Source: Intoshia linei
Lineage: Eukaryota > Animalia > Orthonectida
Length of the DNA stretch: 64,000 nucleotides
Assembly: GCA_001642005.1 (NCBI GenBank)
Contig: LWCA01000034.1
Coordinates: 1 to 64,000 of the forward strand
Reading direction: 5' to 3'
Shown: positions 1 to 64,000 of the stretch, in pieces
Position numbering within the stretch: the first letter of the stretch is position 1
Layout: each line of letters starts with the position of its first letter
Made by a program: the position numbers and the translations under genes
Notes under the pieces: generated by a model
Told to the model about the DNA's origin: nothing
Seen by the model: only the letters and a program-made list of their open reading frames with translations
Database searches by the model: none

Positions 1-1194
1 TATACAGTTTATTTTTTTAAATTTGTTTCTAGCTCAATTTTTTTGGATTTTATGTATTATTATTAAAGTATATATTAATTTAGGGTACATCTTATGAAAC
101 CAATAGAAGGAACAGAATGAAGGTTAGAATGAAAGACATGAAAACTATTCGGAGTTTAGTTAACAAAATTGTCAAATTTGTTATATATTTTGATAGCAAA
201 AAATTTGGAACCGACGAAAAAATTGCAGTGGTGGCAATTGACACCGAAACAGCCAAAGAAATTGTTTTAGGTGTACCGAAACAATTAGGTGCAAAAGGAT
301 GTACCACAGCTGCATCAGTGTGCAGAATTTTACAAGAATGGAATGTAAGTCATAGAGTTGTACGTTTATGCTTTACACAACTGCATCTAATACATAATTC
401 AAAAGTGGAAGCGTAAAGTTAATCAAAGATTCACTAAATCATCCAATCGTGGAATTGCCTTGTCGTNATGAAACCAATAGAAGGAACAGAATGTTGGTTA
501 GAATGAAAGACATAAAAAATATTTGGAGTTTAGTTAACAAAATTGTCAAATTTGTTATATATTTTATAGCAAAAAATTCGGAACCGACGAAAGAATTGCA
601 GTGGTGGCAATTGACACCGAAACAGCCAAAGAAATTGTTTTAGGTGTACCGAAACAATTAGGTGCAAAAGGATGTACCACAGCTGCATCAGTGTGCAGAA
701 TTTTACAAGAATGGAATGTAAGTCATAAACTTGTAGGTTTATGCTTTGACACAACTGCATCTAATATACGATTTAAAAGTGGAAGCGTAAAGTTAATCAA
801 AGATTCACTAAATCTGAATGATTGTGAATGTCTTGTATTTCATTGAATTTATTATATTATAAATAACCAGAATTCGAGAAATTAAATCGTTAATAAAATC
901 CAAAAAAATTGAGCTAGAAACAAATTTAAAAAAATAAACTGTATAACTAAACATGGAGAACAGTATTATAAGGCGATACCACGTTTAAAAGCTCAAACGC
1001 CGATTTCCGTTAAAATAAAGTTCAGTTTTAATTTATTCATCATATTTATACAGAGATATTTAAAATGACAAACGCAACTCTAATAGATAGCGTTAAATAT
1101 TTTTGATTACGAATTAGTTTTTATATTTTAAAAATACACACTTTTAGTACTAATTGCCCTTGATTCTTTGATGGGTACAAGGGTGACACCCTAA
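1..1194 (+). mobile_element. Deleted DNA transposon with long terminal inverted repeats and a duplicated, frameshifted DDE-transposase fragment (possibly hATm-like); left end lies upstream of the window
   Basis: Bases 1-53 are the exact reverse complement of 893-945. Internal peptides EIVLGVPKQ..GCTTA..V...LQEWNV...LVGLCFDTTASN...SG...LI...L....VELPCR resemble the FDTTASN..CxxH type of transposase. The right end ...GACACCCTAA recurs at ~23778, ~32697 and ~63004. The superfamily assignment is from memory. Confidence 0.7.
94..812 (+). pseudogene. Two tandem diverged copies (~94-466 and ~468-812) of a transposase fragment, joined at an N
   Basis: ATGAAACCAATAGAAGGAACAG starts at both 94 and 468. 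Copy 1 lacks the G of the FDT codon run (tgctttacac versus tgctttgacac). Copy 2 has a different, earlier 1-nt deletion. Confidence 0.75.
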
Positions 1195-1345
1195 TAAACA
1201 CACATAAACAATGTTTAAAAAAACATACATGTAAATTACGCTACGTACATAAGGATTGTATATCATAATTTGTAATGTCATATCAATACACTACTATTAT
1301 AATAGTAGTGTATCAAATGTGTGTTTGTAAAATTAATATTTGAAC

Positions 1346-1825
1346 TTAGTTTACCCAGGTCAAACAGCAAAACAGCAAAACTAAAACAGTCTGCTGTATG
1401 CGGAACTTTAACCCATTTTAAAACCACTGAAATAATAATTTGTTCAAATATATGAATTATATAATTTTTCATGAAAAAAATATATTTATACATTTTTTTA
1501 TTTAATAACCTCATCATTTTGTTTAATGGAGAAGTTCATGTCTGTGCAGAATATTAGGAAATCTCCGATCTTTGTACCTTAATATGAAAAATAATATATA
1601 TAATATTATTAATATACATTTCAATGTAGATAAATCGATAGTTTCTTGAGGTACTTCAATAATATTACTTACACCTGCTGCATCATTGTCTGGATTACTA
1701 CTATCGGTAGTAACAGTATTCGTATCAGTTGTGGCATTAACAATGTCTGTCTCGGCTCCAGGACACCAACATTGATTAAATAGAAGTGTAGTTAGTAAAA
1801 TGATGAAATATGCTTTGAAAGTCAT
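1346..1825 (-). CDS. Small predicted secreted or surface protein: signal peptide, Thr/Asp/Asn-rich stalk, Cys-containing segment; 3' exon uncertain
   Basis: MTFKAYFIILLTTLLFNQCWC is a signal-like N-terminus, followed by TDIVNATTDTNTVTTDSSNPDND. A 40-nt GT-AG intron (1617-1578) joins in frame to CTKIGDFLIFCTDMNFSIKQNDE (1577-1510). The last exon is either WF* (acceptor at 1427) or the hydrophobic FRIQQTVLVLLFCCLTWVN* (acceptor at 1406). Confidence 0.55.
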
Positions 1826-2908
1826 TTTAAATGTTTTAGAAATATTAATTGTGTAAATATTTACCCTTATTGTTGCTTGTTAACGAACGTGTCACGATTT
1901 CAGCGCTGATAAATTTAATATATATCTTTTAAGTATTTACTTATAAACAATATTTACTTAATGTTATTGTCAGCAATAGAAATTTAATTCATACAATTTA
2001 ATGTTTAACTTTTACAAGACAATTGCATGTATAGATGCCAAAAACTATACTCATAAATTTACATTGGTTTGTATACAAACCTTAATAAGGCGGTACCAAT
2101 ATAAATTTTGAACAAATTACTGCTCATACAATAACACAGTGCTTTCCAATCGGTGTGTCATATTTATATATTATTTAATTATTTATTTATTTTGGTGAAG
2201 TTATATTTGCGAACATTTCCGGAAAAAACTGTAATTGAAATGTGGATTTTATATTATTCTAAGACGGGTACTTATTTAAATAAAGCTGGACACACAGCCA
2301 CACACACTAACAAAAATCGCGCAGCATATTATATAAGTTAGGATTGTTTTAGGATACTAGTGGTAAAAATTTTCTTCAACGTTACCCAACTGCAATAAAA
2401 AATTTATCCTAACTGTAAGAATAATTTTAAAGTACATTTAGTAGATAAACTTACTATTAGCAGTACAAAATAACCATGAACATTGACGTTTCATAAGCCT
2501 CTAGTCCTCTGCACCTTGATAAAAAGAACTGACTATAAATGTTTCAAACCATAAATAATTTAATGTACATTTTTGACGTCAATTATTAGTAGAAAATGTT
2601 TTTTATTACATTTGTCACAACATATTGCTAAAATATTGAATATATTCAAATTATTAATATATTAGTGATAATTATTGGAACATTTGTCAATTATAGGAAT
2701 ATATTTTTGCAATATACATTTTTTTGTTGGTCATATTGTGAATCTAATAATTCAATATTGTCGATTTTATAAAATGTTTGACAAATTAGTTATTTTTCAT
2801 TTATTAGATGTCATTATTATTATTATTATAATACATTACATTTTTTTAAAAAGAAGTTGATGATTTTTTGCAATATTATAATTTTAATATTTCTTTTTTT
2901 TATTCAAG

Positions 2909-5900
2909 ATGCTTGTCGAGGTTAGAATTTTACTCTTTATATACATAATTTTGCGTATTTTTTTATTAATTGTTAATATAATGCTACAATATTAACTTTT
3001 AGTCAATTCCGCATCTACTCAATGTCAAGACATCAAAGATGAGAAAAAGTGTATAGATTCTTGTGAATGGAAGGATAAAAAATGCAAGGGTTAATATATT
3101 TATATTTGATATGAAAATTAGAACCTATTAGTATTCTGGTGTACCCTAGTTAAAAAAAGTATGAATTACATTCGTATTTTCTTGTTATTGAGATTAGGAA
3201 ATTGAAATTTTTCAGTACATATTTTACAAATACATTTTATCATTTGTTATTATTCTAGTGTTAGAGTTTAAAAATTAAAAAATTAACAAACTTGGAAGTT
3301 AAAAAACTTAATTTCTAATATAGTTTTTCGAGATTCATAGCTAGTTTAATTTGCAGAAATTGAGTCCATCTGGGTCAAAATTCCAGTTTATACTAGAATT
3401 TAAAAAAATGTAAATTCTGGCATAGTTTTTAAAATCAAGGCAGTATCGTATTTAAAGAAAACGGTTTAAAATCATTAACATTATCGCATCTCTCAACCTC
3501 AAACTTACATCTTCATGGTTAGAACCACGAATTACTATTTTTGATAAAAAGTATCAAGATTTTAAAAAACGTAAATTCTGGCATAGTTTTTAAAATCAAG
3601 CCAGTTTCGTAAATCGTAACCTCAATAAAGTGCAGTTTCAATCTCAAAACCACAATTACTCTTTTTCTAAAAAACGATTACAACCCTAGAATTATAAAAA
3701 AATTAAAGCTGATACAGTTATTTCCAGTTAACATGCACAAAAATTTTCAATCTCACAAAGTGACGACTGGATGATCAAAAAAGCACTTTAGTATCAGTTT
3801 GTATCAGTCGCGAGCCTCACACAAAAAATGTCTACTCAAATCATTATTAAACTAACAGTTTTAATTAATTAATAAAATAAAATAAGAAACAAAAATGGAA
3901 AAGTGCATAACTAATGCTAAAATTGTAATCATGAAAAATATGTAAAAAAATAGGGGTTAAAAATTTTGTTATAACGCGGGCCAAATTCCATTTTTTGGGT
4001 CGCATAATTGATACCCGGCGCAATAGCCAATTTATTATTTTTTTTATATAAATTTTTTTAATGCTGCTTAGTAATTTTATTTTTAATATAATCCGCGATA
4101 AATTTTATAATTTATTACTGGTACCCTGAAAAAAATGTGGAAACCACTTGTTTAGTCTAAACTGTATTTAATATACCAATTTATGTATCTCTGTAATGTT
4201 ATGTATTTACGTAATTTTATGTCCGGCCTACCCATATCATTTGCCCACGGCATGTTTCTGTATACAATGATTTATTTAATTTTAATTGATTAAATTCTAT
4301 TTTAATATATTGATTGCAAAATTATTAAATTTTATTGTTTTGTTAAATGAGATTTTGATTGTATTTAAATGAATGTTTGAATGTACATTTTTAAATCACA
4401 TAAAAAAATTAAATACATTTGTAGATATATGTAAAAATTTGAAGAAAGATGAATGTTCAATGGTTTGTACATGGATTGAAGATCATTGCGGAGGTATTTT
4501 CTATGTAAAATATAATATAATAAAATGTAAATTAAAGTGTCTCATAAAAAATAAATAATCATACATTTACATGTATTTTTGAATTTCTATTGCCAGATTA
4601 GTTTATTTTAACATGTAAATACATGACGTATAAAAAAATTATATTTCCAATTTATGAATACATTTCAACGAATATTGAAGATAATATGAGGTTTGGGTTA
4701 CCGGATGACTTTATTGGTGGTTTTTTTGACTTTCATAGCTCGATTCAGATACGCTAGCTCAAATTTATAACACTGTACAACATTTTTCGAAAATTTTCCA
4801 AATATCAGAACAAAATTTATTTTATCGTCAATACCGCATTGTCAGGATTCAAACGATATATCTGATTGTGTATGATCTTGTCGTAATTATTAGATATTCT
4901 CTAATTAAAAAGTATATATAAGATAATTTATATAATATATAGAATGCAGTTATGTTCCATCTAAACTTAAATTCAATTTTTTACCCATAAAAAATAATGG
5001 AAAAATCGAAAGAAAAAAATTGACTGTATTTAATAGATCTATATATCATATTCTTGAAAAAAATGGCCTCATCGACACTATGTGAAAAGTTGGCCCTAGA
5101 CATGACCTGTTTTTTGAAAGTAAAATTGGTATTTTATGAAAATAGCAGAATGTTTATACATATCTTATATTTACTTGAAAAAGGAGTTACCATTGTATCA
5201 AACAGTTTATAATTTTTCATTGTATCGGTTTAAAAAAAAGTTTTTTTATGAAAATACATAAAATTTTTATAATACAAATGCGTAAATAAATTATTTATGA
5301 CAATGTGTTTTGTGTGAATCACACATAATCCTCTATCAATGATATCACTTTCTTTCCAGCAAATTTTTTTTCAAATGATTTCAGTGTTTGATGGAACCGT
5401 TCACCATGCTCATCGGAGTGTATTTTGCAATTAAATTGTTACATTTTTTCAATACAAAATTTTGTTTAATAATTATTTAACAAAAATAACAATCCTCTTT
5501 CATTACAGGTAAAGACTACAATCTAGGTCAGTGCTTCTCAAACGTTTTTGAGCATTCCTCCCTGTGACACATATTTTTGTTCTATTCACCCCAATAAAAC
5601 AATTATTATGACATGTCATAATTGTGTAGGAATACAGAATTTGCACTTATAAAATGTGCTGAATTAATTAAATTTGAGTACACATGACGTCTTTACGTGA
5701 TCACATCATTTTAAATTTTCATTGTTTGTCTAAGGAATCATAAATAATGCATGGTATTTTCAATATTTTCATAAGAGTAAACATGTTTAAATCTACGTTG
5801 TAGATACCACTATCATTCAGAAATAAAAAAATATAGTAATTGTGATTGGCATAATTTATTTATTGATAAGAATAGCAATTAGATGTCTAACTTTAAAAAA

Positions 5901-8900
5901 AAATTTGATTTTAAAATTTGGTTAAACTGAATGTATGAAAGGGTTAATTCAATTTTGTATACGAAAAATCTAAATTTGGTTTTTTCTTTTGGAATCAGAT
6001 ACAGAGATTTCCGATATAAATTTAAATTTATTTAAAACAGCAACACTATTACAGTTTTAAAAAAATTTCTACTAGGTTTTATTTTTAAATGATAGACCAA
6101 CTTGCAAAATGTATATTCTCAAAAATAGAGGGAAATGTGTCTTCTCGTTACAGAAATAATATCATATTAATTTTATTTTATTCAAAGGATTATTGTATAT
6201 TTTAAATAAATAAGTGTACTATTTTGAGTAACTAATATTTTTTAAATACATAATTAAAAATGGTGAATCTAATGAAACTATAAAAATTTCAATTATGAAA
6301 ATATCTTTAAAAAAAAGGGCAAAATTTGCCCTAATCATAGGTTTTTGAAAGAATTTCTGGGATATTTTTATATAGTACAATTTCCACGAGAAGACGCAAA
6401 TATAATCCCCTGACACAAAATTATTGATAATCCAGATTTTTTTTAAATTAAGTTTTAATAATTAACAAATAGATATAATTTGAAATCCACCATAAAGAAT
6501 AATCATAACGCATGTTATATATTTTTTTAACTTTAACACGAAATGGTTCACATTTGATAGAGTAAAATTTTTTGATTTTATTAGGCGTAAGTCACAAATT
6601 AGACAATAATGATCATTGATTTAAAAGTAAATCAACTTTATATATTAGTTTAGTTGTATGTAACTACAGAAACGGAGGTTATTAAACCTTTCACTGTCTG
6701 TGTATTCTATGATATACAGTGTATATCATAGTATATTATACACAGCATAATTTTGAAATACTTTATTCTTTTATATTATATATTTTCACACAAGTAATTT
6801 AAAAATAATAGAAGTTTAAATTAAAACATAAATTCCAGACGTGTGGTGATAGTACATAAAATTGGATCAGATAGTAAAAGGGTTAATATTAATATTTAAA
6901 TATTAATTAATCTTTTAACTACAAGATAAATTTTTAAAATTTTTTCAAGAATGTAAAAATTATAATTCATATTTGCATATTATCTTATTTTTAATCAGAA
7001 ATTTTTTTCAGTGTTGTTCAGTGTTATCATTGGTTAATAATTATTTGTATACCTCTTTGGAACAAGACCTCAGAAGTGACTAAAATTTAAAAGATTAAAA
7101 CATATAATTTTCTAAGCTAGTTCATTGTTTGCTACTGCGATACATTGAGCTTGACATAGTGAAACTTCCTGGATAATTGATTGATGTTATATTTATTGAC
7201 GGGATGATTGATTTAAAGTTAAAATTAGTATAAAGTTTTCCAGTGTTCGCCAAATTCTTTTACGAGTGCCACTAGTGCTTGCAATTTCTCGAAAAAAAAT
7301 GAACTCAAACTGTTAGTAATACAATAAAAAATTTTTAATTATTGAAAAACTAAAAGTACTAACAGTTCCCAAATGGTTAATATTTTTGAAATAATGAAAG
7401 ATTACAATCTGGTATTAATTGGTTGTTACCTTTAAGTCTTTAATAAAACATCAAAAGTAGGAGACAATTGCGATTTATTTAACATTTTGTATCATCAAAA
7501 CTCAATACATTGGAATAAGTTCAAGATAAGTCATTTTTGAGACTGTAAAGGTGTACATTCAAATATTTTTATATTTATTATATCCCTTCGTTAAGAATGA
7601 ATATAGGTCTACCAGGGTAAAAAAGTATTATATCTTTTTCTTGTCTTTATGTTTCTTTCATCTCTCTCCAGTGTTATCTTTAATACACCATTTCTAATGA
7701 TTTACCACGAGAAAGCCTTCTTAATTCACAATAATCCTGACTTATGATGATATAAAAAAATTATACCGTCATGGCCAAAATCCCAAATTCCCTTTATTTT
7801 TTTTTGAAAACAGCCCTAGAATTTCAAAAAATGTACAGGTGGTAGAGTTGTATCATGTTAACACACATAAAAAATTTCAATCCTAATAAGTGACGACTTC
7901 ACGGTCAAAAAAGCATTTTAGTATTCATATATTTTTTTCCGAAATATATTTTATTAAAACAAAAAATGTAAAATAATTAACGGTCCGAAAATTTAAAAAA
8001 AAAATTATTCTGATAGAGCTTATTCCAGTTGATATAAATACAAAAGTTTAACCTGAGAAATCTACGCATTCCCGATGAAAAATAATTTTTAATATATTAT
8101 GAACCAATTTTAACCCCAAGAAATTTACGCATTCCCGGTGAAAAATAATTTTTAATATATTATCAACCAATATTTGTCAAATATTTCGATTAAAACCAAA
8201 AAGTGAAAATGTAAATATTGATACAAGGCCAAAAGTATGGACAAATTTTTAACATCAATCATTTTTATATTACAATCCTTTGCAATAATGGTAAAATTCG
8301 ACTGAAATATTTACAAAGTGAAGATTCAATTAATTATTTATACAAAATTGGTATTTTTAAGTATTTAGTATTGATACTGAATATGTGTCATCACATTGAA
8401 AATGACAAAATAGGTTTTTATAATTATATTTTTTTTGGAATTTATGCTATTTATGACAATTTTTAAGATTGGACTGTTTTTACTTTATTTTAATATTATA
8501 CACACATTTTGTCTAACAAATTAAAAAAATGGGATAATAATTGTTTATAAATTCTTTACGCAAATGTTAACAAAACAAAAAAAAGGATTGATAATAGTTA
8601 GTAGAATTTTTAAGTTAGATTTTCAACGTGAATTTATTTTTTTGGTATAATTAAAGAGTGCCCTCGGCAGAGCTAGGTGCTGTTTGTACGTAGTACAAAA
8701 CTGCCAAGATAGTATAATATATTAATATAATAAGTATTAAATAATTTTTTAAAGAATCGGAGACTTTGACAATTTTATTATTTTATAAAGTTAACTACTT
8801 TGGTTATAACCTTTAATTTAAAATTTAATGTCAATGAATTCTTCGCTCATATGTTTAAAATCCAATGCTTGTCAATTTTTCATTTACAAATTGGCGAAAC

Positions 8901-11900
8901 GTTTTTGATCAAATCTCGTAGTCTAGATTGATGACCTCGCATGGCCTGATCGCCGTCGGAACAAATACCAATATATTTTTCCATCTAAATCGCTATTTTG
9001 TTCTCCGATATAAGTTTACAAAATATCATGTTGTTATTATTAACATCATTATTTATGAATCTCACATTAGCAATTGTCTAATTTAGTGTTTTGTACATTT
9101 ATGTCTAAATTAGCATTTTCTAATTTTTTTTAAAAATTTTTTTAAAATAATGTTCAAAATATCTAGCGCCACCCACTTTGGCGAACACTAAAATAATACT
9201 TTTTGTATTCTATAACTATATTATGTATTACAAATTAAATTATTTGGATTGAAATTGTGAATTTTAAATAGAATTTAAATAATAAATTTATGAAAATTAC
9301 TTTTAATTAGCAAAACGCGATACATGTTTTACTCCAGAAGTTTATAAGGAATGTAAAAAAGCTAATAAAAATGATTGTGATGAGAATAATTGTCAATGGT
9401 ACGAGCATCAATGTGAAAGTATATATTAATCTATATATATATATATATATATAAATACATTAACATAATATTACTTTAGATTATTAATTATACAATTGTC
9501 CATTAACACGTGTTATTGAACAACATATTTTGCCTATGTAAGAGTAGTTAGCATGTAAATATGAAACGAAAAGTTGTATTTCGAATAAGACGTTATAATT
9601 AAAAATAATATAAATAAATAATAATCTGAATACCTCGCTAAAAAAATGGATGAATATAACGCAATTTTTAAATGCAGGTAAAATGTACAGCTTTTAAGTT
9701 TTTTTGATAATATTTTACTTGGCTTAAAGTTAATGGCTTTGTAAACCCGCCTAATTTTTACTTTTATCAAAAACTTCACAACTCGATACATAAGTCAAAC
9801 TGTTGTCAAATGAGATAAATACAATATCACGTACATGAATTTGTTTTAATTTCAGTTTGTCAATCTATATTTTAGTTAAAATGTTCGTGATAGCTAATTT
9901 TTTGACTTTACTAGGTTAATTTGGGTCGATTTGTTCCCATATTGTCAATAATATTTTTATATTTTCTTGTTCCGTATTTAAAGGGCTTTGGAATGATATA
10001 AATTATAATATTCTATACAAAAGTTGTTTTCTAGTCTTATACAGAGCTGTTGAGAGCCAGTAGTAGACCCGGGCCAAATGGAAATGTAGGCCCTATAAAA
10101 AATTTTTAAAAAATGGAACCTCTATACATTGTTTAATCAATTGTTCATTATCTTAAAATTAAAAATAACCGTTAGAAATTCCATTGGGTATTTGAAATTT
10201 TGGTATAATTAAGAAATTCCCAACATTACCTATTAATAAATTAAAAAAGTAGGCCCTCCTGATTGTAGACCCGGACATATGGCTCCAAGTCCCATTTCCA
10301 GGGTCCGGTTCTTATAAAAAATTGAATTTGATGTTACATTATATCTCGTAAAATGTATGTAGCGGAATTATTATAATAATGCTTATAATTATTAACTAAA
10401 ATAATATTTATATCAAGATTTGAAATAAATTGCGGAGAGAAAAATTGCTTAATTTATTAGCAAAGGATAGAGATGACCTTAAAGTTTAGACATAAAAAAT
10501 TTGATTTTGATTTCTTCATAAAATATTGATTAATAAAATTGTAATTTTTGACTATGAAGGTGCAAATTTCTGATACTGAAATGTATCATACAACAGTCGA
10601 AGGAAAAAAATTGCATTATAATGTTTTTTCAAGATTCTAAGATTCTTAATTTTTTATATAATCGGTAACACGTGGGACATGAATTGGTAAATAGCCAATG
10701 TAATTAATGTGTGTTGTTATTATTTGATATGTATTTTTTTAAGTGTTTTGCCATGGACATTAAGTTTATTTGGATTCGATGTGTCTAAATCAGGGTGGTC
10801 CAAACACATGGCGATTGAAGGCCAAAAAGTCAAAATTTCACAAATTAATCAGAAAATTATTACCGTATCATAATATAAATATTGTGCCAATTAAAAATAT
10901 AATTAGAATTTTATAAAGTTATCATAATATAAAAGGTCCCAAAAGTTATTATCGTAAAGTACAAAATTACTTAATTATTAATAGTTACATTATACATGTA
11001 GTAGTAATAAATGTACTTTAAATGGGAGTTTTTAGGAAATTTTTTTTGAACCTAACTTTCAAAAGGGGTTTTTAATATTTTTTTTGGAATTTATTGTTTT
11101 TGGCATATATACATGCAATTGTCTCGTAAGGGTTAAATATGCCACTACAATCGAAATATTTATTGATAAGTCTAAACTGGTAATGTCCCTTGTGTTTAGA
11201 ACATTGTCTATGTAATTTTGACCATTACGCGTGAATTATACTGTATTAAAACAATTTAGATAAGATTAGCCCCATTATTTGTAATGTTTGTGATAATCAA
11301 GACGAATGTGATGTGAGGAAGGGGTGTTTTTGGAGAAATACGAATCAATGCGGTATCATTTTATTCATTAGAATATTAGTTATTAAAAAGTATCATTTAC
11401 ATAAATATAAAGATAAATTAACATAACTAAAAAAGTTAATAAACTATTATGATCTTATATTAGTGAAATTGATAGTGATCGATTAGTAAATTTAGATATT
11501 TTATAAAAAATTTTTTGAAATCATTTCAATTTTAGTAATACATTTAATTAGTACCTTTAGATAGCAGCGATTTTAATTAATAATTACTATTATAATTATG
11601 TTGTGGTTTTAGGTCACTTTGAGTATGTTTTTAACAACTTCCATTTTATACATTCCATATTAATACAGAATTTTATATAAAAAATATGGGACGTTGAGAG
11701 TATACAGAAAACGGTCCAAGGCTAATCGTACTCATAAGTTGACTTAAAATAAATATTAAGTTAAAAGAAACCATTTAGATCAGGGGTGCACAACCTGCGG
11801 CCGTGGGCAATCCATGTCATCATAATCCAATATATCATTTTACTTCAAATTCAAGGGAAATGTTTTTATCAAAATGTTAAATTTTTGACCACTTTCTCAA

Positions 11901-14279
11901 AATGGATTTAAACTCTCTCAATGTAAAATTAAATTTTGTGCGACCGTAGTATCAATGAGTAAAGTAGCTTTGCGGGTGAATTAATGGAAAGGTTGTGCAC
12001 CCTAACCTAGATCAACCATTTTCAACGGTATCCATGTGGACCCCAGCTGTACACAGCGGTTTTTTGAGTCCACGAAAAATTTTACAGTTATATTATTGAA
12101 AGAAATAAAAAAGTGAAAATTGATATTTCAACAGTCATTTAAGTTTTTGTGTGTTTCGAAAAAATCATTTAAAAATCACATAATGAAAAAGGTGGATAAA
12201 TTTCAATTGTTAATATTACAAAGTTAACAAAGTTTAAAAGGAATGTTAGTCTTGAACGCTTTAAAATTTAAATGTGTAACTTTTAATTTTTTTTAGTAAT
12301 TGTGAATAGTTGTACTGATATAAATTCAAATACTGTTTGCAAATTAAATGATTGCAACTGGAAAGAAGACTTTTGCGATATAGGTTACTTTTAAATAATT
12401 TACCCCAATCATAAATTTAATTATCAAAACATTGCAAGAATAATTAATTAGGGTGTTATTAACTGTTTCAGATTAAAAAAAAATTATTTAAAATTTTAGT
12501 TGAAGCCACCTGTCCAACAGATTTTGAATTAAATAAATGTAAAAGTCAAACTAAACAATCGGATTGCGAAGATAAAAAATGCAGCTGGCATACAACCCAA
12601 TGCAGAGGTTTTGATAATTTTCAAATTAAAAATTGAATCCATTTAAACAATTCAGATAATAGCCTTGAAATCAAATGTAGTTTATGTGATTATGATAAAT
12701 GTTTGAATTTAAAAGGTTGCATGTGGAACGATGATGTTTGTGGTAATAAATATAATATTTATATATTGTATTTTTGTATTTCACAGTAAATTTGACAAAA
12801 TGTAAAGAAGCCAAGAATAAACATTCCTGTCAAGTAAATGGTTGTTGGTGGAATAAACCTGTTTGCGTTATTAGTGGTTATTAAACGTAAATACACGTGT
12901 ATATAATTATATTAGAAGATGAAGTAGATGCCAAAATATGTTCCCTTATAGTGAATACACATGACTGTGAACAACAAAAATGTAAATGGAATGAAGATTT
13001 CTGTCGAGGTTAAAATGTTAATAATATAAAAAATTTGAGTGACTGTACATTGTACTAAGTACAAACAGCATTTAGCTCTGCCGAGGACACATTTTTATTC
13101 TACCAAAAAAATAAATTCACGTTGAAAATCTAACTTAAAAATTCTACTATTCACTATTATCCATAAACAAGTGGTTCCCAAACTTGTTTCAGGTGGAACC
13201 ATCATATGACATTACTTTTTACTTTAAAGTGAATTATTCCATTTTAATTTTTTGTTTGTTAACATTTGCGTTAAGAATTTTAAAAACAATTGTTATCTTA
13301 TTTTTTTAATTTATTAGACAGAATGTGTGTATAATATTAAAAATAAAGTAAAAACAGTCCAATCCTAAAAATTGTCATAAATAGCATAAATTCCAAAAAA
13401 ATAAAATTAGTCCAATACTAAAAATTGTCATAAAGGTGTGAGTTTTGGAAATTGAAATTTATATTATTATATGTAAAATTTGTCATAAATAGTATAAAAT
13501 CCAGGAAAAATAAAATTATAAAAACATATTTTGTAATTTTCAATGTGATGATATATATTCAGTACCAATTTAATAAATACTTAAAAATACCCAATATATA
13601 TCATAATTAACCGAATCTTCATTTTATAAATTATTTTACTGTGTAAACTTAACAGCATGGTTAAAATTTTTCTACCACGGGCTAGTAATTTCACGTATCA
13701 CTTACTAAGTCAGTGACATATCGGTCAGTGATTTTTATATCAGCCTCAAGGACAATCCAGACGATTTATAAAATATTTTAAATTGTATTAAAAATTTTTA
13801 TATTTTTTAAAACAAAAAGGAGTTCTCATTCTAGCGTGGTCAACACATGATCCTTATAGATTCGGCTAAAAATGAACAATTAAATTCATAATTAGTAATG
13901 GTACAATTAATAGGGTCAAAAATCTATTTATATGAATAAAGAAAAATAATAATAATCCATCGTGTTCAACCCTTTATTAAAAGTGTACCTATTAAATTTG
14001 CTAGGATTTTATTTATAAATATTTGATAAAATGTAATTTAAATATTTAAATAGATACAACTAAATGTGATGGCATTGACTGTAAAAACTGCGATAGTACC
14101 CAAGGTTGTTGTTGGCAAAAACATGAATGTGTCGGTAAGTTAATTATATACAATCATTATACACATTTTCTAAAATTAATTTTATGATAGAAAAAGATAC
14201 CTGCGATACTGACAGTTTTGCAAATAAATATACATATTGTGGAGTTTTCATATTATATTCAATACTCATAGTATACTAA
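2909..14279 (+). CDS. Cys-rich CxW-repeat surface protein, ~345 aa, 12 exons: signal peptide + 10 exon-encoded modules + GPI-signal-like tail
   Basis: Exons: 2909-2954, 3003-3089, 4425-4493, 9311-9418, 11260-11352, 12297-12383, 12500-12607, 12656-12742, 12787-12876, 12916-13008, 14054-14134, 14191-14279. All introns are GT-AG and phase 1; the total is 1038 nt with no internal stop. It begins MLVEVRILLFIYIILLNSAST and ends YCGVFILYSILIVY*. Example modules are CQDIKDEKKCIDSCEWKDKKC and CKSQTKQSDCEDKKCSWHTTQC. Confidence 0.85.
4771..5460 (-). mobile_element. Decayed Chapaev-type (CMC superfamily) transposon remnant
   Basis: The minus strand at ~5420-5320 translates to HSDEHGERFHQTLKSFEKKFAGKKVISLIEDYV*, matching the SDEHGERFHQ...EKRY.G......DY.W transposase motif. 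A CACTG-type terminus sits at 4771. The family name is from recall. Confidence 0.5.
6686..6882. mobile_element. TTAA-flanked piggyBac-type MITE (copy 1)
   Basis: ttaa|ACCTTTCACTGTCTG ... CAGATAGTAAAAGGG|ttaa. Highly similar to 50298-50513; a partial copy starts at ~58198. Confidence 0.75.
7241..9190 (-). mobile_element. Decayed hAT-type element with a transposase remnant, interrupted by a Helitron-like insertion
   Basis: Termini are CAGTGTTCGCCAAA (7241) and TTTGGCGAACACTA (9177-9190). The minus strand near 7740-7690 reads DYCELRRLSRGKSL, similar to the hAT EVRWLSRGK motif. No clean TSD is visible. Confidence 0.5.
7760..8697 (+). mobile_element. Non-autonomous Helitron/Helentron-like element, 5'-truncated copy
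   Basis: Reverse-complement similarity to 17844-19100 over about 900 bp. The end is GTGCCCTCGGCAGAGCTAG..TTGTAC-GTA-GTACAA (terminal hairpin). There is an internal ~60-bp duplication at 8058-8170. Confidence 0.65.
11781..12005. mobile_element. hAT-type MITE
   Basis: CAGGGGTGCACAACCT ... AGGTTGTGCACCCTAA, flanked by atttagat and acctagat (imperfect 8-bp TSD). A related left end is at ~40219. Confidence 0.65.
13050..13640 (-). mobile_element. Non-autonomous Helitron/Helentron-like element, 3' part
   Basis: It shares the hairpin end (TGTACTAAGTACA..TAGCTCTGCCGAGGACAC) and the AATCCTAAAAATTGTCATAAATAGCATAAATTCC subrepeat with 17844-18420 and, inverted, with 8330-8697. Confidence 0.65.
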
Positions 14280-14370
14280 TGCTTTCTCGTTAAATTATTA
14301 TTTATTAAATAAATATTCATCACATTATATATTTATATTTATAAAATTTTAATTTATGAATAATATATAT

Positions 14371-17300
14371 TTAAAAATAATTATCATCGTCTTCAGGATT
14401 ATATCGCGGTTTAGAAGATTTGGCTCGGTTTATTCTACCAGATTTTGCGTTTCTAGGAATTTCAGTTTCATATTCAGAGTCTGAATTTTTATCGTAGTCT
14501 ACAGAGATATTTGAATTCTATAATTTTATTTAATTTTATTTTTAATTTTAATTACGTCACTATCCAAGTTGAATTCGATATCATTATTTTCATTTGAATA
14601 CTCTAAAAATAAATTAATATATATTTATTAGTGTTGCGATTCGTAATTTTTTTTGGAGTGCTCTGAAATTTTTTATAACAAAATCTGATATTATTACCTC
14701 CAATGGAGGTATAAAATTTCGATGAAAGAATAATGGAATCAAAAAATTGATATTAAAGTAAAACGGTTGGAACCATAACCCTTTTGCAAGCCGAAATTTA
14801 CATATACATTGTACGTTATTGTATGTAAGGATTTTAATTTATAATTATCAATTAAAATCTATCAAACTATAAAAATTATAAATATCTACTACATGTTAAT
14901 TTTTAGCCTCTCTAATACCCTAAATTGAGAATGGTGCAGCATATCGTGATGTACCGTATTATCTAAATACATTACTTGATTCACTCGATGAAGCATCAGA
15001 AGAAATTGAGGCAAGATTTTCATTACTTGATAATCTAGATATGCGGTTTTGTATTTCCTAAAGTTTAATATATAATTTTTTAATGTATATAATTTAATTT
15101 AAAATTTAATTGCATCAATTTAAAAAAAATTATTTTTTTAATAATTTTCAAAGTAGATTTTTTGGAAAAAACGTTTAAAAAAAAAAGATTTACTGAAACA
15201 TAGAACTAAATGTAGTAATAATGTATAATATTAATGTACCTTTTGGAATTCAATATTTTTCTTAGTATATTCTTGAATCAATACTTCATATTGGTGTTTA
15301 TTACGAAAAACATCCATATATCTCTCATATAAAACTTTTAATTCTTCTTCATATGTTTCAAATTCGTCCATGTAAGCAGGTCTAAAAATGATACAAATTT
15401 AAAATTAATATGCATTAAATTAAAAATCTTAAAATTTAAATTGTAATTTTAATTGTTTTAACTTAAATTCAATTTTCTTAAAACACTATAAATAAATCCA
15501 TTTAAGTATGGATTGAACGATTCAATTTGACACCAGCAAAAGATGATGAAATTATCAGATGGTATATTATAATATTGATATCCTTTACTTAAATTTTACA
15601 TAAAATGGAATGTTCATTTTGTCTGTTTGTTATTGAATATTAAAAAAATTAAGAGTCGTAAATTTAAAAAACCCATTTAAAATTTCCCATAAATTTTTCC
15701 CATACGCATAGGGCGTGTGTATGTCTATTTTTCTGTTAAAGAATTTGAGTACTTCATGGTATAAAACCCAATTTGCCCTTTTAAATTTGCCAATTAAAAA
15801 TAAAATGAAATTAAAATAGTCTAATTAATTAGAATAGAATAATTACTACACAAAGTAAAAGAATCTAATATTTCTAAAATATTAAAGTCAAATTGAGATT
15901 ATCAATCATAGTTTGATTTGAAGAAATTTGTATCGCTTGTTTAAACTTTATTATATGAGCACACTTTTTACATTTTTAATATGAAAAATTTATATAAAAT
16001 TTAAGTGTGCGATTTAAAATGAACACCCTGTAGATGCTGTTTGCACATAATACATAACAGTCAACCCAGTATTTTATATAAAGCATATAAAATTTTAAAT
16101 TACCTCACATTTTGCAAGGTTTCAAGTCTTTTAGAATTCCTAGTTAATTCAGCCGTTTTTTTATTTATTTTTGATTCAATATTTTTACTGTCACCTTTGA
16201 CTTTTTGTGTATCTTTTTCAATATTCTCAATAGATTTCTAAATGTTTAAATCAAAATTGTTTAAATTCTCGAGCCGTATTAATTAATTTTAAACAGATTG
16301 TAATGTTATTAAAACTAGTTAAAATGATGATATTGTCTAATTTTTTATCATTTTCACTCTATTAATCACTATTTACTTCATACATAATAGTAGTATATAT
16401 TTTTTTGGATTATAATCGAATTATTATTATATATTGAAGTTTAAATTATAAAATACGTAATTTAAAAATTTCTAATGTAATTATTGAAATTCCTGAGTCA
16501 AGACTGTTAACTAATACCTTTAAATGTATATAAAAAAGGTATGATTCCGAGAAAACATTTCTGAGGTAAACACCATAAAATTTTTCTATTTTGTAATATT
16601 GGTTGGTTGTGCAGCATTTCATTCTTAACTGGGGTTTGAAAAACCAATTCTATCTTTTAAATGTATGCATATATTTCGTTTTAACTGCTTTATAATAATC
16701 TATTCATTTCCATGTTTAATTAATTATATGTGACTATAATAGACTGGTTATAGTCAGTATTTATTTTTAAAATTCTAATGCAATAATTTTTCTACAAAAC
16801 CGTAGACCGAATTCATATTTGTATACTAATTTTGAATTAGTTAATATGTATACATACCTACATACATACATACATACCTGATACAGGTTGTCAAAGAGCA
16901 TAGAAAAAAACACCCAAAAGCTAAAAAATCAGATTATGTAAAAAAATAAATATTACCCTTACCGGGGCAGGGGAAATTTTTATAATTTTGAAAAAAATTT
17001 TTTGTGGTATGCTCCTACTTATACAAAATGGGGATGGTATGCAAAAATAGTTTTTGAAATTCAAAAAAAAAACTCAAAAATGAATCACCCTAATATGTAT
17101 ATTCCAACAGTACAAATTGTTTCAGATCTCAAAATACAGTATTTAAGCCAGTGTTCGTCAAATTCTTTTATTAGTCCACTTCTACAGGACTAAAAAAATG
17201 TCAAAAAATTCAAAAATAATTAATTAATTTCAGTTGTAAAAACAAATTTTAAATATTTTGTAGTACAATTCACATTTGATTTTAATTTAATTGTAATTTA

Positions 17301-20300
17301 TGCCTTTAATTTAAAGGTTTTATCTGCTTTTTCTAATTTTAAATTCTCTATCTCGCCAACCTTATCTAAATTTAATCTAATCTAAGAATGACAAGTTATA
17401 GAAAAAATACTGTAGATACAGTATAAATATATTAATGAGACAGTTACTTTTTTATCACAACTATTTTCTAACAAAAAATTTTAAAAATAATATTCAAAAT
17501 ATCTCCCGCCACCAACTTTAACGAACTTCGATTTAAGCCTTATTTTAAATTAACTTTTATATTTTAAATTTAAATTAAATTTTAATCGAAATAAATACAA
17601 ATTAATTTATTTATACAGTTTGTATCTCAAAAATAAATTAAAATTTTAATTTAAATATACAAAATTTGTGTATTTATGATATTTATAATTTATTTTTTAT
17701 TATTAGATAATAAATTTACATTTTAATTTAAATTAATTACAATTTCTAGCTAATTAAAATTTTTAAAAATATTCTTAACATAGATACAATTAAAGCAGGT
17801 CAATATTAAATTAAAAAAATATAATAATACTAGGTTGACTCTTATGTACTACGTACAAACAGGACCTAGCTCTACCGAGGGCACATTTTTATTACACTTA
17901 AAAAATAAATTCACGTTGCAAATCTAATTTAAAAATTCTATTGTTCACTACTATCAATTCTTTAAAGGAATGGTCTCAAATTTGTGTCAGATGGAATCAT
18001 CATATCACATTACTTTTTACTTTAAAGTGAATTATTCCATCTTAATTTTTTGTTTGTTAACTTGTTTTTGTTATTGATTTGTTAACATTTGCGTAAAGAA
18101 TTTGGAAAAAAACAGATTGTTATCCCATTTTTTTAATTTATTAGACAGAATGTGTGTATAATATTAAAAATAAAGTAAAAACAGTCCAATCCTAAAAATT
18201 GTCATAAATAGCATAAATTCCAAAAAAATAAAATTATTCCAATCCTAAAAATTGTCATAAATAACATAAATTCCAGAAAAAATAAAATTATAAATCCTAA
18301 AAATTGTCATAAATAGCATAAATTCCAGAAAAAATAAAATTATAAACTATTTTGTTATTTTGAGTGTGGTGATATATATTCAGTACCAATTTAATAAATA
18401 CTTGAAAATACCAATTGTGTATCAATAATTCTTCACTTAATAAACATATTTTCGTCGAATTTTACCAAATTTGCACAGGATTGTAATAAATATAAAAACG
18501 ATATTAACATAATTTTTTTAGTTTCGTTGTTTAGTTTCTATTTAAATTTATATTCAAAATACTTTGAAAATGAGAATTTGAAATTTAAAAATTGCCTAGC
18601 AATGAAAAAAATTACGAAGGAATGAATTGTATAGATTTTCACCCATATTTCTTTATTGGAAATGTGTAGACGTTCACTGCACATTTTTTTTGAAATTGTA
18701 GCATCAATATTTAAATTTTCCATTTTTATTTTAATTGAAATATTTAAAAAATATTGGTTGATAATATATTAAAAATTATTTTTCACCGGGAATGCGTAGA
18801 TTTCTCGGGTTGAACTTTTGTATTTATATCAACTGGAATAAGCTCTACAGAAAAATCTATTTTTTTAAATTTTCGAACCGTTAATTATTTCACATTTTTT
18901 GTTTTAATAAAATATTTCGGAAAAAAAATAGACCTTTAATTATTTCACATTTTTTGTTTTAATAAAATATTTCGGAAAAAAAATATATGAAAATTAAATG
19001 CTTTGTTTGACTATGAAGTCGTCACTTAATTAGATTGAAATTTTCGGTGTGTGTTAACAGGATACAACTGTATATATTTTTTTAAATTCTTCAACTCGTT
19101 TGATTTTCAAAAAGAGGGACAATTGGGGTTTTGAACCCGTAAGATGTGAATTTGGGAGGTTAAAATGTATCTTATTATACGTCCCGGAAAAAACTGTGAT
19201 TGAAATGTGGACTTTATAAAATACTAAGACTGGTAGTTATTTCAATAAAGTGGAACACACACACAAACAAAAATCGCGTAGCATATTATATAAGTTAAGA
19301 TTGCATCCAAATCAATTTTAGAAATTAGTGTAAAAGTGAGTGGAAATGTTAACAATTTTATTACAATCTGTGTAAAAGTAAGTAATATTGACTAAACATT
19401 ATTAACACTGTAAATTATAAAAATATAGCGTATAAATTTATTATTACTCGTTTAAAATTTAAAACTTTTTAATTTTATGATTAAAAATTACTTGAACCAA
19501 AACAATTGCATTTTTCAAAGATTTTTCAATATCTGTAATATTTATTTGCTTATTTAATGTAAATTCCCGAATCGACTAAAAGAGTACGTTTAATATATTA
19601 TATTGTAAATTATTTAATAATGTAAGCACATTTATGTTCACTGAACATTGTTCAGTCCTTACTTATATAACATAAAACGTTTAATATTACTCTTTGTTCA
19701 ATTTCTTTATTCAACATTTCGTAAATCAATGTACCTGTCTCAGTTATTACATCAGATAGTCTCCGCAATTCACGTAAATCTTCAATCTAATAATGAATTT
19801 TAGATTACTGTTGTAATAACAGTATTGTATAGGTCATATGTACCACGCTATGTGTATAAACTATTTACTAGACGTTACGACATATGTCTGTGATAGTGAA
19901 CCGGTTACCCGTAAGAAAAATCGAAAATACAAAATGAACCGCTACGATATTTTTAAGACTTGCAAGATAGTTTTCATTTTTTCAGCGGAATACATTTCTA
20001 TAATGTATATAATGTACTTTAATGCACTTGCCAAAAAATCAATTTCTAAAAATGCAGACATTACCGTGAGTGAATATTAACTTGTTTTTATCAGGTAACC
20101 ATTTTGGTACATTATGGGTCCCAATGCTTAAAAAATTTTATCATCACTGATAGTACTTCGTAAAATATAATGAATTGGATATGTGATTATAATATAACTT
20201 TAATACCTTTCTAGATATATCAAATGGTACAAATGCTTCGTTTTTATTTAAAATATCATCCACACTTTCTTTAGTAATACATTTTGTTGTTGCTTGATAC

Positions 20301-20957
20301 AAAACCTTTGCTAATTTCAATAATTCTCTTACAGCGTAGCCATCAGCCATATATAGGCGTTTTATGTTCACTTTTAGCTGAGCTCTCGATATCTAAGGAC
20401 ATAAAAATTGTACAATGTACATATTCCTTTTAAATCTATTGGTTAAATTACCATAAATGATTCAACTGATTTTATAAACAATATTCTGCCTTGTTCCGTA
20501 CTTATATTTTGGTGGAGTTCATAGGTTGGATCATATCTAATCCTGATTTATAATTCATCACAGTATAATACCATCAATGTTGAGTAAATTTACCTTTCGA
20601 TGAGCCATTTTAATGTCCTAACGACAAGTGGAAAGTTGGGTTGAGTAAAACTTTGATATGATATAATTTCAGGCATCCCCAATGTTCGCATGCATTCAAT
20701 AAAATCTAATTTTTTAAAAAAATATCAAGGGCAATAATAGCTATTATGATATTAATCTATTAATTTTATAACATGATTTCTATTAATAATCAAGTAAATG
20801 TGAAGATGAACAATTTTTCATAATTATGAATAAAAATGATACGGTAGGACCAGGTCCATTAGAAAACTTGTTCATTAATTGATAAGTTATATATTAAAAT
20901 TTAAGTTAAATGTTTATTATTAAATATCAAATTACTTCGTCGTTCTCGATAAGACAT
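14371..20957 (-). CDS. CLUAP1: Clusterin-associated protein 1 / IFT38 (intraflagellar transport complex B), multi-exon
   Basis: Spliced translation: MSYRERR|NFIECMRTLGMPEIISYQSFTQPNFPLVVRTLKWLIER|YDP...STEQGRILFIKSVESFM|ISRAQLKVNIKRLYMADGYAVRELLKLAKVLY...RNSKRLETLQNVR|PAYMDEFETYEEELKVLYERY..., with an acidic tail ending DDDNYF*. These match hallmark CLUAP1 motifs. Confidence 0.95.
17844..19300 (-). mobile_element. Longest (~1.46 kb) non-autonomous Helitron/Helentron-like element, in a CLUAP1 intron
   Basis: The 5' end is a|TCTTAACTTATATAATATGC followed by a (TG)n tract; the same end type occurs at 2343, 26017 and ~31657. It has internal tandem subrepeats (18188-18345, 18877-18985). The 3' end has CTAG plus a terminal hairpin. 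No TIR or TSD. Confidence 0.65.
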
Positions 20958-21187
20958 TTTAGATTTCAAATTTATCAATTTGTTTATTTTATACTTGGTT
21001 ATGAATCTGACATTTTCTTATTTCATAATTTTTTAAATTTTACGTATCCAATATGATATCAACATAAATTTTATATTTGGATACATTAGTTATGTATTAT
21101 TTTAAAAATCTAATAGCTACATTCACACTCACTTATTCAATTTTTTCTTTTAAAACGGGTGTCTACTTAAATCCAACCATTTTTATT

Positions 21188-21613
21188 AAAATTCCAGTTT
21201 TACCTACCCTAAAAGGAAAATTCTACTTTTACCAACCTTTAAAGGAAAAATCTGGTTTTACCAACTCTAAAAGGAAAAATTCCAGTTTTATTAACCCTAA
21301 AATGAAAATTCTAGTTTTACCAACCTTTAAGGGAAAAATCCAGTTTTACCAATCCTAAAAGGAAAAATTCCCGTTTTACTAACCCTAAAAAGAAAATTCT
21401 AGTTTTACCAACTTTTAATGGGGAAAATCCAGTTTTACCAATCCTAAAAGGAAAAAATCCAGTTTTACGAACCCTAAAAGGAAAGATCTAGTTTTACCAA
21501 CCTTAAAGGGAAAATCCAGTTTTACCAATCCTAAAAGCAAAAATTCCTGTTTTACTAACCCTAAAAGGAAAATTCTAGTTTTACCAACCTATAAGGAAAA
21601 AATGCAGTTTTAC
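21188..21613. repeat. Minisatellite of ~14.5 units of 29-30 bp with a 3-unit (~88 bp) higher-order period
   Basis: Consensus is AAAA(A)TCCAGTTTTACCAACCCTAAAAGG. Variants cycle as TTCC.GTTTTACTAACCC / TTCTAGTTTTACCAACC / ATCCAGTTTTACCAATCC. Confidence 0.9.
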
Positions 21614-22119
21614 AGAATTGCAGTTTATCCCATAAAATTTATATTTATTTATATATAATTTATTTTTATATTAACCATTCCTGAAAAAATGGTGAACTAT
21701 TTGCTACAAAAGCAATTATATATAATAATTTATAAAAAAGAAGAACCCTCAAACATTAATTATATGATTAGGAAGTAATTAAATTTATAATTTCATATTT
21801 TTCCTTATTTGATTCTATTTTTTTAATAGTGAACATAAGAAATTTTTGAAATTTTAGTGTTCCTTATATTTGAGTCTCACTACTTCATAACTATTAAATT
21901 TTACTTTAAATTTTTTCATCAAAAAATATTTAAAATTTTATTTTTCTATTTTATATTCGAAATTAAACGTATTTTTGAATATTTTTTTAAAATTTAATTA
22001 ATATAATATCTAAATAACAATTAAATTAACATACACTTAATTACAATCTATTATAGTATATGCACTTAATTATAAAAAAAACGTAATAATAATATAATAA
22101 TAAATTGTCACTTAGAACT

Positions 22120-22358
22120 TAGTTGAAATTTTTCATCTCATTTTGGATGTAATTATTCTTACATTGATTTTAATTGTAATCACTATGTCGTTAATTATTC
22201 TTCGATTGAAACTAGCTATTTGTACATTGATTCTGACTATTCTTACTTTGAATTTAAATATAATAATTTCAAAATGAATTTATATTTTTATTTTGAAACT
22301 ATATTATGGTTAAATGAACCTGCGAATAACAATGATATTTTTAACAATTTAAACTCAG
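22120..22358. repeat. Dispersed repeat, also at ~40715-40952
   Basis: Near-identical sequence from AAATTTTTC.TCTCATTTTGGATGTAATTATTCTTACATTGA to AACAATTTAAACTCAG in both places. Confidence 0.8.
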
Positions 22359-22368
22359 GACTTCCATC

Positions 22369-23203
22369 TAGTGATTGTGCCGGGAAAAAAACCGGGACAA
22401 AATTTCCGGCATATTTAATAATTTCCGGAAATTAAATTTCTCGGAATTTTTACGATTATCCGGGATTTCCCGAAAAAAATTGAAACATTTGATTTATGTT
22501 TGTTATTACTATGATTATATTATAATATTTAAAATTTACCATTTCAAAAATCCCACCACTAATAAAATTTAATCAAAAATTCATTCAATCATTTCAAGCC
22601 CTCATGGAAAAATTGACTTACACCGATATTCTTTTCAAAAATCCTATTTTACAAAATCTTATGAAAAAAATTCATTTCATCTTACCACAAATAAAAAATC
22701 TAATTTTCCAGCCCTTAATGGAAAAATATCCTTATTCTAATACTTTTTTTAAAAGCCTCTTATTCCAACCACAAATTACTAACGCTTAAGGGAATTATCC
22801 TCCTTATCCAATATCATTTTAAAAAATATTATGAGTTGCTACGAACTGTAACGCTATCATCAAGATTGTTAAAATTAAAGGAAGCCTTTATGACCGTTCA
22901 ACCCACGTCAACACAAAATGAAAGAAATTTCTCTACTGCTTCTAATTTCATTACAAAACGTAGAACGCGTTTAAATGACGAATCTATCAATATTATGTGT
23001 GTTTTGAAACACTTTTTCAACAATCTAAAATAAATACATATTTTCTAATTAAATTTCTTTTTGTTTCGACAATTAATTAAGGTCTAAAATTTTTAATGCT
23101 TCTATATTATATATAAATCAAAATTTTTTATTTTTCCAGTGAAATTTAATTTTTAATTTCCCGGTTCTCGCTTTTGTCATTTCCCAGGAAATCACCATCA
23201 CTA
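22369..23203 (+). mobile_element. Internally deleted hAT transposon retaining the C-terminal dimerisation-domain coding remnant (copy 1)
   Basis: TIRs are TAGTGATTGTG and CACCATCACTA; flanks cttccatc and cttcagcc form a degenerate 8-bp TSD. The ORF at 22836-23033 reads TVQPTSTQNERNFSTASNFITKRRTRLNDESINIMCVLK, the hAT C-terminal motif. Confidence 0.85.
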
Positions 23204-23359
23204 CTTCAGCCTAAAATTAAAAGTAACAATTGAGGCAATATCCATGAAAAGTAAACTAATTTTTCAAACTTAAGACTTAAAACTGAGTGACAAATTAAAC
23301 GAAATTTAAATATTTTTAAAATAAAGTTGGCTTGAATAATTAAGAAAAATAAATAATAA

Positions 23360-26300
23360 ATGAGTCGCGAAATTTACAAGTATACCTTTAAATTTTAATA
23401 AATAATAAAAATTAATGTTATTATACAATTTAGGGAAATTTTGTGCCTGTCAGATGTAATGAACTGTAAGATGAATGAAATGAATTTCACCTGTGATGAT
23501 TTGACTCAACCGAATATGGCCCACCTTCGCAAAAAGTATTTATCAGTTTAAATTCAGTAATTTATAGATCGATAATATGATATAACATAAGTAGAAGGTG
23601 TGGTGTAAAGAGAAGTTAAATTTACTTTTGTTTAATATGCGAAATGTATTAATTTCTAATTTTTTCGTTTAATGCAGCTCGAGTAGAGATTGTTGTTAAA
23701 TAAAATCTTTTATTAATATATTTTTCACTAAAATACACCATTTATACGCTAACCGTCCTTGATTCTTCGATAGACTTGACACCCTAATCTACATGTATTT
23801 TAAATTTAGAATCGCACAATTTTGTCAAGATTTTTTACTTTTAAATATCAATACAAAGTTTATAAAAGTTGTAGATATATTATGGAAATGTTATGCATAT
23901 CAGATGATTACTAAATATCGAAAAGACGTAACATTTAATTTTTAAAATTAAACTTAAATTATATTAAATTTAATAAATTTCCGTATAATTTTATAGAAAC
24001 TAAAGTCTCCAAAATTGAAATACAATTTTTTTAAATACCAAAATTTTTTGAGTGAATGTGTCTGCTTTTATTTGAAACTATTACATCGATTGAAAAGTCG
24101 TTATATTCTTGAAAATACAATTCAATTCTCTGCAAAAATTGAACAAGACTATATATTTATATGTAATAATTTTAAAATGTATTTGTTACTTATTTTTAGG
24201 GGACGATTCAGCACTTAATAAATTACCTCTGGAAGATTTTACCATTTTAAATGAAGCCATTTGCAATATTTATTGTCACATTGGACATTTATATAGATAC
24301 ATGACAAATGAAATCAAGAAGGGTCCATCAATTGAAATGAATAAATCTATTCTTATGTACAATTTTGCTATATTTGCTTACCCAATGAAAGGAATCACCT
24401 TTAATTATCTTTCCATCGTAGCTCAATCGACAAATAATTATCTTGATGCGTTATATTATTACATGAGATGGTATTTTATTTTTTTATTGTATTTTTGATT
24501 GGTATAATAATTAACTATTGATTTGCTAGCATGGATTCTTATCAACCTTATGACGGCCTCAAAACGAATATGTTAATGTATCACAAATGTATGCGATGTG
24601 ACATTGCAAATTGGTATATTTTTCATTGTATTTCTTATTACTTTTGTGTTTAGTGCTTCCTCTATATGGAAAATCGACGAAGTTAATAAAATTATATTAC
24701 TGTTTACAAGAAACATTATAAAAATTTTTGACGTGTACTTTACAAATGAAATATAGTTGATTTTTTCAATTTAGCGATAAAATCAAAAGTAATTTCCACA
24801 ATGTTAATGATATTTCTTCGCCATATATTAATGATCAAAAGTTTAAACAACTATTGTGTGAAATTACAACAAATTCAATTATCAAGGTTTATTTTTAAAT
24901 TTTAAATTTCAAAATTTAGATTTCTACATGTACATTAATAATGTTGGATAATTGTAAATCTATCGGTATTTTGGGGCTATCTTAGTTTTATTAGTTGTTT
25001 TTTAGATTATATTTTCAATGAGAGCATGCGATTTATGTATTGGTTATTTATTTTACTTGTTGATAAGGCCAATGATGTTTTTAAATCTTTATATATTGAA
25101 GATGTTATTTATAGTAATTTTAATTTGTTTTTTTATTAATTTTTTTAGATTTACAACAAGATATTTCAACGCTACATTATTTACAATGTTTTGAATATTG
25201 TCCTAAAATTAAAAATGCGATTTTGCACAGTATTTGTGGTTTATTTTTAGTTTAAATTAAATAATATTCAGAAAAAAAAGAGTAAATAGTTAATGTAACG
25301 TGACATTGACATTTTTTATGTATGTTAACTGGAAAAACCTGTATTAAATGTGATATTTTTAAACCTAAGACTTATATTCTATATTTTTATAAAAAAGGAA
25401 ATTTGGGTTTTGACATCAATTTCTGAAAATGAAATTTAAGATAAAATATCACTCAAAAATCTTTAGAAATTGATGTTTTTAAAACCCTACACTACTTTTT
25501 TTAAAAAAATGAAATAAAAGGAAATAAGTTTTATTTAAAATTTTGATTAATTCGACTTTTACAACACTTGGTGGACTGTAGTATTTTTATAAATCTTTTA
25601 CTTATCCAGTAAACGAGTGTATGTCATGTATTATTTTAAAAACTATCCAGGATTTATGTTTTATAAAATTATAGTACGTTTCATTTTTTAAAAATGGGAT
25701 AATTTGTGGTTTTGACCATGAAGGTGTGCGTTTCTGAGGCTGAGATTTACGACAATGTTAATCGTTTTAAAACGCGTCTAAGAATGTATGTTTTATTAAA
25801 TTTTTGTGTTGATTTATTGTTAAAAAAAAGGGAAAATTGGGTTTTTCACCATAAAGGACTCAAATTCGGAAACTGAAAAATAGATATAAACACGCACTGT
25901 GAAAAACGGTATTAGAAATTTATTTAAATATATTTATATATTAAATTCTACAACAGTCAATGTTTTAAATAAACGGTTACGACACACACAGACATTCAAT
26001 TTTATATAAGTCAAGGATACTTTTTGGCAGCTAGCTCTGCCGTGAGCGTAGGGTTGCCAACTGCGTTATTTTCCCCCTGAGAATTCGGTTCAACTTAATG
26101 TTGGTAACCCGACGTGAGAGGAATTTTTAATTTTAAGACAAATCTTTTTTAATTGGTATAATTAAGAGATTAAAAACTATTCGTTTTTTAATGTATTTAT
26201 AATTATTACTTTTTGCATTATTTAATCAATATCTAGTAGATAATACATCAATTGACGATGAATCTAGTGACGTTTCTTCAAAATCATCATCTATGACATC

Positions 26301-29300
26301 TTATGAATATCTTTCTGATGGCGAAAAAGACGTACAATATGAGTAATTTTTAAAATTTGATTATCATATTTGATTGATATTTTTAATTCTGTCGTATTCA
26401 GTATTGGTCCAAAGTTGATTTTTTAATGGGTATGAGGAAATTCGGTGAAATGCCATTACATTGTATTTAAAAGATCATTTTAGGTAGCCACTTAAATCTT
26501 GACTCTTAAAATTATAATCATCAATAAATACAATAGTGTACTACATGTATTTAGTAATTAACATTACATAATTATGTAAAAACAAAATTCGATATAGTTT
26601 TTATTTTATTAAAATTGTATTATCTAAATCAGTGGCTCCCAAATTTTTTACATCATGGACCACTTGTCAAAAAAAAAGAAGTGTCTGTGGACCACTTAAT
26701 TTTTATAAAAATCGATTTAATCCGAAAAAATATTACTATGGTAACTTTTATTATTTATTCCTCCTTAAATCGAAAATTTTAAATATTAACTGTGGGATAG
26801 AGAAGATTTTACATTAATTAAAGTGGTTCTATGTCATAGTGAAATCTTAATTATGATCACGATAACCGACTCCAGTGTCTTTCCCGAATCTTTTCTTTGA
26901 AGTTTAAACTCTACGAAATTTTGGTAAATGGGCCTTATTTTTCAAAAGTAAGTACTAATAAAATTATTTTCTTAAATATCAGCTATTTTATGTATCTTTT
27001 TTATTATTATTTTGGTTGCCTCTAGCTATTTAGATTCTAAATAGAAGGGTCACCAATGCTGATACTACGGTTGACTTTTTTGTAAATTTTGGTAGTGGAT
27101 ACCGTTTTCTAGATTGAATATTTTCTTTAAAAATTATGAGAATTTTGTTTTTATTAATAATACATTTAGATACCTTGTAAATTTTCCTAAATATAACATT
27201 AATAACAAGGTTTTACTTTTTATGAACCCAGTTAAATCTGCCATTGTATCAGGTAATTAAATTATATGATTTCAAATTAATTTTCATATTAAACTTTAGA
27301 TTTTGAATATAATGAAGAAATTGTGAATATATGCATGGACGAAATTGAAAAAAAATCTAAACCATATGACGAAAAGATCTATTTACGTAATTCAAAATTA
27401 AAAGATGGTAAGATACTACTGTTAAATATTAATTTAATTTATTAGAAAAAAAACTCACAGTTGACGTATTAAGGTATTTTCAATGGTATATAATTATAAT
27501 TAATATATTTCCATTTTAGTTTAAAGAAAAAAATTGTTGCAGGAATAAACAATTTAATTGAAATTTTTTCAAGTGCTTCAATATTTGAAATTAATCTTTT
27601 TGTTACTTATTTATCTAAGGCTGACACTAAAATTTTGGATTTTATCGGAAAGGTAATATTACAATGGAGTCTTAAATTTGAACTAAGGATAACGTTAAAC
27701 AATAACTGATATGATTCAGTGACGACTTTCTAACTTGGGCTAGTCGGGCAAAACCCGAGTTGATATTTTTATATTTTTTGAAAAATTATAAAAATATTAA
27801 AAAAAATAAAATATTTAATATTTTCGAGTGTTAAATTTTTTAATAATTGTTAAATTAATTTCTAATTTGTAAATATGAACACAATTATATATTCAGTCTG
27901 AAATTCAGAAAAGATTATTCACTTGACAATCATTTGTAAGCGAAATATTTGCATAAATGTTTAAATTAAATCAATTTAAATACACATAACTCGGGCACAT
28001 TTTCATTTGACTAGTAATAAATCTAAAGATTAAATTTATATTTACATCTAAAATTTTATGAGAAATTATTTATATTTTAGTTATGTCAATTTTAAATATC
28101 GTTACAAAAAATTTGAATCTTCATTTTATATTTATAATTTTCAGATTTAGTTTATATAATTACTTCTTATTTGTAAATTTTTTATTGATATTTATTATTT
28201 TCAAATATAATTTGAAAAAAAAAATGTGTGGTTGTCATAGAAATTTTAGCCAGAGTCGCCACTGATATGATTCTGTTATGTGACCATTTTTATTTAGAAA
28301 CAATATGAAAAATCTTGCTTATTATTTAATTTTATCAATAAAATTCCATGCAATGAGATACTAAAGAAAATTGGTTGATTTAATTAAACTGTAATGTTAT
28401 TATTTTAGTCAAAACTTTTTTAAAATTTAAAACTGAATCAAATGAAAACATTATAAATTTAAATTGCGACTTTGATGAACTAAACGACATAAATTTAAAT
28501 CTATATGCTACGGGAATGAAAATTTTCAATACGGACTCAAATGCGGTCACGTTTTCTAATACAAAATTTGAAAATGAAAGCTTTTTTGATTCCAATTTTA
28601 GTATGGTATAAATATTTAAGACCTTATTGTATATGTCTAATTGCGAGTTTTAGAATTGTAAGAGGTTAATCAATTGTAAAAAATTTGTCGATAAAATGTA
28701 TGAAAACTATTATAAAGATAAATATGAAAAAAATGAATACAAATTTTACACACGATACGAAGTTTTGATGTTATTATAAAATATTATTTTTGTTAGATGA
28801 AACCACGCACAATGCCGGTAAAAGGAGTCGGGTTAACAGAAAAAACAATGGAGAATTTGGCTGCTTTACGATTAAAAGATGACATTAAAAATTTGAAAAT
28901 GAAAACAGATTACCAATATTTAAACAAACCGTTATTGGTATATATTCACTCTTCTTGTTTTTTCGAAGGAATGGTTAAATTGAAAAAAATTTACGATGTC
29001 ATCGAGGAATGTATATTAATTATTCCATCGTGTGGTATTTAAAAGTACGACTTTTTCTTATAAATGTAGCTATACAACAAATTGATCACGATAAGAAAAC
29101 TGATGTAAATTGTCGAGAAGCAAACCGCTGGTTAGAATCTAAATTAGAAAGAGGCTTGTAAATTAACCTTTAAATTTTTTAATATTATCTTTAGGGCAAT
29201 TTTAACTCAACCAGATATGATTAATGTGGCTCATTTGAATAAAAAGTTTGTGTCAATTTATGAATTTATTGAATTATTAGTTTTGAATTTATTTTGGATT

Positions 29301-29522
29301 GCATTTCATGGTGTAAGGAAAATAACGATTTAATTGAAATGTACAACGGAATACAATTTTTGTCTAGTTTTACAATGACAATGACTCAGTCCCTAAGGGA
29401 AAAGACTAAAAAATCTAGTATTAATTTTTTTTCCGTGTTTAGTCAGTAATTGTTTAGATATTTCATTTTACAAATTGAAAGACTTTTATGATATTAACAT
29501 GAAATTAGCAAATAATCGATAA
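23360..29522 (+). CDS. SMG5: Nonsense-mediated decay factor SMG5/EST1B-like: EST1/14-3-3-like TPR region plus C-terminal degenerate PIN domain, multi-exon
   Basis: N-terminal region: ...VVDILWKCYAYQMI...ICNIYCHIGHLYRY...MYNFAIFAYPMKGITFNYLSIVAQSTNNYLDALYYYMR. C-terminal region: TMENLAALRLKDDIKNL..LVYIHSSCF...ILIIPSCAIQQIDHDKKTDVNCREANRWLE, parallel to SMG5 LMRDMAQLRL..VPDT..IIPRTVIDGLD.LKK...ARD.IRYLE. Central exons are only approximately resolved. Confidence 0.8.
27717..28264. mobile_element. hAT-type MITE in an SMG5 intron
   Basis: TIRs are CAGTGACGACT and AGTCGCCACTG, with a perfect 8-bp TSD ATATGATT at 27709-27716 and 28265-28272. Confidence 0.85.
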
Positions 29523-29573
29523 TTTTGTGGGTTGTATCATTTAAAATTGTTAATAAATATTTCTCGATTAAGC

Positions 29574-31548
29574 ATGTCTTATTTAACCGATAGAATTTAC
29601 AAGGCCCGAAACAAATTTGAGAAACAAAAGTATAAAAAAGATACGGAATATTTTTATAGAAGATGCTTGGGATTGTATGAAAATGCAGCATTAGATTATG
29701 AAAATTATCAAGAAATGAGCAAAGATAAAAATATTGATGAGAATAAAATTAAAGGAAGGTCTTTTATTATAATTGTATTAGTTGAACTTTTTTCCTTCAT
29801 TATCATGAATTTTATAATTGGAGCTCCAGTAATTTTTTATACGTATACTGGTGGTATAATGTTTTCATATGTTGAAAGTGAAAATGCTATTAAGGTTTGT
29901 TATGAAACGAAACAAACGTTTATTGATCTACAACTTTCCACGATAAATAATATTTTTGATATTTATGATGCTTTTGGAAAGGATGATCTGCATAATGACA
30001 GTTTGAATATTAACTCTTTGATTAGTAAGGTTTTTTCTTTTTATTTATATTTTTGATAGATAACGAAAATTATATTATGACTGCTACGGAATTAGCAAAT
30101 TTTAATGTTACTTTGGCTCAAAATTCGACAAATACAAATACCAATGAAATTGATAATCCTACGAGTGCCATGAGGGAAATTTTGGAAAGATTTATTATTA
30201 AAGTGAACGAAATTAACTATCGGTCTGGTTTATGTGAGGAGATATCGATAAAGGAATGGGGAGTAAAATCTGGATTCCTTTATGCATTGAGTATAATGTC
30301 TACTATAGGTATGTTTATTTGTATTTATACATTTTCTATTTTAAGGTTACGGACACGTAACTCCAAAAACAATTTATGGTCAAATAGCGACAATATTATA
30401 CGGAATAATTGGAATACCAATATTTTTGATATGGATTGCAATACTTGGAAGTTATGCGGCTCGATTCACTAAATTTGCATTATATTCAATTACAAAAAGT
30501 TTGTTTTCTTTGATATACTACACTTCAAAGCAAGAAGACAATGACCACCAAGAAAACGTAATGACTATGGCTGAATTGGAGGATGAACAATACTGTCAAG
30601 ATGATGTCATGGGAAGTACTAAACTAGCTTCTTTTCCTATATCTCTTGTTTTGATTATATTGGCTTTAAATTTTGTAGTGGGAATGTTCATATTTGTTAA
30701 AATTGAAGGAAGGTCATATTCAACAATGTTATACTTTTGCTTTATTACTCTTTCAACCATTGGATTTGGAGATATTGTTCCAGGGTTTAGAAATGATAGT
30801 GAAGTGTATTTGTATATTACTATTGCTTACATTATCATTGGAATCGCGCTTGTTTCTATGTGCTTGTCCCTCATTCAGGATCAATTGTATTCTAGCTTTG
30901 GTAATTTTTTATTATTCTATATAGTGGATATATTGTGTCTCAGGCTTGTCAACTGAGGTTCATATGATATAAATTTTTAACTTTTTCTACCTTTAACCCA
31001 GTGACATGTTAGCATGTACATGAGTGTTCGCCAAATTATTTTTGAGTGCTGCCCTTGAAGGACTAAAAAAATGTCGCGTCACCCTTCTAAAGAATTTAAA
31101 ATTTGTTTTGTGGCATAGAAACCTGAAAAGATGCAGAAAACTATGCGAGAAGCTCTAAATGTTATTTTCTATCAACTCTTAAATATTTTATTAAGGATTG
31201 GCGCAAACACGAGCCTATCCAGTAGTATTAGCAATGCTGATGACATCATTGAAATACACAATTAGATTTTCACACGTCATTACATGGACTGTTTACTTGT
31301 GCTGTCGTAAAAATGTTTAGGCTTTAATCGTTCCAATTTTATCATGTTCGATGACCCAAATTCGGTCGTGAAGTTTGCAATGTAAAGTTTGCGTGATAGT
31401 ATTTTTTTTAAATATTATCATGTCATCTAAATATTAATATTTTTATTTAGCTACATTAATGACTAAATTCAATAAATTGCAAGTGAAAGTACGCAAAATG
31501 TTTGATAGGGGTAGCAAAACCCGACAAGAAATTGAAAGAATTTTATAA
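29574..31548 (+). CDS. Two-pore-domain (K2P/TWIK family) potassium channel, 4 exons
   Basis: Exons: 29574-30024, 30060-30308, 30346-30900, 31451-31548. M1 ...YTYTGGIMFSYVE; P1 W...SGFLYALSIMSTIG|YGHVTPKT; M2 ILYGIIGIPIF; P2 YFCFITLSTIGFGDIVPG; M4 YIIIGIALVSMCLSLIQ. Confidence 0.93.
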
Positions 31549-32394
31549 TTTGATACGTTAATTTCATCTCTAAAACTTGCACTTTAATTTATTTAAATTT
31601 GATATTCTAAATAAACTTTCATTTTATTGGATGGTAAAAATGAATCATTAGTAAGGATTCTTTACTTATTTATTGTAGGTAAAAGTTTGTCTGTGTGTAA
31701 CGATTTAATTAGAAAAACAACAGCGTCAAAACTTTAAAGAATAAATGCCAAGTCATTTTTTCTGCTTCAGAAAGTAACATCATAAACAGAAGTTTAGAGC
31801 TTCACGGTAAAAACACCAAATTACCCATTAGTTTAAAAAATGAAATAAACATTGTTCTAGAATTTTAATAAAATCGTATTGTATTGACTCACAGCTGAGA
31901 TTAATATAATTCAATATAACATAAAATTAACCTATGGCAAGTTAATAACGAGGAAAATTAATTGTTTTTCACCATTTATAAAACTTAATTATACAATTAA
32001 TTCTGAACCGTACAGGATATTTTTGGTAAATTTAAAATATACTAGGCTCTATCAGCACCCTAAACCATGACTGGCGAATTGTATCATGGCCGTATGGAAT
32101 CTATTTGAAACTTGAGAATAATTAATAAAATTTTGTTTGAAACTTTTCAAAAGATCTCGCCACATCTTATTAGCCTAATATGATGTTGCTAAAAATTAGC
32201 AGCGAAATGTATTATGTACTATATATATCTATCTAGTTACTGCCATGTAAATTTATTTTTACAAAGTAAACTTGACCAAAATAATTGATTATCTCTAATA
32301 AGTTATTAAATAACGCATGTATGTATTAATGAAATGCTTCAAAATGTTAATTCATTAAAAATAACAATGTTTTTAACTAACAATAATAAATATT

Positions 32395-32706
32395 TAATGA
32401 TAATAATATTAACGATTTAATTTCTCGAATTCTGGTTATTCACATTATTTAAATTGTATTCAAACAAAAAATAAAGCTAGAAACAAATTTAAAAAAATAA
32501 ACTGTATAACTAAACATGGAGAACAATATTATAAAGTCGGTACCACGTTTAAAAGCTTAAACGCCAATTTCCATTAAATTCAAATGGTCAAGCTAACTTC
32601 ACCGTTAGGATTTGGCCGAAAATATTTTACAATAGTTATTATTTTAATAATACTATAATTTTAAGCCATAAGGATATTTTTTCTAAATACTCATGAGACA
32701 CCTTAA
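32395..32706. mobile_element. Terminal fragment of the transposon family at 1-1194
   Basis: GCTAGAAACAAATTTAAAAAAATAAACTGTATAACTAAACATGGAGAACA...CCACGTTTAAAAGCT is shared with 912-1010; it ends GACACCTTAA. Confidence 0.7.
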
Positions 32707-33112
32707 TGTACATTGTGCAATGTAATATAAACATCCATTTCAATGCCATAATAAAGTAATAAAACATATTGTTATTTATTAATTTTAATAATTAATACGT
32801 TCACTACATATGCATAAAATATATTTAAGTAGTAAAAATACAATAATGATTGGTAATAAATTAATATTAATAAATATATCTAAAATTTAACAAATTGATA
32901 AAATATCCAGCAACGTAAATTTAAAATCCTAGCAATCTAAATAAAAATATTTCTTGTAACCAACAAATTTTAAAATGTTATTCGAATGGTTTACGTTTAA
33001 ATGTTTGTGTATGAATCGCTTCAGTTTGTAAATTGACATAATTAGATTTTTTGTGAATCGATTTTCAGTTACCGTATTAAGTATTGTTTATTTTATAGTC
33101 AAATTGTGAAAT

Positions 33113-36100
33113 ATGGAAAAGTATAAAACTGCCGAAGAGTATGAAAAAATTATTAATCAATTGGATCAAGACAGAAGACGGATATTATCAAATACTTATG
33201 ACAAGTATCCAAATAACAATTCTCATGATTTTTCAAAATCTCAGTATATATCTGCTCCTATACAAAAATGTAATTCAGTGTCAAGTTTACGTAAGTATTT
33301 TTCCATTTAGTCATGTATACTTTCATTTAAATGTTAAATTTTATAGAATCAAAAATATAATACTAAAATAATGAACTATTAATTTTAAGTTTAAACAAAC
33401 CATCCAGGGTGTAAAGTTTTCAAATTGAGTTGACAATGTTATTATATTGTATACATATTATGTATGTATTATAGAACTGTGATCCTTATATAATAATAGT
33501 TTCATTAATATTAATTAAATTTGCGCTATAGATAAAACATACCCACAAAATTCAAATTTCAAGCATTCTTATGAAAATATTAATGATATTAAAAATGAAG
33601 TATACGAATTAAAATCAAAAAATCAAGTATTTAAAAATTTGTTAAATTCGGTAAATACTATACATTATAATACAGTGATGTCTAACTCATTCCAGGGTTC
33701 TCATTCTTGTCCAAAAATTTTGTTTTCCTATAAAACAGAGTTCTCGAAATTAAAGCGGTTTCTTCTGGGAAATGGTTATAAAATATTTCATACTCTTTTA
33801 TTTGACTTTTTTCTTTCTTTTGCTTTAATTTTGAACCGCTGTTTTATTATGACTAGTGACAATTAACCACATTAAACACATTTCTGAATAATTCGACCAT
33901 TAGCTACATCTACAGTGTAAACTCTACACATTGTATATTGGGATCCTAATATCTTGTTTATTCAACTTTAAGTATAATTTTAGAGAGATTTGAATTACTC
34001 TGCTAAATCTGAATTAATGACACCTAATGAAGAAATTTTTAAAAAATCCTATATCAGTGAAAAAAACGTTAAACTAAAGTAATGATTTCAAATAAAATTA
34101 ATTAATTATCTTAATTTAGACAACATGAAATTGAAGTATTAAAAATGGATTTAAAGGATAAAACAACAAAAATAGACCAATACGAAAGATTAAATGAAAA
34201 ATTGATGCAGGTATTATTACTTTTATTTAAATTCAATTTAAATTTTCTATTTAAAAATTTGAATACTGCAGTTATTCAACAAAATATACAATTAATCTCA
34301 TGATGTCATATAACCTAACAGGATGTACATTGTAAGAAAAATTTTAAATAAAATAAAGATAACCTTTTTTTAACAATAATATTAAATTATAATATTATTA
34401 AATATCGATTATTTATTATTATGATTAGTGAACGTAAACATCATTTAATCAAAATGAAGTAAAAATTTACTAAATAACGTGAATAATTTTCACGTGCGTT
34501 AAATTTAATCTATATAACGATTTAACTTAGTTTGATTGTAGTTCCCGGAACCGAACCTAGCAAGCTCGCGCCACTCCAAAAATAAAAAATAGCCCCTTAA
34601 AAATTTTGTAAATGAATTATAATGTCATATAACTTATTCACCTTTCTAAGACTCTTGAGTTGTGATTTTAAATTTAACACTTAAATTCGTTGATATTCAA
34701 GAATTTTTGTAATGCTCAATTTAGTAAATTAAAGCCTCCATTTTAGAAAAAATTTCGTCGAGATCCCTCGATGAAAGTATCTCGCATACGGTAGATTCGG
34801 CACTGGTAGTTCATCATAAGTATGTTTGAAATTAATAATTTTTTTAAACACGTTATTGAAGCTACCATGTTAAAATTAATGTAAAATTTTCGATTCAAGG
34901 AGGAATGTATAAAAAAAATTAAAATATTACCTTAGTGACGTGTTCAGTATTAAGGGGATTTTTATAAAAAATTATATCGTCCATACACATTTTTTTTTTG
35001 ACAAGTGGTCCATGGTGGACAAAGTTTGAGAACCACTGTATTAGTGTGTCAACTTTTGTAAAAAGTAAGTTTTTAAACTCAGTACTTTTAAGAGTAAACT
35101 TATTTTTAAAAATGATTAATTTTTTCAATCAGATTGGTTTTTCAATCAATGAATTGGAAAATGGCATTAAATAAATAATTAAATTTTCAATACTATATAC
35201 CAATAGCAACTAACGCATCAGTTAAAATATTATTTTTTTACATGGTTTATTCACGTTATTAATTGAAACTGAATTTTAAAATATAATAAAAACTTCAGTT
35301 ATACAAAAATTAATATATAACAAAGTATCTATTCTACTAAAAAATTTAATTATCTACTTTCAATGATACTACAAATGTAGTCTATTATAAAATTGGAATA
35401 TTATCTTACGAAAAACATCAGTTATTCATTTATAATATAATTCATTTCCTATTTCCATCGAAAATTAGAAATATTAATTGTATGTTTTGAATTTTTTACA
35501 TTTTGTGAACGAAAACTGAAAATTCATCAAATTTTTTAAACTTTTACTAAAATTTGAAAAAAAAAGACTTACTGATTTTTTTATTTTGTAAAACTAAGTA
35601 CTTAGTACTTACTGAGTTTTAAAAAAAAATTTTACTGTGTTTTACTGTACTAAGTTTCCAAAAAAACTAAGTTAAACACACTAGTACAGAGGTCTAATTG
35701 GTTTTTCGTAGATTCTTCCAATTAAAGTTAAATCTTATCAATTTAAATTTATTTAAATTTTACGTGAAATGGTTTCTCCGCCCCTGCACTAAATTATTCA
35801 CAAATTGGAAACTCTATTTGTATAGGAAAATTAGTTTAATATTATAATTACATATCAATTTGCAATTAAAATTGGCCATAATTATTCTACCTTTCTTTGT
35901 TTGCTCAATGACTTTGACTTCAAAAATCGAAAATATCCATTGCATTAAAAAAGAAAAATAAACAAATAATTATAATATTACCTGTTATAATATTGCACCA
36001 AATACTACCATACTATTAGATAACATTTATCTAATAATTATGTTGAACATTATATTACCTGTGCATAAAATATTATTTGGCGCAATTAATGTTTTATTTT

Positions 36101-38546
36101 TTAATATCATTTTTAAAAAATATTCAATTTATTATTAATCCTACGACTAACTAGTATACTATACATTGTAATTATAATAATTATTGTAATAAGGAATTGA
36201 AAGAAAACAAAAAACACCAAGATTTATGCAAACAAAGTCACGATTCATTATTTGAAAAATGGTTACCAAAATTTGCAAACATTTTACAAGACTCGAATAT
36301 TCATCATTTTGATGATTCGTTATTGGAAAAATTGAACAATTATCTCAATCGCATTATTCAGGATAATCAATATTTGGAAGAAGATATCATTAATGTAAAA
36401 TTTTATAATAAATTTATTAATATGTAAATTTGATTATTGAAATTTTAGCTAAAGAATAAATCACAAGCAAACTTGACTAACAATGAGAAATTGTAATTTT
36501 GAAATGTATACGTTTTAAAATGTTTTAGTAAATCCAACTTGACTAAAAATTACGAAGATCAAATTTCAAAATATATCGTAGATTCTAACAAAGATGAAGA
36601 AAAAATAAAATTATTACAAAAAAATGTTGATGCATCAAAGTAAAAAAATTGTAAAATTTTATATTAGACTTTCCTAGAAAACTCTCTCTAGACATTGAAT
36701 ATGAAAAAAATAATATTATTAACCAATTAAAAAACGAAATTACTAAAAATACAGAAAAATTTGAATGGGAACAAGAAAATTGGAATCGAAAGGTTCATTT
36801 TTAAAAAATACCATTTTTTCAGGAACTTTGTTTTGATAAAATATTAATTTTAGAGAAAAAGTTTGGAAGATGCACTAGATGATATTCAATCAAAAATAAC
36901 GGATAAAAATGTCTCTGAAAATGATTATAAAATACAAATAAAAGATTTAGAAAATGACAATGCTGAATATGAGGTTTTTGAATTAAAAATTTAGTTTCAT
37001 TAAATTTAGAAAACTGTAGATATTCTGACTAAAGAAAGAGAAAAAATAGAATCAAATTTATCGTATTTTGAGTCTAATTTTAAATTGGTTGAATCTCACT
37101 TATTAAAAGAAAAAACTCAAAATTTACTGATTCAAAATGACAACAGATCTTTAAAACAAGAAATTGAAACGTATGAAACTAGAATTCGTAAAATTAGTAG
37201 CGATCAGGGCAAAAATCAACCGTTTTTAGCCCAACAAATCTCGGCATTGAGTGATCGTTTAAGAATAGTTACAAATGAATGTGCTGATAATGCTGCAACA
37301 GTAGTTAAACTTCAAACAGAACGGAATCATTTGAAACGTCAGCTCGATGTCAAAATATTAGGTATGCATTTAAAGTTTCAATTATCTTAATTTTTTATCG
37401 TTTTTAGACGAAAATACAGAAAAAATATACATTAAAAATGAAGACAAGACAAAGCTGGAATCAATGATACAACAGGGGAAAATGCAAATTGATAATTTAA
37501 AAATAAAATATAATGATTTGCAAAAAAAGTATAATGTGCTAGATATAGAATCTAATGAAAAATCCGACTTAATTGATCAAGTTAGAAATGATAGAGACGT
37601 TGTAATTGAAAATGCTGAAAAATCTAGAATTAAGTATGAGAATATGAAAAATAATATTGGCAATGGGTTGAAAAATAGAATAAAATCTTCTAATCAAGAA
37701 ATTCAACATTATAAGCATATGAATAGTACTATTAAATTACAGTATAGAAAATTAAAGAAACGGTTAGAACAAGAACAGTCTTCCAATAGTGAATTTAGAA
37801 ATACTTATAATAATAATGTTGAAACTTTGAAATGTAAATATGAAAAATTGAGTAAACATCACAGTAAAGCTCACGGGGCTTTTGCTTTTGAACAAAGGCA
37901 AATATTATCTCAACTTAAACGTAATTTTTTACTTAGTTTGCGTCAAAATGAACTGTTTTAATTTGGTATAAACTGGTCTTGGGTAGAGTATGGATGGTCC
38001 GAGGCATAACTTGCATTGTAAACTTTGTATTGTATTTATAATTTCTTATATTACATGAACGTCACTTCTGGGCAAATATTTGTCAATAAATCGGGGAATA
38101 AAGAAAAACCTTGTTTGGTTCTCAGTCTGCAACCGATACGCCGAGTTTTCCAGAAAATTAGCCTATGGAAATTTTTTTCTATTAGATTTCAAAAAAAAAA
38201 GAGGGACAGTATTCACTAGTTTGATAAAAGCAAAATGTTGCACCGTTGAGGCCCCATGTGTTAAATATAAATTAAAACGAGAACCGTTTATCCAGGCATT
38301 TATTTTTTAATTTAGTCAAAACCAATGAACTGAAATTAACTAAAAAGGCATTGATTACTCGAAATAAGTTAAACAAAAGTGGTTTATTAAAATTTTATTA
38401 TCATTTATCAATATCTAGCAGCTGTATTAAACAACCGATTACAAGGGTACATTTCACCGAATGTAAGGAAAGAACGATTTATTTTAATAAAAGATGAGTG
38501 TGAACAATTAAAAGTTTTGCTCGATGTGGCAAATAGTGTAAGTTAA
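33113..38546 (+). CDS. Long coiled-coil protein, about 14 exons, no confident orthologue; 3' end tentative
   Basis: E/K/Q/L heptad-rich exons are separated by short GT-AG introns, e.g. 33113-33291, 36195-36393, 37010-37361, 37408-37920, 38419-38546. Confidence 0.7.
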
Positions 38547-39821
38547 AAATTTTTAGCAATATTTACTAACTGCTGTATATGATTAATATATTATTTAAAT
38601 TAATTATAAATACGTTTAATTATAATATTTATGTATTAACTTTTTGAGAAATGTTGACGAGGTTGTAATTAAAACTTTTATACAACTTTACCAATGATAG
38701 ACTCTCTCTACAGCTTTACACTACCATACTTGGGTTTACACGTGTTATTGTGTATGTTGAATGGAAGAGAGATGAAAATCTTTTTTACATTTTGGATACT
38801 TGAAAATCTTTTTCACTTGCTAGAAACCTTAATTGGCCTTAAAATCAAATTAAATGTTTATCAACATCAATTATTACATTATGTACATTAGTGACAAAAT
38901 AAGCTGATAACATTACTATGGAACAAAAAGAAGACATGAACCAGTTGTGACAAGTAGATCACTTTTTTAAAGATTTAAAAATGTTCATTAATTTCTATAT
39001 TTTAATTCTTCTATATGAAATAAGTTATATCCATGCAAAAAGTAAACTTTCGACCAAAAAAAGCGAACATGCGCTTTAAATAATCTGAAAAAAATTGAAA
39101 CTGAAAAAATATAAAATAAATAAATTAAATCATTATCATCAAATTACATTTTTAACGATTTAATTGTATATTATATTCATTGTCACACGAATAAAGAAGG
39201 TTAAAAAATGGAACAGTTGCTAAAAGTGGACCAAATTTTGGAAAAGTGACCCGCTTAATCTGTTCTTGTTTAAAATAACATAAATAATATTACAATTTTC
39301 TCAGAGAATTATTGGTTCTATGGGTCGATTCTTAAAAAAATTGAGCAACAGTAACAACTTGTTACTATCAAGTAATTGAAAAAAATTATATAGTAAATTT
39401 CATCAATCTAAAATTAAGTTATTTTTATTTTTAATTATGGAGGGGGCGATTTTAAAAAATGTTGAGGAAAACTGAAAAAAAACTAAAAAGCTAGAGTCTA
39501 GCCTAAGAGTACAATAAAAAAATAAAAATATTTATTCCAGGGTTATGTGATATACAATTTTGTTGACATGAATTTTACAATACTAAATTTAACCTAACTT
39601 AAAAAAATATACAAAATTAAACCTTTTATAGAACATGAAAATGATGTCTGATGAAAATAGTTACTTGTACAATACCATAAAGAAAATGATTAGCGAAAAT
39701 AAATACGAAAATGAAAATAAAGAAAAAAATCAATATAATAACATTAACAATTATAAATGTATAGAATAAAAAAGATATTAAATTTATAAAAAATTGTTTA
39801 TACATATGAAATTTTATAAAT

Positions 39822-42800
39822 TTAATGTCTTTGACGCATTGACGGAAATGGTGAGCTTTCAATATACGCTTTTTCTTGTGATTGTTTAGATTTCTAAAAA
39901 TTAATAAAATTTTTAAATAAAAAAATATTAACATTGTACATAAAAACTGGATCAGCGGTCACCAATTATAGTGTTCGTATATCAAAGAATGTGATAAATG
40001 ATTATGGGTTCATATAAACTGATTCATGTACATCGGCGGGCTGCAACCAGTGGCCCACATAATAATTTTGGTGGCCCTTTGAGTAAATATGTAAATTATT
40101 TATTTTTCAACTTTTAAACACCATATTAAACATTTTCTACTACAATTGGCTCATTATAATCATTTTAATACGGAATTTTCAAATCGTCCTGGATTTTATT
40201 TTGTTGGATATACTAGAACAGGGGTGCACAACGTGCGGCCGTGGGCAATACATCTGATCATAATGCAATATATCATTTTACTTCAAATTGAAAAGTTAAA
40301 ATGAGATTTTATGCAAGGTCTATTTAAAATATTTTAATCAAAAAGTTACATTCTTGACTTTGTCCCAGTTTCTCAAATGTTAGCGAAGGGCACACAAAAT
40401 CAAGGCAGTCACTGATATCTTTTTTATGTCATTATTAATATTTACATATTTTTTATGTTTTCCACTCTAATGTATCACAAATCGGTTTTTAATGCAAATT
40501 TTTTCTGTTGTCCAATTATTATTAATTATTTACCGAAAAATTAATGATTAATGTTTTTTCAAAAAAAAAAATTAGTAAAAGTAGATTTTTCAAATTTTTT
40601 TAAAACAAGGTTTTTTCTTATGGAATAAGTCAGAAGAATTAATGCTCTAAAAATTTGGTGAAATGGGATTTTTCATAAAAATATTGGTAAAAGCGATTTT
40701 TTTCCTTAAGGGTTGTTAAAATTTTTCCTCTCATTTTGGATGTAATTATTCTTACATTGATTGTAATTGTTATCACATTGAGAATCGTTATTCCATTTTG
40801 AATTTAGCTATTTTTACATTGACTGTGACTATTCTTACTTTGAATGTAAATATAATAATTTTCAAAATGAATTTATATTTTTATTTCGAACCTATATTAT
40901 GGTTAAATGAACCTGCGAATAACATACGGATATTTTTAACAATTTAAACTCAGAAAATTAGAATATTTTTCTTAAATATACACCTTAAACGTAAAAAAAT
41001 ATATTATAGGTAGTGCGATTCAACCATGTTACGTTTCCCGTTAATTACAATTTAAATGTTGGTCGAAATATACCAGAAACCCTTAATAATTTGATTATCA
41101 CTTTGAATATAGCAATCATCACATTGCTTGTGGTTATTTTATTGTGTTCCAAAATGTTATCACATTGAATTTAATTATTATCACATCGGTTGTAATTATT
41201 ATCATATTGATAGTGAAATGGTATAGTTTCAACACTAGAGATGCAAATTTTAGCTAATCAAATTGATTAGACTGCATATTAAAATTGAAAATGTGTGTCG
41301 ATTTTTTTAAGTACTTTTAAAAAGAGTTTAAAAATTTTACTTAATGTTTCAAAAAAACTTAATTTGTAGTTTTTACCAAAAAAGTAAATTTATCTTACTT
41401 GGTCCGTCCCCAAAAAAAAAAACTTAGAATTTCTGGTATTCTGGAACTCAGTTTTACTTTATATATATAACAGAGTTTTAACAATGAATATTTGTAAAAC
41501 TCGCCAATGATGCAAAGTAATATAAAATTATTTATAATTCAATAGCATAAAGTCCCTAATCTATAAGATAAAATTACCTGATTTTTGCGTTTTTTAGATT
41601 TCTTTTTATGCCTTTTTCCATAATGTTCAAATTCAATATTTTTAGTAGTGGAGTTATCTTCAACATCTAAATGTTTAAAAGTATGCAATTCAGGTTCAGG
41701 GTTTGTTAAAACTTCTTTAACATTCGCTAATTCAACATTTGATTGAATTTGAGATACTACAACAATATCAATATCATCTTTTAAAAAATCTGGTTTTTCG
41801 TCTTCTCTATCACTCTTAAGAGAAATAGAGAGGTCGAGTGACGAATTAATCAAACAAAATTCATCAGTAACTGCACTACCCTTGATATCATCAGATTCAT
41901 GGATATGCGAATCGTATTCTTGAATATCTTGTAAATTGGCATCTTGAAGTGGTTCATTTTGTACCAAATTGGATATATCACCCTGTTTATTTCGACATTC
42001 AATTTCTTCAACTTCACTTTTAACTTGAACAGTCAACGTATTAGTACCATAAATATCCTTATCCTCTAAATTTTCATCTAAAAGTGATTCAGTGGACGAA
42101 ATAACCATCACATTTTTATCGACACTAAAATTAAAGTATTTGTCTTGATAAAAGTAATATACAATTTTTTTAAGAAAGTCATCAAGTTGATCAAAAAATT
42201 TAATAATATTCAAACTATTGGATTCATCATTTTTCAAAAATTTTTTAACAGTATCCTTAATATCTAAAATATTCTTGGGAAAATTAAAAGTCATGTCATA
42301 ATCCTTTTCAATATACATTTTAATTTTATCAAATTTGTCAAAATCCAGGGAAGAATTTTTCAACAAGAAAAAATCATTGGAAACATCATTAAGACATCCA
42401 TCCACAAATGACTTTATAGCATAATTGCTCTTCATTAAAACATCTTCAGCTTGAATTTTTAATATAGTAGCAGTTTGTTTTTGAGCAGTAATTGTAGAAA
42501 TTATTTTTCCTTTTTCATCAATATCCTTTTGTTTCAATAACAAAACTTTACGCATTTCCTCCAATTCCTTAGTATAAGTATCTAAATCCATTATGGCTGA
42601 CCAGTCATCAGAAGTACATGTACTTTTTTTGCCATTTTCATCTATATTTTTATTGTTTGAATTCAACTCATTGGAGTCATTTTTGTCGTTTTTATTATCC
42701 AATTCATTTAATAAATCTTGTTTTTCAAGACGCAATTGAGTGATTTGCACGCCCAGTTCATTTAAACTATTAATTAAATCTTCACAGTTCATTTTTTCTT

Positions 42801-45800
42801 GGATAAACTTTTTATCCAACTCATCATATTCGAATTTAATAAATTCTAAATCTTCCTGAGCAGCTTCAAAATCTTCATTCAAAAATGAGTTTTCCGTTTG
42901 AATTTTTTCAATTTTATTATCCTTTTCATTTACTAAAGTAGTCAATCGATCAATTTCGTTTTCATCTTCAGTTTGACAATCAATTGAACTAGATTCAAAT
43001 TTTTTAGAAACGGAAGATTGAATAATTTTATCCAAAACATCCTTTAAATAAAATGAATTACAAACATTGATTGTAAAATCACCAACATTGAAATTTTCCA
43101 ACTTAATAATGGGTACAGTTAAATTATACAAGTCTCCAAAAAATGTTAAAATGACATTGAGACTTTCAACTAAAATACTAAAAGTATCATTTTGCTTTTC
43201 CAATAATTTCAAAAAATCCTCATTCTCATCTTGATCTTCCTTTTGAACTGAAGCTAATTTATTTTTTTCCTTTTCCGTTTCATTGTATTTATCAGACAAT
43301 AATTTATAATTTTGAACCAATTTATTATAGCACTCATCCCCATTAGATATACTGTCCTTTAAAAACGCATTATTTTGGCGCAACAGTAAATTTTGAACAT
43401 TAAAGTATCCAGCAATATTAAAAACAACCAATTCAAAATGTGCGTCCAATTTACTACACAACACGAGAAATGCTGATAAATTAGACTCTGCCGTTTTTTT
43501 TAAATTCAATTTTTCACTTTCCACACTATTTTCAAGCATACAAAATTGACCGATAATTTTTTGAGCCAGAGATTTAATATTTTGAATAACATTAAATTTA
43601 TATTCTTTAAAATAATTTTGATCCAAATCTGATTTATTCTCCTCCTCCACACTTTGACTAGGTTTATGAAGACAATACGATTTTAAATTTAATTCGTCAA
43701 TAAATTTTTGAGTCAAATCGACATAATCATCTACAGAATAAAAAGTTTTGCATTTAACAGAGTCATCAACCACCTTTAACAAATCAATAAGTTGACTAAA
43801 TTGATTTTCACGTTCTAGATGCTCAATTGAAAAAATTGAATTAGAAAAGGACACAACCCGTTCCATCGCCAAACAAATTTTCAATTCCCTATTCTGTAAC
43901 TCCAAATTTTTATCAAAAATCCTAGACAAATGCATGACACCATCATTATCAGTTTTAAGTCCCTTCAAAATTGAATAAATGTCTACCATGTCATTTTTAA
44001 GCGACCGCAACATTGATAAAACTGAATTTTTATCAAAATTTTTCAAACCCTTATATTGACCATTCTGTCGACACAATTCAATATTAGCATTACAAATTTG
44101 AGCGTATTTTGTAATAAATTTAGAATAAAAAGATAAATTATTTTCAAAAACCACAAAAACTTTTTCATACAAAGCATTCATCCCGTCGTTCAAACGTCCA
44201 GATAATTGAATCAAAAAAAAATCAATTTTATCATTTTCAAATTTCACTTTTTCGCCAAAATTTTTGAAACAATCTTGATAATTTGTAACAAGTCTCAGAC
44301 TATTTTCAAGTTTTAAAAAAAGCTCATTCCTTTCAATCAAATTTAAAGACATTTCAGACTTCATTTTTTCCATTTCCAAACATTGTTTAGACATTTCTTC
44401 ATTTTCACAAAAACTTTTTTCCATTTTAATTATTAAACCATCTCTATTTTCTAAAATGTCACAATTTTCTTTTTTCAACTCTTGATAATCATGATACAAT
44501 AAATTGTAATCATTTGAAATTTTTTCGACATTTTCATTACAATTTTTTTCAAAATTTTTCATGTTTTTTTCAATTTTTTCAATAATTTCAATCTTTGAAT
44601 TCAAAAGACTTTGCAATTTATTACATTCTTCGTTTTTCAAATTCAATTTATTTGAAAATTCATTCACATTAAATATACTCGATTCCAATTGTATATTCAA
44701 TGAATCAAATTCTTTTGAATATGACTCAAAGTTCTTTAATAATTTTTCATTTTTACTGTTGACGTTTTTCAATTCTTGATTATAAAAATTATTATTATTT
44801 ATCAATAACTCATTTTCGTTTTTTATTTTTTCAACTTCTTGTTGATAGTATTGACTGTTTGATTTTAAAATTTTAGTTTCTTGTTCCAGTGTCTCAAATT
44901 GTTGAATGCATACTGATAATTGGTTTTTCATTTCATCGTTTTTTTTTTGAGTCAAATTCACTTTTTTAACTGTTTCAATGTTTTCCTTTTTTAAGGAATC
45001 TATTGTATAATTTGCATTTACAAATTTTTGATTTAGTTGCTGGTTATCGTTTTTTAGGTTTTCATTATCATTTGATAGGGAAATGTTTGTTTGTTTGATG
45101 GTTTCTAATTGTTTTATTATTACATTCTTTTCATTTTCATTTGATTTATATTTCATGTCATTTAATTTTAAATTTTTAATTTCAGATAATAAATATTTTT
45201 TTTCATTTTCTAAATTTGAATATGCAGTGCATGTTGAGGTGTAATTATTATTTGCGGTTTCATATTTTGATGTCATTTCCATTAAATTTGAGCCAACTTG
45301 ATTCAATTTTGAATTTTTGAATTCCATTTCCTAAAATTGTAAAAATTAGTATATATTAATAATTAGTGATTGTGCCGGGAAAAAAACCGGGACAAATTTT
45401 CTCCGATTTTTACTATTTCCCCAAAAAAATTGAGACATACTTGTATTTGATTTATGTTTGTTATTACTATGAAAATATAATTATATTATAATATTTAAAA
45501 TTTACCATTTCAAAAATAACATCACTAATAATCTGTAATCAAAAATACCATTTCAAGCCCTCATGGAAAAATTGACTTACACCGACATTCTTTTCAAAAA
45601 TCCTATTTTACAAAATCTTATGAAAAAAATCCATTTCATCAAATCACAAATTACTAACGCTTAAGGGAATTATCCTCCTTTTCCAATATTATTTTGAAAA
45701 ATATTATGAGTTGCTACGAACTGTAACGCTATCATCAAGATTGTTAAAATTAAAGGAAGCCCTTATGACCGTTCAACCCACGTCAACACATAATGAAAAA

Positions 45801-48704
45801 AATTTCTCTACTGCTTCTAATTTCGTTACAAAACGTAAAACGCGTTTAAAATTTGTAAATTTCAATCTAATATTCGCGTTATTTCATTAATTAAATTTCT
45901 TTTTGTTTCTAAAATTAATTAAGGTCTCTAAAATTTTTAATGCTTCTATATTATATATGAATAAAAATTTTTTATTTCCCGGTTCTCGACTTTTGTCATT
46001 TCTCGAAAAATCACAATCACTATTAATAATACGTTTAAACCAACTTTTTTTGTTGTGTAAAATTAAAAAAACGGATAGCATTTTTATAAATTTTTATTTA
46101 TAGTAATCAGAATTTATTGTAATAAATGTCAGTCCTATTTTTCAATTTTCTCAATTAATAATATAAGTTAGGTTGTTAAACTTTAAACTCATTTCATTTT
46201 CAATTTGAATTACAAAACTACCAAAAAAAGCCAATATTATCAAACCTTACGAGAAAAATTCACTTTAACCAAGCCACACTAGGAAAAATACAATTTTAAC
46301 ATTGCTAATTAATTGTTATCAATATTTTTTGCAAAAATTCAGTTTTACCAAACATTATGTGAAACAATTCATTTCTACAATCCATACCAAAAAAAATCAA
46401 ATTTTAACAATATTATCAAAACTTTGACAAAAAATTGATTTTTAACAAAATTTAAAAGAAAAATCCAATAGTAGCAAACCTTACTAAAGAAATTAATTTT
46501 TACCCAATCTTGTATAAAAAATCCGCTTCTACCAAACCATATAATAAAAAATCAATTATTATTAAATCTTAGTACAGTGTTTACCAAATGCTGTTCCGCG
46601 GACCAGTACTGGTCCCTGAAAATTTTACCAATTAGAAGTCTTATCATTACGTGTTTTATCAAATTTTTTTTAATTTTGGCTAGGAATTTCGCTTTAATGA
46701 CTCGCGACAAATTTTATAATTAAATATCGTTCTGACGTGAAAAAAGTGTGGTAATCTCTGCCATGGAGAAAGATTAATTTTTACTAAACCCCATCAGAAT
46801 TTTACAAACATTAAATAAAAAACCAAACATCATACAAACTCAATGTTAAACTCAATAAATATAACCTTAATGCACACTTTTTTACATACATTACAAAAAT
46901 GAAAATTTTTAATCTCTAAAATTGACATTTCCTCTATATAAAACGAAATTAATATAATATTCTAAATAAACACAATTCAGATTTATAAAATAAAAAAAAT
47001 CCCTAACCTTATTAAAACGGACGGATTTTTCATCAATTTCTTTTTCAAGTTTAGAAATATTATTTTGATAATTAATTTCATCATATTTGTATTTTTCCAA
47101 AACCTCATCATCATGTTCATTACATTGAAATTTGAGTTTGAAATCATCGAGTTGAGAATTACTTTCATCAAGTAAATTTTGTAAAGTTTCCATATCCGTA
47201 GAATACTGAGTATTTAAATTCTGTAAACTAGTACATTTATTCAAAGATTGAACTTCAATTTCCTTTTTCATTTGCAATTCATTCTGTAAACGAGTATATG
47301 CTTCAGACCATTGAATATTGGCGTCTTCATATTTTTTAGCATTTTCTTTCAATTCAAGATTTTGTTGAATCAATTTTTTTTGTTCAATTTGAATTTTATT
47401 AAAATCCAAATAAAGTAATTTTCGTTTTTCAGTTTCATCACGTAAATTTATTGATAAATTTTCCGCACCAACTTGAAATTCATTGATGCGCTCCTTTAAA
47501 ATGTCGATTTGAGTTGAATACTGACAATTTAAAGTTGAAACTGAATTTAAATTATTTTTTAAAGTGTCATTTTCTAGGGTTAAAGTATTACCATTTTCAA
47601 TCAATTTAGAATTTTCATTTTCAAAACGCGCAATCTTGTCTTGACAAGTTTTATAAACATTATTCAACTGAGAATATTCATTTTTCAAATTAATTAAAAT
47701 TTGATTACCATTTTTAATTTTATTTTCCAAATTACAATTTTCATGAGATAAAGTATCTACCTGATTCTTTAATTGCACTAAACTAGCATTATCGACTTGT
47801 GAATATTTATTCAATGACTTTTCTTTTTCCAAGTCAATGTAAGCTTGAGTTAAATCTTTTTTTAATGCTATAAGGGTATTTTCTTTGGATTTTATTGTAA
47901 TTTCATATTCTGATAATTTATAATTCAATCCAATGTCAGAATTTATATTATTTTGACTAGTGTTAGTATTGCATGTTTTTAGTTGGTTGGTTAAATTTTC
48001 CAATTCTTTTTTCAATTTGGTGTTTTCATTACATGTCCGCTTTTCAGATAAATATATTTTACCATATTTAATTTTTTGTAATTTTAATTGTTTTAATAAG
48101 TCTTGATTTGTTTTTTTCTCAATTTCTATATGATTAATAATCATTAATAAATAATTTAAACTTTTAAAATTTATGTCTCAGTTTTCGTACTTTTCGGAAT
48201 GCACTACGAAATTTGAACGTAAAATAACGTTTGTAACGTTCAAGTCCTTTTGTGCATTACAAAAATGATATTAGTCAGAATTTATCCAATATTAATATTG
48301 TAGTTATCATCTATCCAATTACTACAAATTGGATATTTTAGAACCATTTTCATAATGGTGACACACTTATTAAAAATATAATAATTTCGATATAAAAAAA
48401 ACTTTATTGGTTTTGATTAAAAGATTTAATGGTACATTTCATGCAAGTATTTATAGTTAATAATTCGTAGACTAAAATTTTCAGATGATACCAAGAGTCT
48501 AGAACCAACACAAATTAATTTACTAGGGTGATTTAAATCTTACAGAAAAATTTCAACCGCATTTACAACATAATTTTCGAGTATATAAACTTGTACGGTA
48601 TTTATTACTAAAAATATTAATTATTTAATCACGTGTCATGTTTTACATGTAATTAAAAATTAAATATTTTATTCAAAATTACCCAGTTTATCCGTTTGTT
48701 CCAT
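39822..48704 (-). CDS. Large coiled-coil protein, ~1654 aa, 4 coding exons, with an acidic then basic C-terminal tail
   Basis: Exons 48704-48683 (MEQTDKL), 48125-47008, 45330-41578 and 39893-39822 join in frame at GT-AG sites. The sequence is heptad-rich and ends KRHKKKSKKRKNQ|KSKQSQEKAYIESSPFPSMRQRH*. Confidence 0.8.
45364..46022 (+). mobile_element. Internally deleted hAT transposon (copy 2 of the 22369 family)
   Basis: Perfect TIRs TAGTGATTGTG and CACAATCACTA, with a perfect 8-bp TSD TTAATAAT (45356-45363, 46023-46030). The interior is highly similar to 22369-23203, with additional deletions. Confidence 0.9.
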
Positions 48705-49186
48705 TTTATATTTAATTTTTCTAAATATGTAAAGTAATAAAGTTTATTTACGTTTTTATATTATTTTGATGACAATGTAATCATTATTCAGTGTTTATAA
48801 TAAAATGTTAACATGAATATTTGAAAATAATCCATACAAACAGATTATATACATTTTGTGGGTTATCCGCTACTATTTATTCTCGTATCTGCTTGGATTC
48901 GTACACAAAATATTGAGTAAATCGAGATTTAAACTATTTATGTATTTCTAAGGAAACTACCCGATGTTATAAAGATGGATATCTATTTCTCAATTAAATG
49001 TTCCTTGAATTTCTACAGGATAGCGCCTAAAAAATCTAAACCATAGTACTAGTCAATATTGTTTATTTAAACACATTTCATACACAAATTTAAAAAAAAT
49101 GGACACATTTTTTAGCCTAAACTAAGTAAAAACTAAATAACCAAATGTAGATCAAATTTGATTAATGAATCATCAATTATGCACAC

Positions 49187-50590
49187 TAGGGGTGTGAATT
49201 TTAGTAGTTTTTTTTTGAAATTTTATGGGACAGGAACTGATAAATTCGCGTATGACAGTTTTATGGCTACATTAAAAAAAATAATGGGTCTTGTTCAGTT
49301 TAAGCCCGTAAAATAGTGTGGCCTGAAAAAAGACGTATTATCACTTTTAGTTTATTTGGATTAAATTTCAAGTCAAAAATTTTTATTCGTCAAAATAGAT
49401 AAATAGTTTTGGCTTTACGTTTATCATCAAATAAACCAAAATTGATAGTACGTCTTTTTTCTGGCCATACTACGTAAAATGAACTTTAGAAAATGGAACT
49501 TTTTTGTCAAATTTTAAAAATTATTTATTTTGATTTTTAAGAAGTTATGTTGAATAATTCAAATTGTATGCATTCATGATTAATTATTAATTTATTAAAG
49601 TATTAATTGATTTTTGAATACATTTTTTAGTTGAATATGCATTTATAACAAAATAATATAATAAATAAGGGGTCTCACTAAACAGTGAATCACTATTGTG
49701 ACCAATAAATAAGTTTGTATACCAATAAATAAATAAGGTTGAAAGGAGCCACCTCTTATGCCCATAAATGAATCATTTTCAAGAGTTGGGGATGGTTAGA
49801 CGGCTATTGTCCAAAAATGAATCTATTCGTCATATCCATCACCTTATACATTTTAACTTTTTACTAACGTTGATAATGAATGTGATTTTTACAAGTTTTA
49901 TACACTTTTTAGAATTTTAGACATGACAACTACTTAAAAATCAAAATAAATAATTTTTGATAATGTTTTGCGGAGACGCTTTTCATTTTAAAAATATAAC
50001 TTTATTTACTGGAATGTTACGATGAGACACTGTATCTATGTTTTGAGTCGTCATGTTTAGTTGTTCACTTTGCATCTTTAAATTCAAGTCTACCTCATTT
50101 ATTTTTGTTTTTAGTGAAAATTTTTACAATGAAAAATGATAATTTTTATAAAATTATAGCAAATTTAAACATCAATAAAATATAAAGTAAACGAGGTTGA
50201 ATTGAATTTAAAGATGTAAAGTGAACAACCAAACATGACGGTCAACATAAGGCCACTCAAAACATAGCAAACACATTCAATGGTAACATTACATTAACCC
50301 TTTCACTGTCTGTGTATTCTATACTATACACAGCAATTTCACTTCACACGTCTGTGTATTTTATGATATAACAGCAAATTTTGAAAAACTTTATTCTTTT
50401 ATTTTCATAAATTTTCACATAGGTAATTTAAAAATAATACAAGTTTAAATTAAAACATAAATTCCAGACGTGTTTGATGATGCATCATAAAATAGTATTA
50501 GACAGTGAAAGAGTTAACATGGATGAAAAAGGATGGTAACATCCTTTTCCCGATCCTGGACTTAATTTAAAAAAATTTGGCACACCCTTA
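49187..50590. mobile_element. 1.4-kb hAT-type non-autonomous element containing internal palindromes and a nested MITE
   Basis: Ends are TAGGGGTGTG and CACACCCTTA; flanks ATGCACAC and ATGCACAT give a 7/8 TSD. Confidence 0.65.
50298..50513. mobile_element. TTAA-flanked piggyBac-type MITE (copy 2)
   Basis: ttaa|CCCTTTCACTGTCT ... AGACAGTGAAAGAG|ttaa. Confidence 0.8.
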
Positions 50591-51038
50591 ATGCACATGT
50601 TGAATATATAGTTAAATTGAAATACCTAATTTCGAATATACCGAATGTTTTTACTGTCAAGCAGATGAAAGTATGACTACTGTATTATATGGAACAATTT
50701 AAATATACAGCCTTCAATTAAACTATCTAAGCTAGTAATTGCAAATCTTTAAGCGGAAAGTAGAGAATGAGAATATAAGAGTAGAACATTTGAATGAAAA
50801 AATCTGAGATTTAATCTGATAAAAACAAAAAACTATAAATCATTTAAGCATATGTAGTTAAATGTAACATTTATCAGATTCAATCATTGAATCTTTTCAA
50901 TTTGAATGTAAAAAATAATAACCAGGACATTTATTACCATATTTATGTATAGTTATAAAATAAACAAAATAATTTCCATTAGAAACAATATCTGGCATTG
51001 AAATTAAATTTTATCTAAATTGATATATTCTGATAAAA

Positions 51039-52149
51039 ATGTGTGAAGTCTACGGAAATACTAAAACAATGAACCTGAATAGTTTAATATTGACAAATAT
51101 ACAACAATCACCATATTTTCGCGATAAATTGTTAAAAATAACGACATATTCTGATCTTATCGATGAAATTTTCTACAAGGCAAGTACATAAAACTTATTT
51201 ATATAAATTGTGATATTTAAATTAAATGAATTAAATTTTCATTATTCTTTAGGTTGATCATTTGGAGCCATGGCAAAGAGGTACCAGAAGCTTGGCGAAT
51301 AATAAAGGAATGTGCGGCGGGGTAATATTACCTGCATTAATTTTTTTTAGATTATATATCTACATGTACATTTATAGTGAAGATAATAGATTGGCTTCAT
51401 TTTACTTGACATTATTTTATTATCATGCAAAATATCATTTTAATTAAAATTAAACTAGACATGAAAAAGGATTTTCAGATTTAAAAATTTAAATTTTTAT
51501 TGAATTGTCAGTGTAAACTCAATTTTTTTATATTTTCAAATTTTAATATAATTTTAGGTACGTGGCGTCGGAACCGGAGGTAATGGAATTCCTGATTAAG
51601 GCTAGAATTTTATTTTTCATTTAATGTATTTATTTTAAATTATACTTTAGGTGTGGTATCTAGTTCATTTTGCCTTCTTTATCGATTACACACACTTAAA
51701 CCAACTAAAAACCAAATTCAAAACACTTTAAACCACATTGATTCACCTTACATTCGCGGAATCGGATTCATGTATTTAAGATATACGTTAGATCCGAAAA
51801 AATTGTGGAAATGGTTTTCTAGATATCTTAAGGATGATGAGGTATTAAATTTATAATTTTTTTCAATTTAATTTAGCCCATTGATGTTCGTGCTGGTGGT
51901 GGCAATGAAATGACTATTGGTCAATTAGTCCGCCATTTTCTGGAAAATATTGAATGGTACGATACTTTATTTCCCAGAATACCTGTACCAATACAAAAAG
52001 AGGTTCGACAACAATTGACAGAATATGATAAAAAAAACCAGCAAAATCAAAAAATTGACAAAAATGTCATAAATAATATCAACGTTAAAGGATTTCGGAC
52101 ACGATCCCGTTCTCCGTGTAAAAATTCTCGACGTCATTATATTCACTAA
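51039..52149 (+). CDS. PRPF38B: Pre-mRNA-splicing factor 38B, 231 aa, 5 exons
   Basis: Exons 51039-51179, 51253-51321, 51558-51579, 51651-51841 and 51877-52149 give YGNTKTMNLNSLILTNIQQSPYF...EIFYK|VDHLEPW..G.R.....GMCGG|VRGVGTGG|VVSSSFCLLYRL...HIDSPYIRGIGFMYLRYT...WYDTLFPRIPVPIQK. Confidence 0.95.
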
Positions 52150-52188
52150 TTTTATTTTTGTATGATAATAACATGGTGTATTTACATA

Positions 52189-55100
52189 TTAAATTATCAA
52201 AGTTGTGTAATTTTTTCGACATAATGGACAGTTGTTGGTGTTTCTTGATTCAATTTGGAGATATGTTTCATATGAATTTAAACAATTTGCATGAAAGTAG
52301 TGGGAACATGACAGCAATATGTTTTTGGAATTTTTTCGGTTTAATTTTCCTAAGCATATTGGACATTCTGTGGTTTTACGTAAAACCATCTACATATCAA
52401 ATGAATAATATAATTTTGATAAAATATTACTTAACAAAAAGCTTTTAAAAAATTTTTTGTTTCGAAAGGTTACTGTTAGGCAATTTCATTGGAAATTTTC
52501 CAACCTTTTAAATGTTTTTAATTTGTCATGGACCCAATCGTAAATCAATTTTAATGTGTTCACAAAAAATTTTTTATTGGACCTTTTTAGCGGTTGAGAA
52601 AAACTAAATTAAATATTGTTTCCTAAATCAAAACTTCACAATGAAAAAAATGAATCGAAAATATTCAAATTTTTCTGAGATCAACTACCACGTTGAGAAT
52701 GTCGACTCTAGACAGTGTTTCCCCAAATTTCTTCCATATATTCGCTAAGACAAAACTACCATACCAAGACTCCTCTTTTTCTTCCGGGAGGGGTTTAGAA
52801 GAAAATTTTGTATAATCAAATTTTTAAATTTTATATTTTTATGCTAGAATGACAGTTACATACTTTGTACAAACAGCATCTATTTTTGCCGAGATCTGAC
52901 TTTTTTAATTCTACCAACAAAATAAAATGCTACATTCACAATTATCAACCCTTTAAAAGAATGGATCCTAAACTTATTCCACCATGGACCCGTCATTTCA
53001 CTTTACCTGATAATTTGAAGTTAATTATTCCCACTGAATTTTATTTCTATTATTTTATATGATTTTGACGACGACTGCATGAATTTACCTTTTTGTAAAT
53101 AAAATTCCAATTAACATTCGAATCTATTCTAAGATCTTTAGATTTATCAATATTATTTTGACAAATTTGAAACAAATCTAAGGTAACGCCTTGTAATCTT
53201 TCTTGATTTTTTTCGAGCTTATTTGTTAAATTTTCAATCTAATTTACAGAAATATTAACATAATTTTTAAATTTTTAAACCTTTCTGTGACAATCAAATT
53301 GTTTCAATTTTTCGTTTTTTGGGTAACACGTTTCTCTGTAGTTTAAATAAAATTTTCGTGTTTTTACTCCACGTAGAAAATTTTTTATTCTAAATTACTA
53401 ATTTATTAATTTTATGTTACAAGGTTTTAACTTCAAAGTCGCCATTTTTTAATGTAATGTAGCAGGGCAATGATGGCAATTGACATAATGTTACCATTAT
53501 AAGGAATTTGTTGAAATAGATAAACGATAATCAGATAAATAATAATCAGTTCATTTAAAATTTTTAATTTCCTCTTAGATTTTAAAAACCACAAACTTAT
53601 AGAGAACTTTATATAACAATATGAGAAAATATTAGTTGCTTACCCAAATTGGATTTATTTACCAAAGCTTACTTATCACTGCATAAATTTCGATAATATT
53701 TTGCCGCATCATCGATATAAATCCATTCATAGTCTGGTTGTCGGCATATAGGGCAAATGGATTGATTTGTACATTTTTGAAGTTTTTTAATGCAAATCTA
53801 TATGAATTTTACACATTCTACTTTATTCAAGCAATTTTAACAGCAAGTAGATCAGTTTCACATAATATTTATTAGCGTGATCACTGATCAGTAAAGGTGT
53901 TACCAGTATTTCTGGTTCTATTTCCAATTAGAATTAATTTATTTCTGTAAAATATATTACTTCAAAGTTGCCAGATGTTGGGATTTTATCACAAAGCCTA
54001 GACGATTGCTAAATTTTTATTTTAAAATTCCACTTTTATCACACCATTAACAAAATTTAATAAAAAATACTCTTTCAAGCCCTTTATGTCAAAACCACTT
54101 CTTACCAATTTTACAATAAACCTTGTGAGAAAAAACGTTTTAATCCAACCACAAAATAAAAAATACAATTTTATCAAACCTTAAGACTTAAGTTACAGTA
54201 AAATCTATCTTCCTACACTCTTGAAAACTTGGATTTTATCAAATCTTACAAAAAAACTCTTAATCCAACTACAAAATAAAAAACCAAAATTTTAGCAATC
54301 ATGAAGGAAAAATCCCTTTTTCGGTGTGCTTAATTCCAAACATTAAAAATTAGTCATTTATACATTTAATAAATTTTCTGGTATCACCAAATCGACCACC
54401 CTTGCTGATCAGTGACTAGGAATTAAACCAATTGAAAAATTTTTTATAAATTGGATTGATTAATAGACCTTTTATAAGCACATGAAAAATATCTGCTAAA
54501 TATAGACCATAATGGCGCCCAGTTTAATAAGTAATAAGAATAAAAAAATGTAAATTATGGTCATTGTTCAAGGAAATTTTAAAGATAATTTATATATTTA
54601 TTTTGTATGCATAGATTTAGAATAAAGAACCGATATGAAACCAAACTATAAAAATAACTCTTTTACATTTCCGCTTCTGTCGGCTACCATACTCTCATCA
54701 AAACCATGGGGTTTTAATTTTTAAATAGATAAAACTTACATCATGAAAACTATGAGAGCATGACAGCAAAACCTAAATATTTCAATAGTTAAAATTGTAA
54801 ATTAAAAAAATATATAAAATGAAAATAACCTGATATCAAAATAATAAAATATTAACTGTCACAAATTATTGCAAAAGTGTGCCATTTTTAAATTTGCAAT
54901 TAAAGAGATTAAGTGTAGATGTTTTTTACACAAATTACATTTTAAACATAATAATAATATTAATAAGTTTCATTGAGACTTTTCCACGAAAAATAATTTT
55001 CAAGTTACCACATTAACAAAATCAGTTTTACCGCAATTTAAAAAAATTTACGTTCAGGTAATATTATTTAATGGTTTTTAATTCTTATTAAAAATGATTT

Positions 55101-57272
55101 AAATTTAAATTATAAATTAACTTCTATCGTCTGAATTTCTCTTAATTACAAGCTTTCAAGATCACTTTGATTAATGCTAACTTCCACACTGGTAATTTAT
55201 TATTTAATTACACTACACTTAGATTTTAAATAATTTATGTAATTATGAAATGTATTAGAATCTACATCAGCGGTTCTCAAATGTGGGTACTGGTATCCAC
55301 TAGGGCAGTGGTGGGCAAACTACGGTCCGCGAGCTACTATGTTGTGTCCGCGAGATCATGCTTCATACTTATGTTTACATCGAATTTTAAAATTGATTGT
55401 ATACATAGTATAATTTTACAACATGTCACATTAAATGGAATGTGACATGTTAATTATCTAAATTTCAAATAATTATTAATTATATTATTATTATTAGTTA
55501 ATTATATTTACGCATTATATAAAATTTTCCTATCTTTATCTCCTTTAAATAAAATAATTGTATATTTTTAATTAGATTAAACTAAATGCAATGATACAAC
55601 AATTAAATTTTTTGGTTGGTTTTATCAATGGTTGAACAAAAAAATTATTTTTATTATTTATCAATAATAGGATAATTTTTGTTCTAATTTGATCAAATTC
55701 TATTTTATTGTTTGCATAAATATCATTATGAATACGTACAATTTTAAAACTTTATAATAAACACAATTAATAATTAAAATGCACTCCAAAAATAATAATT
55801 GTTAATTATTCAAATGGAATTTTGACAATTTAATATTTAAAAAAAGCAATCAAATGTATAAGCCAAAATAGAATTTCATCAATTTAAATTGTTTCCTGTG
55901 TATTCACGATATTTGTGCGGCCCGCATATCAATAAGTTTGCCCACCACTGCCCTAGGGGTACCATACATTATTTTGGGGTACCAGTTCGTCTCATCCTAT
56001 GACTCACACTTTATGATTCATAAATTAGAAATATTTTTAAATATTAAATATTATTTAATATTTCATAATACATTTATGTACATTTTTTTCATTCTCAAAT
56101 TATAAAAAAAGTATACATAATTATACAATTTAAAATTCAAGGCAATAACTGATATACCATATTGTTTTAGTATTGAAAAAATTAGATTATAATTCCTTTT
56201 AGTTTTTCTTATATTTCAATATAATATAGGTGCTCAAAGGTTTTGTCGGGGTGTATCTATTTTTGATGAAGTAGAGTTTAACTAACAATTCATTTTATTT
56301 GATTTTTTTTTAATTCACATGGTATCATAGTTACAATAAATAGAAATTATTATAGGGTACCAAATTATATTTTTTTTAGTTTAGGGGTACCAATTGCGAA
56401 GTAGGTTGAGAACCGCTGATGTACATGTTGTACATGTAGTAAAATTATATTTTATTTACTTTGGTATACAAATGTATTATAATTATTCATTACTTGTTTT
56501 TTATCTCTAAAAAGATCACAACAGATGGAACAAGATTTTTCAGAGTCTTTACGGTTCAATGATATCATTTTAATTTCGCACCAATTTACAAGATTGCTAT
56601 TACTAATTAATCCCATTCTTTCCGCTAAATATACATAGTATAATCAGGGGCGGATTCAAGGGGTTGCAGAAGGTGCAGTTGGACCCCCTAAATTTTAATT
56701 AATGTTTTGTAAAATAACTGAAAAAGGTTTTAATTTATTAAAACAATATAAATGGCGCATAACATTACATATCATTATATGAACAATTGATCATGTGACT
56801 TGAAGCCTTTTGTTACCTGCACATTCACATGAAATTAAAAGAGACGCCCTAAAAAATTTTTTGCTTTCGGCGAAGTTAAATATATTGTTCGCTGCGCTCG
56901 CACCCTATTAACTAGCCTCTTGGATCAGTCCCTCATAATCATAATTAATGTTATTGTTTCTTATTAGATAAAAAATATTAAAATTTTGTCGTGAATTAAA
57001 TTTATTATGCTAATTTATTTAATTTTCAGACTATTATTGTATTCCCATGTGCATAATTATATTTAAAATTTACCTAGTGTCACATTTGATTTTTTATATA
57101 CCTTTATATTATCTAAATGACCAAGTAAATAATTTTTATTCAATTTTATTAAAAAGATAAATTAACCCTGTAAATAATATTTATATTTTCTAATTTTTCG
57201 ACCATTATCAAGATTATGTTCATTTTCCAAACGATTTTGATAAGCTGCTGCAATATGAGCCAGTGATGTATT
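52189..57272 (-). CDS. RNF32: RING finger protein 32-like (two RING-H2 domains flanking an IQ-like motif); first exon not resolved
   Basis: Spliced translation: TLAERMGLI..W.EIK..S..R.DS...CSICCDLF..KQ|VLLSCSHSFHD|ICIKKLQK......CPICRQPDYEWIYIDDAAKYYRNLCSDK|IKNFLRGVKTRKFY...|CPICL.......ILLSCSHYFHANCLNSYE......CPLCRKNY. Confidence 0.88.
53881..54417. mobile_element. MITE-like element with ~19-bp inverted ends and a degenerate ~30-bp internal repeat
   Basis: TCACTGATCAGTAAAGGTG ... CACCCTTGCTGATCAGTGA; the interior repeats TTTTATCAAAC/TTTTAATCCAAC-like motifs. Confidence 0.55.
55268..56418. mobile_element. hAT (Buster-type) MITE, outer element of a nest
   Basis: Perfect 13-bp TIRs CAGCGGTTCTCAA and TTGAGAACCGCTG; TSD ATCTACAT / ATGTACAT. 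Confidence 0.85.
55306..55950. mobile_element. hAT (Buster-type) MITE nested inside 55268-56418
   Basis: Perfect 16-bp TIRs CAGTGGTGGGCAAACT and AGTTTGCCCACCACTG; TSD CACTAGGG / CCCTAGGG. Confidence 0.88.
56645..56934. mobile_element. MITE with imperfect TIRs in an RNF32 intron
   Basis: CAGGGGCGGATTCAAG ... CTTGGATCAGTCCCTC. Confidence 0.55.
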
Positions 57273-58759
57273 CTAAAATTAATTAATTATATATATACAC
57301 TAAAATTATAATTTATAATTATCTTAAAAATTATAATAAATTTAATAATTAATAGTCAAAATAAAGTTATCTTTTTAATTTAATTTGTGGGTTTTACAAG
57401 TGTTACACCTCTGTTCGACGTATTTCTCTATTTCACTCAAAAATAATTCATCAAAAAATAAAGATATTTGCGTGTAATATTCATATTTGTTGTTAATTTT
57501 GATATATCAACTAATGAGAATTCAGATAATAAACTATTTTTCAATATTTTTTAGGAAAATCTTTATTTTCAGTGCGCAACTCGATCCAAAGGCCAAAGAT
57601 AAATAAATAATGTGAAAGGGTCATACTGGGTTTCACAGTGTGACAAATATTGATAATGTACGAATGTAATGATAAATGTAAGGTATGCTATATAGGAAAT
57701 TTCTATTATTTTATAAAATATTTATTTACATTTTTGAAGTGCATATTGTCAATATATTTTCAGAACACGATCGGTAATATTAGAATTGCAATGTTTACTT
57801 TTTTCATCGCAACACATTTTTGTAATAGTAAAATATAAAATAATTCTTATTTCATTCTTAATATCAATAACTGAAATTCTAAAGGCCGTACCATGAGATT
57901 AACCCTTACGAGACAATATTATGTATAAATACCAAAAACTACACTCATAAATTTACATTGGTTTGTAAAAAAATCAAATTAAGGCTGTACCAATACAAAT
58001 TATGAACAAATTGCTGTTCATACATTAACATGTAATATGCGTAAAAATTAATTTTATTATCAATGCTTTACTTTGCCAACAATAAAATAAATTATATATT
58101 GAGAATACAATAGACGTGAAATGATATAATTGCGTGTCATAAATCTATTTTATTGCTATAAATGTGAATTTTATTGCTAATTCTTAGCCAAATATTAACC
58201 CTTTCACTGTCTGATGCATTTTATGTACTTTCACCACACGCCTGGAATTTAAAATTGAAATTAATTTTATGCAGGCTAATTCCTTGTTAACGCAATCATT
58301 TGTTCAGAAAAAAAATCTTATTTTGTTTAAGAGGAATTTTTATGGAAAAACATTCTCGTTAACGGAATTTTTTATAAATAATCTACATTAAAACTGGTTC
58401 CCGATTATCGTCAAAAATTATATGCTTGGGGATCCGTGAGTTCAAATAAAATGTAGAAAAATTTTCATTAATTTTTGTTTATGTTAATAGGAGAATAAAA
58501 TTTTCTATTTTTGAATATATATTCTACCTAATAGTTGCAAACAAATGGTGAACGTTTGAAAAGTTCAAATATTTAACATTAAAGATTTTGAAATATTTGA
58601 ACTTGTTTTATATGTAAATTATAAATTTTAAATGTACATACCTACATACATTACATTTACATACATAGTTTATCATAAATTAAATAAATGAAAATTTATT
58701 CATAAATAATTTATAATTAACCTCAACATCTGAAAACTATATTTTTACTTTATAAAAAT

Positions 58760-59802
58760 ATGATTATTTGGTGTTTAATAATGTTTCCAGGAATGTATTC
58801 AAAAGGTTTCACTCAATATAATCCATATTGGTTGGATGAAAATGTTGATATGTACTTTAACACAACGTTACCAAAAACCACGAAAACTGAATTCAACAGA
58901 AAATTTGGCAACGCTATTATTCATACATTAGGCACATGCTTTATTACCATGTTTATAGAAGCACTTCAGCATTGTTTTGACAGAAACCTGTACCTTTTAC
59001 AAGCAATAAAATTATTTAATGTAATAATGGAATGTTCAGTAATGTATCATGTGTATTATTTCCAAAATGCAAATTTAGATAAAATTTTAAACAGTAAAAC
59101 AGATATTTTATATTACAATCAAAGTATACTATTTATGAACATGGCATACATGATTACAAAAACTGTTGTAGACTCTACATTATACTTAGACGCGTCGAAA
59201 ATTGAAGCTGTGAAAAGATCAAATAAAAAAAAAGTCTTAAATCTTGCATTGTACATACTTGTCCCTGTCGTCATTGTAAATAGTTTTATAAATGTACAAG
59301 TAATTATTATTGAAATTATTATAATGTCTGGCATATTTCTCAATTTTAAAATGTTTTATGAAAGTCCATTGTTTAATTTTTTTCATGCATCAATTACAGT
59401 TATTTTAATTACATTAGAAATTTGCAGTTTGTGGAAATTGTCATATTTACCTCATTTAATAGCAGAGGTTTTTGCCTATTTTCAAAAAAAAATTTTAAAA
59501 GAGAGAATCAGAATAAACGAAATGATTTTAATATTTTTTTTTCAAAGCTGTCTCGCTTTGATTCACAATTTCAGTATAAACAAAAATCAACGCACGCATT
59601 GATTATATTATTGACTTTTTTTGGCATCATGATAGTTATATTAATAGTCATACGTCTTAAACTTGAAAAAAAAGTTTTGTTTAACAAATTGCATATAAAA
59701 AATAACGTTGATAGATCCAATGGAGGAATACAAAATATGATTTCTTTGCAAATCTTCTCCAATTCAATTAACAATCCTTTAAATCATTTAGCACATAGAT
59801 AA
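58760..59802 (+). CDS. Multi-pass membrane protein, possibly a highly divergent XK-related (Xkr/CED-8) family member; 2 exons
   Basis: The two overlapping ORFs join through an 80-nt GT-AG intron (59468-59547; ...LIAE|LSRFDSQF...), giving about 320 aa with several hydrophobic segments. IKLFNVIMECS weakly resembles the Xkr LRLFE.FLESAPQ motif. Confidence 0.6.
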
Positions 59803-60133
59803 TCATTTTAATGATGTATGCATTATATAAATTAAATATATTTTATTAGTTACAAATTCTTAAACATGACATGTACACTAGGGGTATTCCATTTTTCTAA
59901 TATAATAATGAGGTACGTTGAATTTTCTGCAAAATGATTTGATAAGTATATAGTTTATTATAAAGTTGAAAATATATACAAGACAATCAATGTAAACTAA
60001 TTATCGTTCATCAGACATGTTCGTCAATCGAGATATAAAAACCTATATTAAAAAGTATACTTTATGATAGAGTATTGTAATAATTTTATTTAACCATAAT
60101 CTTCATGTACATTTAAAAAATAATGATAATTAG

Positions 60134-60489
60134 GCCTTTAAGGTATTGAATGGGTCTCAACTAGACTTTGATTTCAAAAGTTATTACTATAAAATTTTTA
60201 CTGAGCACAATGTCAAAGTGAATCAAACCAAGTTCAAAAATACAAGAAAAATGATGCACAGTATGAGATATGTGATAATTGTATTGGGTGTGTGTTTTAT
60301 AGTATTTATTTTGTTGTTGGTTGTTGTGAAATTAATTTTCGCTAAATGCAAAAAAGTATGTTTTATATATTCACTAACCTACCAATTTTGTAGAAACAAA
60401 ACCAGAAATTGCCTTTGATGATTGGAGGTAAGATTATTTGTTACGAAGCTAAAAAAAATGACCCTGAAGAACAATGTATTCATTATTAA
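60134..60489 (+). CDS. Small single-pass membrane protein; first exon or start codon not resolved
   Basis: Exon 60134-60355 contains the TM segment YVIIVLGVCFIVFILLLVVVKLIFA followed by KCKK. A short GT-AG intron leads to the in-frame exon KQNQKLPLMIGG...EEQCIHY*. Confidence 0.5.
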
Positions 60490-61859
60490 TGAATTATATG
60501 TATAATATACCTGTCACTAACTTTTAAATAAATTTTAAAACAATGTTTTGAGATATTGTCAGATCTCAATATTTAACATCTCACCAACAAAAATATGATT
60601 AGTTTGTTACTGTAAGTGGAGTAATTACCACTGGTGTAAAAGTTTGTAACTAACCTAGAAATCGAAGATTCGCATCGAGGTATTGCTCGGCGTTATATAT
60701 TTATTGAGATAACAGTAAGTGGCACTGACAAAGTAGTAAATATATTTTAACCATGTAGTATCTACAGTGTAGATGAGTGGTTCCCAAAGTGATCCACATG
60801 GTTCACAAGAAAAATTTTTAATAAAATGAAGATAACCTTTTTTAACAATAATATTACATTCGAATATTATTCATTATCAATCATTTATTATTATAAATCT
60901 TCTCTATTTATATAGTCTATATTTATATTTAATAATTTATATGTATATTACATTGCATTAAAATATTATTATATTTTGATTTTCAGTTCCATGCATTACA
61001 TTTCAATTTTCCATACTCCTTCCTTCCATATTTCCATAAATTAAATATAACAATTAAAAATACAAATTAATATATTTAAGAAAATTTGAATTCATATCAA
61101 ATCAATGCAATAAAAAAATGATATTAAAAATCGCAAAAATATGATCCATTAATGGAAATTTAAAATCCAAAAACATTAAAATTTAACTTAATTTAAGTCT
61201 TAAAAGTAAAGTCAGAACTACTTATTTATAATGACAAACAAAAATTTTCGGCTTAAAATTTATTCCAAATAAACTAAAAGTGATAGACGTATTTTTTTGG
61301 CCACTTTATATTAAATGCAAACATGACCATTTTAACTACAAATATGATTATATAAATAGAGAACATCTATATCTTTAAAGATGTAATATAGTAGAATTTA
61401 TAATTATAGAAACATTAGATAAAACCTTTAAATTTAAGGCTAAATTCCAATAAAATTTAAATTGTAATACAGAATACTGTACAAATAGTAAATCAATAAA
61501 TAGAATATAAAGACAACTCTTTGTAAACGTAATACATTTGTAAATGTATAATTATTCCCATTTTTTAACATTTGGTAAAGTAAAAATATTATAATAAATT
61601 GAATAATTATCCATCTGCCATATTATTAATAAGCTATTAAACAATTAAGTTTTCTTTAGCGATTTTAAGTTAAAGAATTAATTTGAATTTGAAGCATTTT
61701 AAAGTTAAATTAAATAAATATCAAAAATTTATCGTGATGAAAACGCATGTGTAGCATATAAAGATTTTATGGAATTTGAAAAATCGTTTAAAAAGTTGTT
61801 GTTGGATACAAATAATCTTTTTATTGTTCAATAAAATTACTGCCGTATGGTATGAGAAA

Positions 61860-62584
61860 CAGAGCCGTTTAAAGGCATGGGAAATATGGGCTGTAGCCCA
61901 GGGCCCCTCATTAAAAAAGATTAAAATTAATAAAAGTACTTCACACTTATATCTTAAAAGGGGGCCACCAATTTATTAAAAAATACTTCACATTTATATC
62001 TTAAGAATCAGTTTATAAGTGTGGAAATTCAAATAGCTAGAAAGAAAATGGTTTAAACAATCAAAGTTCTGGTAATTATTCAATTTAAAATATATTCTAA
62101 AATGTTGATCATATAATATTGACATAAAACTGTTTCAAATGATAATATTAAACATTAAAACCTTTATATTAAAGTGAATATTCAAAAAATAAAGTAGGAA
62201 ATCTTTGATTTTTTCTTATTAATTTTTAACTGTTTATATAATCAAACTTTCATGATAATTGAATAATACAGAATTAAAAATAATATTGACAAAAAAACTA
62301 TTTCAAATGAGGATTACAACCATTCTAAAAAGTAAATATTCAAAAAAGAAAGTAAACTTTGTTCATTAATTAATATTATAAAAGTTACTAGAAACCTACA
62401 CAATATCTTTTAATGTTTTTATTAATATCTTTTAATACAATAAGACTCTAAGTCTCCAACAAACAGTATGCCCTGTCTTTTTAACAGAAGTCCTATTTTT
62501 TTATCGCTTCGCTCGAAATTTTAAAGGGCCCGGCCCTTTACTTTTGCTTACCCTAGAGCCCCGAAGTGGTTTAAGACGGCTCTG
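61860..62584. mobile_element. hAT-type MITE
   Basis: TIRs are CAGAGCCGTTTAAA and TTTAAGACGGCTCTG, with a perfect 8-bp TSD ATGAGAAA (61852-61859, 62585-62592). Confidence 0.9.
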
Positions 62585-62709
62585 ATGAGAAATGCAATCA
62601 AAATAAAATTTTTAGTGTTTGTTTTTAATATTAGAGTAATTCCATGTGAAAACGACTAATTTTTATAAAATTGTGGCTATTTACATTATTCAAATCGTAT
62701 TTAATGCAA

Positions 62710-63010
62710 AAATTAAATCGTTAATAAAATCCAAAAAATTGAGGTAGATTTAAAAAAATAAACAGTATAACTAAATATGGAGAACAATATTATAAAGTCG
62801 ATACCACGTTTAAAAGCTCAAACGCCAATTTCTGTTAAAATAAAGTTCAGTTTTAGTTTCTCCATAATATTTTTAAACTGATATTTAAAATTTCAAACGC
62901 AACTCGAATAGATAGCGTTAAATGTTTTTGATGGCGAATTAGTTTTTCTATTTTAAAAATGCACAGTTTTAGTGTTAAGTGCCCTTGATTCTTTGATGGG
63001 TGTGACACTT
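62710..63010. mobile_element. Terminal segment of the transposon family at 1-1194
   Basis: About 300 bp colinear and highly similar to ~880-1190 (AAATTAAATCGTTAATAAAATCC...GCCCTTGATTCTTTGATGGGT). Confidence 0.8.
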
Positions 63011-64000
63011 TGATAAATAAGATACATTTATATTGGTGCCTTTTAATTATTTCTTGAACTGCGCGTCTGGATACAGAAAGCTCTCTAGCAATTTTGGGTA
63101 TACTTAAGTATACCCTCTATTGAAATATGTGACAACTAATTCGCGCTTCTGAATATTTATTTGACGCATCTAGTTGAAATTTCACAGAAGAATAATATTA
63201 ATTACCTATATTGCAAAAAATACGTTTTTGAAAGTAATGAAAGTAAAAATGCTCAAAATATTTGAAAGAGTAAATATTGTTATTTATAAATAAATCAGTT
63301 TTTATTAAATTTAATGTATCGTAGCAACCAAAACAATTTTTTAAGGAGTGGAATTTCTGTTATTAAGTACGTTAGCTAATTAAAAAAATTATAAAATTAA
63401 AAATTTTTACAGATTGCGGCGATTTTACTAAGTGCTCAAAACATATGGACGGGTCTGTACTACATTGTATACCAGTTTTATACTAATTATTATTAATAAA
63501 AAATTAACCAATTAATATTCAAATAAAATATTATCATTAAATATGTGGTATCAATTAAAATCAATATAATATTTAAGAATGTATCCATATTAATACCAAA
63601 AATAACGCAATATATACAAATAAATATAAAAACCTCATAATTATTAAATTATGCATTTTAAAGTAGATAATGTCATGAATTGCAAAAATCAACTATTTTT
63701 CAAGTGGATATAGGTATTACATGTAGTCGTATTATATTATAAAAATATTAATTAAACTTTTATTGTAACAATAATAGTAGTTTCAACTACTCAATGAATA
63801 AATACAAAAATAATGTAACATTACAATTTATTTCAAATCGTTTACTACATAATAAACGCATAAATAAGATAAATAATTAATAATATTTAAATATTATCAA
63901 TTACTTACGTTAGTATGTTAAAAAATTTTTAAAAACAAAAATACATGGTAATAATATTTTTTAAGCCTAAATTTTTAAACATATCGACTTGCTCAACGGA

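What the first reader, a model, noticed from the sequence alone, without database searches (positions are those of the whole stretch)
2909..14279. Hidden one-exon-one-module CxW-repeat surface protein: candidate combinatorial surface-antigen system
Seen in the sequence: ten internal exons of 69-108 nt, each a multiple of 3 and bounded by phase-1 introns, each encoding exactly one C-x(7-8)-C-x(3-5)-C-x-W-x(4-5)-C module. Only Cys and Trp are conserved between modules. They lie between a signal-peptide exon and an exon ending in a hydrophobic tail with no cytoplasmic segment (GPI-signal-like). Established knowledge: symmetric phase-1 exons are the classic substrate for exon shuffling in extracellular proteins, and CxW Cys repeats recall ciliate surface antigens and PSI-like modules. 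Inference: any subset of modules can be skipped, duplicated or swapped in frame, so the locus could produce variable disulfide-stabilised coat proteins, which would suit a parasite. I recognise no known animal family with this architecture.
Basis: partly seen in the sequence, partly recalled or inferred. Interest (0 to 1): 0.9.

Follow-up and report, generated by a model that had tools for sequence, protein, structure and literature searches.

The report
Cysteine-module surface rod gene, orthonectid parasite
This is a real, expressed gene of the parasitic worm Intoshia linei that encodes a probably lipid-anchored surface rod of ten small disulfide-bonded modules, one per exon; it belongs to a small undescribed family, and nothing shows that its exons are mixed to make variants.

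Summary
Ten C-x7-8-C-x3-5-C-x-W-x4-5-C modules lie on the + strand, each on its own phase 1-1 exon of 69-108 nt. They sit between a signal-peptide exon and an exon ending in a 12-residue hydrophobic tail. Spliced contigs from three public runs join E3 through E12 at exactly these junctions.

The gene is not hidden. It is NCBI hypothetical protein A3Q56_00547 of Intoshia linei (345 aa).

No Pfam or NCBIfam family fits. The nearest known things are the four-cysteine structured region of the Trypanosoma brucei VSG C-terminal domain and the PSI core. The VSG domain is the only PDB sequence hit and the top fold hit for two modelled modules. All of these matches are weak.

The genome holds 22 more such modules, all on 81-nt phase 1-1 exons, spread over six other contigs. 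Metagenomic surface proteins carry look-alike tandem modules.

The combinatorial exon-skipping idea has no support. Only the full-length isoform was assembled. The modules are old and diverged. Four modules carry an odd cysteine, apparently paired across neighbouring exons.

Best reading: a constitutive, acidic, probably GPI-anchored rod on the parasite surface.

The scan earlier noted a different GPI cysteine-rod family on other DNA of this genome.

The parts
2860..2920 (+). Exon 1, version A: ATG at 2860, hydrophobic signal-like peptide, phase-1 donor at 2921.
   Evidence: Read from the sequence; hydrophobicity. Not separable from version B with the RNA data.
2909..2954 (+). Exon 1, version B, as in the database protein P0001: ATG at 2909, charged start followed by a hydrophobic stretch, phase-1 donor at 2955.
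   Evidence: P0001 sequence. It is identical to my model over the last 329 residues.
3003..3089 (+). Exon 2, module 1 (4 Cys), 87 nt, phase 1-1.
4425..4493 (+). Exon 3, module 2 (4 Cys), 69 nt.
   Evidence: The loose end of an X1 contig before 9309 carries the end of this exon.
9311..9418 (+). Exon 4, module 3, 108 nt, with an N-terminal extension carrying a fifth Cys (type A).
11260..11352 (+). Exon 5, module 4, 93 nt, with an extra Cys in a CxxC (type B).
12297..12383 (+). Exon 6, module 5 (4 Cys), 87 nt.
12500..12607 (+). Exon 7, module 6, 108 nt, type A (5 Cys). Modelled by AlphaFold2.
12656..12742 (+). Exon 8, module 7, 87 nt, type B (5 Cys).
12787..12876 (+). Exon 9, module 8 (4 Cys), 90 nt. 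The donor is fixed by the RNA joint 12875>12915 (cut +1).
12916..13008 (+). Exon 10, module 9 (4 Cys), 93 nt. Carries the only coding difference to the RNA contigs (12951 G>A, Val to Met). Modelled by AlphaFold2.
14054..14134 (+). Exon 11, module 10 (6 Cys), 81 nt.
14191..14279 (+). Exon 12: a short type-A-like stub with one Cys, a candidate omega site (Ser, then x, then Ala), an 8-residue spacer, a 12-residue hydrophobic tail, and the stop codon at 14277-14279.

Best explanation
This is a 12-exon gene of the orthonectid Intoshia linei, annotated as hypothetical protein A3Q56_00547. The gene, its exon structure and its constitutive splicing in the data on hand are shown. The rest is inferred, as follows. 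An N-terminal signal peptide takes the protein into the secretory pathway. Each of the ten internal exons encodes one self-contained mini-domain of 23-36 residues, predicted as helix, helix, beta-hairpin, held by two disulfides around one buried Trp. [quoted passage not shown] Extra cysteines in exons 4/5 and 7/8 probably staple neighbouring modules together. The ten modules form an acidic rod of about 36 kDa (pI about 5) with very few glycosylation sites. Its C-terminal signal is swapped for a GPI anchor, so the rod stands on the parasite's outer membrane as a structural coat or spacer protein. It is one member of a small family specific to I. linei.
For: Gene and splicing: ten modules against none in shuffles; phase-1 GT..AG introns throughout; single spliced contigs of 1066, 1085 and 1800 nt in three runs join the exons in genomic order. 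Identity: P0001 is 100% the NCBI I. linei protein. Secretion and anchor: hydrophobic N-terminus and a hydrophobic C-terminal tail with no residues after it; GPI transamidase subunits Gaa1 and PIG-T are encoded in the genome, and two collinear weak matches suggest PIG-K. Fold: AlphaFold2 models of two modules have pLDDT 77 and 80. Among 48,161 PDB representatives, both models have the same three best hits, and for the second model these are the only chains with Z >= 2: VSG C-terminal domains 2jwg and 5m4t (Z 2.3-2.7, 30-35 residues aligned, 23-37% identity) and plexin A2 PSI2 (Z 2.2-2.3). The VSG domain 2jwg is also the best hit (E 0.011) and then the sole hit (E 0.086) of the two module profiles against all PDB sequences. 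Family: 22 further modules on 81-nt phase 1-1 exons lie on six other contigs. One of those contigs has a signal-like first exon and another a hydrophobic-tail last exon. Known biology of the nearest relative: VSG C-terminal structured regions have four conserved cysteines each, a conserved fold, sit next to the GPI anchor and act as compact spacers or hinges (PMC12226131).
Against: GPI anchoring rests on inspection only; no predictor was available, and the hydrophobic tail is short. All similarity to the VSG C-terminal domain and to PSI is below the families' thresholds (13.2 bits against a cut-off of 21.4; Z below 3). The weak Pfam hits scatter over Trefoil, PSI and VSG_C, so the shared C..GCxW pattern may be convergent. 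Both models rest on one 29-row alignment, and AlphaFold2 was trained on the PDB, so the two fold results are not independent. The stage and tissue of expression are unknown, so 'surface coat' is inference. After the guessed cleavages the mature core has 47 cysteines, an odd number, which no simple pairing scheme explains.
Confidence: 0.6

Rival explanations
1. One reading: the symmetric exons are skipped, duplicated or swapped to give many variable coat proteins, that is, a combinatorial antigen system.
For: All ten internal exons are phase 1-1 and multiples of 3, so any skip would stay in frame. Inverted copies of one interspersed repeat lie in introns 3 and 10 and could in principle pair in the pre-mRNA. 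Assembled contigs drop rare isoforms, so minor skipping cannot be excluded.
Against: Only consecutive-exon joints are listed in three runs, and the 5' and 3' contigs have equal depth (244.6 and 222.3). The one contig break inside the gene, at E5/E6 in X1, is explained by a low-depth unspliced contig (depth 5.8, record 5). Modules are 0-25% identical outside Cys and Trp, so there has been no recent exchange. The five-Cys exons would leave unpaired cysteines if skipped singly. There is only one amino-acid difference between the genome and the RNA contigs. The paralogous modules form a distinct subfamily with different spacing (x8, x4, x6), not donor copies.
Confidence: 0.06
2. It is a secreted matrix, cuticle or adhesion protein that is not GPI-anchored. 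The hydrophobic end would be a weak membrane tether, or would be removed without lipid addition, and the modules would serve as binding units rather than as a passive rod.
For: The hydrophobic tail is only 12 residues long, and the omega site is guessed. The PIG-K match is below threshold. Adult orthonectids have a microvillar cuticle that needs matrix proteins (PMC6543705). PSI-like modules occur in receptors and adhesion proteins.
Against: A C-terminal hydrophobic stretch with no residues after it, preceded by small residues and a polar spacer, is the classic GPI signal layout. The tail is too short for a stable transmembrane helix. Gaa1 and PIG-T are present.
Confidence: 0.22
3. The modules are true, highly diverged members of a known family (PSI, or the VSG C-terminal domain), so the protein is an ordinary member of a known domain class.
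For: Top PDB fold hits for two modules. The VSG domain is the only PDB sequence hit that recurs with both profiles. Foldseek's first row is MET. One module hits Pfam PSI at E 0.014 and one hits VSG_C at 0.12.
Against: None of these reaches a curated threshold. The Pfam PSI model finds two true PSI domains elsewhere in this genome but none of these exons. PSI has six to eight cysteines, against four here. The VSG C-terminal domain is known only from African trypanosomes. Six modules hit Trefoil just as weakly, which shows that the pattern is not specific.
Confidence: 0.12

Closest known systems
Structured region of the Trypanosoma brucei VSG C-terminal domain (Pfam PF10659; PDB 2jwg, 5m4t, 1xu6)
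   Same: A mini-domain of about 30 residues with four conserved cysteines and a C-x7-C-x4-5-C-x-W core. It is the best PDB hit by sequence profile and by predicted fold. It lies directly next to a GPI anchor on a parasite surface protein and can occur in tandem, up to two copies in a VSG (PMC12226131).
   Different: The scores are below the family cut-off. Here ten copies make up the whole protein, with no large N-terminal variable domain. The organism is an animal, not a kinetoplastid. The family is small, not thousands of genes, and there is no sign of switching.
PSI (plexin-semaphorin-integrin) domain, Pfam PF01437
   Same: A small disulfide-rich extracellular module with a G-C-x-W core. 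The plexin A2 PSI2 core superposes on 26 residues at 1.5-1.7 A. Some modules also carry the CxxC seen in PSI domains.
   Different: There are four cysteines and about 27 residues instead of six to eight cysteines and about 50 residues. The Pfam model does not detect these exons, although it does detect two true PSI domains in the same genome.
Tandem C-x8-C-x4-C-[YF]-W-[YW]-x3-C-H modules in uncharacterised metagenomic surface proteins (P0002-P0009 and others)
   Same: The same cysteine and tryptophan spacing, an acidic residue before the second Cys, and Gly before the third. There are 6-10 tandem copies next to a C-terminal membrane anchor or sorting signal. Whole-protein E-values go down to 1.5e-14, and profile-profile probability is 91%.
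   Different: These proteins are intron-less and probably prokaryotic or protist, of unknown taxon. The modules often follow other domains (PKD, beta-propeller-like). No Pfam or NCBIfam model covers them. The profile-profile test is partly circular, because the modules were picked by the Cys/Trp pattern.
Classic one-module-per-exon extracellular proteins with phase 1-1 introns (EGF, Ig and similar exon-shuffling substrates)
   Same: Every module is bounded by phase-1 introns, and exon length equals module length.
   Different: The module type is not one of the known shuffled animal domains. The family seems confined to this lineage.
The other GPI-anchored cysteine-rod family noted in this genome (furin-like repeats with a Ly6 cap; scan note s1-778016)
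   Same: The same organism and the same general design: a signal peptide, many cysteine-module exons, a GPI-like end, and a fixed exon order.
   Different: A different module type (furin-like, no Trp) and a different locus. I did not test it here.

Membership tests
PSI domain (PF01437) | Match to the Pfam model above its curated cut-off (23.1 bits). | tested here: not met
   P0001 matches no family at E <= 1. The six-frame genome scan finds two other PSI domains but none of these exons. One of 29 modules reaches E 0.014.
PSI domain (PF01437) | Six to eight conserved cysteines in about 50 residues. | tested here: not met
   There are four invariant Cys in 23-36 residues.
PSI domain (PF01437) | PSI fold. 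| tested here: inconclusive
   Plexin A2 PSI2 scores Z 2.2-2.3 at rmsd 1.5-1.7 over 26 residues. MET is the first Foldseek row at E 6.4.
VSG C-terminal domain (PF10659) | Match to the Pfam model above its cut-off (21.4 bits). | tested here: not met
   The best module scores 13.2 bits, E 0.12. The genome scan finds nothing.
VSG C-terminal domain (PF10659) | Structured region with four conserved cysteines and the conserved small fold. | tested here: inconclusive
   The four-Cys pattern is met. 2jwg and 5m4t are the top fold hits, but at Z 2.3-2.7. 2jwg is the PDB sequence hit, at E 0.011 and 0.086.
Trefoil / P-domain (PF00088) | Six cysteines with a CC-W ... W-C-F signature, above the cut-off. 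| tested here: not met
   Six of 29 modules hit, with best E 0.0045, all below threshold. The modules have only four Cys and no second Trp.
GPI-anchored protein | N-terminal signal peptide, and a C-terminal hydrophobic stretch with no cytoplasmic residues, preceded by small omega residues and a polar spacer. | tested here: met
   Hydrophobicity windows at residues 1-19 and 336-350. The tail layout is Ser-x-Ala, then 6-8 polar residues, then 12 hydrophobic residues, then the stop. This rests on inspection, not on a trained predictor.
GPI-anchored protein | The organism encodes the GPI transamidase. | tested here: met
   Gaa1 at 49.9 bits. PIG-T/Gpi16 at 94.9 bits. The PIG-K candidate is below the cut-off.
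GPI-anchored protein | Lipid anchor demonstrated on the protein. | not testable with these tools
   This needs PI-PLC release or mass spectrometry.
Exon-choice diversity systems (cassette or mutually exclusive exons) | Several exon combinations seen in RNA. | tested here: not met
   Only the full exon order was assembled in three runs, and no skipping joint is listed. Contigs can miss rare forms.
Ciliate surface antigens (Paramecium_SA and relatives) | Match to the family model. | tested here: not met
   There is no Pfam hit for P0001 or for any module.

The most novel reading that the evidence does not exclude
The four-cysteine CxW unit is an undescribed, widely scattered extracellular mini-domain. 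It would be truly related to the structured region of the trypanosome VSG C-terminal domain and to the PSI core, and it is also found in tandem in uncultured microbes' surface proteins. On this reading, Intoshia linei has built a whole GPI-anchored coat-protein family from it. That would be a second, animal example of a parasite standing its surface layer on VSG-stalk-like modules, possibly with low-level exon skipping tuning rod length.
Probability: 0.15. Interest if true: 0.6.

Novelty: new variant of a known kind. Interest (0 to 1): 0.4.

Why it matters
Nothing is known about the molecules at the surface of orthonectids, which are extremely reduced animal parasites that live as a syncytium inside their hosts. 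This gene and its paralogues give concrete candidates for that surface that can be raised as antibody targets. The module is also a clean, unannotated mini-domain that could be added to domain libraries. Its resemblance to the GPI-proximal module of trypanosome VSGs is a testable case of either deep homology or convergence in parasite coat design. It does not look like a new mechanism of antigenic variation.

Tried and rejected
- Pfam and NCBIfam scans of single modules, of P0001 and of the look-alike proteins gave nothing above threshold.
- The word-based search with P0001 found only P0001 itself.
- The ESM Atlas gave only unnamed clusters scoring 0.90-0.92 and no structural match.
- Foldseek against the PDB gave no significant row.
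- The Pfam VSG_C model found nothing in a scan of the genome.
- The search for related loci with P0004 in genome contigs confirmed no relative, so the taxa of the metagenomic look-alikes stay unknown.
- Paper searches for the locus tag, for Intoshia with 'cysteine-rich', and for a VSG C-terminal domain / PSI link found nothing relevant.
- The last exon has no paralogue by protein search.
- Comparing the near-duplicate contigs C249 and C520 gave five exon differences, too few to infer selection. By my own comparison of the translated modules, four of the five change the amino acid.
- The three-exon cassette idea (E4-E6 against E7-E9) is supported by exon lengths and extra-cysteine positions, but by only 18-23% identity.
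- The joined, spliced protein was never typed into a search tool. Searches used exon references or the database protein P0001. The joined model was built only inside local scripts, for counts.


Full report
**What is there.** The window is AT-rich, about 25% G+C throughout. A six-frame regex scan finds exactly ten matches to C-x(6-9)-C-x(2-6)-C-x-W-x(3-6)-C. All ten are on the + strand between 3023 and 14130, and fifty shuffles of the window gave none.

Each match sits in a short open frame with an AG acceptor two bases before the frame and a GT donor one base after it, so both flanking introns are phase 1. Adding a first and a last exon gives a 12-exon model:
- E1 2860-2920
- E2 3003-3089
- E3 4425-4493
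- E4 9311-9418
- E5 11260-11352
- E6 12297-12383
- E7 12500-12607
- E8 12656-12742
- E9 12787-12876
- E10 12916-13008
- E11 14054-14134
- E12 14191-14279

The model has no internal stop and encodes 350 residues, 50 of them Cys. The internal exons are 87, 69, 108, 93, 87, 108, 87, 90, 93 and 81 nt long.

**Is it a gene.** Three public runs from one 2024 study hold 36% of the sampled words of 12297-13010, which is about what spliced RNA would hold. I laid them on 9000-14400. Single contigs of 1066, 1085 and 1800 nt carry GT..AG joints at exactly the predicted E4>E5 through E11>E12 junctions. These fix the E9 donor at 12877. A loose end before 9309 carries the last bases of E3.

The lengths of contig upstream of E4 (180 and 219 nt) fit E3 + E2 + part or all of E1 with nothing skipped. 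No exon-skipping joint is listed. The 5' and 3' contigs of the deepest run have the same depth (244.6 and 222.3). The one break inside the gene, at E5/E6 in X1, coincides with a low-depth (5.8) unspliced contig running from intron 5 into E6. Contigs can miss rare isoforms, so minor skipping is not excluded.

**Identity.** A profile of the ten modules, searched against 1.84 billion representative proteins, returned P0001 (345 aa, ten matched stretches, E 2.9e-73). The word-based search names P0001 as NCBI 'hypothetical protein A3Q56_00547 [Intoshia linei]' and finds no other full-length relative. The 41.6-Mb assembly size fits that organism, from my own knowledge.

P0001 equals my model over its last 329 residues. 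It differs only in the first exon, which uses ATG 2909 and a donor at 2955. Both first exons give a hydrophobic, signal-like start. Version B has the more canonical layout: a charged n-region, then a Ser-Ala-Ser cleavage region supplied by E2. The RNA on hand cannot decide between them. Either way, the gene is annotated, not hidden.

**The ends.** The C-terminus consists of a polar stretch, then 12 hydrophobic residues, then the stop. A Ser-x-Ala about 19 residues from the end is a plausible omega site. That is the GPI-signal layout, and the tail is too short for a transmembrane helix.

The genome encodes Gaa1 and PIG-T. Two collinear sub-threshold exon matches suggest PIG-K. GPI anchoring is therefore plausible but inferred.

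The mature core would be about 309 residues and 36 kDa, with pI 5.0, 47 Cys and one N-x-S/T sequon.

**The module.** Only four Cys and one Trp are invariant. Outside those columns the modules are 0-25% identical.

E4 and E7 (both 108 nt) carry an N-terminal extension with a fifth Cys. E5 and E8 carry an extra Cys in a CxxC. E6 and E9 are plain. This supports an old three-exon cassette (a lead from scan notes s1-789615 and s1-778097), but the identity is only 18-23%. These odd cysteines most likely pair across neighbouring modules. If so, single-exon skipping would be structurally costly.

**Comparison with known families.**
- Pfam and NCBIfam assign nothing.
- Scanned one by one, the 29 modules give only sub-threshold, scattered hits: Trefoil in six modules, PSI in one, VSG_C in one.
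- The Pfam PSI model finds two real PSI domains elsewhere in this genome but none of these exons.
- Against all PDB sequences, the ten-module profile's best hit is the C-terminal domain of T. brucei VSG ILTat1.24 (2jwg, E 0.011). For the 29-module profile it is the only hit (E 0.086).
- AlphaFold2 models of modules E7 and E10, made with the 29-module alignment, reach pLDDT 77 and 80. Both show helix, helix, hairpin.
- In an exhaustive structural comparison with 48,161 PDB representatives, both models have the same top three, and for E10 these are the only chains with Z >= 2: VSG C-terminal domains 5m4t and 2jwg (Z 2.3-2.7, 30-35 residues aligned, 23-37% identity) and plexin A2 PSI2 (Z 2.2-2.3, rmsd 1.5-1.7 over 26 residues).
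- Foldseek's first, non-significant row is MET.

All absolute scores are weak, as they must be for 30 residues. The two models share one alignment, and AlphaFold2 has seen these PDB entries. I therefore treat 'VSG-C-terminal-domain-like / PSI-core-like fold' as the best description, not as family membership.

For context, VSG C-terminal domains contain one or two structured regions with four conserved cysteines each and a conserved fold. They lie next to the GPI anchor and behave as compact spacers or hinges (PMC12226131).

**Relatives elsewhere.** Only 27 of 1.84 billion representatives score E < 0.001 against the module profile. Apart from P0001, the best are metagenome proteins with 6-10 tandem C-x8-C-x4-C-[YF]-W-[YW]-x3-C-H units. 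These sit beside PKD-like or propeller-like parts and a C-terminal membrane anchor or sorting tail. A few look like protist proteins.
- None has a name or a taxon.
- No Pfam or NCBIfam model covers the units.
- No relative was confirmed in the reference prokaryote genomes.
- A local profile-profile comparison gives 91% probability. It is partly circular, because I picked those units by the Cys/Trp pattern.

**Paralogues.** The first own-genome scan seemed to find only this gene, but its weakest hits turned out to be real. A profile built from them finds 22 more modules on contigs C2556 (5), C3414 (5), C520 (4), C249 (3), C2692 (3) and C3017 (2).

All 22 are C-x8-C-x4-C-x-W-x6-C on 81-nt phase 1-1 exons, and two sequence types are recognisable among them. 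C2556 has a signal-like first exon upstream of its modules. C2692 has a last exon with a hydrophobic tail. C249 and C520 are about 91% identical copies, either haplotypes or recent duplicates.

Several of these contigs are tiny, so the number of genes is unknown. It is probably a handful. This is a small family, distinct from the window's gene, and not a reservoir of interchangeable copies.

**Reading.**
- Shown: a real, expressed, constitutively spliced gene with one module per exon.
- Inferred: secretion, two disulfides per module, inter-module staples, GPI anchoring, and a role as an acidic rod in the parasite's surface layer.
- Unknown: the life-cycle stage. The parasite has a host-dwelling plasmodium and a free ciliated adult with a microvillar cuticle (PMC6543705).

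The combinatorial-antigen idea is not supported. What remains is a lineage-specific variant of a familiar design, the cysteine-module GPI surface protein of parasites. Its module is undescribed and looks most like the stalk module of trypanosome VSGs. The scan has separately noted a different GPI cysteine-rod family (furin-like repeats) elsewhere in this genome, which I did not test.

**Limits.**
- Read laying could be used only once, on 9000-14400, so exons 1-3 were seen only indirectly.
- The spliced protein was searched exon by exon, by reference, or through the database entry P0001. The joined model was used only in local scripts.

Noticed in passing
window 8340-8700 and 13050-13600: Introns 3 and 10 hold inverted copies (77-98% complementary over about 550 nt) of one interspersed repeat. 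Contig depth over 12982-13343 is about 4,350 in X1, against about 222 for the exons, so the element is very abundant in the runs.
   Followed up: partly
window 14374-14517 (- strand): A convergent gene's open exon on the minus strand ends about 95 nt downstream of this gene's stop codon. The 1800-nt X1 contig runs from E6 through E12 and about 1 kb beyond 14400, so the two transcripts abut or overlap at their 3' ends.
   Followed up: partly
window 2860-2954: There are two competing first exons (ATG 2860 with donor 2921; ATG 2909 with donor 2955), both signal-like. If the 2955 donor is used on a transcript that starts upstream of 2860, the first ATG opens a 21-codon upstream ORF that overlaps the annotated start.
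   Followed up: partly
window 41539-45327 (- strand): An uninterrupted 1262-codon ORF, unusual in this intron-rich AT-rich genome, has no Pfam match at E <= 0.001. A 411-codon ORF at 46909-48144 (-) is equally blank.
   Followed up: no
window 24109-24498 and 30426-30956 (+ strand): An exon with an Est1/SMG5-type DNA/RNA-binding domain and an exon with a two-pore potassium channel pore domain (Ion_trans_2, E 2.9e-13). This agrees with the scan note about an SMG5 / K2P gene pair.
   Followed up: partly
G000 contigs C249 (1-1166) and C520 (1-1294): Two tiny contigs carry the same three paralogue module exons at about 91% overall identity. The exons and the short introns between them are nearly identical, while the flanks are diverged. 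They are uncollapsed haplotypes or a recent duplication.
   Followed up: partly
window 11760-12060: Intron 5 holds a G+C-richer island with terminal inverted sequences (MITE-like). Several runs show variant letters and small rearrangements there, as expected for a multi-copy element.
   Followed up: no
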